Shown here: positions 1 to 64,000 of the stretch, piece by piece
Layout: every line of letters begins with the position of its first letter
Position numbering within the stretch: position 1 is the stretch's first letter
DNA from: a virus
Reading direction: 5' to 3' (one strand)
IMG/VR virus record: IMGVR_UViG_3300030107_003232
Location: 4,492 to 68,491 of that record
Length of the DNA stretch: 64,000 bases
Position numbers and translations under genes: made by a program
The notes under the pieces: model-generated
Told to the model about the DNA's origin: nothing
Databases searched by the model: none
What the model saw: the letters and a program-made list of their open reading frames with translations, nothing else

Positions 1-2879
1 GCAAAACCATAGAACAATTCTTCTCTTTCATTAGCAAACTCATGCACCGCTTGTTTGGCTTCATCCATACCACCAACTAAAGTCTGTAAAGCATCCTTTT
101 CTTTTTGGCTAAAGTTTTCTATTTCTTCACCAAATAATTGCATAGATACTCTCAAGTCATCTATATTAGTAATACCGTGCCTTTCAATATAATTTGCTAA
201 CATTTCAAAATCTTCTTGGAAATACCCTATTTCTTGTCTTGTGTCCCTTAGCGTAGTTCTCCAATTATCTTCACCCATCATGTTTTTAGATAAATCAGTC
301 ATTCTCGGTGCAAGTTTATAAGGGTTGATTAAATCCAAATTCCAACCTTCTTCTCCATATTTTTTTAGTATCTCTCCTTCTCGCTTCAATAAATCAAAAT
401 ATCTTTGTGTTTCATCTTCATTTGCTAACCCTAATTCTGTAAACTCTCTAATATCTCTTGCTTGTCGCAGATTTACAATTTCTTGTTGTAAGCCTTCTAT
501 GGTTGTTTGTGTTAAAGTGTCTTGGCTTTGTTCAATTTGCCCTAATAATATCTTTTTTCTTTCTAATTCCTCATTAAGTAATGCCGCAGTATTAAACTCT
601 TGCATATATGAGGCAACAGCCCCCGAATCAGCAACTGCTGTATTGTATTCTTCTTGTGCTTCTGCCGCATCTAATTGTAAGTACCCTAATTTTTCTATTA
701 CGGTTATTGCAGCATAAGCAATTACTAATCTTTTAGTTAAACGGTGAATTGCCGCCGACATTCTGGTTATATTTTTAGTGGTAAACATGGCTGTTTCACC
801 GAAAAATAAGTTTGCTTTTGCTCCGCTATTTGTTGCTAAATTATTAGCATTTTGTGCTTTTGTATCTTCTTCTTTTGCTATAGTCATAGCAATTGTTTTA
901 TATATCTGAACACCCATAGCAGCGATATTCAAAAGCATACCCATTCGTTGCGCTTTTTCTGATTTACCAAATATAGTTAAAGCCATACCGGCGGCAACTA
1001 ATTCATATTGAAGTTGGTTATATTGCCTCGCCATCGCCATAGCAGTTTCTTTATTTCCCTCATTCTCCACGTTTCTTTGAATAGCCATTCCGGTCATGTT
1101 GCGAGCCCTTCTTTCATCATTTCTCGCTATAGTTTCTTTTAATTTATCTTCCATTATTAAGTTTTGTGTTGTTAAACCGCCTCTTACACTACCCGCTCTT
1201 TTTCCTTCATGGTATTGAACGCCTTGTAATGAAATTATTAAATCGTTATTAGCGGCTATTCTATCTCTTATTGCTTGTTCTTCGGCCTTCATATCAGCAA
1301 TTTCTTGTTCGGACAAAATATGACTTTCATAATTTTCAAAGGCTTCCATTTCTCTCGCGTTTTTAAGTTCATTGAGAGAGGCGGTATAAGCGTTTGCTAT
1401 TGGTGTTGCTTCCATCATAACACCATTTACATTTGCTTGGGCCTGTGCGCCCGCTAACTGCTCATTGTTCAATGCTCGCGTGATTGCATGGTAAGTCTGC
1501 ATAGATATTTGCACATTTTTAAGGGAGATAAGCATATTAAAAATTGGACCAGCAAACTTTTGAAATGCTTGTGCTGTTCCCATAATACCGCTAATTATGG
1601 GCCCAAAGAGTCCGCTTTGTGATAAGGCGGCAAGGTCGCGTGTGTATAACGCTTGTTGATTAGTTACCTTTGTTAAAGAGGGCAACAATGACTCACCAAG
1701 AACACCGCTGTATGTTTTGAGTCTTGCTTCTGCTTCATTTAGTTGGAACAGTTCGGTATCACGCCTTCTTTCTATCTCATCCATAGCAGGGAACTGTGCT
1801 AATATAGCCTCAAACTCAAGTTCTCTTACCCTATCAACATTTTCAAGTAATTTAATTAGACGGGTATAGTGTCTGTTTCCGGCGACAGATTGAGCAAGAG
1901 CCTGTTGTTCTGCACCATTCATAGTTTCGTATCTATCTGCTAACTCAACTAAGATTTGGCTAAATGGCCTCATATTACCTTCTGCATCTTTTAGAGATAT
2001 ACCTAACGCAGTTACAGCATCTGCCGCCCCGTTGGTATTAGCACCTAATCGAGCGTATATCATACGAAGGGCACGACCACCCTTACCCTGTTCTTCTCCG
2101 GCCTCAATCAATGTAGCCGACATAGCGGCCATCGCCGCAATACTTTCATTAGTTAGGTGGGCCTGTGAAGCAAACTGATTCATAACGAAAGTAATCTGCT
2201 GCATAGTAGCAGCCGACCTGTTTTCGACCGTGTTAAGTTGGTCGAGAACGCGAATAGAGTTTTGTCTAATTGCTTGCGCTCTTTCTTCGGCCTCCATATT
2301 ATCTTCAAGACCTTGAGTCATAAACTTTGTTTGTTGTTGTAAGTTAATCATTCGCTGCATAGCGGCTTCGGTTTCCATACCGCTTATCAAACCAAACTCC
2401 ATACCCAACCGAGTTCCAGCACTTACTGTTCCTTGACCGAGAACACCGGACAACTGAGCCATTCTTGCCGAAGCCATAAATGCTTCATCAGCGGCAAACC
2501 CATACTCTATACCTATTCTTGATATGTCGTCTTGAACTGCCCTTGCCGCTTCTCCTGTAACATCTAAGAACTTTTCCATTTCAATTCTTGCTTCTTCTAT
2601 TTCTCTTGTAGCCGGTATAACAGCATCCATTAGTTCATTAAATGGTGTTGCTATTTCTTGCGCCGCTTCTTGAATACCCATTATAGCATCCATATATAAC
2701 GCTTCAAAAACAGTAGCCGCTGCTCTTGTATCTTGAATAAGTTTAGTTGCTTGGAATGTTCCCACAATGTCGAAGAAAACTCTTGAAGCACCCGCACGAA
2801 GAACGACCATCGCCACCGCACAGGCAAACATTACGAGAGGAGTAAATGTAAGAGAAGGAAGTAGCATTTCACCTATCAT
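1..2879 (-). CDS. Tail tape measure protein (3' end outside window)
   Basis: Absent from the ORF track because no stop lies in the window. ATG at 2879; frame consistent at both ends. Helical, Ala-rich translation with TP901-type TMP core (AMSATLIEAGEEQGKGGRALRMIYARL...ALGISLKDAEGNMRPFSQIL). Lies downstream of tail tube and chaperones. Confidence 0.9.
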   Translation of the reverse strand, partial: MIGEMLLPSLTFTPLVMFACAVAMVVLRAGASRVFFDIVGTFQATKLIQDTRAAATVFEALYMDAIMGIQEAAQEIATPFNELMDAVIPATREIEEARIEMEKFLDVTGEAARAVQDDISRIGIEYGFAADEAFMASARMAQLSGVLGQGTVSAGTRLGMEFGLISGMETEAAMQRMINLQQQTKFMTQGLEDNMEAEERAQAIRQNSIRVLDQLNTVENRSAATMQQITFVMNQFASQAHLTNESIAAMAAMSATLIEAGEEQGKGGRALRMIYARLGANTNGAADAVTALGISLKDAEGNMRPFSQILVELADRYETMNGAEQQALAQSVAGNRHYTRLIKLLENVDRVRELEFEAILAQFPAMDEIERRRDTELFQLNEAEARLKTYSGVLGESLLPSLTKVTNQQALYTRDLAALSQSGLFGPIISGIMGTAQAFQKFAGPIFNMLISLKNVQISMQTYHAITRALNNEQLAGAQAQANVNGVMMEATPIANAYTASLNELKNAREMEAFENYESHILSEQEIADMKAEEQAIRDRIAANNDLIISLQGVQYHEGKRAGSVRGGLTTQNLIMEDKLKETIARNDERRARNMTGMAIQRNVENEGNKETAMAMARQYNQLQYELVAAGMALTIFGKSEKAQRMGMLLNIAAMGVQIYKTIAMTIAKEEDTKAQNANNLATNSGAKANLFFGETAMFTTKNITRMSAAIHRLTKRLVIAYAAITVIEKLGYLQLDAAEAQEEYNTAVADSGAVASYMQEFNTAALLNEELERKKILLGQIEQSQDTLTQTTIEGLQQEIVNLRQARDIREFTELGLANEDETQRYFDLLKREGEILKKYGEEGWNLDLINPYKLAPRMTDLSKNMMGEDNWRTTLRDTRQEIGYFQEDFEMLANYIERHGITNIDDLRVSMQLFGEEIENFSQKEKDALQTLVGGMDEAKQAVHEFANEREELFYGF

Positions 2880-3180
2880 CGCTTCCCTCTCCACTATGGG
2901 CCTCAACAACAGGGACCCCGCTATCTCTCAGTATATCGAGAAGTTCGTTGTTGTTGTTTAATAGTTTGCGTTGCTCACGCTTTTGATTACGGCGGGCAAC
3001 CATACCCTTAGCGTCCTTTTTAGACGCTTTATTAGTTGCTTCGGATATTTTATCATTGATGTCTGCGGCTATAAGCAGGTCTAATTCCATCAGACGGCGA
3101 CCGCCCTCAACAGAATACTTTAGCCATAAATCAGACGGTAATGTTCCTTTGAAGGCCATGCACAGGCTCGGTGCAACCAT
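2869..3180 (-). CDS. Tail assembly chaperone, frameshift extension (gpT-like)
   Basis: In the -1 frame relative to the upstream chaperone, reached through slippery C CCT TTT; directly precedes the TMP. Confidence 0.7.
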   Translation of the reverse strand: MVAPSLCMAFKGTLPSDLWLKYSVEGGRRLMELDLLIAADINDKISEATNKASKKDAKGMVARRNQKREQRKLLNNNNELLDILRDSGVPVVEAHSGEGSDDR

Positions 3181-3530
3181 CAGGAACTCAGAAAAGGGAC
3201 TGCTCCCTCCTCATCATCGCCACGCACGAACTGTAGTATTGTGTTTAGTTCTTCAAAGGTAAGCATATTAGGGTCTATATTTTCATCAAGAATGCACGCT
3301 GGGACCCAATCTTTAATTTGGTCTTCAACGCTACCGCCCATTTCATCAAGTATATTAGCGAACTCCTCGTTCTGCTCATCAGTCCACTCCGACGGCTCGC
3401 CAGCGTGGCGCATCTTACGGAATGCCTTTCCTTGAATGTTTGTGATACGCAGTCGTTCCATTCCTGACGCTTGCCTAACCCAAATCTTTTTTCCATCATC
3501 TAATTCTATTTCTTTCTTCATAACCGGCAT
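3180..3530 (-). CDS. Tail assembly chaperone (gpG-like)
   Basis: Between tail tube and TMP; probable start MPVMKK at 3530; ends just after a slippery heptamer. Confidence 0.75.
   Translation of the reverse strand: MPVMKKEIELDDGKKIWVRQASGMERLRITNIQGKAFRKMRHAGEPSEWTDEQNEEFANILDEMGGSVEDQIKDWVPACILDENIDPNMLTFEELNTILQFVRGDDEEGAVPFLSS
3192..3198 (-). other. Programmed -1 frameshift slippery site CCCTTTT
   Basis: X XXY YYZ heptamer in the correct phase (GTC CCT TTT); the -1 frame continues TCT GAG TTC CTG ATG GTT into the 2869-3180 ORF. Confidence 0.75.
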
Positions 3531-3583
3531 GGTTTTCACTCTCGCTCTAATATAAGGCACGCCTTGCGGCCTTATTAAAGATT

Positions 3584-3778
3584 TCACTCATCTTTTTCAG
3601 TTTTTGTAGCCTTTGGTGCGGGTTTTTTTGCCGCTGGCTTAGGTTCTGCTTTCTTAGCATCGGGAAATCTTTTACAATATCGCATGACTACCTTTCTATC
3701 AGCCATTTTTTCAATGTCTTCTAAATACTTTTCCGGTATATCTTTACCCAAAGAAAGTGCGAATGCTTTTAAGTCCAT
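3584..3778 (-). CDS. Small Lys/Ala-rich hypothetical protein
   Basis: 64-aa ORF with GAGGTG SD, within the tail operon. Confidence 0.6.
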   Translation of the reverse strand: MDLKAFALSLGKDIPEKYLEDIEKMADRKVVMRYCKRFPDAKKAEPKPAAKKPAPKATKTEKDE

Positions 3779-3788
3779 CTAAAACACC

Positions 3789-4811
3789 TCAGTAGGCAGT
3801 TCCGTCAAGGAGAGAAGAACCGCTCATTTTAATTTGCATGGCTTTGTCTGCGCCGCCAGCATCATAAAGACCTACGAAATTAACAGTCATTGTGTTGGAA
3901 TCTCGACCACTTACGCTTGCTTCGGGTGCTTCAAACCTTACTTTGTAAAAAGATACTTCGATATAATCTGAGCCGCTTTCTTCATTAAGTGTTAGTTTGA
4001 TAGCAGGTGTAGCCCCACTTGGGTTATACAAATCACCATCGGCTTTAATCAAATTGTCGTATGAAGGGTCATCGCCCGTTGGATTTGCACCATAAACAAC
4101 CATGTTTAATTCGATTGTTCCGGTAATTTCCCTACGTTGTGCCTGTGGTGCGCGACGGTATGTTGAATCGCCGAGAGCATAAGCGTTGTCTGTATCTCTA
4201 TTCAAGTTTATTTCAAAAGAAAAAGACTTTACGGTTGCCGAAGCAGTTGTGTTGCCGCTACCATCGTCAAAAACTATTGAACCGTTTGCGAAGTAAAGAG
4301 CATCGAGAGCATCACTAAATGTAGGTGTTTGTAGGGCTGCGCCCCCCGCTGTATGGCTTTCTGCACAACCTACGAAATCAGCAGATAGCATTACATATTC
4401 GCCTACACTTGCGCTCATAGAAAGTCTGTTGCCTACCATACCTGTGAACTCATTTTCAACGCTTTCACGGCCTACTTGAATTGTGAATGAAGGCAAAACA
4501 TCTGTTCCGCTTGGCTCGGTAAAAGTATGAACTGTTCCCGAAGCACTATCTTTGAAAAAGGCACGCATTACATTTGCTGCGAATGGGTCTATTTGTGCCG
4601 CTGCATTAAAACCACCTTCTGCATATTCAGTTCCTGTTACTGACTTTGATGCAATAGAACGGCTCATATCTTGTCTTGTTAGTAAATCGTATCGGTGTGC
4701 AAAAGACTCATCGTCTATCTCACCATATACTTCTGTTCCACCGCTACCTGTTGATTTGTAGGTGGAGCCTTCTTTCTGTATGGAAATATATCTGTTATTG
4801 AACTCAACCAT
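3789..4811 (-). CDS. Major tail tube protein
   Basis: About 340 aa, beta-rich, with tail-tube-like segments (VKSFSFEINLN, RREITGTIEL, MTVNFVGLYD); canonical position; GAGGTG SD. Confidence 0.8.
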   Translation of the reverse strand: MVEFNNRYISIQKEGSTYKSTGSGGTEVYGEIDDESFAHRYDLLTRQDMSRSIASKSVTGTEYAEGGFNAAAQIDPFAANVMRAFFKDSASGTVHTFTEPSGTDVLPSFTIQVGRESVENEFTGMVGNRLSMSASVGEYVMLSADFVGCAESHTAGGAALQTPTFSDALDALYFANGSIVFDDGSGNTTASATVKSFSFEINLNRDTDNAYALGDSTYRRAPQAQRREITGTIELNMVVYGANPTGDDPSYDNLIKADGDLYNPSGATPAIKLTLNEESGSDYIEVSFYKVRFEAPEASVSGRDSNTMTVNFVGLYDAGGADKAMQIKMSGSSLLDGTAY

Positions 4812-4847
4812 AGTTAGCACCTCTATGTGATTGTTTTAGGCATCGGC

Positions 4848-4862
4848 TGTCCTATAAACATT
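4848..4862 (-). promoter_or_regulatory. Late promoter motif AATGTTTATAGGACA
   Basis: Near-identical copy AATGTTAATAGGACA at 15038-15052 upstream of the fibre gene; TATA-like core. Confidence 0.5.
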
Positions 4863-4863
4863 A

Positions 4864-5919
4864 TCATCGGTGTCGCATATCAATCCTACGCATATATGTG
4901 AGCGTGAGAACATGAACGCACACTACTTCGTCGTTATCCATTTTAGGGTCAAGGTCGGCAGTATAGTTTATAATACTATCCGTAGTGCCCTCCACGCCCG
5001 TTTGAGTGTATAATTCATCAAATACTTCTCCCATAAGATTAAGTCCTTTACGATAAGCATTCTCATAATTAGTTCCTTTTACGCTAATAAAAACCTTTAC
5101 ATCATATTCTTGCGTAATTTTAGCGCCTCCGAGTGATTCAAAGGTGGGTGATGATAAGCCCTCAACTAAAACATGAATACTCGGTGAGGCTATACGGTTA
5201 AGCATCTGTGAAGATATATCATACCCATAAACAATAGATGAGTCATCAACTTGTGTTTTTAAGTATGGTCTGTTTGCATTCTTGATTTGCTCGACAATAC
5301 CCAAACCCATGCGGCCCAATGTATCTTGCGCGAAATCGGACACCAATAGTTCTTCGGGGGTAAATGCACCAAACTTACTGTAATAAACAGATGCCCACTT
5401 TACATTACCGGTAGTATTACCCCACCTAACAGTCTTACCGGACCCCGAACTACCGGTTACACTTAAAAATGCGTCATTAGCGTCATCATCGTCAATAATT
5501 TCATGTTTATATAGTTTGGCTGTACCGTCTGCCGCAAGAGTTAATCTTAGCATAAGACTAACGGGCTCGTCTTCGGCCAGCGTTAGGTCAAGGTCTGTTA
5601 GTGTAGCGGTTGTAGCGCCTACGAGTGAAAGGCTTGTGTTTGTGCCTGTGGATTGAACCTCGACCTTGTGTGTGCCGTTATCTAACCTCATCAAGACTTC
5701 GCCGCTATTAGGCGCTGTAGTGTATTCTAAGCACGCAAATAGCGTATAGGCACTTGTGGTAGGGGTGATGGTAAATGTGCTGTTAGTAATGACCCAATAG
5801 CCATTAGAGGCACTACCGCCGCTACCGGACCAACTGTCGTTAAATGTTCCCGTTAAAGCAGACGGGTCTGTTCCGTTCATTCGGCTATTCCAATACTGAG
5901 TCTTTGTTGCTATCGCCAT
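4864..5919 (-). CDS. Tail completion/terminator protein with N-terminal beta-sandwich extension
   Basis: Directly upstream of tail tube; C-terminal ~150 aa resemble tail terminators (SPSIHVLV...EYDVKVFI...VHVLTLTY). Confidence 0.55.
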   Translation of the reverse strand: MAIATKTQYWNSRMNGTDPSALTGTFNDSWSGSGGSASNGYWVITNSTFTITPTTSAYTLFACLEYTTAPNSGEVLMRLDNGTHKVEVQSTGTNTSLSLVGATTATLTDLDLTLAEDEPVSLMLRLTLAADGTAKLYKHEIIDDDDANDAFLSVTGSSGSGKTVRWGNTTGNVKWASVYYSKFGAFTPEELLVSDFAQDTLGRMGLGIVEQIKNANRPYLKTQVDDSSIVYGYDISSQMLNRIASPSIHVLVEGLSSPTFESLGGAKITQEYDVKVFISVKGTNYENAYRKGLNLMGEVFDELYTQTGVEGTTDSIINYTADLDPKMDNDEVVCVHVLTLTYMRRIDMRHR

Positions 5920-6618
5920 CTAACCACCCCTCATTCTCGCGGCAGGGTTTTCTCTAATCCTTCTGTAATATGCGCCTATTTTACTTATTTCAAATGGTCC
6001 TGTTCCGCTTTCTGTTAATTCGACTAAAGATTCATCTCCACTTCTCATTCTCCTACCCTTAACCCCGCCGGTATCTAATTCACCCATATACATATTTTCT
6101 CTTGAGCCAGCAATATACGACACAAATCTTCCGGCTGATGACCCATATTTTTCACCCCACGTTTCTTCGTAATCTAAGGAATCTGCTATTGTTTCGTAAA
6201 GGTCGCCATCTGCTTCTTTGTTGGGATGTAAACGGCTTTTGAAGTTTCTTCTCATGTTTTTTACATCTCTTTGAGTTTCATCTCTTGCTTCTTCTAAAGC
6301 ATAGTCTAATGTTCGTTTTCCAATTTCCATTACTTCTCTATTTATGTTTTCGTTTATTTGTCTATACCCTGCTTTATCAAAAAATGCTTGAAATTGTAAT
6401 GTGTCTTTATCTGATTGCCTAACTCTAAAAGCGTTTTGCTGATTTCTGGGAAAATCCCCTGCTCCAAATAAACCATATTTATTTTCGTTAGACATAGCCT
6501 GTAATTCTCTTTCAAAATAACGCTGTGCGTCATTTAATTGGCTTTGCACATTAGCACGAAATATATCTATCGCGCCTATTTCAGGAAAACCCGGATGGAG
6601 TGCAAGATTTCTCGCCAT
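5920..6618 (-). CDS. Putative neck/tail completion protein
   Basis: Position in the head-tail joining cluster; LVELTESGT resembles the gp10-like 'vEfGT' motif. Confidence 0.4.
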   Translation of the reverse strand: MARNLALHPGFPEIGAIDIFRANVQSQLNDAQRYFERELQAMSNENKYGLFGAGDFPRNQQNAFRVRQSDKDTLQFQAFFDKAGYRQINENINREVMEIGKRTLDYALEEARDETQRDVKNMRRNFKSRLHPNKEADGDLYETIADSLDYEETWGEKYGSSAGRFVSYIAGSRENMYMGELDTGGVKGRRMRSGDESLVELTESGTGPFEISKIGAYYRRIRENPAARMRGG

Positions 6619-6626
6619 TATTACAC

Positions 6627-7163
6627 CTAATCCACACTACCCAAGTGAGCCAACCTTTTTAAGTTCATCTCGCCTCGTTCTCTCAATACTGTTCCGCGCA
6701 ACGAGCCTTCGGGTCCTGTAGTCTGAAATAGGCTTTCATCCTCAAGATAATATGATGCCGCAAGGTCCGCGCATATCTCTCTTAATACATGGGCGAACTC
6801 GCCCTCTTGAACTGCTACATCATCAGCGTGGTCGAAAGAAAGACCGCTGACCCCTGTAAGGGTATGAGTTGATTTACCGGTCCATTTGAAAGAATCTCCA
6901 TCCACATTACCATTACCCGCAGAACTAAATCCTGTGCCGCTGGTAAGGACTATAGAAGTAGCACCTGCTACTACTGCGCCGTCAAGTGTAGTGTCTTTAA
7001 TACTCTTGCTCGGAACATCTCGCCCATAATCACGGAATGTTTGGTCTATGTCTATGGTTGAGCGGCGTATTGCGCTGGTAAGTTTTGTGTTAGCACGGGT
7101 GCGTTGTGCGCTATCAAGGCCCAATCGAGAGCCAACATCAGATATAGAACAATAGTAAGTCAA
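6627..7163 (-). CDS. Head-tail adaptor/connector protein
   Basis: MTYYCSISDV start and LREICADLAASY helix typical of gp6/gp15/gp36-like adaptors; internal beta-strand insert. Confidence 0.65.
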   Translation of the reverse strand: MTYYCSISDVGSRLGLDSAQRTRANTKLTSAIRRSTIDIDQTFRDYGRDVPSKSIKDTTLDGAVVAGATSIVLTSGTGFSSAGNGNVDGDSFKWTGKSTHTLTGVSGLSFDHADDVAVQEGEFAHVLREICADLAASYYLEDESLFQTTGPEGSLRGTVLRERGEMNLKRLAHLGSVD

Positions 7164-7353
7164 TTATAAGCACCGCCGTAAATCCAAACGTTATTAGCCA
7201 AAGCATCCGCTTCTGTAGCCTGTTATAAGCAGCGAGTGTCTTTTCAACATTTGTAATGCGTTTTACCACATCACGACACCATGCGTTCCATTGTCGCTCA
7301 TCCATACTATCACATCTGAGTTGAGATACCCATAGCACCTGCGACAATAGCAA
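7138..7353 (-). CDS. Small membrane protein
   Basis: Coiled segment plus C-terminal TM helix; probable start MDERQW. Confidence 0.5.
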   Translation of the reverse strand: MLLSQVLWVSQLRCDSMDERQWNAWCRDVVKRITNVEKTLAAYNRLQKRMLWLITFGFTAVLIIDLLLFYI

Positions 7354-7582
7354 TTAAGGCTAAAGTAATCTTTTGGGTGTTAGACATATATGATGCAATA
7401 AGACCGTTAGTTATCTCTAATTCAGTAGCAACTTGAGCCAAACCGGTTTTCATATCCATGTTAGACTGAACCAATTGTTCAATGAGTCTTTCATGTCTTT
7501 TTGCCGTTTCTTCTAAATTATCTAATCTTAAATCTATTACACTATCTTTTTCATTCAACATCTTCACCCATGCTTGCTTCAA
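7310..7582 (-). CDS. Coiled-coil protein with C-terminal TM helix
   Basis: Heptad pattern followed by ITLALIAIVAGAMGI. Confidence 0.55.
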   Translation of the reverse strand: MKQAWVKMLNEKDSVIDLRLDNLEETAKRHERLIEQLVQSNMDMKTGLAQVATELEITNGLIASYMSNTQKITLALIAIVAGAMGISTQM

Positions 7583-7937
7583 GTCGGGCTATTAGGTCGG
7601 CCTTCTTGCCCGATACGGCAAGGCCCTTTTCCTTTAGCATAGCCCTCAATTCAGCAACATTTCGGGATTCCAATGTATCTTCGATAGTTTTTAATTCCGA
7701 TTTTGCTTCTGCTACTTTCTCTTTGACTTCTCCCATAGAATCAATAACTTCGTCAAGGGTTATCTTACCGTCAGCATTCAATTCCTGATACTTTTTGTAA
7801 GCCCATGCGCCAATAGCCAAAAGAGCGGCTACCGCAACCAAAATCATTTCTATGTCGTCAAGGAGAGAAGAAGATTCACTCACGCAATCTAAACAGTCCT
7901 CGATTATTGTTGTATTATTTCCCTGCATTTTATTCAC
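7551..7937 (-). CDS. Membrane protein with EF-hand-like loop and SAP domain
   Basis: TM ILVAVAALLAIGAWAY; NADGKITLDE loop; SAP motif VAELRAMLKEKGLAVSGKKADLIARL. Confidence 0.7.
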   Translation of the reverse strand: MNKMQGNNTTIIEDCLDCVSESSSLLDDIEMILVAVAALLAIGAWAYKKYQELNADGKITLDEVIDSMGEVKEKVAEAKSELKTIEDTLESRNVAELRAMLKEKGLAVSGKKADLIARLEASMGEDVE

Positions 7938-8118
7938 CTCTATCGTAAATTATCTGCGTTACGGCTGAGAGCGGGATTACGCTAAATGGCTTGGCGGACC
8001 CTACCCTGTAAATCTTGTAGCCGTGGGGTGTTTCTTCAATGTTTACATTGGTATATGACTTTTCCGGTGGTCTATACACAATTTTACCTTTGCGTAGCAC
8101 CCTGTCTTCGGCAGACAT
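7930..8118 (-). CDS. Hypothetical protein
   Basis: 62-aa ORF overlapping the next gene. Confidence 0.55.
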   Translation of the reverse strand: MSAEDRVLRKGKIVYRPPEKSYTNVNIEETPHGYKIYRVGSAKPFSVIPLSAVTQIIYDRGE

Positions 8119-8142
8119 ACTACACGATAAATCGTAGTATAT

Positions 8143-8496
8143 TTAAGTAGTGGGTATCAATATACCGACATTTTTTAGTTCTTCAAACTGATTTATTATT
8201 TCTTCCCATTCGACAATATCGCAGACTACTTGCGAATAAGAATCGCCTATTTCGTATGCGTGATAGGTTGCATTAGATACCCATATTTTATAACCTTCAA
8301 GACTGTTTACAGATATTTCGACATAAATTCTGTGTCCTTCTTCGTCATGTATTTTATCAACAACATTACCTTGAATTTCCCTACACTCAAAGGGATTTAC
8401 TATTCCGCTATTGGGATAAGGTGGGACATACGGCGCGGCTATAAATATAGTCAATATAATAGCCACCAACATACCGGCTCTATCTTGATACCCCAT
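8143..8496 (-). CDS. Membrane-anchored hypothetical protein
   Basis: N-terminal hydrophobic helix followed by a small beta domain. Confidence 0.55.
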   Translation of the reverse strand: MGYQDRAGMLVAIILTIFIAAPYVPPYPNSGIVNPFECREIQGNVVDKIHDEEGHRIYVEISVNSLEGYKIWVSNATYHAYEIGDSYSQVVCDIVEWEEIINQFEELKNVGILIPTT

Positions 8497-8526
8497 AATT
8501 ATTAAGGGTATGAGTCGTTAGTTAAA

Positions 8527-9078
8527 TCATCGCCAACGTGGGCCTTCAAACCACCCAACAAGGCTCGTTCTTGAGCCGGAAGTGATAGGAGATACGCCAT
8601 GTTCTAAATATGACGGAAAGCAGATAATGGACCCGCGCTTTATCAAACTATCGGGGTCGGGATTCTGTGTGTGTGCAAACGATAATAAACCACCTTCGTA
8701 ATCATCGGGGTCGGTCAGTTGCACAACAATACTCAACTTTCTGTGCTTGCCGTCTTGCCTGTTAAAATCAACATCATGGTGCATATCATACTTATGGCCT
8801 ACGTCTGCATACTCAGTAAATTGCAGGGGCGGTAAATCTGTAAGCGTAAGGTTAAATTGTTTGTTAGCATCCATAGCAACCTTCATTAAAAAGTCGTGCA
8901 TCTCGTTGTATGGCCCAACATTAGGGAGCCACCTAATGTCTGTTTTACGGTGAGTATCATGCCCACCAAAGGTTTTCGCGTCTTCAATAGGTGCTTGGCG
9001 ACCTAATTCAATCCATCGCTCGCAATCTTCTTCGCTAAGGACTTCTTCGTATAATAACCAATTAGGGTATTGCATCAT
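8527..9078 (-). CDS. 2OG-Fe(II) oxygenase (prolyl-hydroxylase/PKHD-like)
   Basis: HxD (HHD), RKLSIVVQL, YEGG, FPSYLEHGVSPITSGSRTSLVGW: complete facial triad and 2OG-binding Arg. Confidence 0.9.
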   Translation of the reverse strand: MMQYPNWLLYEEVLSEEDCERWIELGRQAPIEDAKTFGGHDTHRKTDIRWLPNVGPYNEMHDFLMKVAMDANKQFNLTLTDLPPLQFTEYADVGHKYDMHHDVDFNRQDGKHRKLSIVVQLTDPDDYEGGLLSFAHTQNPDPDSLIKRGSIICFPSYLEHGVSPITSGSRTSLVGWFEGPRWR

Positions 9079-9113
9079 GTGTAATACAACCCATGAAGTA
9101 TATTTAATGGGTT

Positions 9114-9650
9114 TTACCAACACCAACCATTTATTTCTGTAATATAAGGACCATATTTTTCTTTCATGTTAGTTTTATATTCGCCCCAATCACCATCTGA
9201 AATCCATGTATCAAACCAACCAATATCCCAATGACTATCAACAGGTATCTCCCATGTGTTTATGTCTGCGTGGATTAAATTAAAGCGTTCATCTTTAACG
9301 CAGTTATCCCATACTAAATCTATCACATCTTGATATTTTTCAATAATGGTAATTGATGTAATGTTTGGGTTTTCTATTAAAATGTGGTGAGTCATACCTA
9401 TTCCCAAACCACCAATCAATACATCTCCTTTTGCATTATCCCATAACCATTTGTGGTCGTTGTATTCTGCTTCTGAGTCTTGCATTAACGGCATACTGTG
9501 GCCCCTTTTTAATAACACAGTATAATTATCATAAGCCTCATTGGTATGAAGTAAATAAAGAGGCCACCTATTATCGGTCGTGTCTTTAGTGTAGTGGGCT
9601 ATTTCAAAATCACCCGATACACCAACAGGGATATTAACATTTAATTTCAT
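9114..9650 (-). CDS. Class I SAM-dependent methyltransferase (spermidine-synthase-like fold)
   Basis: DVLIGGLGIG motif I, ITIIEKYQDVI motif II, IHADI, DIGWFDTW. Confidence 0.75.
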   Translation of the reverse strand: MKLNVNIPVGVSGDFEIAHYTKDTTDNRWPLYLLHTNEAYDNYTVLLKRGHSMPLMQDSEAEYNDHKWLWDNAKGDVLIGGLGIGMTHHILIENPNITSITIIEKYQDVIDLVWDNCVKDERFNLIHADINTWEIPVDSHWDIGWFDTWISDGDWGEYKTNMKEKYGPYITEINGWCW

Positions 9651-9654
9651 GTTA

Positions 9655-10227
9655 TCATCCTGTAAAGTTATACTTCAAGTATAAATCGGCGGTTGTGTCG
9701 CCACCTGAATTAGTAGCCGTTCCTGTTAATTTGAAAATAACATTATTTCCATTTGCAGGCCAAACGTTTCCGCCGCCCCTGCCCGAACCGGGGGTTATTA
9801 TAAACCTAATACCAACACCACTTGTTCCGTCTTGACCGCCACCACCCGCACCAGATATACTCGCGCTTGGGTTCCCGCTACCACCACCAAAACCACTACT
9901 TGAATAAACCGAACCGGACCACGAAAAGGATGTAGCCCCTGTTGCTCTCAAATAAGCATAAGCGTCCATATTTATAACTCCGGCAGAATCAAAATCCCCT
10001 AAATCACCCTCGCTAACATCTTTTTGGTATTGCGTTCCGAAAGATTCGCTCGTTGCGCTCGACCAATCGGAATAATCAACGGTCATTATATCTTCTCCCG
10101 AATCAGCAATCCTAAACGCATTATTTTGACCGCTACTTGCGGCTTCTGCAATACTTACTGCGGTTGGTGGTGTGCCCCCCGCGCTTGCGGCTATACAACC
10201 AACAACACCTAAGTTAATTGAGGCCAT
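9655..10227 (-). CDS. Putative fibre-associated virion protein
   Basis: Gly/Ser-rich beta protein directly downstream of the fibre gene. Confidence 0.5.
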   Translation of the reverse strand: MASINLGVVGCIAASAGGTPPTAVSIAEAASSGQNNAFRIADSGEDIMTVDYSDWSSATSESFGTQYQKDVSEGDLGDFDSAGVINMDAYAYLRATGATSFSWSGSVYSSSGFGGGSGNPSASISGAGGGGQDGTSGVGIRFIITPGSGRGGGNVWPANGNNVIFKLTGTATNSGGDTTADLYLKYNFTG

Positions 10228-10231
10228 TTAA

Positions 10232-13200
10232 TCACCCCACAAAGAACCATGTATTCGCGGCAACCGCAACATAGGTTCTTGCCTTATCGTCAGATATAGC
10301 GGTGTGGCTACTTGGAACGGTGCTATTGCTTGTTCCCAATCCGGGTGTTAAATCTGAACCTGTGTTGTTAATAATAGTGTATTGCTGGCCTATTTCTGCT
10401 GTTGCAGGTAGGGTAGGCGCACCGCTACTTGTGCAATACACATACGAGCCGGATTGTGCGTCTGTTAATGTTGTTGAGCCTGTTACTGCTACTACACTTA
10501 TTTTGTTTGCTACTAATCCGTTAGCATCTCCCTTAAACCAAGTTACTCCACCATCGCCGGAAGTTATCAATAATTGGTCATCACCTGTGGCGGAATCAAC
10601 ATCACCACTACCAATTACAAGGTTATTTGACCCCGAAGTGATGTTATCGCCCGATTCTGTTCCAATGCAGATATTCTTATCCCCGCTACTAACCAAGTAA
10701 GCGGCTCGGTAGCCTATGCCTGTGTTGTAGTCTGAACCATCATCGGGTGTATAGAGGGACTGTCTTCCGATGGCTATGTTATAATTAGCACTCCCATTGA
10801 TTGCGTAAAGTGCGCTATCTCCAATACCGATATTGTAATCTCCCTCAAATGTTCCATCGCCACCATAAGTCGGATTATCTCCTATAAATACATTTTTTGT
10901 AGCATTAGCCGTTCCTCTTGCACCAGCCCCATAACCAATACAAACTGAGTTAGTAGCCAAAGACCAAATTCCAGACCAAAAACCAATTGCGGTTGAACCG
11001 TACCCTAAGTTTTTACCAGCATTAGAACCAACGGCAACAACCCTGCTATCTGTGCTATTAGTGGTTCCGGCCTGTTTTCCGATAAACACACTATCTGTTG
11101 CTGTTGATATTGCCGTTCCAGCGGCCCACCCCATCGCGGTGTTATTAGTTCCGCTCGATAAAGCATCTAAAGTGGTAATACCAACACCTGTGTTATACAC
11201 CGCACTACTTAATGTTCCTGTGGTTTGGTGGCCTAATAACAAACTCCCTGTAAAATCTGTTCCGCCGGATTTTCCATCCGATAAATCATCTATGCCGCCC
11301 GCAACCCCACTTGGTCCTGTAGGTCCGGTAGGGCCAGCAGGTCCGGTTGGCCCCGTAGGTCCTGTTCCACCATCCGAGCCGTCATCTCCGTCTGAACCCG
11401 CAGGTCCGGTGGGTCCAGCAGGTCCGGTCGGTCCTGTAGGTCCGGTCGGTCCTGTTGCGCCTGACGGAATACTAAAGGCGAAAACCTTTGCCGTAGCCGG
11501 ACCGGATGCGGTTACACCAATTGGACCTGTGCTGGCGGTCGGCGTTCCAAACCCTGCCGCCGCACCTGCTGAACCATCGCTACCGTCTGACCCATCTGAG
11601 CCAGCAGGTCCTGTAGGTCCGGTGGGTCCTGTAGGACCCGTTGGGCCGGTTGGTCCTGTTGGTCCTGTCGCACCAGCAGGTATTGAGAATGCGAAAACTT
11701 TTGCGGTGTCCGGTCCGCTTGCCGTTACACCTATTGGTCCTGTGCTTGCTGATGGCGTTCCAAAGCCCGCAGCAGCGCCCGTGCTACCTGTGGGTCCTGT
11801 AGGCCCCGTAGGACCTGTTGGTCCTGTCGGCCCACTTGGACCTGTTGGTCCTGTAGCACCAGCAGGGATAGTAAAGGCAAACACCTTTGCCGTAGCAGGG
11901 CCGCTTGCCGTTACGCCTATTGGTCCTGTTGAAGCGGTTGGGGTTCCAAATCCAGCGGCAGTTCCTGTAGGTCCGGTAGGACCTGTTGGACCGGTAGGGC
12001 CTGTTCCTCCATCTGAACCATCCGAACCGTCGCTACCAGCAGGTCCGGTAGGTCCTGTCGGACCCGTAGGCCCTGTTGGGCCTGTTGGACCTGTTGCCCC
12101 CGCCGGAATACTAAACGCGAATACCTTAGCGGTGTCGGGCCCGGATGCGGTAATACCGATAGGTCCGGTGCTTGCAGTAGGTGTGTCGAATCCAGCCGCC
12201 GCACCAGCGGGTCCGGTTGAGCCACCCGGACCTGTAGGTCCCGTAGGACCCGTAGGGCCAGCAGGGCCTGTGGGGCCTGTTGAACCATCCGAACCATCAG
12301 ACCCGTCTGAACCAGCAGGTCCCGACGGACCCGTAGGACCTTGAGAGCCTGTGGGTCCCGTAGGCCCCGTGGGTCCCGTAGGCCCTGTGGAGCCCGTATC
12401 TCCCTTATCACCTGTTCGTGCAAAGGTTACGGCTATATCTTCACCGTCTGAAAACGGGGAAGAAGCCGATGAATCAACGGTGCTTACTGTAATATCGAAA
12501 TAACCGCTTTCTTCTGTAAGCGAAGAAATAGTGCATAGAATAAATTGGCTTGAGTCGGTTAAATTGCTAATTTTAACATGGCCCTTGATGGTTGAAGTTG
12601 AATCATCAATAGTGCGAAGGAAAGATTGAATATCTGTTCCATCTAAATCGCTATCATCAAGATATATTCCGGTTGCCGAGTTCTGAGTACCATTGTCTAA
12701 ACGCAATTTCCCTGCTCCGGGGTCGGACTTTGTGGTTGTAGTGCTAAAATCATATTTGAAAGTTGCACCACCAAAAGAGCCTTGAGGTCCGGTAGGTCCG
12801 GTAGGTCCGGTTGAACCAGCCGGGCCTGATGGCCCCGTTGGTCCTGTCGGCCCTGTCGGTCCCGTTGAACCATCCGAACCATCGCTACCATCGCTACCCG
12901 CCGGACCACTTGGTCCGGTAGGTCCTGTAGGCCCGGCCGGACCGCTTGGTCCTGTTCCGCCATCTGAACCATCACTACCCGCTGGCCCTGACGGTCCTGT
13001 GGGTCCTGTGGGTCCTGTGGGTCCGGTCGGACCCGCTGCACCAGCAGGTATGCTAAACGCAAAAACTTTAGCGGTGTCCGGCCCACTACCTGTTACCCCG
13101 ATAGGGCCTGTAGTTGCGGTGGGAGTCCCAAATCCTGCGGCAGAACCCGTCGGTCCTGTGGGGCCCGTAGGACCTGTTGAACCGTCGGACCCATCACTAC

Positions 13201-15004
13201 CGGAGGGGCCTGTAGGGCCGCTCGGCCCTGTAGGACCTGTAGGACCCGTTGGTCCAGCCGCACCAGCGGGTATTGTGAAGGCAAATACTTTAGCAGTATC
13301 GGGTCCACTACCCGTTACGCCTATAGGTCCCGTTGAGGCAGTAGGTGTCCCAAATCCGGCAGCAGTTCCTGTAGGCCCTGTAGGCCCACTTGGTCCTGTA
13401 GGCCCACTTGGTCCTGTTGAACCATCGCTACCGTCGCTACCATCCGACCCTGCTGGCCCCGATGGCCCCGTAGGACCCGTAGGACCCGACGGTCCGGTTG
13501 GGCCTGTAGGCCCTGTTGGTCCAGCAGCACCTGCTGGGATAGAGAAAGCGAATACTTTTGCTGTGGCCGGACCACTTGCTGTAACACCAATAGGGCCTGT
13601 TGAGGCGGTAGGTGTGTCGAATCCGGCTGCTGCCCCTGTTGGTCCTGTGGGGCCTGTTGGTCCTGTGGGACCTGTTGACCCGTCATCTCCGTCTGAACCG
13701 GAAGGACCGGAGGGGCCCGTTGGACCTGTCGGCCCGGTTGGACCCGTAGGACCTGTTGGGCCAGCCACAGTTGAGTCTGCCCCTGTTGGGCCTGTTGGGC
13801 CGGAAGGTCCGGTTGGACCTGTTGGTCCTGTAGCACCGGATGGAATAGAAAAAGCGAATACTTTGGCTGTAGCGGGACCGCTTGCAGTAACGCCAATAGG
13901 TCCGGTTGAAGCAGTAGGTGTATCAAAGCCCGCCGCTGTTCCGGTCGGTCCGGTCGGACCTGTTGGTCCGGTAGGACCTGTGGAACCATCGCTACCATCA
14001 GAACCAGCGGGACCCGTTGGTCCTGTTGGTCCAGCGGGACCCGTAGGTCCGGTTGGGCCGCCCGCGCCCGTTGGTCCTGTCGGACCTGTTGGTCCTCCGG
14101 GTCCGGTTGGACCTGTGGGTCCGGTATCTCCGGCAGACGCTAAAAGACTCCAATAAGAAGCGTTGGTTGGTAAAATAGAGCCGGATGATGTATGCGCTTG
14201 CACACAAATATAAGAAGATTCGTTAGTAGTGTAATATACTGCGTCGTCCACAGAATATGATGTTGATGTGGCCCAATTACCTTCCCAAACTAAACCTTCG
14301 GGTCCTGTGCTACCAGCAGGGCCGGTAGGCCCGGTAGGGCCTGTTGGTCCCGTAAGACCAATAGAGCCTGTTGGACCCGTTGGACCCGTTGGGCCCTCCG
14401 GTCCGGTTGGCCCACCTGCTCCCGTTGTGCCTGTTGGGCCTGTAGGTCCAGCCGGGCCTGTTGAGCCCGAAGGGCCCGTTGGTCCTGTTGGTCCGGTGGC
14501 CCCTGTTGGGCCTTGAGCGCCTGTCGGTCCTGTAGGACCTGCTGGCCCTGTAACACCAACAGAAGAAAATATCATCCATGTGTCCGTGCCTATCTTTCGT
14601 ATAACTGCTGTGCTATACTGTGAAATAGTAGTCGAACCACTAAGCGTAACCCCTACAGCGCCAGCAAGAGTCAAATTACCCGCGCCCTTATTCATAACCT
14701 TTAGTTCGGTTTTATCAGTAGGGAATGCAACAGTAGCGTTTGTAGGAATTGTAAATGTAATAGTCGAGCCTTTGTTAGCCATTACTACGCGGCCCTCATC
14801 AGTTCTTGTGAAAGTATAATCACCTGTTTTATCAACAACGGGTCTTACATCAGCCGATTGACCGGCCACAGTAGTTCCGTCGCCGAAGAAGACGAAGCCG
14901 CTATCTGCATCCTTGAATAACTGTGCGGCGTGAGGGGTAACAGTAAGCCTATCTGCTTGTGTAGTAAAGATAAGATTCTTATTGTCTGTTAGAACATCAA
15001 CCAT
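10232..15004 (-). CDS. Collagen-like tail/head fibre (Gly-Pro-Thr repeats)
   Basis: Long G-P-T triplet tracts, eight ~38-aa interrupting repeats, CBM5/12-like motif ([13 protein letters not shown]...[10 protein letters not shown]), C-terminal N-x-A/G-I-G beta-roll repeats. Confidence 0.9.
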
Positions 15005-15060
15005 GCTACTCGCTCCCTGCTTTCAAAGAATATCCTTTGTCCTATTAACATTTTTAACCC

Positions 15061-16260
15061 TCACGGCGTTTCCCATCTCGGTTTAAGTACACCACCGCCG
15101 GAATCATATACTGTTAATACTTGACCGACAGTACCTATTGCTAATAATTCTATTGTTCCATTACCATTACCATAAAGTATAGAGCCAACAGGTATTGTTT
15201 GTAATCCTGTGCCTCCATAGTAAACAGAAAGGTTGCTAAAATCGTTAATGCTTTCATAAATACCATCAGTTATTTGTCTAAAGTTCCAATCGCCCCGCAC
15301 CGTTGGTCGTTTTACAGTTTTAATGGTTGCGGCTTTTGTTCCGCTTGATGGGCCATACAAACGCCCGCCGTCGTTAATTACGAGTTCATTACAGTCAAGA
15401 GTTAGCCCCGCGCTAATAATCCAATAATTACTGCTACCCCCATTTTCAATAACTATTTTATGATATTCCGTATAAAGTGTTTTTGCGGTATCATTACCAT
15501 AAGCATTAGAGTTTAATTCACCATTTACAGGTAGTTTGTTTCCTGTTCCCTGCGCTTTTAATCGGGCGGTAGTATGCCCGAACTTAAATGTATCACCAAT
15601 AGCCGTTAGTGCGCCCTCAAAATAAAACTCTTTATCATAATCATAAATGTTGTAAGCATTTGATACTACCGCGATACCGTTTATAGCCAGCATATCAACC
15701 GAGCCGTAAGTATTATGTAGTGTTCTTGATGCGTCGCTATAGATACTTTTAGCGTAAAGTATTCCTGTGCCTGTAATGTTAGGATAAACACCATCAATCA
15801 TAGTAAAGTTTTCTGAACCAAAATTAAAAGTAGTATTTGCTCTTGAATCACTATCAACAAAAACAGAATCAGTCATACCACTACTAAATACTACAAACGG
15901 TTTAACAGAATAAGATGAGCCGCCGCCTTCATAAACAGTAGTTGATGACGCGGTATTAAAATCAAAGGTAAGAGAATGGTCCGCGTCTATACAGGCGGTT
16001 TTGTTAATAGTCATTACTCCTTCTAAGTTAATTGTGCTTGTGCCGCCTGTTTTTATTAGTTCTTTGAACTCAGAAGATATAGTAATAGAATTTAAGTTGC
16101 CGGAAGCAGGAAATGTCCCGTTAAAAATACAATTATTAGCACCAAGGGATGTTGCATCAAATACCACATCGTCATTTGCTTCAGGAACCGCCCCTGTGGA
16201 CCAATTCGCAGCAGCAGTAGGGTCTGTGCTTGCTGACCCGTCCCATCTAACTGTAGTCAT
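15061..16260 (-). CDS. Virion structural protein (beta-rich)
   Basis: WDGSAS...AANWSTGAVPEANDDVVFD N-terminus typical of adhesin-like proteins; fibre-like C-terminal GGTG...GSILYG...GQVLTV motif. Confidence 0.55.
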   Translation of the reverse strand: MTTVRWDGSASTDPTAAANWSTGAVPEANDDVVFDATSLGANNCIFNGTFPASGNLNSITISSEFKELIKTGGTSTINLEGVMTINKTACIDADHSLTFDFNTASSTTVYEGGGSSYSVKPFVVFSSGMTDSVFVDSDSRANTTFNFGSENFTMIDGVYPNITGTGILYAKSIYSDASRTLHNTYGSVDMLAINGIAVVSNAYNIYDYDKEFYFEGALTAIGDTFKFGHTTARLKAQGTGNKLPVNGELNSNAYGNDTAKTLYTEYHKIVIENGGSSNYWIISAGLTLDCNELVINDGGRLYGPSSGTKAATIKTVKRPTVRGDWNFRQITDGIYESINDFSNLSVYYGGTGLQTIPVGSILYGNGNGTIELLAIGTVGQVLTVYDSGGGVLKPRWETP

Positions 16261-16270
16261 TTAACTCGCC

Positions 16271-16756
16271 TCACTTTTCAGTAAGAGAGCCGGACAATTC
16301 TGCTGATGTGGTTCCACTTACTCTTGAGGTAGTGGCCTTCTTATAGAATGCCGTAGCCCCCTTCTCCTCTATTACCGCCAAAGCATCTTCGGCTTGCTTT
16401 TCAAAAGAAGCCAATTGCTTATTGAATCTGATGTCTGATGTGCCTTGTTCCTTTTCGGGAACTACAGCAGGTATAGTATCAATGAGAACGCGAAGACAAT
16501 CAACGCACACCTGTAGTTTTACAGCAGTTTCGACTTCGGCTGTTGTAGGTGCATTCGTGGAATTAACGCCTACATAATTAGCCTTACGAGATACTTTGTT
16601 AAACTGAGTATTGCGAAGATTCACATACTCGATAATAGTTCCACTATTCAAGCCTCTCGGCCTGTTTAACAAATCTCGGATTGTATTAACCGTAATGTTA
16701 GTATCGAAAAGCGTATCGCCGTCTTCAATTACTAAATCACCCATTATAAAGCCCAT
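16271..16756 (-). CDS. Putative head completion/connector protein
   Basis: Helical ~160-aa protein two genes downstream of the capsid gene. Confidence 0.45.
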   Translation of the reverse strand: MGFIMGDLVIEDGDTLFDTNITVNTIRDLLNRPRGLNSGTIIEYVNLRNTQFNKVSRKANYVGVNSTNAPTTAEVETAVKLQVCVDCLRVLIDTIPAVVPEKEQGTSDIRFNKQLASFEKQAEDALAVIEEKGATAFYKKATTSRVSGTTSAELSGSLTEK

Positions 16757-16765
16757 TTAACCACC

Positions 16766-17206
16766 TTACGCACCGAATCGCTGTTCATAGTCCGATGGAA
16801 CATCAATAACAACCATGTTAGATGAAGGTTTCGCAACTCGGCCTATTACAACAACCCTGCGCGTAGCGAGAATCTTATCAGTCATCTCGCTTGCTGGTAG
16901 CCAATAAAGGGCTTTTCTTGGGGCATTTAATAGTGAAAGTGGATGGTCTGCATATTTTTTACCCGCGTTGCGGTGTATTCTTAGCATATAACCCATTTCG
17001 CCTTCTTTCCAATGGCGCAATCGGTGTTCCATATCTGCCGCTTCGCCGGATTCGGGCAAAGGAATGCCTTTATCCTTCAAAGCAGAAGCCATAGCCGCCT
17101 TAGTAGGACCCTTTGGGGCTGCCGCCTTCTTAGGGGCAGCCTTTTTGGGTGCTGCTTTCTTCTTAGCAGAAGTCTTTTTAGTAGTTGCCTTTTTCTTTTC
17201 CGGCAT
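16766..17206 (-). CDS. Hypothetical protein with histone-H1-like KKAAPKK N-terminus
   Basis: Lys/Ala/Pro repeats; directly downstream of the capsid gene. Confidence 0.6.
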   Translation of the reverse strand: MPEKKKATTKKTSAKKKAAPKKAAPKKAAAPKGPTKAAMASALKDKGIPLPESGEAADMEHRLRHWKEGEMGYMLRIHRNAGKKYADHPLSLLNAPRKALYWLPASEMTDKILATRRVVVIGRVAKPSSNMVVIDVPSDYEQRFGA

Positions 17207-17217
17207 CTAATCACCAA

Positions 17218-18135
17218 TCAGGAGCGGACTCCGGTTAGTTTGACTATTCTGTGAGTCTTATCAGCACTTGCACCATCTTGGTGTTCGTGGATAACGCTAC
17301 CCATGTAGCCGGTTAGAAGCCAATCATAACCAACGCCCGGTAGGCGGGTTAGTTCAGTTTCTTGGAATCCCGGTCCGTTGTAGGTAAAGAACTCAGCAGT
17401 TTCTGCGCCCGGAACCATCATAATAGCGTCGTTGCCCAAAGCACCACCGCTGCCGTAATCACGGGTATAGTAAATGCTTAGGTTTGCGATTCTCGCCAAA
17501 TGGTCGCCCAATGACTCAACTACGTTTCCGTAAAGAGTTGTGTTGAGGATTGCGCTTCTCTTATCTGCTGGTAGGACAAGAGCCAATGGCTCGTTTCCGC
17601 TAACCTTTGCGTTAGCGAAGATGTCGTCCATACAGGATAGAAGGTCGCCTTCTTCGTCAGCGGAGCCGCTACCGAATACAGCAGTTGCTGCTACGGAGTT
17701 ATCTGCTCCTGCTACTAATGTTGTTAGAATGTGGTTGTCTATTGTATCTGCGCGAGCGCGAACAATTCCCAACTGCTGTCGGTCAATGTTCTCAAAGGAC
17801 TCTCCTCGTAGCCTTACAGCGTCAAGGAATGTTACGCGTCCTTGACCCTTCTCTAACTTGGTGCTGTAGTTAGCAGTTCCAATGTTGGTTGGGTCGGTTA
17901 GCGCGACATCATCCAATGGGTAATCGAATGTACCGATTACTCCGGTGTACCAAGTAAAGGATAGCCAGCCGACTGAGCGGACACCCACAAGGTCTGTTGC
18001 GATAGCAATTGTGTTAGATTGTAGTTGTATAAAGTCGCGGAGGGTTTGCTCAAGGACTGCATCGCCCGGTGCAAAAGGTCCAACTGCGGCTTCGACGTTT
18101 AAGATTTGTTCTAATGTCTGATTCATATTTTTCAT
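17218..18135 (-). CDS. Major capsid protein (HK97 fold inferred)
   Basis: About 300 aa, after protease and decoration genes; GGAG SD; KGQGRVTFLD...RARADTIDNHIL spine-helix pattern; IVKLTGV C-terminus. Confidence 0.8.
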   Translation of the reverse strand: MKNMNQTLEQILNVEAAVGPFAPGDAVLEQTLRDFIQLQSNTIAIATDLVGVRSVGWLSFTWYTGVIGTFDYPLDDVALTDPTNIGTANYSTKLEKGQGRVTFLDAVRLRGESFENIDRQQLGIVRARADTIDNHILTTLVAGADNSVAATAVFGSGSADEEGDLLSCMDDIFANAKVSGNEPLALVLPADKRSAILNTTLYGNVVESLGDHLARIANLSIYYTRDYGSGGALGNDAIMMVPGAETAEFFTYNGPGFQETELTRLPGVGYDWLLTGYMGSVIHEHQDGASADKTHRIVKLTGVRS

Positions 18136-18159
18136 CTCCTTAATTTATCCTGTGATTAC

Positions 18160-18585
18160 TCACTCGACTACTCCCGCCATCAAGACCGGAATTAGTGCCC
18201 CGGCTGCTGGTGTTAGTCCATCTTCACCCATATAAACTCCAACGAATGTCGCTGAGTTTGATGAAGTAGTGTGAACGTGTCCGTCTGCTTCTGCTGTTTG
18301 AGAAGTGTATAGCCTCTCTCCTGTCTTTAGAACTCCGCCACCGACACACTTTACCAATTGCACACCACTTAGGGGTATGATTGCTACTGTTCCTGTGCCC
18401 GCAGCCTCTAATTCTTGGTCCTCTCCTCTTGAGGACTCAGCAGCAGTAAGACCAATAGGCTTATCTGTTACTGAGGCTGTTATCATTATTCCGCTTGCGT
18501 CGTATTTTACTAATAGGCCCTTACTTGCGAATGTGTTTTGAATATCCGCGCAATTTACAGGGTCTAATGCTCCGTATTGTACCAT
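18160..18585 (-). CDS. Capsid decoration/cement protein
   Basis: 141-aa Gly/Ala-rich beta protein between protease and MCP (PIGLTA...GERLYT...FVGV pattern). Confidence 0.65.
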   Translation of the reverse strand: MVQYGALDPVNCADIQNTFASKGLLVKYDASGIMITASVTDKPIGLTAAESSRGEDQELEAAGTGTVAIIPLSGVQLVKCVGGGVLKTGERLYTSQTAEADGHVHTTSSNSATFVGVYMGEDGLTPAAGALIPVLMAGVVE

Positions 18586-18586
18586 C

Positions 18587-20047
18587 TTAAATCATCTCCT
18601 TCTTTGCTTCGTAACTGATTGCAGACATTCGTGCCTTCTCATCAGTTGCGAGTGTTTGGTTCCATGCTGATGCCCATGCGTTCCATGCTTTTGCATAAAC
18701 GCGCTCATCATTACTAACCATCTTACCGTTTAGGTAATTGGCTACAGTTGGGATTTCTTCTGATGCAACAGCGGAAGCCTCAACAGGCTTCTCGACTGAC
18801 TCAACAGGAGTCATCTCCACAGGGGAAGGTTCCGGGTGGGAACTTTCCCACGATGCAATCAGGGTTTCAAGAGTTTCTGACTTTAGGTCATCGTGGCCGG
18901 ACATACCGAGTTCGGTTGCCTTCTCCACAAGCGCCATTCTGTCGTCTTCAATTCTTTGTGCCTCGACTGCTTCGTATTCAGCAATTCGGCTTGTCGCCAA
19001 AACGAGGTCTGCCTTAAGCGACTCCATCTCGGCCTCATAATCAATTTCATTTGTTTCTTCGGTCATAGCAATCACCGTTGGTTGATTCTCCTCAGATACA
19101 GACTGACTTATAATACTTTCTTCTTCTGCGATACTTGGGAGTTTAACTTGTTTCTTTGTTGCTCTTTCGACATTAGCCCTCTCATACGCTGGTTTTCGCA
19201 CTAAAGCGAGGTGGTCAAAGGTAAAATCTTCACCAAAGATAAGACCATTCTCGTCCGCTTCAACAGGCACACCGGACCCGCCGATACTCACGCCGTAGCC
19301 ATCTCGCATCCATAGTCCTTCGTCAAATGTTCCAAAGAGTTCTTCGCGTGTAACATGGGCTACATATCTAACTTCGTAGCCATCATCAGTAGTAAAGAAG
19401 TTAGCGCCTATAATATATCCGACTACTGCCTCCTCCATTCCGCCATCCATGTTTCGTGTAAATCCAGCGCCGTTCTCGTCAGCCTTTGGATGAAGAAGTG
19501 TTAAATCAGCACCGGACATTTGTTCAACAACGGCTTTTGCGCCCTGTGGAGTCAAAGACCATTTATTCTTATTCATGCCTTCGTGGAATGCAATGCCGCT
19601 AATCTCAATAACAGTCTTACCTGTTTCTGCAACAACTACTGCTTTACTTTCGTCAATTTCTAACTCAAGAGATACAGATATTACCTTACACTTACCATCA
19701 ACCATTTCTTCTCCGGGTGGGCAAGTGTTGTAGGCGGCTTCTGCTTTACAGACCCCTTCTTCGGCGCACGCTTCTTGTGTTTCGCAAGTATCGCATACAT
19801 CGTAGTCTGCTTCAACAACGGCCTTTTCGCCTTTACAACCGCAACCGCAATCTTCTGCCGCCTTCTTTTTCTTTTTCTCGTCATCATCATAATAGCCTTC
19901 AACTTCAAAGTCATGCCCTTCATGTGCTTTCATGCACTCATCTTCGGTATAACCCATTTCCATACACCTATTCATGTATTCTTCATGGCTTTCGCCATCT
20001 TTCGGTGTAGGTTCAGCCGCTACTTCTGCGCTACAGTCGCAACTCAT
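18587..20047 (-). CDS. Prohead protease/scaffold with Cys-rich acidic N-terminus
   Basis: ISGIAFHEGMNKN, LLH, GVSIGG (catalytic Ser), FDHLALVRKPAY; coiled-coil C-terminal scaffold. Confidence 0.8.
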   Translation of the reverse strand: MSCDCSAEVAAEPTPKDGESHEEYMNRCMEMGYTEDECMKAHEGHDFEVEGYYDDDEKKKKKAAEDCGCGCKGEKAVVEADYDVCDTCETQEACAEEGVCKAEAAYNTCPPGEEMVDGKCKVISVSLELEIDESKAVVVAETGKTVIEISGIAFHEGMNKNKWSLTPQGAKAVVEQMSGADLTLLHPKADENGAGFTRNMDGGMEEAVVGYIIGANFFTTDDGYEVRYVAHVTREELFGTFDEGLWMRDGYGVSIGGSGVPVEADENGLIFGEDFTFDHLALVRKPAYERANVERATKKQVKLPSIAEEESIISQSVSEENQPTVIAMTEETNEIDYEAEMESLKADLVLATSRIAEYEAVEAQRIEDDRMALVEKATELGMSGHDDLKSETLETLIASWESSHPEPSPVEMTPVESVEKPVEASAVASEEIPTVANYLNGKMVSNDERVYAKAWNAWASAWNQTLATDEKARMSAISYEAKKEMI

Positions 20048-20084
20048 ACCATAGCGACATTAAGGTTGATTTATTAAAGTTTTA

Positions 20085-20333
20085 TTATTTATTCTTTAAC
20101 ATCAAATTTAATTGTGTTTTAATTTCAGCAAGTTGTAGTTTAACGTCTTGCATATCATCTTTGGCTTTGCGGTGGTGAGCGCCAAACTCGTTTTTTACTT
20201 CATAGAGAGCAAAAACCATAAACCTATACAATGCGTAAATTGAGCCTAAGAGAAGAACAAGGGGTAGCCCGTAGTCTTCAACCATTGAAAGTGTCGAAAG
20301 AGCATCACTCATTATATCTCCACTCCATACCAA
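20085..20333 (-). CDS. Small membrane protein (TM + coiled coil)
   Basis: YGLPLVLLLGSIYALYRFM followed by a heptad tail. Confidence 0.6.
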   Translation of the reverse strand: MVWSGDIMSDALSTLSMVEDYGLPLVLLLGSIYALYRFMVFALYEVKNEFGAHHRKAKDDMQDVKLQLAEIKTQLNLMLKNK

Positions 20334-21130
20334 TCAACGGCTCTTGTGTAATCACCGTGTATTTCAAAAGTAGCGAATATATCATATTTACCACTAACTA
20401 ATGACTCATTTATAGTAAGATTCACATAATCCCAATCTTGATAATAAGTTTCATAAGTCAAACCATCTTGTATTCCGGTCCAATTGCCGGTTTCGTTTTC
20501 ATAGATAGTCCAAATCACCGTAAGGTTGTGTGGTTCGTTATCACAGATTAGGTCTGCATCCCAATGAAAAGTAATTGTAGTATTGTTATATTCAAAGTAA
20601 GCGTCATACATTTCAGGGTCGCATGGTTGCCCTTCTCTAAACTCGCAGGACCCATCGTCATAATCTGCGTATGGGTCATAGTTTGTTGCGTCGGGGTCTG
20701 TGCAACCGCCTGTTTCTTCGGGTTCTTCTTCGTATTCGCAGGACCCATCGTCTTCTATGGCCTGTTCATTGTAGTTTAGGGCTTCATCATCTGTGCATCC
20801 TTTAACCACTTCGCCATCCGGCTCGTCATCGGTTTCAGGTTCGTCTGAACCATCCCGACAATTTTTGTAGCCGTCATTTACAAGAGAGGCTTCGATAACC
20901 GAGCCATCTCCACAAGTAAAGTCATCTCCCATTTCCCAATCATCGTCAGTAACCCATTCGTCATCACCTTGTCCGTAAGGTGTAAAATCAAGAATACCTA
21001 CTGCTTCAAGTCCGGGCATTAGAAGGGCGACAATAGACGCAAGAGTAATCATAAGTGAGCGTATTTCTTGCGCTCGCTCATTTACGGTTTCGATAATTGA
21101 TTCAACTTCTGATTCAGACAACCCACTCAC
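20312..21130 (-). CDS. Membrane-anchored acidic protein with LDL-receptor-A-like and GCTD repeats
   Basis: TM near N-terminus; FTCGDG...NDGYKNCRDGSDE; two GCTD..A.NY...A..DDGSC repeats. Confidence 0.75.
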   Translation of the reverse strand: MSGLSESEVESIIETVNERAQEIRSLMITLASIVALLMPGLEAVGILDFTPYGQGDDEWVTDDDWEMGDDFTCGDGSVIEASLVNDGYKNCRDGSDEPETDDEPDGEVVKGCTDDEALNYNEQAIEDDGSCEYEEEPEETGGCTDPDATNYDPYADYDDGSCEFREGQPCDPEMYDAYFEYNNTTITFHWDADLICDNEPHNLTVIWTIYENETGNWTGIQDGLTYETYYQDWDYVNLTINESLVSGKYDIFATFEIHGDYTRAVDWYGVEI

Positions 21131-21465
21131 CTTTTCCCACCGAAATATGCTGTAGCATGACCTTCTTTAAGGAGTTGTGCGTTTACGTTGGTCGAACCAA
21201 CGGTTATTTCGCCTAAGCACCTACCAAACTTACCTACACCGTGTGATTTAATTATTACTGTTTTACCGCCGACCAATTGGTCTAACCTTTCTTTTGCGGC
21301 AAGTCCACGAATCTTCTCCTCTTTATCGCGGGTGCGAGATTCGGGCGCGTTTATTCCATGTAGCCGCACACGAACATTAAAATGAACTTTGAATCCTAAA
21401 TCAACGCGAGCATCCACCGTGTCGCCATCAACGACTCGTAAGACTTCTGCTTGATATTCCCACAT
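21127..21465 (-). CDS. Thermonuclease (SNase-like) family protein
   Basis: RVVDGDTV, RVRLHGINAPE, GKFGRCLG, NAQLLKEGHA; probable start MWEYQA. Confidence 0.9.
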   Translation of the reverse strand: MWEYQAEVLRVVDGDTVDARVDLGFKVHFNVRVRLHGINAPESRTRDKEEKIRGLAAKERLDQLVGGKTVIIKSHGVGKFGRCLGEITVGSTNVNAQLLKEGHATAYFGGKR

Positions 21466-21557
21466 TAGATAACCACCCCTATTTTTTGTAAAATCCATCC
21501 CCAAATAGGAGATGTTTCAAGACAGACTCCTAAAGAGTCGTCTTCCATATCACTCAT
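21465..21557 (-). CDS. 30-aa micro-ORF
   Basis: MSDMEDDSLGVCLETSPIWGWILQKIGVVI; stop overlaps the nuclease start (TAATG). Confidence 0.35.
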   Translation of the reverse strand: MSDMEDDSLGVCLETSPIWGWILQKIGVVI

Positions 21558-21562
21558 CCCTT

Positions 21563-21634
21563 CTAAAATACAAATCTGCGTAATAGGTCTGCGATGAGTC
21601 CAACGAAAACGAGATACATGAAGTATTCATACAT
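21563..21634 (-). CDS. 23-aa hydrophobic micro-ORF
   Basis: MYEYFMYLVFVGLIADLLRRFVF; fills the gap in a tightly packed operon. Confidence 0.35.
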   Translation of the reverse strand: MYEYFMYLVFVGLIADLLRRFVF

Positions 21635-21635
21635 T

Positions 21636-21947
21636 TCACGCATCCACACCTTCTGTAAAACCATCTTGAGTTTTAAGGTGTGTATAACATTGTCTTAGAA
21701 GGTTAGTTTGGTCTGCTTCATCCGTTACATCAAGAGAAAATTGGTAATTAAACCCACCCACAGGTGATTTATTCGCTGTATATTTTGACGCATCCACATA
21801 GACTAAGCCACTATATGTAATAACGAATGATTTATTCCCTTCTTCGTCATATATTTTGTTCATTACAAAATCTGTTATTACTGCGTGTGCAGTATTAAAC
21901 GATACACCAAATCCGGTATCAAGACTAATTGTAAGAGCCATAATCAC
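21636..21947 (-). CDS. Hypothetical protein
   Basis: 103-aa ORF with overlapping start/stop. Confidence 0.6.
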   Translation of the reverse strand: MIMALTISLDTGFGVSFNTAHAVITDFVMNKIYDEEGNKSFVITYSGLVYVDASKYTANKSPVGGFNYQFSLDVTDEADQTNLLRQCYTHLKTQDGFTEGVDA

Positions 21948-22480
21948 TCACCCTTCTTTGCGCCCTTCTTACCGTTAGTAATTTGAAATGCCTCCATATC
22001 GAGGCTGTGTTGCTTCTGCATCCTTTCCATTTCTAAGTCGTGCTTCATCTTATATTCTTCTAACAGCCTTACATGGCTCTTTTCAGCATCTGCGGCGGCC
22101 ACATCAGAAGATAGTTGGTCCGGCAATACATTTATTTTTGCGGTTTCTTTACCCTTGAATAAATCAAGGACTGATGTAATAATAAGAAGCGCAGGACCAC
22201 CAAGTAGCCCGATAACTGTTAATTGACTGTCGGATATTTCTCTTTGCTCAACAATACTAAAGTAGGATGCGGTGGCGGCAATAACTACCCACGCCATGAC
22301 TACGCCCATACCGAAAGTTAGCATTAACGCTTCATTGGGATTTCCCATTCTCATTCGACTCATAACTTTTTCACCCATCAGTTGTTTTATCAATGTTTTA
22401 CTTATTATGCCTATTATCACAAGAATTATTAGGATTGGACTAATCCATAACATCTGACGCGCCATCCTGTGAGTCTTCAC
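21944..22480 (-). CDS. Multi-pass membrane protein
   Basis: 2-3 TM helices and a charged C-terminal tail; start uncertain. Confidence 0.6.
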   Translation of the reverse strand: MKTHRMARQMLWISPILIILVIIGIISKTLIKQLMGEKVMSRMRMGNPNEALMLTFGMGVVMAWVVIAATASYFSIVEQREISDSQLTVIGLLGGPALLIITSVLDLFKGKETAKINVLPDQLSSDVAAADAEKSHVRLLEEYKMKHDLEMERMQKQHSLDMEAFQITNGKKGAKKGE

Positions 22481-23831
22481 GCGGCAGTTCGCCGGTGTTT
22501 GCGTTTTGACTTACCCTTTCCTCGCCTTCTTTACCCGCTGTTGGTAAGTTTAGCATCTCAAGAGTTTGGTTGAGTGTAAGAACTCCCGCGTTGTAGCCCA
22601 TAGTAGCGCGTTGCATCACATTTAGTGGTGTTTCGCTATCCATAGCCTCAAATTTAATTGTAGGTAAATCTTGCTTTCGGTATTCGATACCGAGAAGGTC
22701 AAGGTGCATCATAAACATACGAGTTGCAGACTCGGCAATAATGCGGTGCATCCTTGAGATTGCTTGCACGGCCCACAGGTTAGCGTTGTATGTTGCTGCA
22801 AAGGTTGAGCCGCGCTCTTGACCTGCGGCTACTCTCGGCACTTGCAGAACAGCGGCAATATCGCCGTTAATCGTGTCGAGGAAATCAGTATTGTTAGGCA
22901 CGCTGTTTCCAACATCAACGTGATGTAATTCGACATAGTGCGGTAGCACAGGGATTTGGTCGCCACGCAGACCTTCAAATAACGAGATAACTTCATCCAT
23001 GATGTGCTGTAGGCGTTGGTTTTGCTCGGCAGGGTCTTGGATATGCTCGATAGCAGATTTGTCTATTGTAATAAATTGCTTAGTCATCGAGTCTTCAAGA
23101 CTAATACGGTTATTCATGCTGTTATACTTCATGCGTATAGGCTGCTTGAGTGAAGTAAATCGGGATGCACCCCACACACCGTAGGTTTTACGGCCTTTGT
23201 TGTCGGTAAACCAATTACTTCGGTAATCAATTCGTATGTGCATGATTTCTCGGCGTGGTATTGCTCTCTCGTAAGATGTTGCTTCACGCACCATGTATGT
23301 TACGGGGTTTATGATTGGGTTATCCTCATCGGCTACGAAGTAAGAACCAAGCCCCCCGCGCTCATCAACGATTGTGATTTGCTTTACGGGTAGGCTTTGT
23401 ATGTCTGTGATACCCACACCTTCTCGCCCAACAATTTTATTTATGTCGTTCCCATAGACCATGAGATTTCGCATAGCGTTAATCATAATGTCGTCAAAGT
23501 CAATTGTTTCTTCAATGAGTTCTCGTATGGCGTTGCGTATGGTTGCGTTGCGCCCGCGACTATAGTTAATGTCGTAATTGTTGGCTGTGAGGCTAACTGC
23601 CCTTACAGCACCGTTGAGTTCGGGGTCCAACTTTAGCATATTATCGAATAGGTCAAATTCATTATCAAAATTACTATCACTTCGCAAACTTTCAGTATTG
23701 CGAACAATATCGGGTATTCCTGCTACCGCATTAAACGGTTCATTCATCATCCCGACTCGCTCTATAATCGGATTTTTCACTTCTTCTTTCGCTTTTGTGC
23801 GAAATAGATTCCATCGCCTACGCTCGGACAT
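22440..23831 (-). CDS. Portal protein
   Basis: About 460 aa, first gene of the head operon; NLMVYGN, IMHIR, YGVWGASRF, IAAVLQVP, GVLTLNQTLEMLNLP portal motifs. Confidence 0.85.
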   Translation of the reverse strand: MSERRRWNLFRTKAKEEVKNPIIERVGMMNEPFNAVAGIPDIVRNTESLRSDSNFDNEFDLFDNMLKLDPELNGAVRAVSLTANNYDINYSRGRNATIRNAIRELIEETIDFDDIMINAMRNLMVYGNDINKIVGREGVGITDIQSLPVKQITIVDERGGLGSYFVADEDNPIINPVTYMVREATSYERAIPRREIMHIRIDYRSNWFTDNKGRKTYGVWGASRFTSLKQPIRMKYNSMNNRISLEDSMTKQFITIDKSAIEHIQDPAEQNQRLQHIMDEVISLFEGLRGDQIPVLPHYVELHHVDVGNSVPNNTDFLDTINGDIAAVLQVPRVAAGQERGSTFAATYNANLWAVQAISRMHRIIAESATRMFMMHLDLLGIEYRKQDLPTIKFEAMDSETPLNVMQRATMGYNAGVLTLNQTLEMLNLPTAGKEGEERVSQNANTGELPREDSQDGASDVMD

Positions 23832-23896
23832 ATTATTACGAGTCTTAGGGCGGTTTATAATCATTCGTTAATTAATTTTATTATTTTGGAGTTTTT

Positions 23897-24086
23897 CTGA
23901 AAGAATTAAACGCTTTACTGCGGATTTATTTCTTATTTCTTCAATTTTTTCTATAGTATAGAGAAGTTCCCTACGGGAACTATAGTAGTTACAGTAATAG
24001 ATAGAGTAAGGTAAGGCGCTTTACCAAACATACTATTGAAGAAATTGAAATAATTACAAAGTGGCTCGCAGTATCACACTTTATTT
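23897..24086. repeat. Long imperfect palindrome, copy A
   Basis: TACTGCG/CGCAGTA and ATTTCTTCAAT/ATTGAAGAAAT arms; homologous to 43251-43398. Confidence 0.7.
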
Positions 24087-24164
24087 TTTTTGTAAATTGT
24101 AAAAACAATAGAATTAATTAGTCGTGCCGTAATTATTATAACACTCATTACTTAGGGTTATTAT

Positions 24165-25601
24165 ATGGGGAACTACTACTCAGGCGGAACTGAATTAATA
24201 GAAAAGTTTGCTAATGACCGACATTTTGGTTCAACAATGGAATTTGCTGAGTTCTTACATACTATAGAGCCAAAGCGCAGCGTTCAAGCATGGCGCACAG
24301 CAATTACCCGATGGGTTAAGGCTGGTAATGACTTTAGGAACTATGAAGGCATTGAAGATAACACTCTTACTACTACTAAGTCATACTACGATAAAGCCAA
24401 CGATAACTATATTGTAATGTTAGAGATAACAGATGGTATGGTTGTTATTGATGGCGAAAAGCACCGTGCTATGAAAGAGGCATATTCAGATGTGGGCGGT
24501 GGCTTAACTATTGATGAGATGGCGCGCGAGTTTGAAATGCCCGCTGCTATGATTAGCGAGTATGTAAGGGCGAATAAGTGGAAACATGGTATGCAGCCAT
24601 TTACTGACGAAGAAGTGGTTGTGAATACTCTTGATGATATGGTCGAGAAATTCCTTGATATACGCAAGTTAGAGATTCTAAAGAAGGCCGAAAAGAAAAA
24701 GTGGCGGCAAATTGAAAAGGATGCCGAGCAATATACATACTTACGCGAAAGCCTCGCTGATACATTTTTTGAAGTGTTGGCCGACCATAAACCCGCACCT
24801 GTAAAAGCGCGTAAAATGGATATTGGAACGGAGTATGCTGTTGTTATCTCACCTACCGACCTACACTTTGGTAAATACGGATGGGTTGATGAAGTAGGCG
24901 AATCATACGATATGCAAGAGGCGAGCGATAGAGTTCTTACAAAGACAGAAGAACTAATTGCGAGATTGCCGAGCAAGCCGGATAAATTCTTTGTTGGCGT
25001 TGGGTCTGATTGGTTCCACGTTGATAACGACATCGGAACTACTACTAAAGGAACAGCGCAAGACATGGCTGGAACTCCCGCGCAGATTCTTATGCAGGGA
25101 TGCGAGTTAGCAAGGCAACACATTGACCTTTTGCGAACTGTAAGCGATGTCGAACTTATCTTCATGGGCGGTAATCACGATAGGCATACATCAATTATGC
25201 TTATGCTTTACTTAGAGGCATACTACAAAGAATGCGAAGATGTATCAGTTGTAGTTAGCCCGCACATCAGACAGTATGTGTCCTACGGTAATAACCTTCT
25301 CGGATTTACACACGGCGATGGTAAAGTAATGAACAAACTATCTCCTCTTATGGCGCATGAAGCGCGTAAGGAATGGGGTAATACTGTAAACCACTTATGG
25401 TTCCACGGACACTTACACCATCAACAAATGCGTGAGATGGGCGGTTGCATAATTGTGCAATTACCGAGTCTTGCTGGTGAAGACCGATACCACAGCCGCA
25501 ACGGATATTCGATGAGCCGTGCTGGTTTATCTGCTTATATGATAGACAAAGAGGCAGGTCTTATCGGTAGTTTATTTGCTCCGGTGATACATGATGAATA
25601 A
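24165..25601 (+). CDS. Calcineurin-like metallophosphoesterase with N-terminal HTH-like region
   Basis: DLHFG, GSDWFH, GNHD, THGD, GHLHH motifs. Confidence 0.85.
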   Translation: MGNYYSGGTELIEKFANDRHFGSTMEFAEFLHTIEPKRSVQAWRTAITRWVKAGNDFRNYEGIEDNTLTTTKSYYDKANDNYIVMLEITDGMVVIDGEKHRAMKEAYSDVGGGLTIDEMAREFEMPAAMISEYVRANKWKHGMQPFTDEEVVVNTLDDMVEKFLDIRKLEILKKAEKKKWRQIEKDAEQYTYLRESLADTFFEVLADHKPAPVKARKMDIGTEYAVVISPTDLHFGKYGWVDEVGESYDMQEASDRVLTKTEELIARLPSKPDKFFVGVGSDWFHVDNDIGTTTKGTAQDMAGTPAQILMQGCELARQHIDLLRTVSDVELIFMGGNHDRHTSIMLMLYLEAYYKECEDVSVVVSPHIRQYVSYGNNLLGFTHGDGKVMNKLSPLMAHEARKEWGNTVNHLWFHGHLHHQQMREMGGCIIVQLPSLAGEDRYHSRNGYSMSRAGLSAYMIDKEAGLIGSLFAPVIHDE

Positions 25602-25716
25602 ATGGACTGCGGCTAAGTGTAATTGGTGCGGGTGGGAGGCCCCCCGCATGATGTTATCTAAGGCCGAGTCAAGAGTTTGTCCTCATTGTGGAAAAAAAGA
25701 GTTGAGGCCGATATGA
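25591..25716 (+). CDS. 41-aa Zn-ribbon protein
   Basis: MMNKWTAAKCNWCG...VCPHCGKKELRPI; GGTGA SD; stop overlaps the terminase ATG. Below the ORF-track cutoff. Confidence 0.65.
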   Translation: MMNKWTAAKCNWCGWEAPRMMLSKAESRVCPHCGKKELRPI

Positions 25717-27218
25717 GTTTTAAGCAAGACTTAGCGATGGAACGGTCGCGTAGGTCGGTTAAGTATTTCTATGAATGGTTGGGCTACACATGGGGAGAGC
25801 ATATCGAAGAATGGATGGATATTTACAGCGACCGCAAAGGCGCAGAAGTTCATAGGGTCTGTGTGATTGCACCGAGAGGCCATAGTAAATCAACTACTCT
25901 TAGGGTTAAACTACTTCATCAATGTCTTTTTGAAAAGTGGAATAACGATAGACCCTTTACCTGCTGGTTAATATCTGCGAGTAAAGACACAGCGATTCGC
26001 CGTCTGCAAGAAATAAGGGATGACCTAAAGCGACACCCGCAGTTATCACGATACCTTGACCCGAAGAAGGGTAATAAAACCGAGATTCACTTTACCAACG
26101 GTGCGTGGATTATGGCGACATCTGTTGGGTCTGCAATTCGTGGTGAGCATCCCGCGTGCGTAGCATTCGATGATGTGTTGGTTGATTCTGACGAAATGAA
26201 CCCAAAGGTTCTGCAACAATGGTTTAGAAAGGCTATCACACCTATGCTTGACCCTAACTCATCTCTCTATGTTGTCGGCACGCCAATGTCTATGACTGAC
26301 TTATACCACACCGAAATGCTCGATAACTCCACATGGAAAAAGGGAGTTTGGTCTGCGATAAAAAACTATGACGAATGGAAAGCATCGGGTGAAACAATAC
26401 AACCCGTGCCGCTGTGGCCCGAACATCGCAGTCTTAACTATCTAATGGAACAGAAGCAAGCGATTGGTGAGTTGGAGTTTGCACAGGAGTTCTTATGCCG
26501 CGTGGTTGATGACGACTCATCCGTTTTTCCAAACAATCTAATTCGTAAGAATCTCGACTTAGACATTACACTTCAAACAGAAATACTACCTAACAATAGG
26601 TATGTTCTCGGCTTCGACCCATCACAGGGTTTGGGTCAAGACTACACAGTCATTGTGGTTCTTAGACAGGATGAACAGGGCTTCGTGCATTTTGTAAATA
26701 TGTGGAGAAGAAATGATTTCCCACCGGACAAGCAAGCAGATATGCTCATCGAGATGTCTAAAAGATATTCAGCGCCTATTGCCGCAGAAGACGTGGGGTT
26801 CCAGCAATTATATGACGCTCTAATACAACAGAAAGGCGCAGTAGTGGATTACAGACCGAGTAAGGTTAGTAATAGGACACTCAAGCAAGGACTTCTTAAC
26901 CGTCTGCGTGTTTGGTTTGAGCGGGAGTTAGTCTGCTTTCCTTACGGCAACGATGAAACACGAAGAATGATTGAGATTATTCTTGACGAACTATCAACAC
27001 ACGCATGGCGCGATGGCCTTATCGTTGATTTAGGCCGACATAACGACACAGTAATGGCGTTTGCACACGCCATAGACCAATTCACCTACAGGACACCTGA
27101 TATGCCCGTTGTAATGAAAACAATGAAGGGCGGAGAATGGATGGGCGGCAGCACACGCGGTTTGCCCCGTCAAAAGTCCGGTGTAGGTGGAAAAGTAATC
27201 AATAGGAGAGGATTTTAA
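25713..27218 (+). CDS. terL: Terminase large subunit
   Basis: Walker A APRGHSKST, Walker B VAFDD, VGTP motif, nuclease GFDPS...DYT, HNDTVMA. Confidence 0.95.
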   Translation: MSFKQDLAMERSRRSVKYFYEWLGYTWGEHIEEWMDIYSDRKGAEVHRVCVIAPRGHSKSTTLRVKLLHQCLFEKWNNDRPFTCWLISASKDTAIRRLQEIRDDLKRHPQLSRYLDPKKGNKTEIHFTNGAWIMATSVGSAIRGEHPACVAFDDVLVDSDEMNPKVLQQWFRKAITPMLDPNSSLYVVGTPMSMTDLYHTEMLDNSTWKKGVWSAIKNYDEWKASGETIQPVPLWPEHRSLNYLMEQKQAIGELEFAQEFLCRVVDDDSSVFPNNLIRKNLDLDITLQTEILPNNRYVLGFDPSQGLGQDYTVIVVLRQDEQGFVHFVNMWRRNDFPPDKQADMLIEMSKRYSAPIAAEDVGFQQLYDALIQQKGAVVDYRPSKVSNRTLKQGLLNRLRVWFERELVCFPYGNDETRRMIEIILDELSTHAWRDGLIVDLGRHNDTVMAFAHAIDQFTYRTPDMPVVMKTMKGGEWMGGSTRGLPRQKSGVGGKVINRRGF

Positions 27219-27466
27219 TGGCCGGACCAATGCCGAGAAAAAAAATGTATAGACATCTAATCGAAAAGTTAATCGCAAATAATTATTTTGACGATTGGAA
27301 AGCATCAACAGAAGTATGCACGCAAGTTAATGAGAGAGTGCCTGTGCGATGGACCCAACTTAACCCATCAGCAGTTCATAGGATTCTGCGAGAGTATGAA
27401 TTAGAAGAAAGGTTCATCTGGAATAACGGAGTAAAAAGTATGCTTCGTGAATGGAAAAAAATTTGA
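27218..27466 (+). CDS. Small putative winged-HTH protein
   Basis: 82 aa, coupled to terL; helix pattern like other small DNA-binding ORFs here. Confidence 0.45.
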   Translation: MAGPMPRKKMYRHLIEKLIANNYFDDWKASTEVCTQVNERVPVRWTQLNPSAVHRILREYELEERFIWNNGVKSMLREWKKI

Positions 27467-27607
27467 AAAAAAATTTCTAAAATTCCGTGTGGTGGTGGGC
27501 TTCACTCCGTCGTGCATCAAAGAAATTTATGGCGGCTTAAAATCCAAAAATTCCTATGCTTAGACGTGATTTCAAACCTCTAAGGTAGGTATGCCGCCCA
27601 AGAGGGC

Positions 27608-27631
27608 GAAGGGTGGCCGGAGCCACCCTTC
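27608..27631. terminator. GC-rich hairpin between convergent transcription units
   Basis: GAAGGGTGGC-CGGA-GCCACCCTTC, perfect 10-bp stem. Confidence 0.55.
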
Positions 27632-27649
27632 AAAGGGCTGGAATTGCTA

Positions 27650-28513
27650 TCATAGCATCGGGTTCACCCCGACCCAAGTGGTTGAATTGAATAATTCAAT
27701 TATCTCCGCGAAATTTTCAGACCTTGGGTCAACTCCACAGACAGTTAAACCGATTTCGTCAATCTCAGGAATCACGAATCGAATACGGCTTTCATCTCCG
27801 TCTTTGATTGCTGGGCATTCTTTGTCTGCCCAACCGCCCCAACAATTTCGGCGACCACAAGCACACTTGCCGTTGCTCTTGTTGTATCGGTATGCGATAG
27901 GTAGCGAGTTCTTTGAACGCTGGCTCAATGTTCTCAAGTGGCTAATGTATAACTCGCCACGATAGTTCAAGCCGAGCATTGGAACTTTAGCACCTAAGCC
28001 AAGACCAACATCAAGTTGAGGCCAATACTGAGGGGCTATGTTTGCGGTGATTACAGGGTTTGAGTAATCAAGCGGATATTCAGCGCCACAGATACCAGCG
28101 CGGCGAATTGGTCTTAGTGGGTGGTAATTACTGACCAAACAGTTTGGAACTCCGCAAGAAGGAGATGTGCAAGCATCTCTAACGCCTTCGGTTGGTGCTG
28201 TGTATCGGTGGTTCACTTCAATATCAGCGGATAGGCTTAGGTTAGTGTTTCGACCTGCTGAGTCAATCCCAAATGAGCGCTGTTGATAGTTAGTCAATTT
28301 TGCCGACTGCTCATATATTGGGTGGCCTGTTGCTGGCTGGGTCTTATTTCCGAGTTTGCCCCTTTGGACTAAGAGAGAAGGCCACCCTTCTTTTCTTAGC
28401 CTCTTTGTGGCGTTGCCTATGGTTGTATAACCATAGGTCGCCATCAATCGCTGTGCAAGTTGCACAACGACGCGTTCGTCATCAATCGTCGTATAGGTTG
28501 CTGTTGCCTCCAT
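27650..28513 (-). CDS. Hypothetical Cys-containing protein
   Basis: Long ORF with its own TTTAAG promoter ~25 nt before MEATAT; no family recognised. Confidence 0.7.
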   Translation of the reverse strand: MEATATYTTIDDERVVVQLAQRLMATYGYTTIGNATKRLRKEGWPSLLVQRGKLGNKTQPATGHPIYEQSAKLTNYQQRSFGIDSAGRNTNLSLSADIEVNHRYTAPTEGVRDACTSPSCGVPNCLVSNYHPLRPIRRAGICGAEYPLDYSNPVITANIAPQYWPQLDVGLGLGAKVPMLGLNYRGELYISHLRTLSQRSKNSLPIAYRYNKSNGKCACGRRNCWGGWADKECPAIKDGDESRIRFVIPEIDEIGLTVCGVDPRSENFAEIIELFNSTTWVGVNPML

Positions 28514-28786
28514 ATCCCTACGGGGGTTCAACATCCACCTTAAACATATCGTGATTTTTTGCTGGAATCGCAGGTTTTGAGTGGCCGCCGGACACGTTCT
28601 GACGCACTTTTGACGCGGCGAAATCGCCGTTTTTGGGCTAATTTCGCAGGTGCAATTATGGAAGTCATTTTAGGGGCCACCGCTCTTTTACTACAAATTA
28701 TTCAATACAAATTATTCAATATAAATTAAAAACAAAAAAAAGAAAATTGCCCCACCGCCAAAAAGCGGCGGCGAGGACTTTTTCTT

Positions 28787-29020
28787 TCATTCGTCAATAT
28801 GCGGGAATTGTTCCGCTATCTCCGGCTCAACCCATGTTGAACTCAGGCAATCATAACAGGTGATGAGGGTCTTGCCGCCAATAACGGTATCAGTCCTCAA
28901 CCAATAGTGAAGCCCTGTCGCATTGAAGCGACTAAGGACAACACCCCTGTTCAGGTCGGGATGCCCGACCAATTTTAGGCACTCAGTTTCAATTATCTCA
29001 GTCATTCTTTTTTCCTCCAT
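28787..29020 (-). CDS. Small hypothetical protein
   Basis: ORF between repeat clusters; GGAGG SD before MTEIIE; CxxC. Confidence 0.6.
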   Translation of the reverse strand: MEEKRMTEIIETECLKLVGHPDLNRGVVLSRFNATGLHYWLRTDTVIGGKTLITCYDCLSSTWVEPEIAEQFPHIDE

Positions 29021-29298
29021 TTTTTTCTTTAGCCTCGCCCCGCATAGTGGGGCATAGCCCCACTATAGAGGGCATCGCATTTAGACCTGTCGACTCCCTG
29101 ACCTTACCGTGCATCATCGGTTTTGTTTTACTACAAATTAAATACTACAAATTATTTACATCTATTTACTACAAAATAAAAAATACTACAAATTAAAAAT
29201 CCAAAAAACAAAAATACTACAAATTAAAGAATACAAATCCTGCACGGCTTACACCATAGGATGCGTGCGGAGGATTACTACAAATTAGATACTACAAA

Positions 29299-29559
29299 TC
29301 ATTCTGCTTCTATATTGAGAAGTTCAAGGTGCATCAATTTTTCATCAACGACCCAACCCGCATAATCGAAAGTATCGTCGTTGATATAGAAAGGGTCTGA
29401 TTCGCCCAACATCTCAATGAATCTGTTGCGTGGATATTCAACCACAGCGCCAACCACGCCGTCGCCGTTGATGTAGCGCATAAGGGAGGCTATCACCTCA
29501 TCCTTGCTATCCACGGTATCGAATAGAGAGCCGTCAATGAAGACGTTGTAGTTCCCCAT
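29299..29559 (-). CDS. Small acidic hypothetical protein
   Basis: Start MGNYNV coupled (TGATG) to the upstream micro-ORF. Confidence 0.65.
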   Translation of the reverse strand: MGNYNVFIDGSLFDTVDSKDEVIASLMRYINGDGVVGAVVEYPRNRFIEMLGESDPFYINDDTFDYAGWVVDEKLMHLELLNIEAE

Positions 29560-29678
29560 CAAGCCACCCCCGCCGCGCATTCGCAGACGATAAGCACGGC
29601 ATCTGTGCCGTTCTCGCCGCCTCCATCATAGAAGTCAATCATCATTAGGGCCTTGTTTGGGTCGCAGTCGCAAGCCAT
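29559..29678 (-). CDS. 39-aa Cys-rich micro-protein
   Basis: MACDCDPNKAL...LIVCECAAGVA; leaderless ATG after a TATAATAA box. Confidence 0.55.
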   Translation of the reverse strand: MACDCDPNKALMMIDFYDGGGENGTDAVLIVCECAAGVA

Positions 29679-29870
29679 GATGCTGAGATAGTACCCCCCT
29701 TATTATAGTCTTCGGTCTGCGATGCTGATTTACTACAAATTAATTACTACAAATTATTTAGATGTATTTACTACAATTTATTTACTACAAAGTTTTTACT
29801 ACAAATTATTCAAAACTACAAAATTTGCCCCGCCCCAAAAATTTGGGGCGAGGACTTGGGCTTTCAGATT

Positions 29871-30047
29871 TCAATATAGTTCGTCAATTGAAGACGAGTA
29901 AGTGTAGGAGTCAAGATTGATTTCAAACACATGGTTTTCGTTATCTTCTGTGAATATGGATACATACATTGTCCTGTCTTGAATCCATACTGCTGTTTTT
30001 CGGTCGTCTATATCGTCGTCAGTTATGTCGTGCTTGTTGTCCGTCAT
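29871..30047 (-). CDS. 58-aa acidic protein
   Basis: MTDNKHDITDDDIDDRK...; own CTATAAG promoter; flanked by repeat clusters. Confidence 0.6.
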   Translation of the reverse strand: MTDNKHDITDDDIDDRKTAVWIQDRTMYVSIFTEDNENHVFEINLDSYTYSSSIDELY

Positions 30048-30235
30048 ATTAGTTGCTCGTCATGGTCGGCTTATAGTCTTTGTGTTTCCTTACTACAAAT
30101 TATTTACTACAATTTATCTAATACAAATTAATTACTACAAATTATTCACTACAAAAAAAGAAAAAATACTACAAATTAAAAAATACAAAAAAGTTCGGGG
30201 AGGTAGGAGTTCGACCCCTACCCCCCTTTACGTAA

Positions 30236-30409
30236 TCATGCCTCATCGCATTCGGGGCATATATCCCCTTCTTTCCATGTATAGTTCGGGTGTAAGATTT
30301 GGTTTCCGTCATCAAGATGAACTAAATACACTATTGATTTGTTGCATATACTACACGGGTTAATAGTTCCGTATTTCCACATCATCAAATTAAACAGCAA
30401 CTCGTTCAT
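30236..30409 (-). CDS. 57-aa Zn-finger protein
   Basis: CSIC...CPEC; GGTGA SD. Confidence 0.6.
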   Translation of the reverse strand: MNELLFNLMMWKYGTINPCSICNKSIVYLVHLDDGNQILHPNYTWKEGDICPECDEA

Positions 30410-30420
30410 TTTCTCACCGC

Positions 30421-30672
30421 CTAATAATACCGTTCTTCATCGTATAGTAAATCCCAATCGTGATGCGTGCGCGGCTCTTTGTAGGCCGAGCAATTGCGAC
30501 AAGTCCAACAGGGGAAATGCTCTTTGGTTTCAAAACCTGTTTCGCCGACCCAATCCCACTCAACGCTCGTTTCCCATGAGTGTTTGTGGTCTGCACAATA
30601 GGCTTTTACGTCATAGATAACCTTCCACGACACGCCCTCATTATCCGTGTAAATGTGTTGTTTCTCGACCAT
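30421..30672 (-). CDS. Small Zn-binding hypothetical protein
   Basis: GGAGGTGA SD; CADH...CRNC. Confidence 0.65.
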   Translation of the reverse strand: MVEKQHIYTDNEGVSWKVIYDVKAYCADHKHSWETSVEWDWVGETGFETKEHFPCWTCRNCSAYKEPRTHHDWDLLYDEERYY

Positions 30673-30683
30673 GTTCTCACCTC

Positions 30684-31184
30684 CTAATAGTAAGGGCGGA
30701 ATAGCCCCTCGGATGGGTAGTATGTCCGGTAGCCGTCTGCATCGGTTGAGAAGTCATGGAAGCCGCATTCAGCCGCCATTAACGCAATATCTGCGTTGCG
30801 CTCCTCTCTCTCCCTATTAACGCGGTAATTGCGCGCATACTCGCGCTGCTTACGGTTCCTATGCTCTCTCAAGACTTCATCGTAAGAGAAGCCGTTAGCA
30901 TAGCACCATAGCCACTCTTTAGCCTGTCTGAGCGTATATACTTCAGATGTTTTGATGGAGCCTGTGTAACCGCCCTTTTGCGGGCCTTTTATGCGGAGAT
31001 AATAACCCCCATGTTTACCCGCTATTTTCGCATAACCCCTCTTAGTGGTGTCGGATTTACCCGCCACCTTTGCGCGCGCATACGCGGCCGCAAGGCTCAT
31101 TTTTTCTTCGCTTTCAACTTCTGCTGGTCCTGTTAGAAGTAGGGGCAACAGAACCCCTACAAGTAGCAATATGCCTACCTCCAT
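30684..31184 (-). CDS. Basic hypothetical protein
   Basis: Leaderless MEVGILL start after a TTATA box; alternative start MSLAAA at 31100. Confidence 0.6.
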   Translation of the reverse strand: MEVGILLLVGVLLPLLLTGPAEVESEEKMSLAAAYARAKVAGKSDTTKRGYAKIAGKHGGYYLRIKGPQKGGYTGSIKTSEVYTLRQAKEWLWCYANGFSYDEVLREHRNRKQREYARNYRVNREREERNADIALMAAECGFHDFSTDADGYRTYYPSEGLFRPYY

Positions 31185-31476
31185 ACGTCGGCGTAGGTCG
31201 TTCAAGTATAAGAAGGCATCGTCAATTTAATTTGTAGTATTTGTTTTGTAGTAAGCAGACGAGCGAAGCGATTTTACTACAAATTATTTACTACAATTTA
31301 TTCTCGGTTTACTACAAATTAATTACTACAAATTAAAAACTTACTACAAATTAAAAACTACAAAATAAAAAAGAATCCAAAAAATACTACAAATGATTTA
31401 CTACAAATACGGGCGCGGAGGGGATTTACCCCCCCGCCCCTTACGTATCACCCTACTACAAAGAATTTACTACAAA

Positions 31477-31857
31477 TCACGCATAATTTTCTGCGTTGTG
31501 TACGATTTGCATTTTCGCCATTGATAGAATACACGACATAATCATGGGAACTTTAGCGCGTCGTGTGTTGCGCGCGATGCCCCACTCTCGCTTGATTGTA
31601 GCAATAGCACCGTTGCCTTTGTTTGTAACCCTCATATTGGGCCACCGTGCTTCTTGCTCAACCATAGTGTGTATAAGCGAATAGCGCGCTGCTACGGTGT
31701 TTCCCTTGCTTGCTGCATCAACTACCATATCAACCGCCTTTCGCACACCATATACGCCGTCATTGAACTGCTGGCTCAATACGAGTTCTTTACCCTCGTA
31801 TTCAACCGTACAACATAGACCTTGACCGCATGGGCTCGCAAAATCAGTTATCTTCAG
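31477..31857 (-). CDS. Hypothetical protein, possible CTG start
   Basis: Frame is open upstream of the tracked TTG to a CTG 4 nt after GGAGGTGA. Confidence 0.55.
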   Translation of the reverse strand: MKITDFASPCGQGLCCTVEYEGKELVLSQQFNDGVYGVRKAVDMVVDAASKGNTVAARYSLIHTMVEQEARWPNMRVTNKGNGAIATIKREWGIARNTRRAKVPMIMSCILSMAKMQIVHNAENYA

Positions 31858-32086
31858 CCTCTCACCTCCAATCCTGCCTACTCCTGTTCTGCTTATGAAC
31901 CCATCGTTAATTTAATTTGTAGTAGGTATGATTCTTTTTACTACAAATTATTTTTACAGCACTAACTTAATACAAATTATTTACTACAAATTATTTACTA
32001 CAAATTATTTACTACAAAAGAAAAAAACAAAAATACCATAAAACAAAAACTACAAAAAATACTACAACTCAAAAACTACAAACATT

Positions 32087-32293
32087 TCATTCTTCTTCGC
32101 TAATTTTTGTAGCGTATAAGTCAGCAAGTTTCGCCATTCTTATAATTTCGTTAATAGCCCAATCTCTCGATTTTTTGGTATGTCGTGTATCTGTTAACCA
32201 ATCAATGAGTGCTGGAACTACATCAATCCACTTTGGTGTAATATCCACGTATTCAACAGTTCCGTCTTCGTCTTCGTAGGAGTCTTCATCCAT
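32087..32293 (-). CDS. Small hypothetical protein
   Basis: Leaderless ATG after a CGAAAGG-TTCATAAG BRE/TATA element. Confidence 0.65.
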   Translation of the reverse strand: MDEDSYEDEDGTVEYVDITPKWIDVVPALIDWLTDTRHTKKSRDWAINEIIRMAKLADLYATKISEEE

Positions 32294-32514
32294 ATTTGTC
32301 CGTATGCTGGTTTGCTTATGAACCTTTCGATTATGCCTTTTTTACTACAAATTATTTTCTTTACTACAAATTATTTACTACAAATTAATATCTTTACTAC
32401 AAATTAAAATTTACTACAAATTAAAAACTACAAAAAAGATAAGATTACAAAAATTACTACAAATTAAAAACTACAAAAAAGAAGGAGGGGCCGAAGCCCC
32501 CCCAACTTTTATGT

Positions 32515-32946
32515 TCACTCGTCGTCGTCGTAATTCCAAAGGACCGTTTCACCATCAGCGTCTTTGTAGCCGATGAAGTTCCGGTTTGTTCCGTCGTCGC
32601 CCTTTACTCTCCGGTCATCGAACTGATAGTTCATGCTAATGTTGATTCTCTTTGAGTACTTAGACTCAAACACCGTGTATTCGTAGCGTGGGTTGCCCAT
32701 CCATACCCTCACATCTTCGATGTGGCGGTCGTGTTGTGCTAAGACTGAGCGCAGTTGCGTTAGTGTTACTTCTAACTTAAGGTCTGCACCGAAGACACCG
32801 CCATAGGTGTCCTTCATGTTTAGGATAATGGTAGGCCTCCTTGTCTTCATTCTGTCGTCGTTATCGTCGTAGTAGGTTTCGGTCATTTCTGCCCGAAGTC
32901 TATCCACAAGTCGCATTAGGTTTGTAGTTCCGCGAACTTCCTCCAT
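32515..32946 (-). CDS. Hypothetical protein
   Basis: Start MEEVRG after GGTTCATAAG; followed by a GC hairpin. Confidence 0.7.
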   Translation of the reverse strand: MEEVRGTTNLMRLVDRLRAEMTETYYDDNDDRMKTRRPTIILNMKDTYGGVFGADLKLEVTLTQLRSVLAQHDRHIEDVRVWMGNPRYEYTVFESKYSKRINISMNYQFDDRRVKGDDGTNRNFIGYKDADGETVLWNYDDDE

Positions 32947-33127
32947 GGTTGAGCCACCGCACCGACCCTTATGAACCCCACGCTTTCCGGTTCTGGAATA
33001 ATTTGTAGTAATCAATACATCACCGTTTTACTACAAATTAATTTGTAGTAATCTTTCCGCTGCGCTACTACAAATTAAAAACTACAAAAAAAGTAAAAAT
33101 CACCAAATCCAAAAATTACTCCGATTC

Positions 33128-33364
33128 TCAAAAATTCTTGGTTTCGTTAAGGTATAGCCAATCGGGGTCTTCGTTGTATTTATCTCTTGAAATTAGGTAG
33201 GTTGATAATTCGCCAATGGTCTGAGATAGTTCATTTATCAACTCGTTAAGATAAGGCTTATCTGGACACATTTTTGCGTATATTCTATCAATCATCACAT
33301 TATGTAATGCGTTTACATCATCTTCTTGTAGTATCTTCCAATCGGGTTCGGCTTCTTTGCTCAT
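33128..33364 (-). CDS. Small hypothetical protein
   Basis: Leaderless ATG after TTGATAAG; flanked by repeats. Confidence 0.65.
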   Translation of the reverse strand: MSKEAEPDWKILQEDDVNALHNVMIDRIYAKMCPDKPYLNELINELSQTIGELSTYLISRDKYNEDPDWLYLNETKNF

Positions 33365-33451
33365 ATAGGGTCGTGGGGGTTGCCCCTTATCAATGCAGCG
33401 GCAGCGGCGGCATATTTACTACAAATTAATTTGTAGCAATTTTTCCGCTGC

Positions 33452-33683
33452 AAAAAAACCCGCAACGCCCCCGCTTCATCACGGCGGGGTGCGCTTAGGA
33501 GGGGCGGTGATGAACCGCGAGGGCCGAAGCCAGCACCCCGAAGGGCTTTCTCACCCAACACACCGGAAGGGCCTTACCTCCCACCTGCTAAGGTTCTGCT
33601 GGGGTCATCACAGGCGCGGGGTCTGCACTTTGTGCTTTCCGTAGCCCCCCATGAGAGGCGTTGGTTGGCCCGCCGTTGCAGAC
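33452..33683 (-). ncRNA. Candidate ~230-nt structured non-coding RNA
   Basis: GC-rich; own promoter; 5'/3' closing helix; two CUUCGG loops; U7 tract at the end; no convincing ORF. Confidence 0.6.
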
Positions 33684-33861
33684 AAACCTCCGAGTTGTGG
33701 TTTGCTTAAGAAACTTTCGATTGTATCTTTTTACTACAAATTAATTTGTAGTATGTTTGCATCTGTATTTTTACTACAAATCTTTTACTACAAATCTCAG
33801 AAGGACTTACACCCTCGGCAACGCTTCGCGCGCCTCTCGATGCCTTCGGAGGTTTTGATTT

Positions 33862-34185
33862 TCACTTTATGCCGTATCTCTTGCGCATTTCTTTCTTAGT
33901 GTGGCCCATAGCACCAACGATTTGAATAATCAATCTTAATTTTTCGTTAGCCTCGCGCCGACTCCATCCAACATAAGAGCCACTTGAACCCGTTGCAGGG
34001 TGTCGGTGTTGCCCGTATGACTTAGGGGGTGAAGCGTATATGTTCCAGCCCCGTCCGTAAGTGGGCGAACCTTCTTCAAGAATGGTTCTCCACCCTTTAG
34101 GCATTAAGCCCGCATCTATTGTTAAGGCGTGTATGCGTTCAACAATCGCCTCTGTGTCTTTTTTCGTTTCTCTCATTTTATTCAT
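33862..34185 (-). CDS. Hypothetical protein
   Basis: GGAG SD before MNKMRE; LEEGSPTYGRGWNIY motif. Confidence 0.65.
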   Translation of the reverse strand: MNKMRETKKDTEAIVERIHALTIDAGLMPKGWRTILEEGSPTYGRGWNIYASPPKSYGQHRHPATGSSGSYVGWSRREANEKLRLIIQIVGAMGHTKKEMRKRYGIK

Positions 34186-34337
34186 TCTCCTGTTGCGCCT
34201 TTTTGCGCTATTCTGACCGAACAAGCGGCGGCATATATACTTAACGGCTTTTGAGGTGTATTTACTACAAATTAATTTGTAGTAGTAGTTTTTCGGTTAT
34301 TTTACTACAAAATATGTAATACAAAATAGAATCCAAA

Positions 34338-34526
34338 TTATTCTTCGTCTTCGTATTTGTATATTTCAACGAACTCGCCGCACATAGGACAATAATATGT
34401 GGGGCTTAGTCCTGAATCGCCCATCGCGTCAATAAGTCTATCGAGTTCTTCCGATGGGGTGCAGCATTCGTAAAACGGTGATGTACCGCTGTGTAGCAAA
34501 TAATAGCGTGGTGTGTATTTCGCCAT
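34338..34526 (-). CDS. Small Zn-ribbon protein
   Basis: H...ECC...YYCPMCG; leaderless after CTTAAATA. Confidence 0.6.
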   Translation of the reverse strand: MAKYTPRYYLLHSGTSPFYECCTPSEELDRLIDAMGDSGLSPTYYCPMCGEFVEIYKYEDEE

Positions 34527-35001
34527 GAATCGCAGACATGGTAGGGGTATTTAAGGCTGTCGTTTCATTACTACAAATTAATTTGTAGTATTGGTCGGGG
34601 CCGTTTTACTACAAATTAAAAACTACAAAATACTTACTACAAATTAAAATCCAAAAATCAAAATCCGAAAAATTACTACAAATTATTTACTACAAATTAA
34701 ACTTAGTGCAAAAAGTAAAGCGGGTGTTGTGAATTACATCGAGTGCAAAAACAAAAGTGGGTGCAAAAAGTGCAGCAGGTGCGAATGACGCAGTAGGTAT
34801 CTGACGCTTTACTACAAATTATTCGGGAGAGTGCTGTTTCCAAACTATTATATAGTATGACTACCTCACGCATGGGTCGCGTAATATCGCGGCTATATAT
34901 TTTTCTTATTTTACTACAAAATACTTACTACAAAACATGGTTGGAAATAAGAGAGTGCTACACCGTCGCATTGATATAGTAGTGGGTTGTCGGATGGTTT
35001 A

Positions 35002-35205
35002 ATGGCGAACCGATACATCAACAACCTACCCGACCTATGCACCGACATTCTCAACGAGATGTATGAGAATGGATTGAGAGAGATTAACAGCACTTGCGGC
35101 GACGAGAATGCCTGTAATCTCACCGTGAATCAACTTCACTTTATCCGCAAGATACTCTATAAGCGTGGCTTCGTCGTGAGAGATATTGAGGAGGTGGTCG
35201 CATAG
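35002..35205 (+). CDS. Small hypothetical protein
   Basis: First plus-strand gene after the divergence point; start MANRYI. Confidence 0.6.
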   Translation: MANRYINNLPDLCTDILNEMYENGLREINSTCGDENACNLTVNQLHFIRKILYKRGFVVRDIEEVVA

Positions 35206-35240
35206 ACCTACACGCACGCATCGAACAGAAGAAGGCCGAC

Positions 35241-35813
35241 ATGGAGAATGCCCGTTTAGGCATGGCTCAAGGCATCAAATACTCATCGAGGTCATTGGGG
35301 GGCCACACCACCCAATACCGCCGTCTATGCCGCCTTGCAGGTATCAAAATTGACCTGCCCGAAATCAAGGCCATAAAGCCCATCGGCAAGCCTTGCCGCT
35401 ACAAAGCCTGTAAGGGCCGCAATCATGCCCTTCACGGTGAAAAATGCCCTATCGCATCAGCGCGAGGCAAGACCGGAGGCAAGTCCGGCGAAGGCGATTC
35501 AAAGAGGCGCAACGGTGAAGCAAATGGCCGCTACATTGACGGGCGTAAAAATGCCGTCAAGAAGCAATTGATTTCTCAAGTTATTGTCGGTCAAAAAATC
35601 AACAAGACCGCCCGCGAAATCCTCAACATCAATCCGATTACATGGCTCGATTCAGCCATCACAACCGCCGCAGTAGCGGGTATGCTCGGTGGCGTGCGTG
35701 GTGTCTGTTCCGGTTGCTCTCAATCAATCCCTGCGATTCAGGCACGCAAGATTCACCGTGCCGACATCACACAGAATCCGGCAAGGGTGATATGCGACGC
35801 TTGCGAAGCATGA
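35241..35813 (+). CDS. Basic Zn-finger protein, putative DNA-binding
   Basis: C..C..H..C cluster, GEANGRYIDG motif, CSGC...CDAC. Confidence 0.65.
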   Translation: MENARLGMAQGIKYSSRSLGGHTTQYRRLCRLAGIKIDLPEIKAIKPIGKPCRYKACKGRNHALHGEKCPIASARGKTGGKSGEGDSKRRNGEANGRYIDGRKNAVKKQLISQVIVGQKINKTAREILNINPITWLDSAITTAAVAGMLGGVRGVCSGCSQSIPAIQARKIHRADITQNPARVICDACEA

Positions 35814-35850
35814 TAAAAAAACTTATAAAAAAAACAGGAGAGGACAAAAT

Positions 35851-36111
35851 ATGAACAAAAAGCAAATGAGCGCCGATGAAGACTTTTTACAGTATGCTCG
35901 CAATGATATCGAGAGGCAGATTGCGCTCGGTCAAATGTATGCTATTGATGAAGACCCAAAGCCCGAACATTGTAGTGAAGATGGGCATTGGAACGATGGA
36001 GAGAACTTCTATACTATACTCAATCTATGGGGGCAATACCACTACGATGAAACAAAGGCAGAAGAATTACTCTATAAAATGTTCAAAGAGGAATATCCTC
36101 AATACTTATGA
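35851..36111 (+). CDS. Acidic hypothetical protein
   Basis: 86 aa; motif at -55 and a TATA box. Confidence 0.7.
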   Translation: MNKKQMSADEDFLQYARNDIERQIALGQMYAIDEDPKPEHCSEDGHWNDGENFYTILNLWGQYHYDETKAEELLYKMFKEEYPQYL

Positions 36112-36184
36112 AATGACGGCAAAGAAGATGACGCTTGCGAGGAATAAACGATAGATTCATAAAAAAAAGAAAAGAGGAATAAAT

Positions 36185-36604
36185 ATGACGAGAAGACAAA
36201 TGGGCGCACACGGAGAAATCTGTAAGCGCGTAAGTGGAAAAATAATGATGACTGTTAGGCCACAGCCCGAAGTATTAACGGCTGAGGATTGCGCGATGAT
36301 ACTCGGCTATCGGTGTTTAGGTGGTTGCGGTGGCGGATTCATAGGCGAGCCTAAAACGACCGAACACGGCTTTAGAAGCCCCATAACTCAAGATGCGGTC
36401 GAGGCCATAGCATACTACGAGCGTAAGGGCAAATTAACGCAGAAAAAAGCCCTGCGTTTGTTATCCGACTCATGGGTGCTAACCAATTACACAAATTACA
36501 CCGACATGATAGAGCAGTTCGATGAAGACAATTGGAATCACCGAGCCATTCGGGCATGGGTGCTTAGGGTTTTCCCGAAGTTCTCAACAGGGGTGATTGA
36601 ATGA
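36185..36604 (+). CDS. Hypothetical protein
   Basis: 139 aa; motif at -55. Confidence 0.7.
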   Translation: MTRRQMGAHGEICKRVSGKIMMTVRPQPEVLTAEDCAMILGYRCLGGCGGGFIGEPKTTEHGFRSPITQDAVEAIAYYERKGKLTQKKALRLLSDSWVLTNYTNYTDMIEQFDEDNWNHRAIRAWVLRVFPKFSTGVIE

Positions 36605-36795
36605 AAGTATTAGAGAATGGAATGTATAATGGCGCGTGCTTTGACGGCGAGCGATTTAATGCCGAGCATGATTGGTATGTCGAATCATCGGAGATTGATT
36701 TTGACGGCACTAATTGGGTTCATGTTGCAGTTATATTGTGTTGCTCGGATTGCGACAAAAAAATAGAAACGGATTATTCGTGGGATGTGGAATGA
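36601..36795 (+). CDS. Small acidic Zn-binding protein
   Basis: Overlapping start; C...H...CSDC. Confidence 0.55.
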   Translation: MKVLENGMYNGACFDGERFNAEHDWYVESSEIDFDGTNWVHVAVILCCSDCDKKIETDYSWDVE

Positions 36796-37056
36796 ATGAG
36801 AAGCGAAGATGTATGGTATGGTTCAGACCCATGTATTGATGAGGACGAATTGCCCTCAAGGGTTTTCGACCACGATGTATGCCCCGAATGCGACAAGGCC
36901 ATGCCCGACCAAGACTTAGCGGAGTTTGGTATCGAGGAGTGCGATTGTGTCGAATGCGATGGCTGCGGCGAATGGAAATCCTTTGAAGACTTCTGTAATG
37001 TATCAAATATATGCGATTCATGTTATGAACACGATGACGCTTGCGAGGGCGAATGA
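36796..37056 (+). CDS. Cys-rich acidic protein
   Basis: Several CxxC pairs. Confidence 0.6.
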   Translation: MRSEDVWYGSDPCIDEDELPSRVFDHDVCPECDKAMPDQDLAEFGIEECDCVECDGCGEWKSFEDFCNVSNICDSCYEHDDACEGE

Positions 37057-37090
37057 AAGGATTTAAGAGTCAAGGATAGGTGGAGAAAAT

Positions 37091-37315
37091 ATGGGCAATA
37101 CATGGAAAAGCCGACAACCCGCAAGGGATAAAGACGCACTAAAAAGAATACAGGCACGTTATGACGAGTGGAAATCACAGTTTAGCGATGCTATTCCTAA
37201 TCGTGTAGGTACGACCTACAAATGGAATGAGGCTAAGGTCAAGAATTGGTTTGAATCGTTGCCTCGCACAATTGCAGACCGAGAGAAGGCATTTGTAAAG
37301 GAGATGAAAGAATGA
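37091..37315 (+). CDS. Hypothetical protein
   Basis: Motif at -55; 74 aa. Confidence 0.65.
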   Translation: MGNTWKSRQPARDKDALKRIQARYDEWKSQFSDAIPNRVGTTYKWNEAKVKNWFESLPRTIADREKAFVKEMKE

Positions 37316-37485
37316 GCAAGAAGAAGTTTATTTATCGTAAAATTAAAGTCTTTGAATTAGAGTTTGAAGCATGGTCGAGAGCGCACGCAGAAGAAATGCT
37401 TGAAGATGGTTATTTGATTTACCACGACTATGAAATGGAATGTAAAGAGGATAAAGAAGTGATTGTGTCGAAGGTGATTCGATGA
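37312..37485 (+). CDS. 57-aa hypothetical protein
   Basis: MSKKKFIYRK...; ATGA overlaps at both ends; below the ORF-track cutoff. Confidence 0.6.
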   Translation: MSKKKFIYRKIKVFELEFEAWSRAHAEEMLEDGYLIYHDYEMECKEDKEVIVSKVIR

Positions 37486-37640
37486 GCAACATGAGTTATA
37501 TTAGATTTGAAAATACCTTTAGCGACCTTGAGGATTGTTATTACAATTGGGATGATGACGACATATCAGAAAGAGAAGAAAGGTGGCGAAAGAGATTGTT
37601 GGAATTATGCGAGTCAATCGTTCAATCTTATGGGGAGTGA
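37482..37640 (+). CDS. 52-aa phage-type hypothetical protein
   Basis: MSNMSYIRFENTFSDLEDC resembles the recurrent phage 'MsNMSYcRFeNT' proteins; GGTGA SD. Confidence 0.65.
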   Translation: MSNMSYIRFENTFSDLEDCYYNWDDDDISEREERWRKRLLELCESIVQSYGE

Positions 37641-37827
37641 TGAAGAATGGATGAATATACGAAAGTATTTGATGATGTCGTTCAAGCATTGGTTGGTTTG
37701 AGAGATTCAAGGTTCATTACGCCGCTGCTAACAGAAGAAAAAACTATTCAAGGTTGGATAGACTTTTGTATTGACGCTTGCGAGGACTAAACAATAACCT
37801 TAAAAGAAAACACGGAGAGGAGTAAAT

Positions 37828-38037
37828 ATGAGCAAAGGCACATACAACAAAGAATGGACAGCATACTACGAATACCTTGAGTTCTTGAGGCAATCGGGCG
37901 CGACTAATATGTTCGGCGCAGCACCTTATCTTCAAGACCACTATGGCCTTGAGAAGCGCGAAGCAGAACTTGTTTTGCATTCGTGGATGAAGAACTACAA
38001 TGCACTATTAGAAGACGGGGTGATTTCAAATGATTGA
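37828..38037 (+). CDS. Conserved viral hypothetical protein
   Basis: YLEFLRQSGATNMFGAAPYL motif recurrent in phage small proteins; motif at -55. Confidence 0.75.
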   Translation: MSKGTYNKEWTAYYEYLEFLRQSGATNMFGAAPYLQDHYGLEKREAELVLHSWMKNYNALLEDGVISND

Positions 38038-38314
38038 ACCAATAATTACAGTAAGTAAAGAGATGAAAGAAGCACTACAATATGCTCTTTCAGATATGAG
38101 AAGCCCAAAGATAATGTGTAATTATTTGATTGAGAGATTTCAAGACCAAGCGATAAATGAATGCTCATGGAAATGTCTTTACATATCAAAGAATTACATA
38201 GACATAATCAAAAATTATGAGGTCATTGAGAGGCGGTTTGGGTGCGACGGCGAGTTCAGAAGTAAATTAAACGAACTTCTCAGACAGGAAACATTAGAAG
38301 ATTGGGGGTTTTGA
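38030..38314 (+). CDS. Hypothetical protein
   Basis: GGTGA SD; overlapping start. Confidence 0.6.
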   Translation: MIEPIITVSKEMKEALQYALSDMRSPKIMCNYLIERFQDQAINECSWKCLYISKNYIDIIKNYEVIERRFGCDGEFRSKLNELLRQETLEDWGF

Positions 38315-38315
38315 A

Positions 38316-38753
38316 ATGAGCGAACCGAAATTATATCGAGATAAAATATCAACAGATAGCAGCACACCAACCCACCAATTGCGATATGCAACAGGCTGGC
38401 TAACCGATTATATGCACCACGATAATAACGGGATTAGATACTATACCCCCGAAACTGTGAAGGCTGTAATCAAGAACCTACACGCCGATGTGTCCGATGC
38501 ACAGGCCGCCATATTGAACGACAAATCAACGACGCAAGTTATCTTTGAGATAGGCCGAATGAAGCCCGAAGACGAAAAGCCGATTTGGGCTCATTCATCC
38601 GATAGGGGTTTTTGGATAGGCGACAGAACTAATCTTAACCTAAAAATACTTCAGATGCGAAAGGGGTCGGTTGATGCTATACATTGGCCGAAAGCCCGCG
38701 ACGCTTGCGACGACAATTCCCAAACTTTATTAGAGAGGTTTGAGGAGGAATAA
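38316..38753 (+). CDS. Hypothetical protein
   Basis: 145-aa ORF in operon. Confidence 0.65.
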   Translation: MSEPKLYRDKISTDSSTPTHQLRYATGWLTDYMHHDNNGIRYYTPETVKAVIKNLHADVSDAQAAILNDKSTTQVIFEIGRMKPEDEKPIWAHSSDRGFWIGDRTNLNLKILQMRKGSVDAIHWPKARDACDDNSQTLLERFEEE

Positions 38754-38755
38754 AC

Positions 38756-39745
38756 ATGACGAGCAGAAACTTGCTACCATCATACGCCCTCTTAGGGCAA
38801 GAAGCCAAAGGAACGACCGCCGAAGAAGTCCTTGCTAACGCAGGGCTTGACTTTGAGGTGAAGAAAGCCCCATCGGGCTACATGAACCCTCAAGGGGATT
38901 TCGTAAGACATAGAGGACATACCATTACCTACCGTGCCGATACAGGCGCAGCATTGGGTAGCGTATCATCCTCATACGAGGTATTTCAGAACCATGACGC
39001 ATTGAAAGTCTTTGACCGATTAGTAGGCGAAGGCCGAGCCGAATACGACCGCATCGGTATGATTGACGGCGGGCGAAAGATGTTTGCGAGCATGAAGATG
39101 CCCGAAGGATTCACCGTAGCGGGTTGGGATGATATAGACCAATACCTATACATGATTACATCTCACGATGGTTCAACAGGCGTGCGATATATCCCTGCGA
39201 ATGTCCGTGTAGGATGCACTAATCAATTCGCTTATCTTGACTCTATGCTAAAGCAAGCGGGCATCAATCCTCGCGTGCTATCAAGCCGCCACTCAAGGTA
39301 CATTGAAGGTCGCATAGAGCAAGCAATTCAGGCGTTGAATGTCGTTGATGTCCTCAACGAGCAATTCGCTAACACAGCGGGCGAACTCATGCAGGTCGAA
39401 CTCGATGTAGCGGGTCGAACCGAATTTTACATCGACGCTATGGGCCTCAAGACTGACGAGAAGTTGGTTGATAAGGTGGAGAATCCGTTTGGTCTAACCA
39501 CACGCGGCAACAACACCCTCACACGGCTTCAAGAGTTAGAAGATACCGCTCTCGGATTCGATGACGGCGACATCAACAGCGCATGGGGCGCATTCAATGT
39601 GATTAGCGAATATCTCGACCACGCATGGGTCTATGACCGCAAGGGCGAGAAGGTCAATCAAAAGAGAGTCGAATCGGCCCTACTCGGAACAGGAGCAAGG
39701 CAGAAGGACAAAGCATGGGCGGCAGCCGCACGGTTGGTCGCCTAA
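38756..39745 (+). CDS. DUF932 / TIGR03299-like phage-plasmid protein
   Basis: AGLDFEV, YRADTGAALGSVSSSYEVFQN, GGRKMF, TSHDGS, RVGCTNQ, SAWGAFNVISEYLDH. Confidence 0.85.
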   Translation: MTSRNLLPSYALLGQEAKGTTAEEVLANAGLDFEVKKAPSGYMNPQGDFVRHRGHTITYRADTGAALGSVSSSYEVFQNHDALKVFDRLVGEGRAEYDRIGMIDGGRKMFASMKMPEGFTVAGWDDIDQYLYMITSHDGSTGVRYIPANVRVGCTNQFAYLDSMLKQAGINPRVLSSRHSRYIEGRIEQAIQALNVVDVLNEQFANTAGELMQVELDVAGRTEFYIDAMGLKTDEKLVDKVENPFGLTTRGNNTLTRLQELEDTALGFDDGDINSAWGAFNVISEYLDHAWVYDRKGEKVNQKRVESALLGTGARQKDKAWAAAARLVA

Positions 39746-40110
39746 GATTCACATAAGGGAGTAGGGGGGTTCAAGTAGGTTCGATAAGAAGGCTCAACGT
39801 ATATGCAGCCGACTATTCATCGTTCCCACCCCCTCTCCCACCATCAGATTCACATAAGCAGGGAGGGGAGTTCAACAGTCTTTTACAGGTTGTGTTCGTC
39901 ATTTCATACCTCCATTCTCCCCTCCTTGCACCTATACAATTACAGTAAAAATAACTCAACAACATAAGGGGGTGTAGTGGGAACGAAGGCGAGGCTATAC
40001 ATTTGGGGTAGTCCAAACCGTTATCCAATCGTCTTTACGAGAGCCGTCGGATAAGCCATCATGGTCGGAGAGAGATAAGATAATTACGCCATGCCCACGC
40101 ACCCCCACCT
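39745..40110 (+). ncRNA. Three tandem stem-closed RNA-like units (ACATAA - long stem - variable loop - stem - ACC)
   Basis: Units at about 39757-39843, 39858-39932 and 39968-40109; 11-13 bp G-rich/C-rich closing stems; no plus-strand ORF. Confidence 0.55.
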
Positions 40111-40488
40111 TACAATCAAGAGATGATAAAATGAAGCAAGCAAGAAGACATAGATACATACAGAAATTCAAGGCCCGCGTAAAGTCGGGTGAGAAGAATA
40201 GCCGCATGAAGAAAGGGGATGAATGAATGATTCGTGAGGCCATGAGCGAAATATACGATAACGAGTATGACGCAGTAGTAGCGACCGTGCGCGTGTATGC
40301 AATCGGATTCATGGCTATTATTACGCTAATAGTAAGTGCGGTGTTCCTTTGAAGTGCAACGACCCGACTCATCCAAAAGTAGTAGGCGAGTCCTATTGCC
40401 GTGTGTGCAAGCGAAAGAGCGAAGAAGAAGAATGACGCTTGCGAGGCGTAATCGAAGGGTTCTTAAGCAAACATCCCTACGACAAATC

Positions 40489-40644
40489 ATGGCGAAGGAC
40501 ACAGAAGCCAACGAGGACACAACGCAGAAAGAGGCTATTGAATGGCTTGAGAAGAACGAACACTTATCGTTCTTAGGGCATGGAACACAGGCCCGACATG
40601 AGTGGATGGTTGAATACATGAGAAGGATAGCAAAGGGTGAGTGA
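40489..40644 (+). CDS. Small hypothetical protein
   Basis: Start reassigned to MAKDTE, 55 nt after the motif and downstream of TTCTTAAG. Confidence 0.6.
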   Translation: MAKDTEANEDTTQKEAIEWLEKNEHLSFLGHGTQARHEWMVEYMRRIAKGE

Positions 40645-40647
40645 GAA

Positions 40648-40878
40648 TTGAGAGCAAAGACAATCCCTCATGTGGAATACGAGATATTCCAGCATATACT
40701 TGACGAGATAGATATTTCTATCGTAAAAGAAAGTCTTGTTCCACGCGGAGATAAAATCGCCGAAGAACGATTTGAGAAGGGCGCGGCATCGGCAACGAAT
40801 CTGATTGAGAATCTGATTGAGCGTCGCCTACACAGGCTGCCGCACGACCACCCCGACTTCAAGGAGAGAGAGGCATGA
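40648..40878 (+). CDS. Hypothetical protein
   Basis: 76-aa ORF in operon. Confidence 0.6.
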   Translation: MRAKTIPHVEYEIFQHILDEIDISIVKESLVPRGDKIAEERFEKGAASATNLIENLIERRLHRLPHDHPDFKEREA

Positions 40879-41099
40879 AGCACATTAGAGAGGGATTCGA
40901 TAGAATCTGTGGAACACCTGTACCGGAACAAGGCGGCTACATCAGCGATGCTGAATGGCGCAAGTTGCCGGAGTGTCCGGTATGCTTCGCCAAATACCAG
41001 CCCACGCTTGCGAAGCAAGAACGACAGACTCAAAAGCAAACTGCCCCACCAAAGACTGTAAGACAGGGGCTATACCTGCGACAATATACGAGGCGATGA
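40875..41099 (+). CDS. Small Zn-binding protein
   Basis: H...C...CPVC. Confidence 0.55.
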   Translation: MKHIREGFDRICGTPVPEQGGYISDAEWRKLPECPVCFAKYQPTLAKQERQTQKQTAPPKTVRQGLYLRQYTRR

Positions 41100-41102
41100 A
41101 GA

Positions 41103-41414
41103 ATGAAACCAATTAGTAATATCTCAAAAGTAAGTGGTAAAACCACACGGGTAAAGAACGGCTGGATGATAAAGGCGATAGCACGCTACCTTGACGAAGT
41201 AGGAGAGGCGACGGCTACGCAAATAAAAAACCACGCAAGGAGTAAGGGTAGTAAGCGCAAGGCCAGCGGGTCGAGGCTCACAGGACTAAATGCTCAACAG
41301 ATAAGCGGTCGTCTAAGGATTCACAAATCATTCGCGGCTGAGAAGAAGTTTTGCACTCACTCAAGAAAGGAAATTAACTATTGGAGATTAGTAAATAGGG
41401 AGTTAATTGAATGA
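41103..41414 (+). CDS. Putative winged-HTH protein
   Basis: IARYL...ATATQI...NAQQISGRL...YWRL pattern. Confidence 0.5.
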   Translation: MKPISNISKVSGKTTRVKNGWMIKAIARYLDEVGEATATQIKNHARSKGSKRKASGSRLTGLNAQQISGRLRIHKSFAAEKKFCTHSRKEINYWRLVNRELIE

Positions 41415-41523
41415 GATGCGAAGTATGCAAGGGCAGGGGCTTTACCATAGGATTCAGCGTCGTTGCTATGGAGAGAGAGATGGAACGATGTTGGGCGTGC
41501 AACGGTTGCGGTAAGGTGATTGA

Positions 41524-41763
41524 ATGAGTAAATTTGAGGAAAAAGTAATTGATAAGATTCGTAGCCGAGCAGAAGTCGGTAAGAAAAAATACGGCACGAC
41601 AATGGAACGCGAAGACCTTTCATTGATTGAGTGGCTGACCCATCTTCAAGAGGAACTGCTGGACGCAAGTGTATATGTCGAGCGGCTCATCGAAGATACA
41701 CAATGTCCGATTCATGGTCTTGAGGATGCGGGTTGCCCGTATTGCAGACGCTTGCGAAGATGA
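41524..41763 (+). CDS. Small all-alpha NTP-pyrophosphatase-like viral protein
   Basis: RAEVGKKKYGTT...WLTHLQEELLDASVY (EExxD acidic motif). Confidence 0.55.
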   Translation: MSKFEEKVIDKIRSRAEVGKKKYGTTMEREDLSLIEWLTHLQEELLDASVYVERLIEDTQCPIHGLEDAGCPYCRRLRR

Positions 41764-41801
41764 ATAGAAACCCTTAAAACAGACTGATGCGTGGGATTTT
41801 T

Positions 41802-42071
41802 ATGAGAAAAAAGCGAGTTAGACGGCAGATTGTGGACACCCTGCGAGCGAATCCCGATGGGCTTACGGCAGGTCAAATACTTGACCGACTACCCTCACAA
41901 AGAAATGTGAGCGATGCAAGGCATTTAGCGAACCTGCTACGAGGGATGAAGAACATAAAGAAAAGAAAGGTAAAATTGGGCCATCAACCATTCTATGCCG
42001 CAAAGAAGAATCACGTTGCTACATGGTATGTAAATGAATACTATTACGATGAAGAAGGGGCAGAAATATGA
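41802..42071 (+). CDS. Putative winged-HTH protein
   Basis: IVDTLRANPDGLTAGQILDRL...LANLL; motif at -55. Confidence 0.6.
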   Translation: MRKKRVRRQIVDTLRANPDGLTAGQILDRLPSQRNVSDARHLANLLRGMKNIKKRKVKLGHQPFYAAKKNHVATWYVNEYYYDEEGAEI

Positions 42072-42316
42072 AGAAATACAAAGATTATTTAGCGGAAAAA
42101 GAAAGAGCGGTGAAAGAAGACGACCCTGTGTTTGAATACACAGACAACCATGACTTGAATGAGATGCGGCAGTTGGTCGAAGACATGACGAGATGGATGA
42201 GCGTTGGTTCAAATGCCGTCAAGACTTCACAGAAGATGTTGCACGACTTCAAAGATGTTATGAAGCGAGCAAACGCAATAGTGCGTGATAACAAACTCAA
42301 GCGGGGCGATTACTGA
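42068..42316 (+). CDS. Hypothetical protein
   Basis: 82-aa helical ORF. Confidence 0.6.
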   Translation: MKKYKDYLAEKERAVKEDDPVFEYTDNHDLNEMRQLVEDMTRWMSVGSNAVKTSQKMLHDFKDVMKRANAIVRDNKLKRGDY

Positions 42317-43254
42317 TGGCGAAGCGATTTGTGGAATTAGTAGTGGCTGACTTAGAGGTGCAAGAGGCGAGAGAGTATCACGATAAGGGAACGAAGGCGC
42401 AGAAGCACCCTTACGTCAGATTGCGACACTTAAGAAAGGGTGGGGGTAAATCATTTCCGAACTACGAAATCAAAGATAGATATGTAATGTATCGCCTGTT
42501 GAAATCGTGCGACCCGTCATTGGCCTATGATATGATGATGCAGACCCTGTATCATGTATCTATCGAGGACAGGCCGCCGATGCAAGACATATTGCAGGGC
42601 TACATAGACCATGCTGAAACCGACCGCATAGGCGTTTGGGTTGAGTACGCAAATAAAAAACCACGCGAGGTTGAGGTATGGTATTCATCTGACGACTCGA
42701 TAATCCTTGCCGTTGATAACACCGACTTTACCATGAGCCACTACTTCAACAGCACTTGTAGTTTTATACGGGCTAATTACCTGCCGGACTACACAGAAAG
42801 CAGTAGGACAATGACTATGCAAGGAAAGCAATATCCCGTGATGCAATTTACAAAGAAAGAAGAAGATATTAGTTGGATAACACCGGATAAAAAAATATAC
42901 ACGGCAATAGAAATACTATCCTGTAATAATAAGACTTACATTAAGGGTAAAGTATCTGTTTTCCCTGTACCCTCTAATAGTAGGCATAACTTACAATTCA
43001 CACCAATGAAGGTCTTTGACGGCTTCGCGCATACACTTAATGCGGCTGAGTTAGGGGCGTATCTATCCCGTCTAACTCGCACGCTTGAGTATGCCGCTAC
43101 ACTTAACCTAAACCCTATACTTGGTGAGTTCTCGGACAGTAATAGATTGATGGATTGGATGGAGAATAGCAGACTTGAATATGAAAATGCCCATAAAACT
43201 AAGTCGGGTATTGACGGACTCGTTAATTCTTTCTATAATTCACTTACGGACTGA
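42316..43254 (+). CDS. Hypothetical protein
   Basis: 312-aa ORF; no family recognised. Confidence 0.7.
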   Translation: MAKRFVELVVADLEVQEAREYHDKGTKAQKHPYVRLRHLRKGGGKSFPNYEIKDRYVMYRLLKSCDPSLAYDMMMQTLYHVSIEDRPPMQDILQGYIDHAETDRIGVWVEYANKKPREVEVWYSSDDSIILAVDNTDFTMSHYFNSTCSFIRANYLPDYTESSRTMTMQGKQYPVMQFTKKEEDISWITPDKKIYTAIEILSCNNKTYIKGKVSVFPVPSNSRHNLQFTPMKVFDGFAHTLNAAELGAYLSRLTRTLEYAATLNLNPILGEFSDSNRLMDWMENSRLEYENAHKTKSGIDGLVNSFYNSLTD

Positions 43255-43398
43255 AAGAATAAAACGCACTACTGCGCCCCTATTTCCTATTTCTTCAATT
43301 CTTTCAAAGGTATGTAAGGTATAGGTAAGGTCTTTACATATCTATGAAGAAATTAAAAAAATAAACAACAGGCTCGCAGTATAGCGATTTATTATTTC
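43251..43398. repeat. Long imperfect palindrome, copy B
   Basis: Same arms and GGTAAGG..CTTTAC core as 23897-24086. Confidence 0.7.
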
Positions 43399-43452
43399 CA
43401 CGCTTGCGAGAAGAATAAAAATAATTAAAAGCGTAGTAGGAGAGGAGAAGAT

Positions 43453-43869
43453 ATGCCCCGACCACAGAATAAGCGATTGACGGAACGAGTCTATCATTAC
43501 TTACGAGAACAAGATAAACCTATGACCTCCCACGAAATCGTTTGGTGGTATATGGAGGAGTATGCGGCTGGGACTAAAGGGCCGGATGGATATTCCACGC
43601 GAAGCGGTATGGGGAACAGCCCACCGACACCAAACGCTCTATCTAATCTTATGAGGCGTAGCCTTCTCTTTGAGTGCGTAGGTAAAGAGAATAAAAAGGG
43701 TAAGGCTATTGATTATGAACGGAAAGATGGTAATAGTGTTAATCTATGGGTTGCGCGTCCACTTGATATTGTAGTTGAAAGGGCTATCGCAAGTAAAAGG
43801 CCCGTTAAAAAATATCCCGCATTTTTGCAAAAGGAAATGAGGAGGGTTTTAGATGCCGAAGATAATTGA
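43453..43869 (+). CDS. Putative winged-HTH protein
   Basis: VYHYLREQDKPMTSHEIV...PTPNALSNLM. Confidence 0.55.
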   Translation: MPRPQNKRLTERVYHYLREQDKPMTSHEIVWWYMEEYAAGTKGPDGYSTRSGMGNSPPTPNALSNLMRRSLLFECVGKENKKGKAIDYERKDGNSVNLWVARPLDIVVERAIASKRPVKKYPAFLQKEMRRVLDAEDN

Positions 43870-44623
43870 TAGTAGGGGCGATACAGACTTTGTATGGCTT
43901 GAAGACATACACTACGAAGATAGCACATTAGTTGCGTTCTATCAGAACGAACAAGGCTTTGCCTCATTCATAGCAGGGGCAAGCATTGTAGGCGAGCATA
44001 AGCCCGTATGTAGGATTCTATCTAAGTTGCATCAAGTCGAGGCCATGAACACTATCCCTGCGCCGATTGTTCCCGAATGGCGAATCTATGAAATGTATAA
44101 CGAGGATGGTCGCCGTTATTTTATCCTAAGAATAAATCACGCATACATACCATCGAATACACGGAATAAAGCATGGCTTTACAATTATCCCGTATTCCGT
44201 GATATAGTTAGCGTGCTATCTGAAAAAGGAGTTAATGAATTAGTTTATCTTACGGCAAATATAATGCAAGACTTCATCTTTAGCGAGCAGGTGCAGATAC
44301 CTTCTGATGAATTGATTGTCTATGACTATGATGAGAAGGATGATGCGCTACACTTCACGGATGGAACGGTCATGGCTATGACCGAATTACCTATACCGCC
44401 GCCATCGTGGATTCTATGTAGTGCCTTTGAAAACTTTTGCGCTAATACTATTCGTGGTAATTGGTTAGTGATTGCAGCAAATACAAATACCACTTTCATA
44501 AATGAAAGAGAGGCGGACAGATTGATAGAGTATCTTAGAGATACACACGCACTACTTCACAACGAAATGTATAAAGCCGAGTTAATGGAGGTTCTTTATG
44601 AAGCGGAGGGTGAGATGGTATGA
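43853..44623 (+). CDS. Hypothetical protein, possibly PAC2-like fold
   Basis: Weak resemblance only (QGFASFIA; RDIVSVLSEKGVNELVYLTA). Confidence 0.35.
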   Translation: MPKIIDSRGDTDFVWLEDIHYEDSTLVAFYQNEQGFASFIAGASIVGEHKPVCRILSKLHQVEAMNTIPAPIVPEWRIYEMYNEDGRRYFILRINHAYIPSNTRNKAWLYNYPVFRDIVSVLSEKGVNELVYLTANIMQDFIFSEQVQIPSDELIVYDYDEKDDALHFTDGTVMAMTELPIPPPSWILCSAFENFCANTIRGNWLVIAANTNTTFINEREADRLIEYLRDTHALLHNEMYKAELMEVLYEAEGEMV

Positions 44624-45957
44624 CGTTCAATGTATTCGATAAAACAAATGAGTTTGCGCGAAGAAATTATTTCATAGGTGTTGAGGATAAAATCCCCATC
44701 TTTCTATGTAGTGTGGGCGGACATATATTCAATGCGCTGAACAAATGTAGCCGCTGCGACTTCGACCCCGACAGCCCATTGGTGGATGAAGAAGAAGACT
44801 TCATCATCGAGAACTGTCCGCTACGGCACGACAACATACCGTTTTACACGCCGATGTCGCAGTTGCCGGACACGCGCATACACATACTAATGCGTGGCGC
44901 TAAGGGTTCGGGTAAATCTGTCTTAATACTAATGTTCCTTGCAGAAGGAACAGGTTTAGTCTATTCTTCTAATGCTGACTTAGGACAGGGTATGCGAACC
45001 ATGATGGGCGCGAACTCTATCACAGAAGCAGGTATGTTCGGCTCGGTGGATGAAGAAGGCGAGATAGCAGGGCGACCTATCGCCCGTGAGATGTGCGGCG
45101 GATTCTTGGGCTTTGAGGAGTTTTCGTCTATGTCTGATGCGTCTAAAAAAGACCACAGTTTAGACATGAAGAATCAGTTGCTAACTTCTCTCGATAACGG
45201 CAGGGTGCAGAAGGCCATGCGTAATGGTTGGGTGAATTACACCACACGCTACACCGTATGGGCTGGAACGCAGCCAGCACGATTTGAATTGGATTCGGGG
45301 CTTGACCGAAGATTCTTCATCATAGATATTGAGATGACTCCCGAAAAGGAGAGGCAATACAAACTCGCACAGCACGCACAGGCAAACATGAGTGTGTCTG
45401 AGAGAACTGATTTGGCTAATCTTAACATACAAATAAAAGATTGGATTCGCCAGCGAATGCACCAAGCGGTTGCTAACCCGCCAACAGGAATCATCTTCGA
45501 CGACGACATAATGGAGTGGATAGACCGCCCCGATGTTCGCTCTTTTGAGGCCGACCTGTTCCGCCGTATGTGTATTGGCTACGCCATGATGCAGCCGGAA
45601 TATCGAGGGGGGCAACCGTTGATTATCCGACTTGATGATACTCTTAGGGAAATACTAAATCAATCGCTTGCTATGCGAAGGCGAGTCATGGATGCAGATG
45701 TCGAACTAATCCGTGCGGCGTTTTGGATGAAAGATGTTCCGAAGTCGCAACTGCTCAAGGAGATTTCACGCATGATTACGCAAGGCGATTATCAGACCGC
45801 TAAGAGATGGCTCATAGAGAATCTTGAAGGACAGGGGTGGTATCAAGAGGTTGAACCAAGCGTTAAAAGGCGTGGTCGTAAGGGAGTTATATGCCGCTTC
45901 GGGCCGTTGTCTGAGGCGAGCGCACCCGTGAATTGGGGGGATAAAAATGCCGAATAG
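44620..45957 (+). CDS. MCM-like AAA+ helicase
   Basis: HILMRGAKGSGKS Walker A, SITEAGMFGSV, GFEEF Walker B, SLDNGRVQKA, GLDRRF Arg finger. Confidence 0.75.
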   Translation: MTFNVFDKTNEFARRNYFIGVEDKIPIFLCSVGGHIFNALNKCSRCDFDPDSPLVDEEEDFIIENCPLRHDNIPFYTPMSQLPDTRIHILMRGAKGSGKSVLILMFLAEGTGLVYSSNADLGQGMRTMMGANSITEAGMFGSVDEEGEIAGRPIAREMCGGFLGFEEFSSMSDASKKDHSLDMKNQLLTSLDNGRVQKAMRNGWVNYTTRYTVWAGTQPARFELDSGLDRRFFIIDIEMTPEKERQYKLAQHAQANMSVSERTDLANLNIQIKDWIRQRMHQAVANPPTGIIFDDDIMEWIDRPDVRSFEADLFRRMCIGYAMMQPEYRGGQPLIIRLDDTLREILNQSLAMRRRVMDADVELIRAAFWMKDVPKSQLLKEISRMITQGDYQTAKRWLIENLEGQGWYQEVEPSVKRRGRKGVICRFGPLSEASAPVNWGDKNAE

Positions 45958-46315
45958 AAGATATAAAAACCGATTGACTAAGCGCGGTAAGTGGGATAGA
46001 AGCAAGGCTTTGGAGTGCGCCGCAAGACATCTCGTCAAAGAGGACAGACCATTGAGTGCCGCTACTGTGTATGATAACATGAGATTCAAGAACAACACGA
46101 AGACGGGTGCTATCGGCAATCTTTATAGAAGCCATAGAACCGCTCAAACATACGGGCAGGTTTTGGGGAGGATGCTACGATGCCCTGCTTTCAAGAAAGA
46201 GAAGCGGGATGGAAAGGGTCCTTATGTTTTCTCTTGCGATAAAAATACTTATGATGAATGGTGGCCGACCGACCCACTAAGAGGTGAAGCCTATGCGAAG
46301 CAAAAGAGAGATTGA
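45947..46315 (+). CDS. Basic putative winged-HTH protein
   Basis: ARHLVKEDRPLSAATVYD...TYGQVLGRM. Confidence 0.5.
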   Translation: MPNRRYKNRLTKRGKWDRSKALECAARHLVKEDRPLSAATVYDNMRFKNNTKTGAIGNLYRSHRTAQTYGQVLGRMLRCPAFKKEKRDGKGPYVFSCDKNTYDEWWPTDPLRGEAYAKQKRD

Positions 46316-46910
46316 AACGAGATTAGCCACCGAAAATGACGCATTCGCCATTGAGGTGTTGCGTTGGGTTCTTGCGGGCGGTTGTGAAATGTGCGACCAT
46401 CCCGAAAAGCGCGAACTTGAGATGGAGGTTTATGGTGGAGATGTATCGCCGAGTTATCTTGAGGCTAAATATAATTGGCCGGATGGTTGCGTGATGAATC
46501 ACATGGATGCACACCTTGACTATGACCCCAAAGAGGCGAAGCACATTGAGAATGCTCGCTCGCAAAGTATAAACACTTTAGATTCAGCCGAAGATATTGT
46601 GAATAGGATTACGGCATACCTTGACGAGTTAGAAGAACTCAAGGAGGCGCAGGGCGGAATCACATCAGACTTCGTGGCTGATGCCTCTCGGCTTATCGCA
46701 CAGGCTAACACATCTCTAAAGTTAGTAGGCACGCTCAAGCGTGAGATAGGCGTTGATTCTCAATTGCTGCTTGCACACACGCAGTTAAACCAAGTTAGCC
46801 GCATTCTCGTTGAGGTGCTTGCAGACCAGCCTAAACTGCTTGACGATGTGGAGAAGAAACTCAACCGTCTGTCCGCACCGATTGATGTTGATTACGAGGT
46901 GATTGAATAA
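46293..46910 (+). CDS. Zn-HTH/coiled-coil protein (terminase-small-subunit-like architecture)
   Basis: CEMCDHP...NHMDAH followed by long helices. Confidence 0.4.
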   Translation: MRSKREIETRLATENDAFAIEVLRWVLAGGCEMCDHPEKRELEMEVYGGDVSPSYLEAKYNWPDGCVMNHMDAHLDYDPKEAKHIENARSQSINTLDSAEDIVNRITAYLDELEELKEAQGGITSDFVADASRLIAQANTSLKLVGTLKREIGVDSQLLLAHTQLNQVSRILVEVLADQPKLLDDVEKKLNRLSAPIDVDYEVIE

Positions 46911-47440
46911 TGGGACACCACGAAGGATTCGGGAGAGGCAAGGGCTTTACTGCGAAAGACCCGCAGCCACCTAATGATTTAGTAATGACCCCTATACCTG
47001 TCGCAATACAGACTATCAATCTTTATGATATTCCGGCGGATTCAAAAATACTTGACCCATGTAGGGGAGAAGGGGCATTCTATGATAACTACCCCACTAA
47101 TTGTGAAAAGGACTTTTGCGAGATAACAGAAGGCAAAGACTTCTTCGATTATGAAGGTCATGTTGATTGGATTATTACTAACCCACCATACAGTATTCTT
47201 GATGAGTTTTTACTAAAGTCATTTGAAGTTAGCGATAATGTAGTATTTCTAATACCATTAAGTAAAATGTTCTCAAGTTTTAGGCGAATTAGACAAATAC
47301 TCGATTACGGAAATATAGTATCAATAGATTTAGTCAGCGCAAGTAAATGTGGTTTTCCGTTTGGTTTTCCCGCCTGTGCTTTTTACATGAAGCGGGGCTA
47401 TGAGGGCGAAACCCTGATTACAGAATGGCGGGGTGATTGA
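46910..47440 (+). CDS. DNA amino-methyltransferase (orphan)
   Basis: ILDPCRGEGAF SAM motif and IITNPPYS catalytic motif. Confidence 0.85.
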   Translation: MGHHEGFGRGKGFTAKDPQPPNDLVMTPIPVAIQTINLYDIPADSKILDPCRGEGAFYDNYPTNCEKDFCEITEGKDFFDYEGHVDWIITNPPYSILDEFLLKSFEVSDNVVFLIPLSKMFSSFRRIRQILDYGNIVSIDLVSASKCGFPFGFPACAFYMKRGYEGETLITEWRGD

Positions 47441-47598
47441 ATGAAGAAGAATGAGATAACCTATCAAGAATGGACTTGGAAGCCGCGCGGCACTTGTTGG
47501 AAAGACTACATACGACTACAAAGAAAGATGCGTAGGTTAATCGTGGCTTCTCTAATATCTCTTACCGTAAATGTAGTTTTATTGGGGGTAATAATACT

Positions 47599-47850
47599 AT
47601 GAGAAAGTGGCGCAGTAAGCCGACTAAGTATCTCGCTACACGCGCGATAACTAAAGAGGAACTACCGCGCCTGTTTGATGCTATGAAAGAGGATGGTCTT
47701 ATCGCAATAATAACTGCGGAGGGCATCAAGTGGTATCATGGTGATTATAGAGTTAGTAAAAAAGTAGTTGGTGGTGTATGGTCTTTGAGTCCTTCGCAGA
47801 TGAAGCGAGTAATAGATTACATTTACGCGCACGACCCATTCGTGGAGTGA
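47599..47850 (+). CDS. Hypothetical protein
   Basis: 83-aa ORF. Confidence 0.6.
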   Translation: MRKWRSKPTKYLATRAITKEELPRLFDAMKEDGLIAIITAEGIKWYHGDYRVSKKVVGGVWSLSPSQMKRVIDYIYAHDPFVE

Positions 47851-47854
47851 TAAG

Positions 47855-48514
47855 ATGATTATATTCACGGATGACGAATCTCCATTTAGGGACGATAACG
47901 AAGTGTTCATGTATGGTTCAATTGATACTGTGCCGGATAGAAAGGACACTACATATTTCTTACAAAGCGATAAGTTCTCGTCCGAAGATGTGCTAAGTTG
48001 GTCGCCAATTGTTCAGAATAGATTAGTAATCATTACACGCAAAGCCCCTAAGTTGAGTAAGGCCGCTAAACAATTGTGCGTTGTGCATGATAATCTTAAG
48101 GGTAAAAGTAATGATGATACCTTTCTTATTGTTAAGGCAATAATAAATTGGGCAGACCGTGAACGAGTTGCGTCTGTATTTAATAACTCACCCATTCCTC
48201 TTTTGTTGTGGTTCTTGAAAGGGAACGAAACCGACATAGATGTGTGGAGAAGGTTCGCTAAGGTGCAGTATATTTTACCGGAAAAGTATCTTGAGGCATC
48301 AATCATCTATGGAATCACTCCGTCAAGAAAACGTGTATCGTGGCCTAAGAAGAAAGGTAAGATAAAAGAAAGACCGGAATTATTCAAAGCCGATGATAAG
48401 CATTGGGAAGTCATTTTAGAAAACTCTATAAGCGTGGCTAATAAAGTTAGGGAGTCAGGCGACATACCGAAGGGTATGACTCGCCGTAAGGTGGCTTCGC
48501 AAACATGGTTTTAG
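47855..48514 (+). CDS. Hypothetical protein
   Basis: 219-aa ORF with GGAGTGA SD. Confidence 0.65.
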   Translation: MIIFTDDESPFRDDNEVFMYGSIDTVPDRKDTTYFLQSDKFSSEDVLSWSPIVQNRLVIITRKAPKLSKAAKQLCVVHDNLKGKSNDDTFLIVKAIINWADRERVASVFNNSPIPLLLWFLKGNETDIDVWRRFAKVQYILPEKYLEASIIYGITPSRKRVSWPKKKGKIKERPELFKADDKHWEVILENSISVANKVRESGDIPKGMTRRKVASQTWF

Positions 48515-48696
48515 TAGGATTTCTCGGTGGGGTTATTCTATTATATTTATTAGGGTACGTTTGTATTGTTTTGGATAAATACCTTTTCCCTAAAAATAAC
48601 CATAATTTTTCGGCGCAAAATTCGACGCTTGCGAAGAATGATGATGATTCGTTTATAAACGGCATAATGTGGGCTGATGTAGGCAACGACTTATAA
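48505..48696 (+). CDS. Small membrane protein
   Basis: N-terminal TM helix. Confidence 0.5.
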   Translation: MVLVGFLGGVILLYLLGYVCIVLDKYLFPKNNHNFSAQNSTLAKNDDDSFINGIMWADVGNDL

Positions 48697-48719
48697 TACC
48701 TTAAGGCTAACATTTATAC

Positions 48720-49118
48720 ATGAGCGCGAACAACAGGCGGGTTCGCCGAGCCATAGTTGAGATACTATGGGAACATGGTCCGCTTACGAAAGAGGGTGTG
48801 GCTGAGAAGTTATCCTCTTTGAAGAATGTTCGTGCTGTTCCATCGCCCCACAGTCTGTCGGCTCTCCTCTCTAAGAACTCACAGATTGTAGCGGTAGGTA
48901 GTGAGAAGGTGGAGAACGCAGTAGGTATCAAGGCATCTCATTTGTTGTATGATGTGGATAGAGAAGTTATGAAGTCTAAGGATGATATAGTTTATACCCG
49001 TAGTCCGACCGTTATGACTCCAAAGCAGAAGCGCGAAGCGCGACAATGCACCTGTGGCCGAATGCGTATTTTTCCAACGGATTCGCAGGTCTGCATACAT
49101 TGTCTTCGCAATACTTAA
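48720..49118 (+). CDS. Winged-HTH + Zn-ribbon protein
   Basis: IVEILWEHGPLTKEGVAEKL...PSPHSLSALL; C-terminal CTC...CIHC. Confidence 0.6.
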   Translation: MSANNRRVRRAIVEILWEHGPLTKEGVAEKLSSLKNVRAVPSPHSLSALLSKNSQIVAVGSEKVENAVGIKASHLLYDVDREVMKSKDDIVYTRSPTVMTPKQKREARQCTCGRMRIFPTDSQVCIHCLRNT

Positions 49119-49141
49119 TACAACAGTAGGAGAATGAATAT

Positions 49142-49483
49142 ATGGGGCAAGAGATGCGCGAAGACATCAGTTCCTTAGTATCGAGTATGCTACATACAAA
49201 TACGAGGACAGACCTAAGTAATATACTCACACAAGAGAATATGTTTGATGCCTCACTACTACGCAGTTTTCTTTTAGATTTCCACGAAGACGAGAGCGAG
49301 TTTGAGGAGTTTTTCGTTGATGTCGAGATGGATGAATCTTTCTTACGGGGCTTTATGGCGGGCCTTGTTCAATCTATTATGATAGAGAGAGCGCACGGCG
49401 AAGTCATAGGCAGACTAAGCCACGCTGAGTTTGTTGAATTGTATGATGCCGCCTGTGCTTTCCTCATGGAGTCATCCGTTTAG
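49142..49483 (+). CDS. Acidic hypothetical protein
   Basis: 113-aa ORF. Confidence 0.6.
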   Translation: MGQEMREDISSLVSSMLHTNTRTDLSNILTQENMFDASLLRSFLLDFHEDESEFEEFFVDVEMDESFLRGFMAGLVQSIMIERAHGEVIGRLSHAEFVELYDAACAFLMESSV

Positions 49484-49512
49484 TTTATATCCGTATTCTT
49501 TGACGGGTAATC

Positions 49513-50391
49513 ATGCTTTGGGCGAACAAGTATAGACCTATGACCTTCAATCAGATGGTCGGTGGTGCAAGAAGTCTTGCTCACCTCAAAGAGAATATGC
49601 AACATCTTTTGTTGTATAGTAGGGGTGCGGGAACAGGTAAGACTACATTAGCCCATGTTCTCGCTAACGAGTTGGATTGTCCACTTCATGTATTCAACGC
49701 TTCTTCTAAGAAGACAAGAGGCATAGCATTTGTTGAGCAAGAACTAATACCCCTCACACGCGCAGGTATCAGAAACCAAATCATACTTCTTGATGAGGCA
49801 GACCAATTGACTCACGAAGCACAGTCCGCTCTCAAGGGTGTTATCGAGAATGCCGACGGGTACTTTATTCTTACCTGTAATGATATTAAGAAGGTTAGTG
49901 CGTGGATTCAATCGCGCTGTTTGAAGATTGAGTTCCTACCAATCGCCAAAGGACCAATGATGGAACGCTTAGAGTATATCTGCGGTTCAGAAGGTGTTAA
50001 TATCACCGAGAGTCAGTTGGGCGTTATCTGTGAAGCACACGAAGGCGACCTAAGAAATGCTATCAATGCGCTTCAAGCCTTCGCGTCATTCGATGACCCA
50101 AACAAGGCAACCCAATTCATTAACAGTTTGACTGTGCAAGATTTCGACAGTAAACTTTTCCTAAAACTATGTGTGGCTGAAAGAGATTTGACGAATGCCT
50201 CGTCTATGCTTAACAGCCGAGATACGCGAGAGATAGTGCGTGCGGTGTTTGATTACGCCGTAAGCAGCACGGCCTCTCAAACAGCAAAACTTCAAGTCGT
50301 TGATGCGGCAATAACCGCTGAACGTGATGTCCTTAACGGTGTTGATGAAGACATAATTAAGGCAAACTTCGTGAGGATGCTGATAGGATAA
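49513..50391 (+). CDS. rfcS: Replication factor C small subunit (clamp loader)
   Basis: WANKYRP, GTGKTT, NAS, LDEAD, IQSRC, GDLRNAIN. Confidence 0.95.
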   Translation: MLWANKYRPMTFNQMVGGARSLAHLKENMQHLLLYSRGAGTGKTTLAHVLANELDCPLHVFNASSKKTRGIAFVEQELIPLTRAGIRNQIILLDEADQLTHEAQSALKGVIENADGYFILTCNDIKKVSAWIQSRCLKIEFLPIAKGPMMERLEYICGSEGVNITESQLGVICEAHEGDLRNAINALQAFASFDDPNKATQFINSLTVQDFDSKLFLKLCVAERDLTNASSMLNSRDTREIVRAVFDYAVSSTASQTAKLQVVDAAITAERDVLNGVDEDIIKANFVRMLIG

Positions 50392-50441
50392 TCTTTATAT
50401 CCGTAATCATTTGACGACTTGATAGAACAAAGGTGAAATAG

Positions 50442-51605
50442 ATGTCTGATGAGATGCTAAACAATATCGCTAAAACATTGAATGTCGCACCCGAAACGGT
50501 GCGTGCGAGGGCTGATGAAGTCCTTGCAGAACAGGGAGCAGCATGGCGAAATGCTGGTCGTTCAGAAGAAGACTGTTTTATTCTCGCGTTGAGAGTAGCA
50601 GGTCGCAACATTACTTCTGAAAATGCACGACTACGCCGCGCCCGCGCTGATACATACGAAGGTATGTTCATTAGTGTCCCACGACCGAAGGAATGGGGTA
50701 AGATTCTATACAATAAGATGAAGAATCAATTGACTACCGCTTCTGCCGAAGTCCGGCAGACCTTCGTTGATAACGGCTCAGTAGTTCTCTTTGAGGATAA
50801 CCACGACGGTTCATACACCCGCCTAAGCGCCGAGCAATACGGACAGGCAGAAAGCGATGTATCTTCACTACCGAAGCACACTATGCAGTTAGATTCTAAT
50901 ACACATTTCTATGTTGTATGGGATAAAAACAACCCGACTTTCCCGTCCGGCGATGCTAACTTCAAGTATGGACAGCCACGCCCACAGGATGAAAGAGAGC
51001 GAACCTGTCTATTCTATGGTCGCATGGTTGGTAGCAACGACCTACAATTGATTCAGGTTAGCGGTAGCGGAAAGGCGGCTGATAATCAGTTCCCTACCTT
51101 CACACCACTAACAATACCACTACGAACCGGAAAGAATGGTCGCGCTTATCTAAATGCTGATGTGTCTAAACCAACAATTAACTTAGACCTTGCTTCAATG
51201 TATGAAGGCTCTCCTTTGGATATGCTACCTGCTCTAATAGGCGAAGAAAACATCTTACCTTCGCTATCTGCGCTCGGTCAATACTACGACCAATACAACG
51301 GCACAGATGGTTGGTGGGATAGAATGTGTGCTACTGTTGTTGAAGTGAATCACATTGACCCGCGAGATAAAGGCGGTTGCATTTTGGTCTGTGGCGACAC
51401 CGACCTAATGTCTATGGCCGGAACAATAGACATCTATTGCGATGATATTCCCCCGCTCGGTGTTGGCTCACAATTGCTTGTCGTAGGACAGGCATGGCGA
51501 ACCCGCGAAGACGAAGACCGTATGACCGTAAATGGTTGGTGGCCTTCTAATGTGGTTGAGCCTATGGTTGAGCCTTCTGCATCTGATGATGACGGGTGGG
51601 AGTGA
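50442..51605 (+). CDS. Putative OB-fold ssDNA-binding protein (RPA-like)
   Basis: Replication-module position; OB-like strands (GTIDIYC...VGSQLLVVGQ); acidic DDDGWE tail. Confidence 0.55.
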   Translation: MSDEMLNNIAKTLNVAPETVRARADEVLAEQGAAWRNAGRSEEDCFILALRVAGRNITSENARLRRARADTYEGMFISVPRPKEWGKILYNKMKNQLTTASAEVRQTFVDNGSVVLFEDNHDGSYTRLSAEQYGQAESDVSSLPKHTMQLDSNTHFYVVWDKNNPTFPSGDANFKYGQPRPQDERERTCLFYGRMVGSNDLQLIQVSGSGKAADNQFPTFTPLTIPLRTGKNGRAYLNADVSKPTINLDLASMYEGSPLDMLPALIGEENILPSLSALGQYYDQYNGTDGWWDRMCATVVEVNHIDPRDKGGCILVCGDTDLMSMAGTIDIYCDDIPPLGVGSQLLVVGQAWRTREDEDRMTVNGWWPSNVVEPMVEPSASDDDGWE

Positions 51606-51608
51606 GTA

Positions 51609-51905
51609 ATGAGTGCGAGTTGGAGGGCCGTTGGCGAATTTGTCCTTCTAAAGAAGGATAATGTAGTTAATGAGATGGGACTTATCGTTGATACTAACTA
51701 TTGTGTTAAAAGTATTGGTGATACAGTTCCTCTTAGGTTGAACAGAAACGACATGGTAGTCGTTAATGATGGTGCAGCCATAACTCCGCTAACGGCCTCC
51801 AACCGCCTCAATCTATTTATTGTGCATTACAAAGACATAGTGGCGAGAGATGTCGCCGAAGAAATATCTTATGTCGGTGATGCTATGCACGATGATTTTA
51901 TCTGA
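51609..51905 (+). CDS. groES: GroES-like co-chaperonin
   Basis: 98 aa directly before GroEL; RAVGEFVLL, GLI, VKSIG, IVHYKDIVA match the Cpn10 pattern. Confidence 0.7.
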   Translation: MSASWRAVGEFVLLKKDNVVNEMGLIVDTNYCVKSIGDTVPLRLNRNDMVVVNDGAAITPLTASNRLNLFIVHYKDIVARDVAEEISYVGDAMHDDFI

Positions 51906-51914
51906 GGTATATTT

Positions 51915-53432
51915 ATGGAAACTATACTAACGGGGGCAGAAGCCCGCTCAAAACTCTTAGTCGGTGTGAATAAGTTAGCGAACTCTATCAAGGGAACGCT
52001 CGGCCCAAACGCACGGACTGTTGTAATACAGAACCCTATGGGTGGTATGCCCGTCATAATCAATGACGGTGTATCTATTGCCCGTATGGTGAATGATAAA
52101 GACCCGTATGTGCAGATGGGGATTGACCTATTGAAAGAGGTTGCATCCGAAGCACAGCAGAAGTCGGGCGATGGAACTACGAGCGCGACTCTCATAGCAC
52201 AGGCGCTATGTAATGGTTCGCTAACTTTGATGGAGAACGGCACATCGCCTCTCGTCATTAGGGATGCTTTGAAGTCCTACTTAGCGGCCACAGAAGAATA
52301 TGTGCGTGAGTCAGCAATAGAGGACTTTGACCTAAAGGATGTCGCTACTATCGCGGCTAACAATGACGCGGAACTCGGAGAGTTGATTGCGGGTGTCGTC
52401 AAGAGAGGACACGGTATAACAATCGAGCGGTCGCCTACGAGCGAAACCTATGTTAAGAAAGCAAGTGGTTTTGAGATGAACGCGGGTTATGCGCACGCAT
52501 TGATGGCGAATGCGCCGCGCGCTAAATGTGAGTTTGAGAACCCTATGGTTCTAACTACTACCGAAAAAATATCCACATTCAATGCTTTAGTTCCGGCGCT
52601 TGAAGGCGCAGTAAAGCAGAACAAACCTTTGGTTGTCTTCTGTTCCGATTTCAACGGACAGATGTTGCAGAATCTTTTGGTAAATATAGTTCAAGGTAAG
52701 GTATCTGTATGTATGATTAAGCCCGCAGGTATGCCCGAACAACAGCAAGCATGGCTTGAAGATGTGGCGGCGGCTACGGGTGCTAAACTATTCAAGGTAT
52801 CTCTCAATGAATCTATCGTAAATATAACTTCTGATGATTTGGGTTCGTGTGAAAAGTTCGTATCTTCTCAGACCGATACTATTCTTACCTTAAAATCAAC
52901 ACATGAGTTAGAAAAATATGTTGATGGGTTAGAAGACTTAGGACTTGAAGCCGAGAATGATTGGCTCGCGGAACAGTATTCCAACCGAGCAAAAAGACTC
53001 GGTAAGGGCATCTCCACAATTTATGTTGGAGGTGCTTCTGAAATAGAACAGGTTGAAACTAAAGAGAGGGTTGATGACGCAGTTAATGCGTGCAAACTCG
53101 CTCTTAGTTCCGGTGTAGTCATCGGCGGGGGCGCAACATTATATGGGGCGGCTAACGAACTCGATGAACACGGAGATGTAGCAGACCTGTTTAGGGATGC
53201 GTTGAAGACACCGCTTAGAACTATTATAAGCAACACGGGTGATGAACCAAACTTAGGCTTAATTTTAAGTGGGGAAAATTATGTGTGTGGTAAAACCGCC
53301 GAAACCCGTAATGCTATCGAGGATGGCGTGCTTGACCCTATGCAGGTAGTCTTGAACAGCCTTGAAAGCGCAGTATCAATCGCGGCATTGGTCTTGATGA
53401 CCGATGCGGCTATCATCGCACCGAGCGATTAG
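51915..53432 (+). CDS. groEL: Group I chaperonin GroEL
   Basis: GVNKLANSIKGTLGP, NDGVSIAR, GDGTTSAT, VGGASEIEQVETKERVDDA, GGG, GVLDP. Confidence 0.95.
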   Translation: METILTGAEARSKLLVGVNKLANSIKGTLGPNARTVVIQNPMGGMPVIINDGVSIARMVNDKDPYVQMGIDLLKEVASEAQQKSGDGTTSATLIAQALCNGSLTLMENGTSPLVIRDALKSYLAATEEYVRESAIEDFDLKDVATIAANNDAELGELIAGVVKRGHGITIERSPTSETYVKKASGFEMNAGYAHALMANAPRAKCEFENPMVLTTTEKISTFNALVPALEGAVKQNKPLVVFCSDFNGQMLQNLLVNIVQGKVSVCMIKPAGMPEQQQAWLEDVAAATGAKLFKVSLNESIVNITSDDLGSCEKFVSSQTDTILTLKSTHELEKYVDGLEDLGLEAENDWLAEQYSNRAKRLGKGISTIYVGGASEIEQVETKERVDDAVNACKLALSSGVVIGGGATLYGAANELDEHGDVADLFRDALKTPLRTIISNTGDEPNLGLILSGENYVCGKTAETRNAIEDGVLDPMQVVLNSLESAVSIAALVLMTDAAIIAPSD

Positions 53433-53461
53433 TTTATATCCGTAATAGATGAGGGAATAAT

Positions 53462-54406
53462 ATGAGTTGGGGAACGCAAGCACCACAGCAGAAAGCAGAA
53501 ACAAAGACCGCAGAACCGAAGATGCAGTTCGATGAGAACTACTATCGGAATCTGTTTGATAATAACCGTGTGAATACTATTCAGCACCGCATGGCTTTTG
53601 TCGGGCATGAGAATACTCTCAAGACCGGACTCGCCCTGTCGTTGTTAGAAGAAGAAATCAATGCGGGTAAAACCGTGTATCTTTTCGATATAGATAACTC
53701 GGCTAAATCAACCGTTGATGTTGTTTATCCTAACAACCCGAACATTGTAGTGCTACCACTACATGATGAAACCGATGACTCTATCTTCGATGAGGATAAC
53801 AATGTGGATTTCAAAGCCTTGCTCGATAAGACTTCGTGGTATGTAAATATACTTGCTGATAAAGTCAATGCCGACCCCGAATCAATTGGTGGTATCATCT
53901 TTGACGGAGGCTCGACATTCCTTAAGTGGTGTGAACACGCCATGCGTAAGTCGTTGCTATCACGGGGTATCATTGAAACCGAAGACGGCACATTCAATCA
54001 GAAGGAATGGAGAGAGCGCAACAGGCTTTATCGAAATGTCCTGACCCGCCTACACAGCCTCAATGTGGCTAAGGTGTATTTCACTTTCCACCTAAAGGCC
54101 GTGTCCGAGTATTTAGATGACGGCACAGGTAAGAAGGTTCTAATGACTGTCGGCCACAGGCCGGAGTGGGAGAAGGGAACTATGAGAAAATTCTCACAAC
54201 AGATATTCCTATCACGATACCAAAAGAAGGCTGACTTAGCCGCAGGTGTCGAAGGCGATAGAAACCTCAAGGATGGCGAGTGGGTTGTCCGAGCAAAGAT
54301 TGAGGAGATGAAGGGCGAACACATCGAAAAGGTTGGTTCTATTCACGACATCGCACGAATCAAGGATGGAAAGTTTGAGTTCGTTGGTCTTGAGTGGTTG
54401 AAGTGA
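53462..54406 (+). CDS. P-loop ATPase (RecA/Sak4-like)
   Basis: GHENTLKTG variant Walker A, LFDID, IIFDG Walker B, FTFH. Confidence 0.65.
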   Translation: MSWGTQAPQQKAETKTAEPKMQFDENYYRNLFDNNRVNTIQHRMAFVGHENTLKTGLALSLLEEEINAGKTVYLFDIDNSAKSTVDVVYPNNPNIVVLPLHDETDDSIFDEDNNVDFKALLDKTSWYVNILADKVNADPESIGGIIFDGGSTFLKWCEHAMRKSLLSRGIIETEDGTFNQKEWRERNRLYRNVLTRLHSLNVAKVYFTFHLKAVSEYLDDGTGKKVLMTVGHRPEWEKGTMRKFSQQIFLSRYQKKADLAAGVEGDRNLKDGEWVVRAKIEEMKGEHIEKVGSIHDIARIKDGKFEFVGLEWLK

Positions 54407-55218
54407 TTACGGCTGATACTGATTCATTGAGATGGCTTCTCACGCTTGCTCAACGCAAGCATACAATTGACGGCTCAAGCCACGCGCAACTGTATAGTGT
54501 TATCCTAAAAGCAAGTGGGGGTCGCCTCTCATTCTGCTCTTTGGTAAAGGATGGCGTATCTTCATTGATGCGTCTATCTATCCCCTGTGCGGGAGAAGGA
54601 GAAGTCGTCATCACCGACATAGACACAACATTGGGTGTCTTGAAGTATCACGGCGGAGTCTTGACTATCACCCCTTCACAGGATAAGGTTAGGTTCAAGT
54701 CTTCTAACAAACAGACTACACTATCCGCGAGTAAAGAGGCTAAGGCTTTCCCACACACCCCATCAACAATTGCACAATGGGCTGAGAAGTCTAATACTCT
54801 TGCGGAAAAAATAAATGTTGATGACTTGACCTATACGACTAATGATAGTAATAAGATAAAAACAACATGGGACTTTTCCGACATAGGCACTACCGCTCTT
54901 TACGAGGCATTCCGGTGCGACTCTATGAACGGACAGAAGTTCAACAAATACGAAGTTTTGTTTGACTCACCTGCCGATTTGGAAATAAGAGTCGGTGGCG
55001 AACTAAAGGGTAAGACGCACACGATGATAAAGGACATACATTGTAATACTGACTATGGGTTTTGTGCTACCTATGGTGGCGGCCTTGAGCATATCTTTCA
55101 ACACTTGAACAGCGACATAGGCATCCATGTTTGGGATTTCACAGAAGCGGGTATGGGCTACCCTATGTTAATCACGCTTGGAGATGGCGATTACATCTTT
55201 CAAGCATCACATCTTTAG
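54403..55218 (+). CDS. Putative divergent PCNA-like sliding clamp
   Basis: About 270 aa alpha/beta protein ending YPMLITL...YIFQA, in a module with RFC and PolB. Confidence 0.55.
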   Translation: MITADTDSLRWLLTLAQRKHTIDGSSHAQLYSVILKASGGRLSFCSLVKDGVSSLMRLSIPCAGEGEVVITDIDTTLGVLKYHGGVLTITPSQDKVRFKSSNKQTTLSASKEAKAFPHTPSTIAQWAEKSNTLAEKINVDDLTYTTNDSNKIKTTWDFSDIGTTALYEAFRCDSMNGQKFNKYEVLFDSPADLEIRVGGELKGKTHTMIKDIHCNTDYGFCATYGGGLEHIFQHLNSDIGIHVWDFTEAGMGYPMLITLGDGDYIFQASHL

Positions 55219-55226
55219 GTGATATT

Positions 55227-55502
55227 ATGCCGATTTGGGATTTAGATGTTTTAAGAAGCAGAAAAATAGGTAAGCAGAAGGTAGCATTTCTTATAAATCA
55301 AATCAGATTACCGCCGAGCGGAACTGAAATAATCACATGGAGAGATGAAGACGGTTTGCGATATGTCGCTAATGTAAAGGTTAGGGTTGAATTAGACCCC
55401 GACTATGAAAAGATGTTCGCGTTGAGTATGGAGAAAAGGCAAGACGAAGTGTTTATATCCGAGAACTTAGGAACACAAAACGAAAACGAGGACTTAACAT
55501 GA
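55227..55502 (+). CDS. Hypothetical protein
   Basis: GGTGA SD before MPIWDL. Confidence 0.6.
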   Translation: MPIWDLDVLRSRKIGKQKVAFLINQIRLPPSGTEIITWRDEDGLRYVANVKVRVELDPDYEKMFALSMEKRQDEVFISENLGTQNENEDLT

Positions 55503-55687
55503 TAGATACTAAAGACGGAAATTGGCGCAAGGTGCAAACCGAAAGCGGAATGACTTACTTAAAGAGAAGTGAAGTCGCCGCCATAACGAAGAAAGAAAAC
55601 GATTACGACATACACATGGCTTCGGGAACTATCTTCACTACACCGCACTTAATGCCGTTTATGCAAGACATAATAACGATGGCGTGA
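55499..55687 (+). CDS. Small hypothetical protein
   Basis: 62 aa; GAGG SD. Confidence 0.55.
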   Translation: MIDTKDGNWRKVQTESGMTYLKRSEVAAITKKENDYDIHMASGTIFTTPHLMPFMQDIITMA

Positions 55688-55691
55688 TACT

Positions 55692-55856
55692 ATGGGACAA
55701 TACACACCACCGATGATGGCCTGTAATAACTGCGGGTCGAGGTTTTCTTGGCTGTTTATTGATAACATAGCAGAAGGCGACTTATATGAATGCGAGAACT
55801 GTAATAACATTATCCTAAAAAGAAACGAAGTGGTCGAAGATGATAATAGAACGTAA
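55692..55856 (+). CDS. 54-aa Zn-ribbon protein
   Basis: CNNC...CENC; overlaps polB start; below the ORF-track cutoff. Confidence 0.55.
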   Translation: MGQYTPPMMACNNCGSRFSWLFIDNIAEGDLYECENCNNIILKRNEVVEDDNRT

Positions 55857-58065
55857 AGGTAGGAATGTTATCGTTAGAGGTCGTGATAATGCTGGTAAAA
55901 GATACGAAAAAAGTATTACGGGTCATTTTCCATATTGTTTTGTTAAGACTGAGGATGCCGATTACGCCGCCGAAGGAATAGCGGTTCAGCACGGCTACAC
56001 GGGCCTTTATGGTGAAGAACTATCTAAGATTACTTGCGCGTCTGACTATGATGTAAAACAGTTGGCTAAACGCGAGCAGACATGGGAGGGCAACCTGCCT
56101 TATGTAAATCAAGTGCTGGCTGACTATATCAACGAAGGCAACCCGCGTTTTGAAAACTACAAGCACCGCACATGGTATCTCGATGCCGAGTGGTCGCCAA
56201 CAACAGGAAAAATGAGATGTATTGTAGTTTATGATAACTTTACCGACAAAGAATATGTGTGGTTTGTGCATCACGGCATAGAAGAAGAAAAAGATGGTAA
56301 GGGCGTGCCGTTCAAGACTTTCGGGGATTTTGAATATAAATCACCCGCTATGGCTTTTCCTTCTGAGAAATCTATGCTTATCCATTTCCTGCGACATATC
56401 AAGTCTTGCGACCCCGATATAATCACCGGATGGTATGTGGTCGGAGCAGACGTTAAGACAATCATAGAGAGGTGTCGTGCTAACGGTCTTTCCGAGTATT
56501 CTCTCTCGCCTATGCGTAAGATACGATACGAGTTCAAAGATTGGTCGCAACCTATTGTTGGTCGCAATTGTATAGATTTAATGGTAGGTGTTGCTAAGTT
56601 ATGGGAATTGAAGAATGGAAAACTCCCGTCATACAAACTCGATGATGTCGCCTACGAAATCTTAGGGGAAAAGAAAGTCGAGTTGGAACATGGACACGAT
56701 ACATGGTTTGAAGATAAACCGTTGTATATCCACTACTGCCGTCAAGATGTTCGCCTGTTGCCCAAATTAGATGAGGCGGTTAATGCTCTCGACTACTACA
56801 CATCGCTACAACATATCGTTCAATGCGATATTCGTTCAACGGCTTTCATCACACAGATGTTTACGCAGTTAGTCCTAACAGACCCTGACTTTGACCGAAG
56901 AATACCATCAAAGCCACAGTTCGATAAGGTGGATTACGAGGGCGCAGACATCTTAGATGTGAATGCTGGTGTGTATGATAACGTAGGTATCTTAGATATT
57001 AGGGCCATGTATCACAGCAACGCAGATAAATATAACATTTCATGGGACACCTTAGATGAAAACGGGCAAGATTGCGGGAACGGAACTAAGTTCCATCAGG
57101 GCGAGAAAGGTTTGTTGGTTCGACAGATGGATAAGATGACCGAACTCAGAACTACCTTTAAGTTGAAAATGCTTATGAGCGAAGGAAAGAAAAGGGCGAA
57201 GTGGGATTGTATGCAGTTCGCCGCTAAAACTCTCGTTGCTTCTATGTATGGAGTGGCGGGAGATGCTAAGTATGGAATGTATCATCCCGAAATAGCCGCC
57301 GCTATTACCCACACATCACGAAACACTTTGGGTGAGTTGATGGTTGAAGCACAGCGAGTAGGCTTCGATGTAATTTATGGACATACCGACTCAGTATTCT
57401 GCGCTATACCTTCTCCCGAAAAAGGTATGGAACTTTTACCGCAAATAAACGAGAGAATGTCGCCTATCGTGGTTGAGTTTGAGAAATGGTGTAGCCGACT
57501 TATCATGGTTGCTAAGAACCGCTATACAGGTAGGGTCGCATGGACCGACGGCGAATACCATGAGCCAAACATTTACGTTAAAGGTATTGAGATGAAACAG
57601 TCGAGGATGCCGCCCGTGATGAAAGAAGCCATGACTACTACCATATCCGGCATACTAAATGGGGAATCTGAAATCCTTATCACAGCGCGAAATTTATCTC
57701 TAATAGCCGACATATTAGGGGGTAAAATAGACCCGTTAGAATTGTGTATGAAAGGAAAGATAGAGCGCGACCTTTCCAAGTATAAAGTTCTCTCCGGTTC
57801 GTCTGCGGCGGCGGCATGGGCCAACGAGTTCTTAGGTAAGGGGTATCGAAGCGGCTCATTTTTCTTGGTTAGTATCAACGAAGACGGTAAATACATTGGT
57901 TTTGACGAGCCTTCGGACATAGAAGGTATAACTAACATTGGCGCAAAAGTAATGACGGATAGATTTATCATAAAGAAAATACTACCGTACTACGAATTAG
58001 CGGGTTGGGATGCACAGCCTCTCTTAAATGCACAGAACGGTTTGGCTATGCACCAATGGATATAG
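55840..58065 (+). CDS. polB: Family B DNA polymerase
   Basis: Exo motifs YLDAE, DPDIITGW, YCRQD; polymerase motifs DIRAMYHS, KTLVASMYG, YGHTDS, KNRY, KGIE. Confidence 0.97.
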   Translation: MIIERKGRNVIVRGRDNAGKRYEKSITGHFPYCFVKTEDADYAAEGIAVQHGYTGLYGEELSKITCASDYDVKQLAKREQTWEGNLPYVNQVLADYINEGNPRFENYKHRTWYLDAEWSPTTGKMRCIVVYDNFTDKEYVWFVHHGIEEEKDGKGVPFKTFGDFEYKSPAMAFPSEKSMLIHFLRHIKSCDPDIITGWYVVGADVKTIIERCRANGLSEYSLSPMRKIRYEFKDWSQPIVGRNCIDLMVGVAKLWELKNGKLPSYKLDDVAYEILGEKKVELEHGHDTWFEDKPLYIHYCRQDVRLLPKLDEAVNALDYYTSLQHIVQCDIRSTAFITQMFTQLVLTDPDFDRRIPSKPQFDKVDYEGADILDVNAGVYDNVGILDIRAMYHSNADKYNISWDTLDENGQDCGNGTKFHQGEKGLLVRQMDKMTELRTTFKLKMLMSEGKKRAKWDCMQFAAKTLVASMYGVAGDAKYGMYHPEIAAAITHTSRNTLGELMVEAQRVGFDVIYGHTDSVFCAIPSPEKGMELLPQINERMSPIVVEFEKWCSRLIMVAKNRYTGRVAWTDGEYHEPNIYVKGIEMKQSRMPPVMKEAMTTTISGILNGESEILITARNLSLIADILGGKIDPLELCMKGKIERDLSKYKVLSGSSAAAAWANEFLGKGYRSGSFFLVSINEDGKYIGFDEPSDIEGITNIGAKVMTDRFIIKKILPYYELAGWDAQPLLNAQNGLAMHQWI

Positions 58066-58100
58066 AATTGTTTATATGCGTGATAAAGTGAGGAGATAGT

Positions 58101-58391
58101 ATGGCTAAGAAAGTAAATGCAGAAGACTTTGAGATATTTATTAGAGAGGTGGCTGCGGCTATCACTATGATAGGCACGGATTTAGGAAAAATGCAAACGC
58201 TATTGTATGCAAGTCTGAATCAACAGGGGTTTATCAATGAGATAAAGTGTCCTCATTGTAAAGAGGAATTGATGATACCTACCTTGCCGGACATAGAGCA
58301 AAGCGATAAATGCCCTGCTTGCGGCGAGAACATTCACGAAGGCACACAGACTACCTTTGAAACATGGGATTCCGGCGGCGAAGAAGAATGA
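58101..58391 (+). CDS. Zn-ribbon protein
   Basis: CPHC...CPAC. Confidence 0.7.
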   Translation: MAKKVNAEDFEIFIREVAAAITMIGTDLGKMQTLLYASLNQQGFINEIKCPHCKEELMIPTLPDIEQSDKCPACGENIHEGTQTTFETWDSGGEEE

Positions 58392-59239
58392 AGGCGACTG
58401 AGGAACAGTCGGCTCGTTCCACCTACAATCCGATAGATGCCGACATAATAAGAATTAGTAAGTCCTCTTTGATGGGCTACATGATGTGCCCACGACAGTT
58501 TTTTTGGGGCTACGTTGCAGATATACCGCGAGCGCCGCCTACTGAAGCGATGATTCGCGGAACTCATATTCACACGGTCATGGAGGCGGGAATACTTCAA
58601 GGGCCGGACATGATAATGCCTACTGCTGTCGAGCAGGGGGTCGAAGAAGACGAAGGCGTTGATTCTATGAATCTCCTTCTGCATCAGATAGCCGCAGATA
58701 TTGGCGGCTTCGATGTGGTCGAGGCAGAAGTCAAGCATGAGGTCTATGAGGAGTTCAACGGCTACGAGATTATATGGGTCGGGTTAATTGACGGCGTGCT
58801 ACGACACCCCGAAACAGGCGACCTAATCTTAGTCGAATTAAAAACAGGTAATATGAACATGAGTAAATTGGGGCGCACACGAAAAGAGTTAGTTTATTAC
58901 ACGCGCCTTCTCCGCAAACTCGGCTATGGTGATGTGAGCCATTTCCTATACATATCTCCCGATTACGAGATACCCGAAGACGGACAGGATAAACTCTTAC
59001 TTGAAGGACAAAAGAGAGGTAAAACCATGTGGCTCGGACCTGAGCGCGGATTTGCCCTGCTTGAGCCCTTTTTACAACGCTCCTATAATGCCTTTGAGGA
59101 ATCCTTATACGACACTATAGATTCATTAGCAACCCATCAATGGCCTATGAAATGGAACGACTATTTCTGTCCTATGTGGTGTGATTTTTCATTGAATTGT
59201 GAAGCAGAACTTAACGGAGTAAACGGGTGGGATGTATGA
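58388..59239 (+). CDS. Cas4-like PD-(D/E)xK exonuclease
   Basis: SKSS...CPRQF, GTHIH, GLIDG, VELKTG, C-terminal C...CDF...C Fe-S ligands. Confidence 0.85.
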   Translation: MKATEEQSARSTYNPIDADIIRISKSSLMGYMMCPRQFFWGYVADIPRAPPTEAMIRGTHIHTVMEAGILQGPDMIMPTAVEQGVEEDEGVDSMNLLLHQIAADIGGFDVVEAEVKHEVYEEFNGYEIIWVGLIDGVLRHPETGDLILVELKTGNMNMSKLGRTRKELVYYTRLLRKLGYGDVSHFLYISPDYEIPEDGQDKLLLEGQKRGKTMWLGPERGFALLEPFLQRSYNAFEESLYDTIDSLATHQWPMKWNDYFCPMWCDFSLNCEAELNGVNGWDV

Positions 59240-59415
59240 GTAGGGTCGGAGATGCAAGAAAATTTATCGCAAAAGTAGTTTGCGCCGCCTGTGGGTCTGA
59301 TGACTTATGGGAGGGTTCAGAAGAAGTATGGCGCGTCAATGGGCAAGAGGGTTCAACACCTGAACGTGTTATGATTATTGCCTGTGAATGCGGGAGCCAG
59401 CAAGTCATCGGGTGA
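59236..59415 (+). CDS. Small Zn-ribbon protein
   Basis: CAACG...CECG. Confidence 0.6.
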   Translation: MSRVGDARKFIAKVVCAACGSDDLWEGSEEVWRVNGQEGSTPERVMIIACECGSQQVIG

Positions 59416-59419
59416 GGGT

Positions 59420-60427
59420 ATGATATTATCTTTCCCGCGTGAAATCGGTTTGAGGCGCACGCCCTGTAATAATAAAGATGATTACGATAGTTATATCTCA
59501 AAAGTAAATGGTAAGGCATCCTGTTATACATCTCTCTATGCGTTTGAGAAATGCGACGATAGAATGTCTTGGAAAATGGATATTGAAAGCGTGGTTATGG
59601 ATAGGGCTTGGTGGGATTTCGATATGACCGAAGACACCACTCTTGAAGATGTGAGGGTTGATGTTCTAACCTTGCTATCCCGTCTTGAGGGCGATGTCCG
59701 AACTGTCTTCACAGGCAGGGGATTTCATGTTCACCAATTCTTTGATACTCCGGTTAAAGGCACGGCCATAGCAAGACACATTGACCGCTACCAAAGGAAC
59801 GCCGCGAGAGGACTTAAAACGCTTGACGGCGTGGGCTTTCCACAAAAACTTACACGCATACCGGACACCTATAATCCGAAGCGCGGCAGGTGGGCAGTTA
59901 ATATAGATACTGTCGCTTTTAAGGCCGACCCAAACTATGATATACCAACTCACCCCTCTAAAGAATTACAGCATCACGACCCATTTACGGGAGATGCACC
60001 CACTAATGGGTTCAACATAAGAAAATGGATTGCGGATAATCCCGTGTCCGAAATAAGGCCCGAAGGGGTCTTACAGGCCGATATAGGCCACGCTGGACAG
60101 ATACCGATTCCACCGTGTATCGAGAAGGCAATAGAGGGAGATAATCCGAAGCACACAGCACGACTCGCGCTCGGTTATCATTTAGTGGAAAATCTTAGAT
60201 GGTTTGCAGACCCAAAGTCGCTTACATCTGAGCAACGAGAAAGTATTATTCAAGAAGCAATAAACTTTATCGAAAAACTAAATTGGCGGGATTTTAACCG
60301 TAGCATGACGAGAAGTCAAATTGAGTCCATCGTGGACCATGAGTTCTCGCCGTCATGTTCATGGTTGCAGACCCGCATAGGTTGCCCCGCTATTTGTTGG
60401 CGTGATGATGGAACGAGGAGAAATTAA
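59420..60427 (+). CDS. Archaeo-eukaryotic primase (PriS fused to PriL-like C-terminal domain)
   Basis: WDFD, FTGRGFHV, LTRIPDTYN; C-terminal PPCI...H..R...PSCSW...C...C. Confidence 0.85.
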   Translation: MILSFPREIGLRRTPCNNKDDYDSYISKVNGKASCYTSLYAFEKCDDRMSWKMDIESVVMDRAWWDFDMTEDTTLEDVRVDVLTLLSRLEGDVRTVFTGRGFHVHQFFDTPVKGTAIARHIDRYQRNAARGLKTLDGVGFPQKLTRIPDTYNPKRGRWAVNIDTVAFKADPNYDIPTHPSKELQHHDPFTGDAPTNGFNIRKWIADNPVSEIRPEGVLQADIGHAGQIPIPPCIEKAIEGDNPKHTARLALGYHLVENLRWFADPKSLTSEQRESIIQEAINFIEKLNWRDFNRSMTRSQIESIVDHEFSPSCSWLQTRIGCPAICWRDDGTRRN

Positions 60428-60428
60428 T

Positions 60429-60593
60429 ATGATGTTAAAAGAACGCGAAGTTGATGAGATGAACGAGCATGGTAAGTGTATTACTTGTAAAGCGGATTGG
60501 TCGCTATACACCGAAATGGAGCGTTATTGTAAACTATGTAAAACCCGTATAGTAATAATACAAGACGAGGTTTATTTTGATAAGGGCTGGTAA
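60429..60593 (+). CDS. Small Zn-finger protein
   Basis: CITC...CKLC. Confidence 0.5.
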   Translation: MMLKEREVDEMNEHGKCITCKADWSLYTEMERYCKLCKTRIVIIQDEVYFDKGW

Positions 60594-60626
60594 GTTTTTA
60601 TAACTACTCGGCGTAGTGGTAGGTTT

Positions 60627-61310
60627 GTGCTTCTAATAGACGACCGCGAGAATGATAAGGTTATCAATAAATTACTCATGCGTATGGGTAAAAATGACGT
60701 AAAAGTATGTCGGATGAAAGCATCTGACTATACTATGGGAACATGGGGTATCGAGGCTAAAGAGATTAACGACCTGTATAGGTCTATCATGGGCTTTGGT
60801 CGCACACGAACTATCGTGGACCAACTACATGACCTACAAGAGTCATGCGAGCATCCCTTTCTCGTTGTCTATGGAACTGAATTGAAGCCATACATTCCCG
60901 GCAAAAGACCCAACGCTAAATTGATAGCGATGGAAATGGCCCGCATGAAAAAAGTAATCAAACAGTTTAAGGCTGTATTCTATCAAAGATTCCCTAAAAT
61001 TAAATATATGGAACTCACCACAATGGATGAGTTCGTGGAATGGCTTGTAGTCAATCACACACAGCAAGGCATAGCAAAAAGTCGCCTTGCTTACGAACAA
61101 CAACAAGTAATAAAAAATGCTGATTTAGATTCAAGGGTTCAAATCTTATCTGCTATCGAGGGAGTATCTGTAAATCAAGCAGAAGCATTGTTAGAAAAGT
61201 TTGGTAGCATACCAAACATACTTAAGAAAAAGACAACCCAAAAAGAACTTATGGATATACACGGCATCAATCGAAGAAAAGCGAAAGCCATATTATCTTT
61301 ACGCGACTAA
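60627..61310 (+). CDS. ERCC4/XPF-family nuclease with HhH motifs
   Basis: IDDRE, SDY, IEAKEINDL; tandem HhH (IEGVS..QA..LLEKFGS, IHGINRRKA). Confidence 0.9.
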   Translation: MLLIDDRENDKVINKLLMRMGKNDVKVCRMKASDYTMGTWGIEAKEINDLYRSIMGFGRTRTIVDQLHDLQESCEHPFLVVYGTELKPYIPGKRPNAKLIAMEMARMKKVIKQFKAVFYQRFPKIKYMELTTMDEFVEWLVVNHTQQGIAKSRLAYEQQQVIKNADLDSRVQILSAIEGVSVNQAEALLEKFGSIPNILKKKTTQKELMDIHGINRRKAKAILSLRD

Positions 61311-63949
61311 TATGGTCTAAACTTAGATGTTCCCGACTGTGTGTGTGCCGATGCGCGGTCCATGTTTATGTTTAGATTGTTTATTACCACACTTGAGGTG
61401 TTTGAATCATCGTCGCCTGTTCCGGCTTTACGGGTTACTGTTACCGTAATTTTTTCGCCCGCTATATTAGCACCCTTTAGAGAAGTAGTTGGTAATAACG
61501 TTACGGGTGTTTTATTAAGACCTGTGCTAATTGTAGTCGTATGTGTTACGGAATTACCAGACCCTATTTTTGCTGTAGTGTAAAGCACAGCGGTTGTGTT
61601 GCTTAGTCCTTCGGGGCTATGTGTTATATCACCCTCTATATGTATTTTCTCATTAAGAACATCTATTGGTATAGTAAAAGTAGTTTCTATCGTAGTTTCT
61701 TGCGAGGCCGCTATACTCTCCCCTCCCATTAATCCCTTTGCGGCAAAAATATACCCTTCATTAGATACAGCCGCTGTTCCAGCAACAGCCGCTATATCGT
61801 CATTCATACCTTCTATTCCTCTTGAAGAATACGGGACTATGGTTGATACTCTTTTTTGGCCGGGTATTGCTAAACGACCATTAGCGGAAAAATTATCTAA
61901 AGGTAAATCCATTCTATGTTGCCGTAGTATTTTATCCAAATAATGTTGGGGCGGCGTATAGCCGTCCTCTCCGTCTTGGTGTTGGTCGCCCTCTCCGCCG
62001 TTATCAGGATTCCACGGTTCATTCGGCTTGTTATCATTCGGCGTTAATGGTTTTTCGTCGTCTAATAATGGGTCTGTGCCTAAAACAGAACCCAATGAGT
62101 TAGAATCTGTTGGTGAAAATAAATACGATAAAATACCTTGTCTTTCAAGTCCTTCGTCGCGCTCTAATGTTAAGATAACATTTTCTGTTATCCCTGCTTT
62201 TACATTGTATGAGAGTTGTTTAATACTCATTGTTTCAGCATTTAATTCTAAACCAGCATCCGTTACGCTAACATAACTTGCGGGCACATACGAAAAGTCG
62301 CGGCATATATGCACGCGGGGCGCATACCACCATTTCCTTTCATCTCTAAAGCCTCCGCCCATTTCGCTATACACTCTTAACCCCAATGGGAATATGCTAC
62401 TATCATTTACAGTTCCACTCCCATTATCCACGCTACTATCTAAAATATAATTTGCCGAACCATTATCCGTTTGTGTAGGGAGGCCACATCTATGTCGCAA
62501 CAATGCGCGGCAGTATTCTGCGTTAAAAGAAAACACTATTTTTGCGCCAGCACTTGCACCGTATGTAGTCGGTATGTCTATCTCATAAAACCCGCTGTGT
62601 TTCACATCTTTTGTGCTTACCATAGACGAAGTAGCACCACTTACTGTTCTATCTCTATTATTAGTATAATTATAATCTGCAATTTTAACAACAAACTCGG
62701 CATCGTCTATACTTGTTCCTGTTTGGTTTTTCAAATCAACAGTCATCCTCATAGAATATCCGTTACTGTTAGTAAGAGGTGTTCCATTAGGTATATGCAC
62801 TATTTGAACCGCATGAGATATGGAGTTACTACCATACCAATAAAAATTAGATACCCATTCGACAGTCCCAGATGCGTTAGTATTTTTAGAAGAACCATAT
62901 CGGCTACTAAGAGAAGTTATATCTGTATTTATATTACCGTTAAGAGCATTTACCATGCCCGGAAATAAAGCGCCGCCTGTTCCGAGAACAGTCCAATTAC
63001 ATACGCGCATATCTGCTTTTGAGGCCGTGTTATCAGCATTACCATTAAGAGCAATATATGGGTCTGCTATGTAGCCGTATCTTCCGGTTTCTATCATTTT
63101 ATGCTGTGTATCGCTTTCAAGTATAGGTTCGACTTTTAACTGCATAGAATTATTTTTACGGGCATTATATTCTTGTTCAGCAATTCTTTTTGCTTCTTCA
63201 CTACTTACTATGGTTGGCTTTTCTATAATTTTCCATCGTGTACTATCTCCTAAAGACGCAGAAGGATAATCAACAAAAGATTTACCGTTATTATAATACA
63301 CCCTTATGTTTTGTATTTGCGAAGACAAATTAATATCAATATCAGAAATCTTCATATTATTTCTGTTTAATGTAATACCGCTGTTATATTTTGGTCTTAA
63401 TTCTATTCTATTATCCCTACCCATTCGGTAAGTAAATGTAGTATAGTTGCTTTCGCCTTGACTTGCTTTTTCCTGTATTGCTCTTAAAGTTGCACCAAGA
63501 GTTTTACCCCTACTATCTGTTATCGAACCATAATAATCATTACTGCTTGTGTTGTTGTAAGTAGTCATGTGGCTTGTAATTGGAACATTGTTAATATCAA
63601 ATATACAATTTACTGTAGTTGAGGGTAGCCAAGTGTCCATGATGGCTGCATTCCATAATAAACGCATTTTATCGCTATTCCAATAACCGCCGCCCGTTTT
63701 GCTTTTGTAATAACCATTAACATGAAGTAAAAATCGCAACAAAAACGACGAGGCGACTGTAGCATGAACCTCATACGCTATGGGGTCATTTGTTCCCGAT
63801 GTGTAATTCCCTGTGTGTCCGTAATTAGCCCAACCGCCAGCAGTAGTTAAAAACCTATTTCTAACTTCTGCTTCTGTTTCTGTAATCAATTGCGACTGAA
63901 CTAAACTTTGTAAGTGTTGGTCTATTGGTATCTCAAATATCATAGCCAA
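61307..63949 (-). CDS. Large tail/baseplate-type virion protein (start uncertain)
   Basis: 880 aa, Asn/Ser/Thr-rich; hub-like segments (IQNIRVYY, SSEEAKRIAEQEY, ETMSIKQLSY); same strand as the tail operon. Confidence 0.6.
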   Translation of the reverse strand: MAMIFEIPIDQHLQSLVQSQLITETEAEVRNRFLTTAGGWANYGHTGNYTSGTNDPIAYEVHATVASSFLLRFLLHVNGYYKSKTGGGYWNSDKMRLLWNAAIMDTWLPSTTVNCIFDINNVPITSHMTTYNNTSSNDYYGSITDSRGKTLGATLRAIQEKASQGESNYTTFTYRMGRDNRIELRPKYNSGITLNRNNMKISDIDINLSSQIQNIRVYYNNGKSFVDYPSASLGDSTRWKIIEKPTIVSSEEAKRIAEQEYNARKNNSMQLKVEPILESDTQHKMIETGRYGYIADPYIALNGNADNTASKADMRVCNWTVLGTGGALFPGMVNALNGNINTDITSLSSRYGSSKNTNASGTVEWVSNFYWYGSNSISHAVQIVHIPNGTPLTNSNGYSMRMTVDLKNQTGTSIDDAEFVVKIADYNYTNNRDRTVSGATSSMVSTKDVKHSGFYEIDIPTTYGASAGAKIVFSFNAEYCRALLRHRCGLPTQTDNGSANYILDSSVDNGSGTVNDSSIFPLGLRVYSEMGGGFRDERKWWYAPRVHICRDFSYVPASYVSVTDAGLELNAETMSIKQLSYNVKAGITENVILTLERDEGLERQGILSYLFSPTDSNSLGSVLGTDPLLDDEKPLTPNDNKPNEPWNPDNGGEGDQHQDGEDGYTPPQHYLDKILRQHRMDLPLDNFSANGRLAIPGQKRVSTIVPYSSRGIEGMNDDIAAVAGTAAVSNEGYIFAAKGLMGGESIAASQETTIETTFTIPIDVLNEKIHIEGDITHSPEGLSNTTAVLYTTAKIGSGNSVTHTTTISTGLNKTPVTLLPTTSLKGANIAGEKITVTVTRKAGTGDDDSNTSSVVINNLNINMDRASAHTQSGTSKFRPY

Positions 63950-64000
63950 TTGCGGTCTTATTTCTATTGTGTCGCCTACAGCCCATGCTTGCGCTGTTCA

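Follow-up and report, generated by a model that had tools for sequence, protein, structure and literature searches.

Composite repeat-array linkers, probably a single promoter class, separate shuffled small-gene cassettes in a tailed virus of archaea

Between positions 28690 and 34934 of the window (the 64,000-nucleotide stretch of viral DNA analyzed here), small genes are separated by repeat-bearing linkers whose anatomy is conserved among relatives, whose palindromic elements keep a fixed register with start codons, and which accompany both shuffled gene content and one protein family, here called F0. Our preferred explanation, to which we give a probability of roughly 0.6, is that these are composite linkers combining a terminator, an operator array, and a promoter, that they make up a single class of promoter, with F0 as its probable binding protein, and that they double as the homology for cassette shuffling. 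The block itself spans 6.3 kb of small orphan genes in an archaeal (marine) tailed virus, whose large terminase (TerL) is only 25% identical to its best named relative in GenBank phages, a distance that leaves the label "magrovirus" of an earlier, preliminary description tentative.

The window contains the exact word ACTACAAA 70 times, whereas 100 dinucleotide-preserving shuffles predict 2.3 (mean 2.31, standard deviation 1.42, largest 5). Sixty-seven of these lie within 28690-34934, 58 on the plus strand and 9 inverted on the minus strand, while the three outside (15890, 25222, and 47515) are at chance level. A longer word, TACTACAAATT, occurs 43 times in the whole 68,491-bp virus record (36 forward, 7 reverse), always at window positions 28689-34820 and nowhere else in the 68.5-kb genome; its reversed control pattern gave 0 matches in the same record. 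The motif consensus is tTACTACAAAttA, and 24 of the 61 gaps between successive plus-strand copies show a spacing of 14 nt. Perfect 20-nt palindromes were found at 33030, 33733, 34264, and 34570, with a one-mismatch version at 33418, and the clusters total 12 to 14, depending on the treatment of two single copies (28690 and 34811) and one pair (34913). A preliminary description of this DNA had reported 55 to 60 same-orientation copies, palindromic dimers at these sites, and about 12 clusters, all of which the counts bear out, and the genome-wide count that it proposed finds the longer word in this block alone. Its impression that the genes are free of the motif held less well: a probable gene contains an 8-mer copy at 32921 (minus strand), and the 7-mer copies at 29546 and 33326 are likewise intragenic. 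At 99% identity or more, the stretch is also recovered in contigs of three runs, which nevertheless break at the triple tandem copy at 31971-32014 in cluster 6. The same architecture appears in contigs obtained independently from other samples, which disposes of the objection, foreseen in the preliminary description, that the arrays are assembly artifacts.

In the direction of transcription, an intergenic unit runs from the stop codon through a GC hairpin, T-runs with direct motif copies, and often a head-to-head dimer to a BRE/TATA-like box and the ATG, in agreement with the layout first described (repeat cluster, BRE/TATA, small gene, often a GC hairpin); the promoters, start sites, and terminators named here are predictions from sequence. 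Each linker carries a one-way array of 1 to 9 half-sites with the core CTACAAA. Strong hairpin-plus-T sites immediately follow four stop codons on the minus strand, terminator-like sites number 13 versus 6.6 expected, and runs of at least 5 T are found 30 times on the sense strand versus 13 times on the antisense strand. The TATA-like box stands about 22 nt ahead of the ATG, and the cassette genes are probably leaderless; sigma-70-like sites are not enriched (12 found versus 15.7 expected). Opposite-sense half-sites occur at most promoters and form a head-to-head dimer, 11 bp from center to center, in five units; four promoters of the window have direct copies only.

The block is read on the minus strand, away from a divergent intergenic region that precedes plus-strand genes and holds outlying copies at 34811, 34913, and 34927 (34811-34936, plus strand). 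Cluster 12 (34570-34698; clusters are on the plus strand and cassettes on the minus strand unless stated) has a perfect palindrome at 34570-34589, a TATA-like box 14 nt on, and five direct copies. The first gene of the block, which is Cys-rich and 62 aa long (34338-34526), and its neighboring cassette stand in reversed order in L012 (L010/L012 is the closest relative). Cluster 11 (34264-34327; perfect palindrome 34264-34283, one or two direct copies) lies ahead of a basic gene of 107 to 120 aa (33862-34185), located after the 68-aa family in L059. Cluster 10 (33733-33796; perfect palindrome 33733-33752, two direct copies) leads into an ORF-less cassette (33449-33695), about 250 nt of GC-rich DNA that carries a separate TATA-like box and ends in a T7 run. 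The one-mismatch palindrome makes up cluster 9 (33418-33437, no strand assigned), with 23 nt separating it from the downstream TATA-like box of a 78-aa gene (33128-33364) that is replaced by an unrelated gene in L012. Next come cluster 8 (33000-33090; perfect palindrome 33030-33049, one further inverted copy at 33002, two direct copies) and a 143-aa gene common to the window and L012 (32515-32946), followed by cluster 7 (32344-32479; eight direct copies, hairpin 32484-32503) and a 68-aa gene of phrog_22670 (32087-32293), the most widely shared cassette, whose slot differs among relatives.

Cluster 6 (31914-32084; six direct copies, one inverted) contains, at 31983-32018, the triple 14-bp tandem at which short-read contigs break; the gene after it (31477-31850; about 100 aa, start uncertain) is present in L059 and not in L012. 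Beyond cluster 5 (31229-31478; nine direct copies and two inverted, promoter-proximal ones at 31231 and 31245) lies a three-gene cassette (30236-31184) of 57 aa (Cys4), 83 aa, and 166 aa (N-terminal membrane helix), most of which is replaced by one 349-aa gene in L012; the 166-aa family occupies a different slot in L082. Cluster 4 (30092-30177; four to six direct copies) adjoins the hairpin at 30198-30226 and is followed by a 58-aa gene of family F18, common to the window and L012 (29871-30047). On the sense strand, the hairpin at 29828-29853 comes before cluster 3 (29732-29824; five or six direct copies), which heads a cassette (29299-29678) of two genes: one of 93 aa, which relatives have replaced, and a CxC...CxC gene of 39 aa (29559-29678) kept in nine modules of the ACTACAWA type. 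Finally, cluster 2 (29130-29300; seven direct copies) and a 77-aa gene of no known family (28787-29020), missing from L010/L012, are followed by cluster 1 (28690-28727; three direct copies, one of them perfect and the others degenerate, right after the hairpin at 28750-28776) and by F0.

The same layout is present in 12 of 33 related viral contigs with five variants of the core CTACAWAA, recurring in the family with ACTACAAAAC, ACTACATAAC, CCCTACAAAA, and GCCTACAAAAC. The head-to-head dimer has the form CTACAWA-N4-TWTGTAG, in which the spacer letters are variable and the spacer length is 4 in 5/5 dimers of the window, 12/12 in L204, 7/7 in L164, 5/5 in L220, 8/12 in L150, and 9/16 in L027; tail-to-tail pairs are almost absent. 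Across 11 loci, an ORF starts within 160 nt of 68 of 80 dimers, and 17 of these 68 dimers end exactly 39 to 40 nt before the ATG, with the group consensus dimer, cgAAA, TTCnTAA, about 22 nt, ATGGA. The dimer-to-TATA distance in the window varies from 14 to 26 nt. As an internal control, a second and unrelated motif, GACGCTTGCGAGG, has 10 copies at 35796-48636, all on the plus strand (0.9 expected), and 8 of the 10 end 41 to 43 nt ahead of a plus-strand ATG; upstream of the plus-strand genes the word differs, but its register matches that of the minus-strand dimers. The preliminary description had proposed a protein platform or a recombination scaffold as alternatives. The two are not exclusive, and each has support: the 4-bp head-to-head geometry across five variants, the TATA/ATG register, and the conserved core argue for the former, and the relatives described below for the latter. 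Its further suggestions, that these genes are the earliest ones and that the arrays serve as a silencing-antagonist, DNA-entry, or partition signal, gained no support from the analysis.

In our preferred reading, the linkers would separate independently transcribed orphan-gene cassettes, with the GC hairpin and oligo-T runs serving as terminator and the one-way CTACAAA half-sites as operator array. A sequence-specific protein would bind the head-to-head site as a dimer, where archaeal activators usually sit, and would additionally load onto the direct copies, and such binding would define a single promoter class for the whole block. The most likely candidate for the binder is an F0-family protein, a host factor being the alternative. 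Since the block has about a dozen such linkers and co-infecting relatives share them, the linkers would undergo homologous recombination with one another, which would delete, insert, and reorder cassettes, each equipped with a promoter and a terminator. The binding, the sign of regulation, termination, and the timing of expression are what we infer from this arrangement.

F0 (27650-28534, minus strand) is an orphan Cys-rich protein of 294 aa with a probable start at Met8, encoded by the last gene of the block, and is the only large protein common to all array-carrying modules. An F0-family HMM matches all 12 array loci and none of the 21 loci that lack arrays, but this count includes several near-duplicate contigs, F0 is physically linked to the arrays, and the TerL tree requires only three or more joint gains or losses of F0 and arrays, so the co-occurrence may stem from linkage instead of function. 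The family includes remote homologs in the other orientation (hhalign probability 92.5%, E 5e-7), and across some lineages its members are 22 to 30% identical or detectable by profile comparison only. F0 has no match in Pfam, PHROG, or PDB and no recognizable DNA-binding domain there; its AF2 model is poor (pLDDT 57.7), the sole fold hint being a weak zinc-ribbon-like match (Z 3.0). It is possible, though rather unlikely, that architecture and role are as we propose while the binder is a recruited host (Poseidoniales-like) transcription factor or chromatin protein and F0 a linked passenger. Core (CTACAWAA) and dimer spacing (4 bp) are constant while F0 diverges this far, which fits a slowly evolving common factor with flanks homogenized within each genome; that F0 lacks a recognizable DNA-binding domain also speaks for a host binder. 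However, L148, with a near-identical backbone and presumably a similar host, has zero copies, no array among the 33 loci is without F0, and the exact 20-nt palindrome occurs in no archaeal genome among 185,579 species representatives, its 5 single matches all being bacterial MAGs.

Cassette maps reveal that relatives keep the clusters while the genes between them differ or are reordered, the pattern that the preliminary description had expected of cassette exchange. Homology blocks between the window and L012 terminate at cluster edges, and of 119 breakpoints, 44% have a motif copy no more than 15 nt away, versus 26% of random positions, a moderate enrichment, with some breakpoints within genes. 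Metagenome contigs show variant joints and loose ends at clusters. In L148, both flanks, including the one holding the terminase, are 92% identical to the window in DNA, and TerL is 97% identical (tree alignment), while F0 and all motif copies are missing. Among the proteins of the virus are a PD-(D/E)XK nuclease and an ERCC4 nuclease. Shuffled, deleted, and reordered cassettes, end points enriched at copies, variant joints, flanking palindromic sites, and the constant company of F0 would also suit dedicated exchange sites at which F0, as a site-specific or site-stimulated recombination protein, carries out integron-like excision and insertion. We consider this improbable: no tyrosine or serine recombinase was found in the genome, F0 shows neither motifs nor folds of known nucleases or recombinases, a recombination site has no need of a register with TATA and ATG, the unrelated GACGCTTGCGAGG keeps that register in an unshuffled block, and the breakpoints scatter over linkers and genes with no single defined crossover point.

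All 12 array-bearing lineages sampled retain arrays, of 26 to 77 copies, although their proteins have diverged deeply. Identity between the window and L012 is 94.6% in the motif core (229/242), 86.3% in other intergenic DNA, and 83.7% in coding DNA; recent gene conversion could be the source of this conservation instead of selection. Cluster 7 differs from its L012 ortholog by exactly one 14-bp unit, and direct-array spacing is 14, 15, or 25 to 30 nt depending on the lineage, which speaks against strict cooperative phasing. Such a one-unit indel, the tandem 14-bp units, the varying spacing, and the orientation of all direct copies for a T-rich transcript with interleaved T-runs might point to a slippage-amplified AT-rich satellite without protein partner, at most oligo-T terminators or spacer, leaving only the promoter-proximal dimers to matter. 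The intact core of the direct copies and the retention of the arrays make this very improbable, and the window-type unit holds only a T3 run and would thus be a poor terminator alone. It is most unlikely, in our view, that the arrays are replication-origin iterons, partition (centromere-like) sites, or packaging or DNA-entry signals, some of them raised in the preliminary description, since the many one-way repeats, the strand switch and cumulative GC skew minimum at the block end (about 34 to 36 kb), and the large terminase gene 1.5 kb from the block start are outweighed by L148, which keeps the same terminase and plus-strand block start yet has no copies, by the lack of a ParB or Cdc6/Orc1 domain in the genome, and by sites at a fixed distance from each promoter in at least 12 clusters, not one locus.

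Several known systems resemble the composite linkers of our preferred reading. Stoperators of cluster A mycobacteriophages are short asymmetric sites in many copies, in one orientation to transcription, in short intergenic spaces, and with one phage-encoded binder; they are single sites over the whole genome with a role in prophage silencing. The window shares the many one-orientation short asymmetric sites in short intergenic spaces, but its sites are arrayed within 6.3 kb and paired as dimers at promoters, and neither a repressor-like HTH protein nor an integrase was found in the virus. Integrons likewise hold a row of small swappable genes, mostly orphan, each bounded by a palindromic element. 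In contrast, the cassettes here lie in a virus without an integrase, have putative promoters of their own, and are accompanied by palindromes of 18 to 22 bp that would be operators upstream of genes, not attC sites at 3' ends.

Although the preliminary description knew of no named system with this layout, there are three close analogs. Promoter-early stem-loops (PeSLs) of T4-type phages are described as repeated intergenic elements with a host-type promoter, a GC-rich stem-loop terminator, and an AT-rich stretch upstream, flanking small orphan genes in a hyperplastic block; the cassettes they bound are inserted, deleted, and replaced among relatives, which is attributed to viral homologous recombination machinery (Arbiol et al. 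2010, PMC2839356; Comeau et al. 2014, PMC4122927). Intergenic promoter and stem-loop elements (predicted ones in the window) around small orphan genes, an AT-rich stretch upstream, cassette insertion, deletion, and replacement at the elements, and homologous recombination as the proposed cause are common to both. The window differs in its putative archaeal BRE/TATA promoters, in an 8- to 12-nt word used 1 to 11 times per linker with a palindromic dimer instead of one motif of about 100 bp, and in the co-occurrence of a specific orphan protein family. Halovirus HF2 likewise infects archaea and is tailed; its intergenic repeats fall into two classes, each confined to one genome part, carry promoters of measured activity, and are thought to be bound by class-specific viral regulators; they are single 58-bp or 29-bp units in 7 and 2 copies, at positions conserved among relatives (Russ, Pfeiffer and Dyall-Smith 2021, PMC8707807). 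The window also has two classes, the CTACAAA arrays and GACGCTTGCGAGG, but as short arrayed words (67 copies) with head-to-head dimers, variable genes between the repeats, and promoters predicted rather than measured. In the haloarchaeal myovirus HGTV-1, a TATA-plus-inverted-repeat motif before most left-arm ORFs was likened by its authors to PeSLs, for regulation and shuffling (Sencilo et al. 2013, as described in PMC3950731). This archaeal tailed virus shares an ORF block with an inverted repeat next to a TATA-like box per ORF; direct-copy arrays, an associated protein family, and shuffling data are features of the window that the PMC3950731 description does not give for it. Read as composite linkers, the arrays of the window would be an archaeal analog of the T4 PeSLs and of the halovirus HF2 intergenic repeats.

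The word ACTACAAA occurs 70 times in the 64-kb window, against a mean of 2.3 (SD 1.4, largest value 5) in 100 dinucleotide-preserving shuffles. Sixty-seven of these copies lie within 28690-34934, with 58 on the plus strand and 9 on the minus strand, which bears out the dense, polarised array reported in the preliminary description. To extend the count genome-wide, as that description had proposed, we searched the whole 68,491-bp virus record (rated 99% complete by CheckV) with the longer word TACTACAAATT. All 43 copies fall inside window positions 28689-34820, and the reversed control of this word gives 0 copies in the record. The motif had also gone unnoticed both outside the block and inside its probable genes. 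The first part stands, as the 3 copies of ACTACAAA outside the block are at chance level, but the second does not quite, since one 8-mer copy is not intergenic. The consensus of the word in the window is tTACTACAAAttA; its units are 8-12 nt long and number 1-11 per intergenic space, with a 14-nt step in 24 of the 61 gaps between adjacent plus-strand copies. Copies containing CTACAAA are confined to 28690-34936. Four perfect 20-nt palindromes and one near-perfect palindrome had been placed in the array, and all five are there.

The window encodes a portal protein, a large terminase (TerL), a family B DNA polymerase, an RFC-like clamp loader, a group II (thermosome-type) chaperonin, a PD-(D/E)XK nuclease, and an ERCC4/HhH nuclease. 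Because of this gene set, the lack of enrichment of sigma-70-like sites in the block (12 versus 15.7 expected), and the TATA-like boxes found about 22-27 nt upstream of start codons there, we treat the genome as that of a probable tailed virus of an archaeon. The nearest named terminase among GenBank phages is 25% identical to TerL, and the window contains no tRNA genes. Genes switch strand at about 34.5 kb, lying on the minus strand to the left and the plus strand to the right, and the cumulative GC skew turns at the same place. A 1590-aa protein encoded at 10232-15004 (minus strand) contains 13 stretches of collagen triple-helix repeats (Pfam E 1.9e-69) and weakly matches CBM_5_12; it is presumably a virion fibre.

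The order of elements is uniform in every intergenic space of the block. Read in the sense direction (minus strand), each linker passes from a stop codon through, usually, a GC-rich hairpin to T-rich direct copies of the word, then to copies in the opposite sense where present, a BRE/TATA-like box, and the ATG. Four strong hairpin-plus-T, terminator-like sites stand right after the stop codon at 28750-28776, 29828-29853, 30198-30226, and 32484-32503, all on the minus strand. In total, 13 terminator-like sites were found versus 6.6 expected, and further GC hairpins are seen in the units. The T-rich stretch of each linker holds 1-9 word copies, all in the same direction, and runs of at least five T number 30 on the sense strand versus 13 on the other. 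One or two opposite-sense copies are present at eight of the predicted promoters, and in five units they form a head-to-head palindrome (here, a dimer). The BRE/TATA-like box lies 14-26 nt beyond the opposite-sense copies, with TTCATAAG, ACTATAAG, and CTTAAATA as examples. Each cassette thus arranged has its own TATA-like box, and the palindromes lie upstream of genes.

The cassettes themselves encode orphan proteins. None of the 12 scanned reached the Pfam cut-off, and PHROGs returned only families of unknown function. Many cassette proteins, in the window (28787-34526) and in relatives, share an initial Met-Glu and, at the other end, a short acidic tail (EEE, DDDE, EDEE, or EEY) while being otherwise unrelated to each other. 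One cassette, at 33449-33695 (minus strand), is GC-rich and about 250 nt long; it includes a TATA-like box and a T7 run, yet contains no ORF. The final 68 nt match a stretch of the related locus L164 at 96% identity, and in one run (X4) contigs of high depth link the cassette to another cluster. Rfam gave no match for it, and a structured RNA is not supported because its fold is no more stable than that of shuffled sequence (z +0.46). In L164, two dimers enclose a comparable stretch of 555 nt (9636-10191) without an ORF. A TATA-like box is present there, ACTCGGAGG stands at the predicted start as in the ORF-less cassette of the window, and Rfam again gave no match.

Other short words also occur in the intergenic DNA. 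Three to four copies of (A/G)GTGCAAAAA lie at 34703-34790, in the divergent region between the two gene blocks. Words of this type are also found in the linkers of L164 and, in the related locus L148, upstream of the homologue of p190, a plus-strand protein encoded at 35241-35813 in the window; they may be the operator of another factor. AATCCAAA is present five times in the window linkers (29198, 31374, 33106, 34330, and 34648), although its count over the whole window is not significant (8 versus 3.9 expected). It is the dominant repeat, at 14-24 copies, in five relatives (L183, L187, L193, L194, and L197) that have neither CTACAWA arrays nor F0, an orphan Cys-rich family discussed below. 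There it directly follows hairpins and reads TTTGGATT on the sense strand.

In head-to-head pairs of the form CTACAWA-N4-TWTGTAG, the 4-bp spacer sets the half-site centres 11 bp apart, or one helical turn. This spacer is found in 5/5 pairs in the window, 12/12 in L204, 7/7 in L164, 5/5 in L220, 8/12 in L150, and 9/16 in L027; the spacer of the other pairs is 3 or 8. Spacer letters vary by lineage, and tail-to-tail pairs are almost absent. Across 11 loci, 68 of 80 dimers have an ORF start no more than 160 nt downstream, and 17 of these 68 are at exactly 39-40 nt from the ATG. The consensus of the 17 runs dimer, cgAAA, TTCnTAA, about 22 nt, ATGGA, with the dimer immediately upstream of the BRE. 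Archaeal activators of the Ptr2, GvpE, and TFB-RF1 type bind at this position; archaeal repressors usually cover the TATA box or start site. We infer that a dimeric protein reads the word at these putative promoters.

A second, unrelated word, GACGCTTGCGAGG, provides an internal control, with 10 copies (at most 2 mismatches) versus 0.9 expected. These are found only at 35796-48636, all on the plus strand and one per intergenic space, and in 8 of the 10 the distance from the end of the word to the ATG is 41-43 nt. L148 and two further related loci (L214 and L215) contain it as well. GACGCTTGCGAGG resembles an upstream promoter element that would define a second class, serving the replication-gene block. 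Because this unrelated word holds the same register before the ATG, the virus appears to have at least two promoter classes, each with its own upstream word.

To place the array in a wider context, we looked for the word in other viruses. Pattern scans identified eight further contigs in which the same core recurs 38-77 times, and a metagenome-wide scan for two phased copies returned mostly single chance matches together with seven further real arrays. A terminase profile search yielded 483 related IMG/VR stretches, and de novo word counts in the best 80 of the 483 revealed four other array words downstream of the terminase: AACTACAAAAC, AACTACATAAC, CCCTACAAAA, and GCCTACAAAAC. The core CTACAWAA is common to all five word variants. 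The units of L164 and L210 consist, in order, of a hairpin, T-rich direct copies, inverted copies, a TATA-like box, and the ATG. The closest relative of the window is L012 (one contig with L010, L011, and L182). In blocks orthologous between the two, the motif core is 94.6% identical (229/242), versus 86.3% for other intergenic DNA and 83.7% for coding DNA; the two versions of one cluster differ by a single 14-bp unit. Nor does the core change in viruses whose adjoining F0 is only 22-30% identical. A search of 185,579 species genomes with the 20-nt palindrome gave 5 single matches in bacterial MAGs and none in archaea, a result with little bearing on host sites.

A map of minus-strand ORF families in 11 loci shows that the linkers are kept while the content between them varies. 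This is the pattern of conserved clusters separating different or reordered genes that the preliminary description had associated with cassette exchange. The 77-aa gene of the window is absent in L012, and the 93-aa, 78-aa, and 57+83+166-aa cassettes are replaced in relatives. The 166-aa family occupies another slot in L082, and the slot of family F31 is number 2 in L059 but number 7 in L085. Family F30 follows F2 in L027 and F22 in L012, and the order of the 62-aa cassette relative to its neighbour is reversed between the window and L012. Homology blocks between these last two genomes end at cluster edges or stop codons, and inside genes in two cases. Of 119 distinct block ends in ten arrays, 44% fall no more than 15 nt from a copy, versus 26% of random positions; for a distance of up to 60 nt the figures are 71% versus 46%. 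This breakpoint enrichment is real and moderate, with compared pairs that are non-independent. Contigs of three public runs match the window arrangement at 99% identity or more; in other contigs of the same runs only the clusters are common, and the sequence diverges beside them. In one run, a joint links 31339 to 33452 and skips the cassettes between, as seen in contigs rather than reads and so giving no frequencies. Such joints are only a hint of mini-circle excision.

The array module as a whole can also be replaced. Identity between L148 and the window is 92% across 22322-27500 and 91% across 35208-35858, and between these flanks an unrelated 5.3 kb takes the place of window 27500-35208. 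This replacement has no CTACAWA enrichment and no F0. A role of the arrays in replication origin or packaging is unlikely because L148 has the same backbone and no sites. Origin iterons and partition sites fail as explanations on the same comparison, on the number of clusters (at least 12), and on the absence of any match to PF09079 (Orc1/Cdc6) or PF02195 (ParB) in the genome. p190 is excluded as the specific binder, since a 95% identical copy is encoded by the site-free L148. A small basic protein (61-80 aa) encoded directly 3' of the terminase gene at 27218-27500 (plus strand) has homologues in L210 (2267-2452), L217, L220, and L224 and is 87-98% identical among CCTACAAA-type relatives. It belongs to the backbone, outside the array module, because its stretch (to 27500) is inside the flank common to L148.

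Because L148 keeps the flanks and lacks the sites, a virus-encoded factor should lie inside the module. The modules have just one large protein in common: F0, whose window member is encoded at 27650-28534 (minus strand) as the last gene of the block. All ACTACAWA-type modules contain it along with a 39-aa CxC...CxC protein. In CCTACAAA-type modules, a protein of 320-390 aa is encoded between the terminase and the array on the opposite strand and is a remote homologue of F0 (hhalign probability 92.5%, E 5e-7, 168 columns). Among 33 terminase-anchored loci with at least 3.5 kb downstream, an F0-family ORF is present in 12/12 loci with arrays (26-77 copies) and in 0/21 without them (0-4 copies). 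On the terminase tree, the joint F0/array label needs at least 3 changes. This co-occurrence suggests that F0 is functionally tied to the arrays, and is suggestive rather than conclusive because the set includes near-duplicate loci (L166/L204, L205/L208, L214/L215, and L015/L155) and because F0 is physically linked to the arrays. An alternative role for F0 as a TerS packaging protein is out, as L148 has a TerL 97% identical to that of the window and no F0.

The F0 family has 20 representatives among 1.84 billion proteins, with 7-11 cysteines and a pI of 5.8-9.2. F0 has no match among Pfam, PHROGs, or PDB sequence profiles and no usable match in the ESM Atlas, and further scans for F0 loci found nothing beyond contigs already in the comparison set. 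AF2 models were poor (pLDDT 43.6, then 57.7) and gave no Foldseek match at E <= 0.001; the best VIA-align Z of 3.0, over residues 118-160, is a weak hint of a zinc-ribbon-like fold. Upstream of F0 there is a TATA-like box and no dimer, so its expression may be independent of the sites. A more ambitious reading is that F0 and the CTACAWAA arrays form a self-contained, horizontally moving cassette platform of marine archaeal viruses. F0 would then be a novel type of sequence-specific DNA protein that turns on the cassette promoters and also stimulates array exchange, amounting to integron-like gene capture without a known recombinase. We consider this full combination improbable.

We propose instead that the clusters are composite linkers, each combining a terminator, an operator array, and a promoter. 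Each orphan cassette would then be its own transcription unit, and the whole block would be under one sequence-specific factor, probably F0. This factor would bind the promoter-proximal dimer beside the BRE and, in addition, the direct copies. By all pointing one way, the direct copies also place T-runs on the transcript strand. Activation by the factor is a guess from the position of the dimer, immediately upstream of the BRE where activators bind. With a dozen near-identical linkers in one genome and in co-infecting relatives, the recombination enzymes of the virus could exchange, delete, and reorder cassettes at the linkers.

By function, the closest known elements are the PeSLs of T4-type phages, in which a promoter is combined with a GC stem-loop and AT-rich DNA; they border orphan genes, and modular shuffling proceeds through them (PMC2839356, PMC4122927). 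The window likewise has a repeated intergenic element with a predicted host-type (archaeal) promoter and a GC-rich stem-loop that is a putative terminator. Its linkers also flank orphan genes in a variable region, and the differences between relatives are bounded by them. Unlike PeSLs, they lack sigma-70 enrichment (12 versus 15.7 expected), and the resemblance is one of function, not descent. Among archaeal viruses, the intergenic repeats of halovirus HF2, which are class-specific and carry measured promoters (PMC8707807), are closest, and they were the nearest result of a full-text literature search on archaeal-virus intergenic repeats. In the window, too, repeat classes occupy separate genome blocks (CTACAAA at 28690-34936, GACGCTTGCGAGG at 35796-48636), but HF2 has one 29-58 bp repeat per space whereas the window has 1-11 units of 8-12 nt. 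A motif of HGTV-1, a TATA box with an inverted repeat, was itself likened to PeSLs by its authors, as described in PMC3950731.

Like stoperators, the window sites are asymmetric, intergenic, and mostly in one orientation relative to transcription (58 plus versus 9 minus), but they are confined to 6.3 kb rather than spread genome-wide, and no immunity repressor was recognised in the genome. An integron fails, as the 68.5-kb genome has no match to the tyrosine recombinase (integrase) family PF00589 (controls positive in 14/14 genomes) or to PF00239, and integron cassettes are promoterless and each end in attC, whereas the window cassettes have predicted promoters of their own and palindromes upstream of genes.

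Metagenomes are the only source of information on viruses of the abundant, uncultured marine group II-like archaea, and to our knowledge nothing is known of gene control in these viruses; the words "promoter" and "intergenic" are absent from the main text of the marine group II virus literature examined. Against this background, the block is accompanied in its genome by a candidate second promoter class, it points to the orphan F0 family as a candidate trans factor, and it comes with a natural comparison set: five motif variants plus a near-isogenic virus that lacks the module. Shuffling at the linkers would account for the turnover of orphan, presumably host-interaction, genes. Relative to the known systems, the new features are linkers with as many as 11 arrayed copies of a short word, a dimer geometry kept across five word variants, the scale of 26-77 copies in each of 12 terminase-anchored array modules, and a co-travelling orphan protein family. 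This combined regulatory and recombination architecture is family-wide and apparently undescribed, and it would bring recombination-handle linkers, known in T4-type phages, to archaeal viruses at large scale and with short arrayed operators.

What the first reader, a model, noticed from the sequence alone, without database searches (positions are those of the whole stretch)
33452..33720. Promoter-driven ~230-nt structured RNA occupying one cassette slot
Seen: the minus-strand promoter TCGAAAGTTTCTTAAGCAAACCA nearly duplicates that of the 32293 gene (TCGAAAGGTTCATAAGCAAACCA). At the equivalent start position (about 33683) there is no ATG, but the 5' arm CUGCAACG, which pairs with CGUUGCGG just before a U7 tract. 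The interior is GC-rich with two CUUCGG loops. It has mutually exclusive pairings: 5' ACGGCGGG with CCCGCCGU versus the terminal CCCCGC/GCGGGG hairpin, and two GUGAUGA copies competing for one UCAUCAC. I do not see tRNA, SRP, RNase P or hammerhead signatures. Inference: a new viral ncRNA, possibly a conformational switch or protein sponge.
Basis: partly seen in the sequence, partly recalled or inferred. Interest (0 to 1): 0.75.

Follow-up and report, generated by a model that had tools for sequence, protein, structure and literature searches.

The report
New folded RNA gene, archaeal virus
One gene-sized slot of this ocean virus, which probably infects marine archaea, makes a roughly 230-base RNA that codes for no protein, folds into a shape kept by compensating mutations in related viruses, and matches no catalogued RNA family; what it does is unknown.

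Summary
Window 33452-33683 (minus strand) is a GC-rich island (62-66% GC). It lies behind a cassette promoter and ends in T7. It has no Rfam, tRNA or tmRNA match.

I found seven distinct homologous sequences on about 16 contigs, all in terminase-related, magrovirus-like marine viruses. None turned up in the cellular genomes I scanned.

All seven share a 101-162-nt domain:
- A closing helix Pc and hairpin P0.
- Helix P1 carrying P2, P3 and P4. One member lacks P2 and P3.
- Hairpin P5, whose loop pairs with the P4 loop over 6 bp.

Evidence for the fold:
- On a MAFFT alignment not fitted to the structure, 90.1% of cells pair, against 43-58% when partners are slid.
- 13 pairs show compensatory change, against 0-4 in the slid controls.
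- MFE folding reproduces the model in 5 of 7 sequences.
- No reading frame is conserved.

The 5' third is a variable stem-closed domain. The element is accessory. A close relative holds a protein cassette in the same slot, and three near-complete relatives lack it.

Its switch pairings are not conserved. Function is unknown; my best guess is a trans-acting, factor-binding scaffold RNA made early in infection. The scan had already flagged other magrovirus RNAs, but not this family.

The parts
33734..33751 (.). Perfect 18-bp palindrome CTACAAATTAATTTGTAG upstream of the promoter. It is a cassette boundary and a likely regulator site.
   Evidence: Five perfect copies in the window, each counted on both strands; chance expectation 0.05. 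Coordinates. In the L022/L137 lineage a different palindrome, CTACATAATGTTATGTAG, holds the same place.
33704..33719 (-). Promoter: CGAAAG (BRE-like) followed by TTTCTTAAGC (TATA-like). The archaeal reading is inferred.
   Evidence: Near-duplicate of the promoter of the 32293 gene. In 3 of 3 protein cassettes with the 9-mer, the ATG starts 20 nt after the motif.
33621..33683 (-). Variable 5' domain closed by helix Pa (GUCUGCA 33677-33683 with UGCAGAC 33621-33627). The predicted 5' end is 33683.
   Evidence: MFE folding closes this domain with a terminal helix in all 7 members, although the sequences are unrelated. Identity of the 5' domain between lineages is 31-63%, against 98% for window versus L144. 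The 5' end is inferred.
33459..33620 (-). Conserved domain. Pc 33616-33620 with 33459-33463. P0 33611-33615 with 33583-33587. P1 33577-33582 with 33497-33502. UAAG 33573-33576. P2 33566-33572 with 33553-33559. P3a 33535-33546. P3b 33522-33531. P4 33504-33518. P5 33464-33495.
   Evidence: CM R1 and R2 matches. Covariation counts. Helix table, 326 of 331 cells canonical. MFE folds. Coordinates.
33508..33513 (-). P4 loop UCAUCA, the 5' half of the kissing loop.
   Evidence: Invariant in 6 members. L044 has UUAUCA, with the matching change in the partner loop.
33476..33481 (-). P5 loop UGAUGA, the 3' half of the kissing loop.
   Evidence: Invariant in 6 members. L044 has UGAUAG, giving U-A in place of C-G plus one U-G wobble.
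33452..33458 (-). T7 tract directly after Pc. Probably an oligo-T terminator.
   Evidence: Seen in the sequence. T-rich tracts follow the domain in L144, L022, L031 and L044. Reading it as an archaeal oligo-T terminator rests on general knowledge.
33419..33436 (.). Next palindrome, which opens the following cassette (gene 33364-33128).

Best explanation
This is a self-contained gene for a non-coding RNA of about 230 nt in a magrovirus-like tailed virus, probably of marine group II archaea.

Shown:
- The gene sits in one slot of the leftward array of small early cassettes and uses the same promoter module as the protein cassettes.
- The RNA has two parts. The first is a variable, stem-closed 5' domain.
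- The second is a conserved domain of two nested four-way junctions: Pc/P0/P1/P5 outside and P1/P2/P3/P4 inside.
- The 7-nt P4 loop pairs over 6 bp with the loop of the neighbouring P5 hairpin.
- P1+P4 (10-12 bp) and P5 (10-13 bp) are about equally long and are joined by a single A. An intramolecular kissing loop that locks the two arms side by side is therefore geometrically plausible.
- The element is accessory. It moves as a unit between positions and strands and is not tied to any neighbouring gene.

Inferred:
- Transcription starts at about 33683 and stops in T7.
- The RNA acts in trans as a pre-folded scaffold that binds a host or viral factor, as a decoy or RNP subunit, during early host take-over.

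My odds: about 0.9 that it is a real stand-alone structured RNA gene of an undescribed family, and about 0.35 for the factor-binding mechanism.
For: Homologues:
- nhmmer and the two CMs find the same members and nothing else convincing in about 0.79 Mb of terminase-related loci.
- Of the 60 metagenome stretches that matched my pattern, 10 are real members. The other 50 have no R1 hit at E<=10.

Structure:
- RNAalifold on an unfitted alignment predicts P1, P4 and P5, with 12 compensatory pairs among 32.
- The count of structure pairs on MAFFT alignment A3 (6 sequences, 39 pairs) gives 90.1% paired against 42.9-58.3% slid. It gives 13 pairs with changes on both sides against 0-4 slid. 0 of 500 shuffles reach the observed values on four of five measures.
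- MFE folding reproduces every helix in 5 of 7 domain sequences.
- The hand table has 326 of 331 canonical cells. Pc changes from CCCGC/GCGGG to CUGC/GCAG to CAGCGGUCC/GGGUCGCUG.

Strand: the sense strand folds 2.9-15.9 kcal/mol better than the antisense in 7 of 7.

Non-coding:
- L031 and L027 have stops in all six frames.
- Domain lengths of 162, 143, 131, 135, 125, 125 and 101 nt differ by non-multiples of three.
- The 25-codon TTG frame stops after one codon in L137 and L022.

Promoter.

Accessory and modular:
- The close relative L040 (84-89% identical flanks) holds a protein cassette between the same palindromes.
- 0 of 3 near-complete relatives match R1 or R2.
- Flanking genes are not homologous across members, and the 143-aa gene is downstream in the window and L022 but upstream in L144.

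Selection: window versus L022 is 95.6% identical over the 68-nt 3' block, against 73% in the neighbouring gene.
Against: - No expression data were obtained, so transcription and both RNA ends are inferred.
- There are only 7 distinct sequences in 3-4 lineages. Relatedness inflates shuffle statistics, and the A3 structure was derived from these same sequences.
- Kissing-loop covariation rests on one sequence, L044. It comes from my hand alignment, because MAFFT and both CMs misalign L044's P4.
- In the window and L144, P2 has two U-U mismatches, and their MFE folds differ from the model in the middle.
- The window sequence alone folds no better than shuffles.
- Nothing in the data identifies a binding partner. 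The factor-binding mechanism is inferred from context only.
- The archaeal host is inferred. It rests on GroEL, PolB and RFC-like content, on the best full-length PolB hits being haloarchaeal tailed viruses at 24-25% identity, and on the published description of magroviruses.
Confidence: 0.5

Rival explanations
1. Riboswitch-like cis element. The junctions form a ligand pocket. Formation of Pc, whose 3' strand directly abuts the T7 tract, decides whether transcription stops or reads through into the next cassette.
For: The layout recalls known aptamers: parallel helices pinned by a kissing loop around a multi-helix junction (recalled, not tested). Pc ends directly at T7 in the window and L144.
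Against: Downstream genes are unrelated across members. The downstream cassette has its own palindrome and promoter, with ATG at the canonical +20. L137 and L027 have no clear T-run after Pc. No Rfam riboswitch family matches.
Confidence: 0.12
2. Self-assembling RNA. The complementary P4 and P5 loops pair between molecules, hand in hand, to build dimers or rings. This would resemble phi29 pRNA or the ROOL/GOLLD assemblies.
For: Two 6-nt complementary loops sit on separate hairpins. In the L031 type the gene lies about 1.3 kb downstream of the terminase gene, on the same strand, with small ORFs in between. Natural RNA-only multimers built through kissing loops are published (PMC12286853; I saw only the search listing and abstract).
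Against: The arm lengths fit an intramolecular contact. The element is dispensable: it is absent from a close relative and from 3 near-complete relatives. It lies at varied positions and on either strand relative to the terminase gene. No pRNA, ROOL or GOLLD match in Rfam.
Confidence: 0.12
3. tRNA-like decoy or processing signal. The inner cloverleaf (P1-P4) has a 7-bp acceptor-like stem in the window type, UA after it, and a T-arm-like P4 (GGUUCAUCACC) running straight into the 3' strand of P1. It would be recognised by tRNA-handling enzymes or by a tRNA-targeting defence.
For: Cloverleaf topology and a T-arm-like hairpin with a 7-nt loop next to the acceptor-like strand.
Against: ARAGORN finds nothing and there is no tRNA-clan hit in Rfam. 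P3 has a 3-4-bp stem and a loop of 3-10 nt, so there is no anticodon arm. There is no CCA. L044 lacks P2 and P3 altogether. The T-like loop pairs with P5 rather than with a D-loop.
Confidence: 0.08
4. Self-cleaving ribozyme, or the RNA of a small mobile element that carries its own promoter.
For: It appears at different sites and orientations as a unit. Four-way junctions that dock neighbouring arms occur in the hairpin ribozyme (recalled).
Against: No match to any ribozyme family in Rfam. The apparent flanking direct repeats are the ordinary cassette promoters and palindromes. There is no integrase or reverse-transcriptase neighbour: none of the 8 neighbouring proteins scanned has a Pfam match above its curated cut-off.
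Confidence: 0.05
5. Not an RNA gene. It is a GC-rich DNA signal (origin, packaging or recombination site) or a short protein-coding gene.
For: It is a GC island among AT-rich repeat arrays near the strand-switch region. Antisense frames of 70-76 codons are open in the window, L144 and L022.
Against: There are many G-U pairs and a consistent sense-strand advantage in 7 of 7. L031 and L027 have stops in every frame. Indels are not in threes. Promoter and T-tract polarity are kept across members.
Confidence: 0.03

Closest known systems
Other stand-alone structured RNAs of magrovirus-like viruses flagged earlier by this scan (unpublished AI notes), and orphan ornate viral or phage RNAs such as GOLLD and ROOL
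   Same: Promoter-driven, protein-free cassettes in marine archaeal viruses with covarying multi-stem folds, no known function, and a suggestion of loop-loop pairing.
   Different: This RNA is much smaller (about 230 nt, with a conserved domain of 101-162 nt). Its sequence matched no other window of the scan. It has no GOLLD, ROOL or manA match in Rfam.
Tan1, a 229-nt abundant ncRNA attributed to marine group II archaea (PMC5069720; passages read)
   Same: Nearly the same length, the same ecological setting, described as having a complex conserved secondary structure, and unknown function.
   Different: No Tan1 sequence is given in the text I could read, and supplements are closed, so homology could not be tested. 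My pattern scans of species-representative genomes found no member. R1 found none in 151 genomes sampled from the phylum of a DHVE2-group archaeon MAG.
phi29 pRNA (packaging RNA)
   Same: A virus-encoded, promoter-driven small RNA with a multi-helix junction and two loops that are Watson-Crick complementary to each other.
   Different: As I recall it, pRNA pairs its loops between molecules over 4 bp, is essential, and sits at a fixed genome end in phi29-like bacteriophages. Here the pairing is 6 bp and probably intramolecular. The element is accessory and movable, the host is probably archaeal, and there is no Rfam pRNA match.
Junction-plus-kissing-loop aptamers and ribozymes (purine riboswitch L2-L3, cobalamin L5-L13, hairpin-ribozyme four-way junction); all recalled
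   Same: Neighbouring helices of similar length held side by side by a loop-loop contact that organises a junction.
   Different: No sequence or CM similarity. It is not upstream of a conserved gene set. No ligand or cleavage site is known.
tRNA
   Same: The inner four-way junction is a cloverleaf with a T-arm-like hairpin next to the 3' strand of the closing stem.
   Different: There is no anticodon arm and no CCA. It is not detected by ARAGORN or Rfam. P2 and P3 are dispensable in L044.

Membership tests
Any Rfam 15 family (4227 models) | CM score at or above the family's gathering threshold | tested here: not met
   0 matches in the 64-kb window and 0 in 8 related loci, 109,602 bases. With permissive filters on 33440-33700 there are only two chance-level hits, at 13.0 and 12.1 bits against cut-offs of 50 and 67.7.
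manA RNA (RF01745) | Match to the manA covariance model (gathering score 55.2 bits) | tested here: not met
   No match at E<=10 in the whole 68.5-kb virus record.
tRNA / tmRNA | Detection by ARAGORN; anticodon arm (5-bp stem, 7-nt loop); 3' CCA or discriminator context | tested here: not met
   0 genes in the window. P3 has 3-4 bp with a loop of 3-10 nt, and is absent in L044. AAG plus hairpin P5 follows the acceptor-like stem.
Riboswitch or cis-regulatory leader | Sits in the 5' UTR of a recurring set of genes | tested here: not met
   The six downstream ORFs taken from five members show no similarity to one another at E<=0.01. The next cassette has its own promoter with the canonical +20 ATG.
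Riboswitch or cis-regulatory leader | Ligand-dependent structural change | not testable with these tools
   Needs in-line probing or SHAPE.
Archaeal C/D box sRNA | Conserved C (RUGAUGA) and D (CUGA) boxes forming a K-turn near the termini | tested here: not met
   The first GUGAUGA is present in 1 of 7 members. The conserved UGAUGA pairs with UCAUCA and changes with it in L044. No snoRNA family reaches threshold.
phi29-type pRNA | Match to the Rfam pRNA model; essential, fixed location by the packaging genes | tested here: not met
   No Rfam hit. Absent from L040 and from 3 near-complete relatives. Position and strand vary.
Tan1 (PMC5069720) | Sequence or structure homology to the published 229-nt RNA | not testable with these tools
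Magrovirus (the host virus, not the RNA) | Head-tail module plus an archaeal-type replication set (PolB, RFC, chaperonin), about 65-100 kb (size recalled) | tested here: met
   TerL, portal and tail fibre, PolB and GroEL. RFC-like AAA+. Best full-length PolB matches are Halorubrum tailed viruses at 24-25% identity. The record is 68,491 bases and 99% complete. Description read in PMC5434244 passages. No tree was built, so group assignment is open.

The most novel reading that the evidence does not exclude
The conserved kissing-loop-locked double four-way-junction domain is a new class of functional RNA fold: a ligand sensor, a ribozyme or an anti-defence decoy, native to viruses of the ocean's most abundant planktonic archaea. 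RNAs of this kind, perhaps including the abundant 229-nt 'archaeal' Tan1 transcript, would then be viral tools for taking over the host.
Probability: 0.15. Interest if true: 0.85.

Novelty: categorically new. Interest (0 to 1): 0.62.

Why it matters
- My two literature searches and term look-ups in two magrovirus papers found no report of a non-coding RNA in these viruses.
- The presumed hosts, marine group II archaea, are uncultured and very abundant.
- A compact RNA with a clear covarying fold (a conserved domain of 101-162 nt) can be studied directly by chemical probing, crystallography or cryo-EM, and in binding screens.
- It is accessory and sits among early cassettes, which points to RNA-based host manipulation or counter-defence in archaea.
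- The novelty is at the level of RNA family and fold. The general kind, an orphan structured viral RNA, is known, and the function is open.

Tried and rejected
Expression. The look-up of sequencing runs (kind rna) on window:32000-35300 listed no RNA holder.

Known families.
- Rfam at gathering and permissive thresholds gave nothing.
- manA gave nothing.
- ARAGORN gave nothing.

DNA similarity. Window 32000-35000 had no match in the 50,697 phage records.

Pattern scans.
- Viral contigs returned only contigs I already held, plus noise. L088, L089 and L190 are false hits.
- Genome contigs gave 0 hits, then 37 hits of which none passed R1, best E 1.6.
- The metagenome scan gave 60 stretches, 10 of them real.

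Other searches.
- The search for related loci with the neighbouring 143-aa protein returned only 2 known contigs.
- R2's marginal hits in L003 and L066 are hairpin-plus-T-run look-alikes.
- The CM alignments misplace L031's P2 and L044's P4. MAFFT misaligns P5 or P2 between lineages. For that reason L044 and Pc were analysed by hand, and the tool count was run on A3 without L044.

Readings considered and dropped.
- Protein-coding reading.
- My first guess of a Bacteroidota phage, based on TTTG-rich motifs. I dropped it after the replication genes and the earlier notes pointed to an archaeal virus.
- A 16S 3'-end (anti-SD) mimic reading of AUCACC..CCUCCU. The L031, L027 and L044 types have CCUCUU instead.

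Limits.
- Tan1 has no sequence in the readable text and no later paper.
The supplements of PMC5069720 may hold the Tan1 sequence.
Full report
WHAT IS THERE

On the minus strand the region reads, in order:
- an 18-bp perfect palindrome (33751-33734);
- CGAAAG plus TTTCTTAAGC (33719-33704);
- a GC-rich stretch;
- T7 (33458-33452);
- the next palindrome (33436-33419);
- the next gene (33364-33128).

GC is 0.62-0.66 across 33450-33699, against 0.25-0.47 beside it.

The promoter string has one near-twin, in front of the 68-aa gene at 32293. Five places in 28500-35200 carry the 9-mer TTNWTAAG+1. In the three that are followed by an ordinary ATG gene, the ATG begins exactly 20 nt after the motif. The same offset in this cassette is 33683, where the sequence is GUCUGCA and there is no ATG. 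The fifth place, at 31899, precedes a TTG-start gene with a leader of about 100 nt.

No tRNA or tmRNA and no Rfam family matches.

The sequence by itself does not fold better than shuffled versions: z is +0.34, and 127 of 200 shuffles fold at least as well. The window alone therefore proves nothing.

WHAT VIRUS

The window is 64 kb of a 68,491-base IMG/VR record rated 99% complete. It encodes:
- TerL, a portal-like protein, a collagen-like tail fibre, PolB and GroEL;
- an RFC-like AAA+ protein, DUF932 and a PD-(D/E)XK nuclease.

Its PolB aligns over its full length best with Halorubrum tailed viruses, at 24-25% identity. This fits the published description of magroviruses, which have a head-tail module, an archaeal-type replication set and GroEL or thermosome (PMC5434244, passages read).

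I had started from a Bacteroidota-phage reading.

The archaeal host is an inference. Under it:
- the promoter reads as BRE plus a TATA-like box;
- the +20 ATGs read as leaderless starts;
- T7 reads as an oligo-T terminator.

HOMOLOGUES

Scanning viral contigs with the terminase gave 164 confirmed relatives among 169 stretches, of which 80 loci were kept. nhmmer with the element found a clear homologue in L022 (E 3.5e-23) and weaker matches to its 3' half in other loci.

Pattern scans and two covariance models followed:
- Viral contigs.
- Metagenome contigs.
- Genome contigs.
- Models: R1 built from 4 sequences and R2 built from 6.

Together they gave seven distinct domain sequences: window, L144, L137, L022, L031 (identical in L140), L027 and L044. 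Exact copies of the L022, L031 and L027 domains occur in 5, 9 and 8 fetched loci. Many of those loci are the same contig fetched twice. By contig name and length I count about 16 distinct contigs.

Negative results:
- Nothing else in 791,776-794,228 bases of related loci scores convincingly. L003 and L066 are hairpin-plus-T-run look-alikes.
- 0 hits in 185,579 species-representative genomes for the kissing-loop pattern.
- 37 hits for a looser pattern, none passing R1.
- 0 of 151 genomes drawn from the phylum of a DHVE2-group archaeon MAG match R1. I recall, but did not verify, that this phylum also holds Poseidoniales.

STRUCTURE

The window and L022 differ by indels of 1, 3, 5 and 7 nt around blocks of near-identity.

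All members share the following elements in 5'-to-3' order:
- Pc 5' strand;
- hairpin P0;
- P1 5' strand (GRGAGG);
- UAAG;
- P2;
- P3;
- P4 (4-5 bp, 7-nt loop YUYAUCA);
- C;
- P1 3' strand (CCUCYU);
- A;
- P5 (10-13 bp, with UGAUGA or UGAUAG in the loop);
- Pc 3' strand.

L044 lacks P2 and P3, and has a single U in place of UAAG.

Evidence that does not depend on my hand alignment:
- RNAalifold on MAFFT alignment A2 predicts P1, P4 and P5, with 12 of 32 pairs compensatory.
- RNAfold on each domain alone returns the full set of helices in 5 of 7 (L137, L022, L031, L027, L044). For the window and L144 only Pc and P5 match.
- The count of structure pairs on MAFFT alignment A3 (6 sequences, without L044; 39 pairs, 232 cells) gives:
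  - 90.1% of cells paired, against 42.9-58.3% for partners slid by 1-3 columns;
  - 13 pairs with changes on both sides, against 0-4;
  - covariation score 0.268, against 0.043-0.109;
  - 0 of 500 shuffles reaching the observed values for four of five measures, and 73 of 500 for 'further pair types'.

In that count P2 is only 67.5% paired. Part of the reason is that MAFFT shifts the L031-type strand by one column. The other part is that the window and L144 have two U-U mismatches there.

My hand table has 326 of 331 canonical cells. Compensatory series include:
- Pc: CCCGC/GCGGG, then CCCGC/GUGGG, then CUGC/GCAG, then CAGCGGUCC/GGGUCGCUG.
- P0: GCCUG/CAGGU, then GUCUG/CAGAU, then CACAUC/GAUGUG, then CAUAUC/GAUAUG.
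- P4: GCGG/CCGC, then GGGA/UCCC, then GGAA/UUCC.

The kissing loop UCAUCA/UGAUGA never varies in six members. In L044 it becomes UUAUCA/UGAUAG. That is one pair changed on both sides plus one wobble. This is the only covariation for the loop-loop contact, and it comes from my hand alignment.

The sense strand folds better than the antisense in 7 of 7, by 2.9-15.9 kcal/mol.

The junction linkers are 0-1 nt in the outer junction. P1+P4 and P5 are of similar length. This makes an intramolecular side-by-side docking plausible, but that is an inference.

The 5' third, 33683-33621 in the window, is closed by a terminal helix in every member. Between lineages it is no more similar than unrelated sequence: 31-63% in global alignment. 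The conserved domain is 47-89% identical.

NOT CODING, NOT CIS-REGULATORY

- L031 and L027 have stops in all six frames.
- Antisense frames are open only in the three GC-richest members.
- The six downstream ORFs I compared, taken from five members, show no similarity to one another at E<=0.01. The conserved 143-aa gene lies downstream in the window and L022 but upstream in L144.
- None of the 8 neighbouring proteins has a Pfam match above its curated cut-off. One has a sub-threshold DUF6382 hit.

ACCESSORY CASSETTE

L040 is 84-89% identical to the window in the flanks. Between the same palindromes it holds a protein gene with its own promoter and terminator hairpin, in place of the RNA gene and the 107-aa gene.

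Of ten whole related records searched with R1, one matched, and that was the record L031 lies in. Three of these records are 92-99% complete and have no match with R1 at E<=1 or with R2 at E<=5.

In the L031 type, the gene lies about 1.3 kb downstream of the terminase gene and on the same strand. It sits behind a TTTATATA box, with small ORFs in between. In the L027 type, it lies on the opposite strand.

- The second GUGAUGA is unique to the window, 1 of 7.
- ACGGCGGG/CCCGCCGU is broken in L144.
- The 5'-end/3'-end helix exists only in the window and its near-twin L144.
- The CUUCGG hairpins are in the variable P3.

The 'switch' reading is therefore not supported. The 'new viral ncRNA' reading is.

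WHAT IT DOES

Nothing in the data names a function.

The fold is elaborate and pre-organised. The gene is accessory, mobile as a unit, under a standard early-cassette promoter, and unlinked to any gene. It is more conserved than its neighbours: 95.6% over the 68-nt 3' block against 73% in the adjacent gene for window versus L022.

I therefore rank the explanations as follows:
- a trans-acting factor-binding scaffold or decoy, about 0.35;
- a riboswitch-like read-through control, about 0.12;
- an oligomerising RNA, about 0.12;
- a tRNA-like decoy or processing signal, about 0.08;
- a ribozyme or mobile element, about 0.05;
- a non-RNA reading, about 0.03.

COMPARISON AND NOVELTY

- No Rfam family matches, including manA, which earlier notes of this scan linked to other magrovirus RNAs.
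- The scan's index holds no look-alike of this sequence outside this window.
- My literature searches found no report of ncRNAs in magroviruses. This rests, and on term look-ups in PMC5434244 and PMC11706807 that returned 0 occurrences of 'non-coding', 'ncRNA' and 'promoter'.
- Tan1, a 229-nt abundant RNA attributed to marine group II archaea (PMC5069720), is the one published RNA that could be related. I could not test this because its sequence is not in the readable text.

I rate the RNA family and fold as new. The general kind, an orphan structured viral RNA, is familiar.

Noticed in passing
L062:7300-7720 (-): Behind a promoter and leader of the same type (GGAAGGTTCATATACTCACC...) lies about 400 nt of GC-rich sequence. 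It is unrelated to this RNA, has no obvious ORF and ends in a T-run. It has no Rfam match better than E=0.5. It may be another stand-alone RNA gene.
   Followed up: partly
window 28500-35200 (-): Cassette promoter grammar: a palindrome or TAATTTGTAGTAAA arrays, about 20 nt, TTSATAAGS, then ATG exactly 20 nt later in 3 of 3 ATG cassettes (33393, 32975, 32322). This suggests leaderless mRNAs.
   Followed up: partly
window 33734-33751 and L022/L137 flanks: The cassette palindrome differs between lineages but keeps its place and symmetry. It is CTACAAATTAATTTGTAG in the window, L144 and L040, and CTACATAATGTTATGTAG in L022 and L137. It looks like an operator co-evolving with a virus-specific regulator.
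   Followed up: no
window 31477-31899 (-): The cassette at 31899 has the promoter 9-mer but no ATG at +20. Its gene seems to start at TTG 31779, after a leader of about 100 nt. It is homologous to the gene that follows the RNA in L144.
   Followed up: partly
L031:3860-3880 and L027:~7530: In these lineages the RNA gene has a different promoter, TTTATATAC(C)TAACCCCCC. The same box recurs just after the RNA in front of the next gene, so what look like flanking direct repeats are promoters.
   Followed up: no
window 10232-15004 (-): A 1590-aa collagen-like tail-fibre gene forms a 53-61% GC block in a genome of about 43% GC.
   Followed up: no
window 40452-40474 (+): A third, 3-mismatch copy of the promoter string, TCGAAGGGTTCTTAAGCAAACAT, on the plus-strand arm.
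   Followed up: no

What the first reader, a model, noticed from the sequence alone, without database searches (positions are those of the whole stretch)
39745..40110. Tandem trio of stem-closed small-RNA units with tRNA-like ends behind the DUF932 gene
Seen: three units share a leader ACATAA (AGATTCACATAAG in the first two), a G-rich arm, an unrelated interior, the complementary C-rich arm, then ACC. The arms are GGGAGTAGGGGG/CCCCCTCTCCC-ACCA, GCAGGGAGGGGAG/CTCCCCTCCTTGC-ACCT and GGGGGTGTAGTGGG/CCCACGCACCCCC-ACCT. Stem sequences differ while pairing is kept. Established: a 12-13 bp helix plus NCC(A) resembles the acceptor/T-arm minihelix handled by RNase P, RNase Z and the CCA-adding enzyme. 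Inference: an array processed by host tRNA machinery into stable RNAs with variable guide-like or decoy interiors. Unit 1 TCGTTCCCAC (39820-39829) is also complementary to unit 3 GTGGGAACGA (39977-39986).
Basis: partly seen in the sequence, partly recalled or inferred. Interest (0 to 1): 0.8.

Follow-up and report, generated by a model that had tools for sequence, protein, structure and literature searches.

The report
tRNA-end-mimicking small RNA array, archaeal virus
A marine archaeal virus carries, behind one of its genes, a conserved row of small folded RNAs whose ends look like the acceptor end of a tRNA, which suggests that the virus borrows the host's tRNA-trimming enzymes to make its own regulatory RNAs.

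Summary
Observation confirmed. The gap 39746-40130 behind the DUF932 gene holds three + strand units. Each has the leader UCACAUAA, an 11-13 bp G/C helix starting with G, a class-specific interior and a single-stranded ACC(A/U) tail.

The same architecture, 1-4 units, follows the gene in 40 of 49 related loci examined (43 distinct units). All 30 distinct arm pairs keep at least 11 pairs. In a covariance-model alignment 18 of 20 pairs show compensatory changes (0 of 500 shuffles). G.U pairs occur but no A.C mismatches, so the + strand folds.

ARAGORN finds no tRNA and Rfam no family. Helix length (38 of 43 units have 12-13 bp), invariant G1-C72, unpaired A-1/A73 and UUNAA after the helix (23 of 43) mimic a tRNA acceptor/T-arm minihelix. 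Cutting by RNase P, tRNase Z and the CCA enzyme is inference; RNA data are contig-level only.

The interiors form three conserved classes, not free guides. The unit 2 loop can pair with the DUF932 start region in this clade only. The unit 3 core also occurs elsewhere without the handle. The unit 1/unit 3 complementarity is not conserved.

This scan noted tRNA-like arrays in two other archaeal viruses before. Verdict: new variant of a known kind.

The parts
38701..38710 (+). promoter-associated motif ACGCTTGCGA, 46 nt before the DUF932 ATG; start of the transcription unit that holds the array
   Evidence: 10 exact + strand copies between 35.8 and 48.6 kb, 0 of 100 shuffles reach the count. Each is followed by a TATA-like box and an ATG about 55 nt after the motif start. 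There is no copy between 38711 and 40434.
38756..39745 (+). DUF932 gene (329 aa), function unknown
   Evidence: Pfam PF06067 8.7e-33, TIGR03299 3.6e-44, phrog_1221. The AlphaFold model (pLDDT 82.3) has no informative PDB neighbour.
39745..39843 (+). Unit 1 (class A): leader 39745-39756, 5' arm 39757-39768, UUCAA 39770-39774, inner hairpin GGCU/AGCC 39791-39810 with loop CAACGUAUAUGC, UUCAUCGU 39816-39823, 3' arm 39829-39839, tail ACCA 39840-39843
   Evidence: RNAalifold: 6 of 20 pairs compensatory; R1 98.5 bits.
39846..39933 (+). Unit 2 (class B): leader 39846-39857, 5' arm 39858-39870, UUCAA 39871-39875, pyrimidine-rich loop with GUUCGUCAU 39894-39902 and CCUCC 39909-39913, 3' arm 39917-39929, tail ACCU 39930-39933
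   Evidence: A39869G with T39918C is seen together in relatives' contigs and in L001/L002.
39962..40110 (+). Unit 3 (class C): leader 39962-39967, 5' arm 39968-39981, multi-hairpin core (GGCGAGGCUA..UAGUCCAAACC; GGAUAAGCCA; GGUCGGAGAGAGAUAAGA 40063-40080), 3' arm 40094-40106, tail ACCU 40107-40110
   Evidence: The core recurs in 12 viral loci, with or without the G/C helix and ACC.
40131..40352 (+). two small ORFs (31 aa, very basic; 41 aa) that follow the array without a new promoter motif
   Evidence: Read. No family in PHROGs. The next motif copy is at 40435.

Best explanation
The gap holds three members of a family of virus-encoded structured RNAs. They are transcribed on the + strand as part of the DUF932 transcription unit (motif at 38701; the next one at 40435).

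Anatomy. Each unit is built as follows: an A-rich leader (UCACAUAA); a helix of 11-13 G/C-rich pairs that always starts G-C and usually has one bulged base on its 5' strand; a class-specific interior; the C-rich return strand; and a single-stranded ACC(A/U).

What it imitates. This outer part copies the coaxial acceptor/T-arm helix of a tRNA. The features are 12 bp, a closing G-C followed by UUNAA like the start of a T loop, and then discriminator A73, C74, C75 and (A76).

Most likely mechanism:
1. Host RNase P cuts in front of G1.
2. tRNase Z or exonucleases, together with the CCA-adding enzyme, finish the 3' end.
3. The row is thereby cut into stable small RNAs with tRNA-like ends.
4. The same cuts define the 3' end of the DUF932 mRNA and the 5' end of the downstream message.

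The handle is generic; the interior is the working part.
- Class A (unit 1) is a three-helix fold with a conserved 12-nt loop (..CGUAUAUG.).
- Class B (unit 2) shows a pyrimidine-rich loop with CCUCC and GUUCGUCAU. It can pair with a Shine-Dalgarno box plus start codon. In this genome the best such partner is the DUF932 start itself, so it is probably a translational repressor or timer.
- Class C (unit 3) is a 110-200 nt multi-hairpin core that related viruses also carry without the handle.

Shown: the anatomy, the strand, conservation, covariation, and the place inside a transcription unit. Inferred: processing, stability, and every function of the interiors.
For: Family and covariation.
- 40 of 49 loci examined have 1-4 units behind DUF932 or a small ORF after it. 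There are 43 distinct unit sequences.
- All 30 distinct arm combinations keep 11-15 pairs. Non-cognate arm pairs average 3.9 pairs, and 4.1% of 850 reach 11.
- On the R1 alignment, 98.3% of cells are paired, 18 of 20 pairs show double changes, and 0 of 500 shuffles reach any measure. Slid partners give 56-72% pairing.

Strand. There are 35 G.U/U.G pairs and no A.C mismatches in the closing helices.

tRNA-end likeness.
- 38 of 43 helices have 12 or 13 pairs.
- Column G1-C72 is G-C in 31 of 31 rows. Position -1 is A in 28 of 31 rows, and position 73 is A in 28 of 31.
- C74 and C75 are C in 29 of 31 rows each. Position 76 is A or U in 30 of 31.
- In a tail-blind scan, ACC follows 55 of 91 strong stems. 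The rest are register shifts, cross-unit pairings or stems in coding DNA.
- UUNRA follows the helix in 23 of 43 units (read by eye). Columns 22-26 read U26, U27, N, A25 and A25 of 31 rows.

Need for endonucleolytic release.
- Spacers are as short as 14-15 nt. No promoter motif lies between 38711 and 40434.
- In L002, L005 and L008 the array ends just before the next motif copy.

Not coding. The conserved UUCAUCG falls in different frames in the window and in L001.

Class B pairing. The DUF932 start region is the 2nd best of 730 start regions for the unit 2 loop. It is the best of the 8 motif-driven genes (-24.2 against -10.8 to -18.8 kcal/mol).

Precedent. tRNA-like structures and long hairpins with a 3' RCC are RNase P and RNase Z substrates (passages of PMC4919922).
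Against: - There are no RNA ends. The only RNA data are Logan contigs of four marine metatranscriptomes from two studies. They come from relatives at depth 4-5, the same as over DUF932, and they run across unit borders (39655-39962; 39790-39963 and onward). DNA carry-over is not excluded.
- There is no D arm or anticodon arm.
- The T-loop-like UUNRA is missing in 20 of 43 units, including all of class C.
- Helices of 15-16 bp occur in 3 of 43 units.
- Class C cores in AT-richer relatives have A/U-rich closing helices and no ACC tail, so the core works without the handle.
- The five complete relatives searched carry no true tRNA genes to compare flanks with.
- Whether host tRNA genes encode CCA is unknown, because the host genomes could not be reached.
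- The class B antisense reading is not family-wide. The cognate rank is 121-402 of 730 in 9 of 22 loop/start pairs, and a swap test shows no general cognate advantage.
- The strong purine bias of the 5' arms (G-C 384 against C-G 34) is not explained by tRNA mimicry.
Confidence: 0.4

Rival explanations
1. Unprocessed cis-acting mRNA elements. The G/C hairpins stay on the 3' end, or in the intercistronic part, of the DUF932 transcript. There they block 3'-5' exonucleases, and through the class B loop they pair back onto the transcript's own start region to tune DUF932 translation. Leader and ACC would then be protein-binding or spacing signals unrelated to tRNA enzymes.
For: - The array follows the stop codon by 12 nt and has no promoter of its own.
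- RNA-library contigs bridge the gene end, U1 and U2 at the same depth as the gene.
- The DUF932 start is the best early-gene partner of the U2 loop.
- In three clades the array sits at the end of the transcription unit.
Against: - Simple stabilisers do not need three conserved interior classes, an invariant G1-C72, an unpaired A/A border and an invariant ACC.
- In the window two ORFs follow the array in the same unit, so it is not a terminal stabiliser there.
- The pairing with the start region does not co-vary across the family.
Confidence: 0.25
2. Decoys or sponges. The units, processed or not, present many tRNA-like acceptor ends. These would soak up a host factor that acts on tRNA 3' ends or acceptor stems, for example a defence toxin that modifies or cuts tRNA ends, or the CCA-adding or RNase P machinery itself.
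For: The evidence is the same end mimicry as in the best explanation. The copy number varies from 1 to 4, as expected for a dosage-dependent sponge. The scan noted anticodon-less tRNA look-alike arrays in two other archaeal viruses (AI notes, not tested here).
Against: Conserved, class-specific interiors with covariation are not needed for an end decoy. No defence or counter-defence protein family was found among the five neighbours tested (PADLOC). No host data are available.
Confidence: 0.1
3. DNA-level elements. The imperfect inverted repeats would fold in single-stranded DNA, like attC-type recombination sites or replication or packaging signals, and would mark mobile mini-cassettes.
For: The number and order of units vary. 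The class C core occurs with different closing helices and permuted modules, and as a tandem duplication in L193. A bulged base sits on one strand in 30 of 43 units.
Against: - The interiors are 24-200 nt and non-coding, so there is no cargo.
- Inner helices co-vary like RNA.
- The elements always lie on the coding strand inside a transcription unit.
- No recombinase was seen among the neighbouring proteins tested.
Confidence: 0.05

Closest known systems
t-elements and other tRNA-like processing signals inside mRNAs (plant mitochondria: PMC1920247, seen as search listing and abstract; named in a passage of PMC4919922)
   Same: A stripped-down acceptor/T-arm-like structure without decoding function. 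It sits at the end of a protein-coding message, where RNase P and RNase Z would create mRNA and small-RNA ends.
   Different: - Here the host is an archaeal virus.
- The mimic is a single continuous 12-13 bp helix, with the whole functional interior inserted where the T loop would close.
- The units come in tandem rows of 1-4.
- The interiors form three conserved classes.
- Cleavage is not shown.
MALAT1/MEN-beta tRNA-like structures giving mascRNA (passage of PMC4919922)
   Same: A tRNA-like element at the 3' end of a longer transcript is cut by RNase P and RNase Z. This releases a small, CCA-ended RNA and defines the upstream 3' end.
   Different: Those are full cloverleaf mimics in vertebrate nuclei. 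Here there is no D arm or anticodon arm, the ACC is genome-encoded, and the setting is a prokaryotic virus.
Hairpin-type non-tRNA RNase P substrates: pre-4.5S RNA and the C4 antisense RNA precursor of phages P1/P7 (listed in a passage and reference list of PMC4919922; structural details recalled, not from a call)
   Same: A 5' leader, a long terminal helix formed by the two ends of the RNA, and a short single-stranded C-rich 3' tail. For C4 the parallel goes further: it is a phage-encoded antisense RNA that masks a ribosome-binding site, like the reading of class B.
   Different: No sequence or covariance-model relation was found (no Rfam hit). The hosts are archaeal. The units form an array, and there are several interior classes.
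tRNA look-alike arrays noted by this scan in two other archaeal-type viruses (notes e1-6065260, e1-3777327; AI notes, not checked here)
   Same: Non-decoding tRNA-like units in tandem in a non-coding stretch of an archaeal virus.
   Different: By their descriptions those are cloverleaf-like look-alikes, one set with a real tRNA and an RNA ligase gene nearby. Here only the top half is mimicked and no tRNA gene is present.

Membership tests
tRNA (cloverleaf; ARAGORN, Rfam RF00005) | D arm and anticodon arm forming a cloverleaf | tested here: not met
   ARAGORN finds 0 genes in the window and in 54 related loci. There is no RF00005 match at E up to 10 in 39500-40400.
tRNA (cloverleaf; ARAGORN, Rfam RF00005) | 12-bp coaxial acceptor plus T-stem helix starting with pair 1-72 | tested here: met
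   38 of 43 distinct units have 12 or 13 pairs; the others have 11 (2 units), 15 (2) and 16 (1). The first pair is G-C in 31 of 31 rows.
tRNA (cloverleaf; ARAGORN, Rfam RF00005) | T loop: closing G53-C61, then U54 U55 N56 R57 A58 | tested here: inconclusive
   UUNRA directly follows the helix in 23 of 43 units. It is absent in class C and in the L005, L008, L023 and L038 types. The loop is not closed after 7 nt; the whole interior is inserted there.
tRNA (cloverleaf; ARAGORN, Rfam RF00005) | single-stranded discriminator plus CC(A) at the 3' end | tested here: met
   ACC follows all 43 units. A tail-blind scan gives ACC for 55 of 91 stems, and the rest are register shifts or unrelated stems. 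The fourth base is A in 13 and U in 17 of 31 rows.
t-elements / tRNA-like processing signals in mRNAs | located at an mRNA end inside a transcription unit | tested here: met
   The array starts 12 nt after the DUF932 stop. There is no promoter motif between 38711 and 40434.
t-elements / tRNA-like processing signals in mRNAs | cleaved by RNase P (5') and RNase Z (3') | not testable with these tools
   Only assembled RNA contigs were available, and they carry no end information.
Rfam families (4227 models, including C4 antisense RNA, SRP, Y RNA-like and marine metagenome motifs) | covariance-model match at the gathering score | tested here: not met
   There are 0 matches in the window at gathering score. 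At E up to 10 there are only two microRNA noise hits. There are 0 matches at E up to 1 in L186, L188, L190 and L193.
archaeal H/ACA guide RNA | ACA (ANA) box directly 3' of the lower stem | tested here: not met
   The tail is A-C-C, with C at the third place in 29 of 31 rows and A in none. K-turn and pseudouridylation pocket were not tested.

The most novel reading that the evidence does not exclude
Viruses of the ocean's abundant planktonic archaea (Poseidoniales) use a portable 'tRNA top-half handle': leader, a 12-bp G-start helix and ACC. With it the host's tRNA end-maturation enzymes excise, cap with CCA and stabilise a set of unrelated regulatory RNA modules from ordinary mRNAs. One module (class B) is an anti-Shine-Dalgarno/anti-start RNA that shuts off translation of the gene it is cut from and perhaps of host messages. 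This would be a natural counterpart of the engineered 'tRNA scaffold'. It would also be the first regulatory RNA system described for these viruses.
Probability: 0.3. Interest if true: 0.8.

Novelty: new variant of a known kind. Interest (0 to 1): 0.65.

Why it matters
In the magrovirus papers I searched I found no mention of a non-coding RNA, although the hosts are among the most abundant archaea of the surface ocean. This family has unusually clean comparative support: dozens of natural variants with compensatory changes. It also offers one crisp, cheap test. Classes B and C encode ACC-U, so RNA reads that end in ACC-A would show CCA-enzyme completion.

If the handle works as proposed, tRNA-processing enzymes would be a general entry point for viral small-RNA biogenesis in archaea. 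It would also link the still unexplained DUF932 family to an RNA-based control circuit, and give a ready-made natural scaffold for expressing RNAs in archaea.

Tried and rejected
- **Protein-coding reading.** The 54-aa + strand ORF 39803-39967 and a minus-strand mini-ORF starting at the complement of CAT 39900-39902 were both considered. I rejected them because conserved nucleotides fall in different frames in the window and in L001, and because both arms co-vary.
- **A target inside the virus.** The pattern GGAG N4-12 ATGACGAMC matches only the unit itself. ATGACGAAC has one other copy, at 28474 on the minus strand. By energy alone the best-of-730 duplex of the U2 loop is no better than that of shuffled loops (20 shuffles).
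- **U1/U3 complementarity.** There are 10 nt in the window and L021 (2 and 0 of 200 shuffles reach this). L001 has 8 nt at another place (29 of 200). L004, L030 and L032 have 6 nt (188-199 of 200). It is not conserved.
- **14-nt motif scans of viral contigs.** I used those 231 loci only as background.
- **RNA evidence.** The four RNA runs hold small shares (0.05-0.12) as contigs of relatives. They give no ends, no strand and no enrichment. Parts without cover say nothing.
- **Host side.** The DUF932 alignment found no relative in genome contigs. The chaperonin query found one unrelated bacterial locus. So no Poseidoniales genome was searched for copies, targets or tRNA flanks.
- **Model R1 on relatives.** It found nothing in five complete related records. 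It does not detect the L008-type unit known to be in one of them, so this says little.
- **tRNA genes.** No RF00005 match in those five records.
- **DUF932 function.** There is no solved relative by sequence. Foldseek's best hit is E 3.7e-3 at TM 0.18. VIA-align's best is Z 5.2. There is no PADLOC family.
- **Triple-helix idea** (pyrimidine loop laid on the purine arm). I dropped it by inspection: L023 and L025 keep CCUCC but have no GGAGG in the arm.
- **Loci left out of the unit count.**
  - L007 is the window's own record.
  - L010-L014 were read by eye; no units, DUF932 47-49% identical.
  - L049, L052 and L055-L058 have the gene cut at the contig end.
  - L061-L066 have 30-35% identity.
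- **Duplicate contigs.** Some loci are the same contig held in two collections (L003/L028, L004/L031, L005/L045). Counts of distinct sequences avoid this.
- **Spurious rows.** The alignment contains two spurious minus-strand rows (L004 -, L025 -).
- **Literature.** Supplements of papers were not opened. Not in print as far as these searches go:
  - 'magrovirus': 22 papers. Term searches for tRNA, non-coding, DUF932, small RNA and intergenic inside PMC5434244 and PMC11706807 found nothing relevant.
  - tRNA-like / minihelix / archaeal virus.
  - DUF932: 13 papers.
  - Poseidoniales or Marine Group II with RNA terms.
Full report
**What the window is**

The window is 64 kb of a 68.5-kb, 99% complete virus record. 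It has a portal gene, a family B DNA polymerase and a thermosome-type chaperonin. That gene set matches what the magrovirus papers describe for viruses of Marine Group II archaea; I saw the abstract and one passage of PMC5434244. The name 'magrovirus-like' is my label, not a tested classification. Genes from about 34 to 61 kb lie on the + strand.

- Behind the DUF932 gene (38756-39745; PF06067 8.7e-33) lies a 385-nt stretch without a convincing ORF.
- As + strand RNA each unit closes with its predicted helix. The z-scores are -3.0, -3.8 and -2.8. The reverse complements fold less well, and for unit 3 no better than chance (z -0.56).
- ARAGORN finds no tRNA in the window. Rfam finds no family at gathering score, and only microRNA noise at E up to 10.
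- A strict helix-plus-ACC scan of both strands finds only these three outside a collagen-like repeat gene, plus one stem that lies inside ORF 51609-51905.

**It is a conserved family**

- With the DUF932 protein and an alignment of it, I fetched 13 viral and 52 metagenome loci.
- In 40 of the 49 sources examined, a script found 1-4 units just downstream of the gene.
- The 9 sources without units are accounted for as follows:
  - six have 1-100 nt of downstream DNA;
  - two have a DUF932 only 36-37% identical;
  - L037 has the next gene directly after the stop.
- Loci whose DUF932 is 47-49% identical have no units (by eye).
- In L004 and L006 a roughly 50-aa ORF sits between DUF932 and the array.
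- There are 43 distinct unit sequences and 30 distinct combinations of arms.
- Every cognate arm combination keeps 11-15 pairs. Non-cognate combinations average 3.9 pairs, and 4.1% of 850 reach 11.
- A scan that did not ask for any tail shows that ACC follows 55 of 91 strong stems in these regions. The remainder are register shifts, cross-unit pairings of the same G- and C-rich arms, or stems in coding DNA.
- A covariance model built from seven class A units recovers units of classes A and B, and one class C unit, in 52 sources. In the window it finds only units 1 and 2.
- On that alignment:
  - 98.3% of cells are paired;
  - 18 of 20 pairs show changes on both sides;
  - no shuffle of 500 reaches any measure;
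  - sliding the partners drops pairing to 56-72%.

  The alignment is fitted to the model and holds two spurious minus-strand rows, so these figures lean towards the structure.
- In 1.9 Mb of unrelated viral DNA the detector fires about 27 times per Mb of strand.

**Strand and nature**

The closing helices contain 35 G.U or U.G pairs and no A.C mismatch. This fits folding of the + strand only.

The promoter-associated motif ACGCTTGCGA occurs 10 times on the + strand (0 of 100 shuffles reach the count). One copy lies before DUF932 (38701) and the next at 40435, with none in between.

So the array, and two small ORFs after it, belong to the DUF932 transcription unit. In L002, L005 and L008 the array ends just before the next motif copy. 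Spacers between units can be as short as 14-15 nt, which leaves no room for separate promoters.

**The ends look like a tRNA's top half**

- 38 of the 43 helices have 12 or 13 pairs.
- In the model alignment the first pair is G-C in 31 of 31 rows.
- The base before the helix is A in 28 of 31 rows, and the base after it is A in 28 of 31. The helix therefore cannot extend.
- C, C and then A or U follow.
- Directly after the 5' strand, 23 of 43 units read UUNRA behind a closing G-C pair. This is like positions 53-58 of a T arm.
- The rest of the unit is inserted where a T loop would close.
- 30 of 43 units have one bulged base on the 5' strand.
- Purines sit almost only on that strand (G-C 384 against C-G 34). 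I cannot explain either feature.

That RNase P, RNase Z and the CCA enzyme recognise such helices is established knowledge. A review passage lists pre-4.5S RNA, phage regulatory RNAs, t-elements and the MALAT1 tRNA-like structure as substrates (PMC4919922).

**The interiors are three conserved classes**

- Class A (unit 1):
  - It has an inner helix and a hairpin whose 12-nt loop carries CGUAUAUG, followed by UUCAUCG. Six of 20 predicted pairs show compensatory changes.
  - Its tail is ACCA, except ACCU in L034.
- Class B (unit 2):
  - It has a pyrimidine-rich loop of 24-106 nt. Most loops carry CCUCC and GUYCGUC(GUC)AU, in either order.
- In the window the loop is antisense to GGAGG, a spacer, and AUGACGA.
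  - The DUF932 start region is its 2nd best partner of 730 start regions.
  - It is also the best of the 8 motif-driven genes.
  - Across the family the cognate start ranks in the top 8% in 13 of 22 cases and is unremarkable in 9.
  - Swapping loops and starts between clades shows no general cognate advantage.
  - I read this as a generic anti-Shine-Dalgarno loop. In the window's clade it has extra complementarity to DUF932.
- Class C (unit 3):
  - It is a 110-200 nt multi-hairpin core.
  - Its 18-nt signature occurs in 12 viral loci.
  - Four of them have other G/C closing helices plus ACC. One of these lies right behind a chaperonin gene.
  - Five of them have A/U-rich closing helices, no ACC and a permuted order of modules. 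One is a tandem duplication.
  - So handle and core are separable modules, and the linkage to DUF932 is not exclusive.

**RNA data**

Four marine metatranscriptome runs from two studies hold 5-12% of the sampled words, as assembled contigs. When laid on the window, they prove to be relatives of the L002 type at depth 4-5, the same as over DUF932.

They run from the gene end through units 1 and 2 (39655-39962). One continues into the neighbour's next gene. They also carry A39869G together with T39918C, which keeps a pair of unit 2.

This is compatible with co-transcription. It shows neither processing nor its absence, and DNA carry-over is possible.

**Surroundings**

DUF932 remains without function. 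There is no solved relative by sequence. A confident model (pLDDT 82.3) has no informative structural neighbour. There is no defence family. Neighbouring ORFs have no Pfam or PHROG family.

No tRNA genes occur in 54 related loci or in five complete related records. The host genomes could not be reached.

**Verdict**

The shared outer module mimics the acceptor/T-arm helix and NCC(A) end of tRNA. The most likely mechanism is excision and end-completion by host tRNA-maturation enzymes, with class-specific interiors doing the work. I give it 0.4, because no RNA ends are known.

The closest known things are t-elements, mascRNA-type tRNA-like structures and hairpin-type RNase P substrates. This family differs from them in several ways:
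- the host domain;
- the minimal continuous helix with the interior placed in the T-loop position;
- the array form;
- the interchangeable cores.

The scan has noted tRNA look-alike arrays in two other archaeal viruses, and the class C core in another genome. I did not test those notes.

Noticed in passing
window 35797-48634 (+): There are ten exact copies of ACGCTTGCGA. Each is followed by a TATA-like box, a purine-rich GGAGAGGAG-like box and an ATG about 55 nt after the motif start, so this is a regulon-type promoter signature of the early or middle genes. The G-rich 5' arms of the RNA units resemble the purine-rich boxes.
   Followed up: partly
window 51621-51801 (+): A 15-pair stem closes a 181-nt stretch and is followed by ACCG, just before the chaperonin gene. 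It lies inside ORF 51609-51905 (98 aa), so it is probably coding and not a member of the family.
   Followed up: partly
window 40131-40226 (+): A 31-aa, very basic ORF (about 12 K/R) starts 21 nt after unit 3. By eye a similar ORF follows the array in L001 and lies nearby in L008. It has no family in PHROGs and could be an RNA-binding peptide.
   Followed up: no
L185, L187, L190, L193, L194: The class C core occurs in AT-richer related viruses. There it is closed by A/U-rich helices with a conserved UACAA(A)G bulge on the 5' side, has no ACC tail and has its modules in another order. L193 carries two tandem copies together with a duplicated gene end. Note e1-6173118 of the scan seems to describe such a pair in another genome.
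   Followed up: partly
L188 6389-6546 (-) and L186 2464-2681, L191 6306-6501, L195 3054-3271: Units with the G/C helix and ACC occur outside the DUF932 context. In L188 the unit lies directly behind a Cpn60_TCP1 chaperonin gene, whose stop codon sits in the unit's leader. In L186, L191 and L195 they lie behind small ORFs of no known family.
   Followed up: partly
L004 3984-4133, L006 617-769: A conserved ORF of about 50 aa (shared ..MTL.EWLD.C..) lies between DUF932 and the array in some relatives. The array follows it with the usual leader.
   Followed up: no
all 43 units: Purines lie almost only on the 5' strand of the closing helices (G-C 384 against C-G 34; A-U 61 against U-A 28). In addition, 30 of 43 units have exactly one bulged base on that strand. 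Neither feature is explained.
   Followed up: partly
window 10232-15004 (-): A 1590-aa ORF with long collagen-like GXY repeats (GC 0.51-0.59) produces many spurious stems in repeat and helix scans.
   Followed up: no
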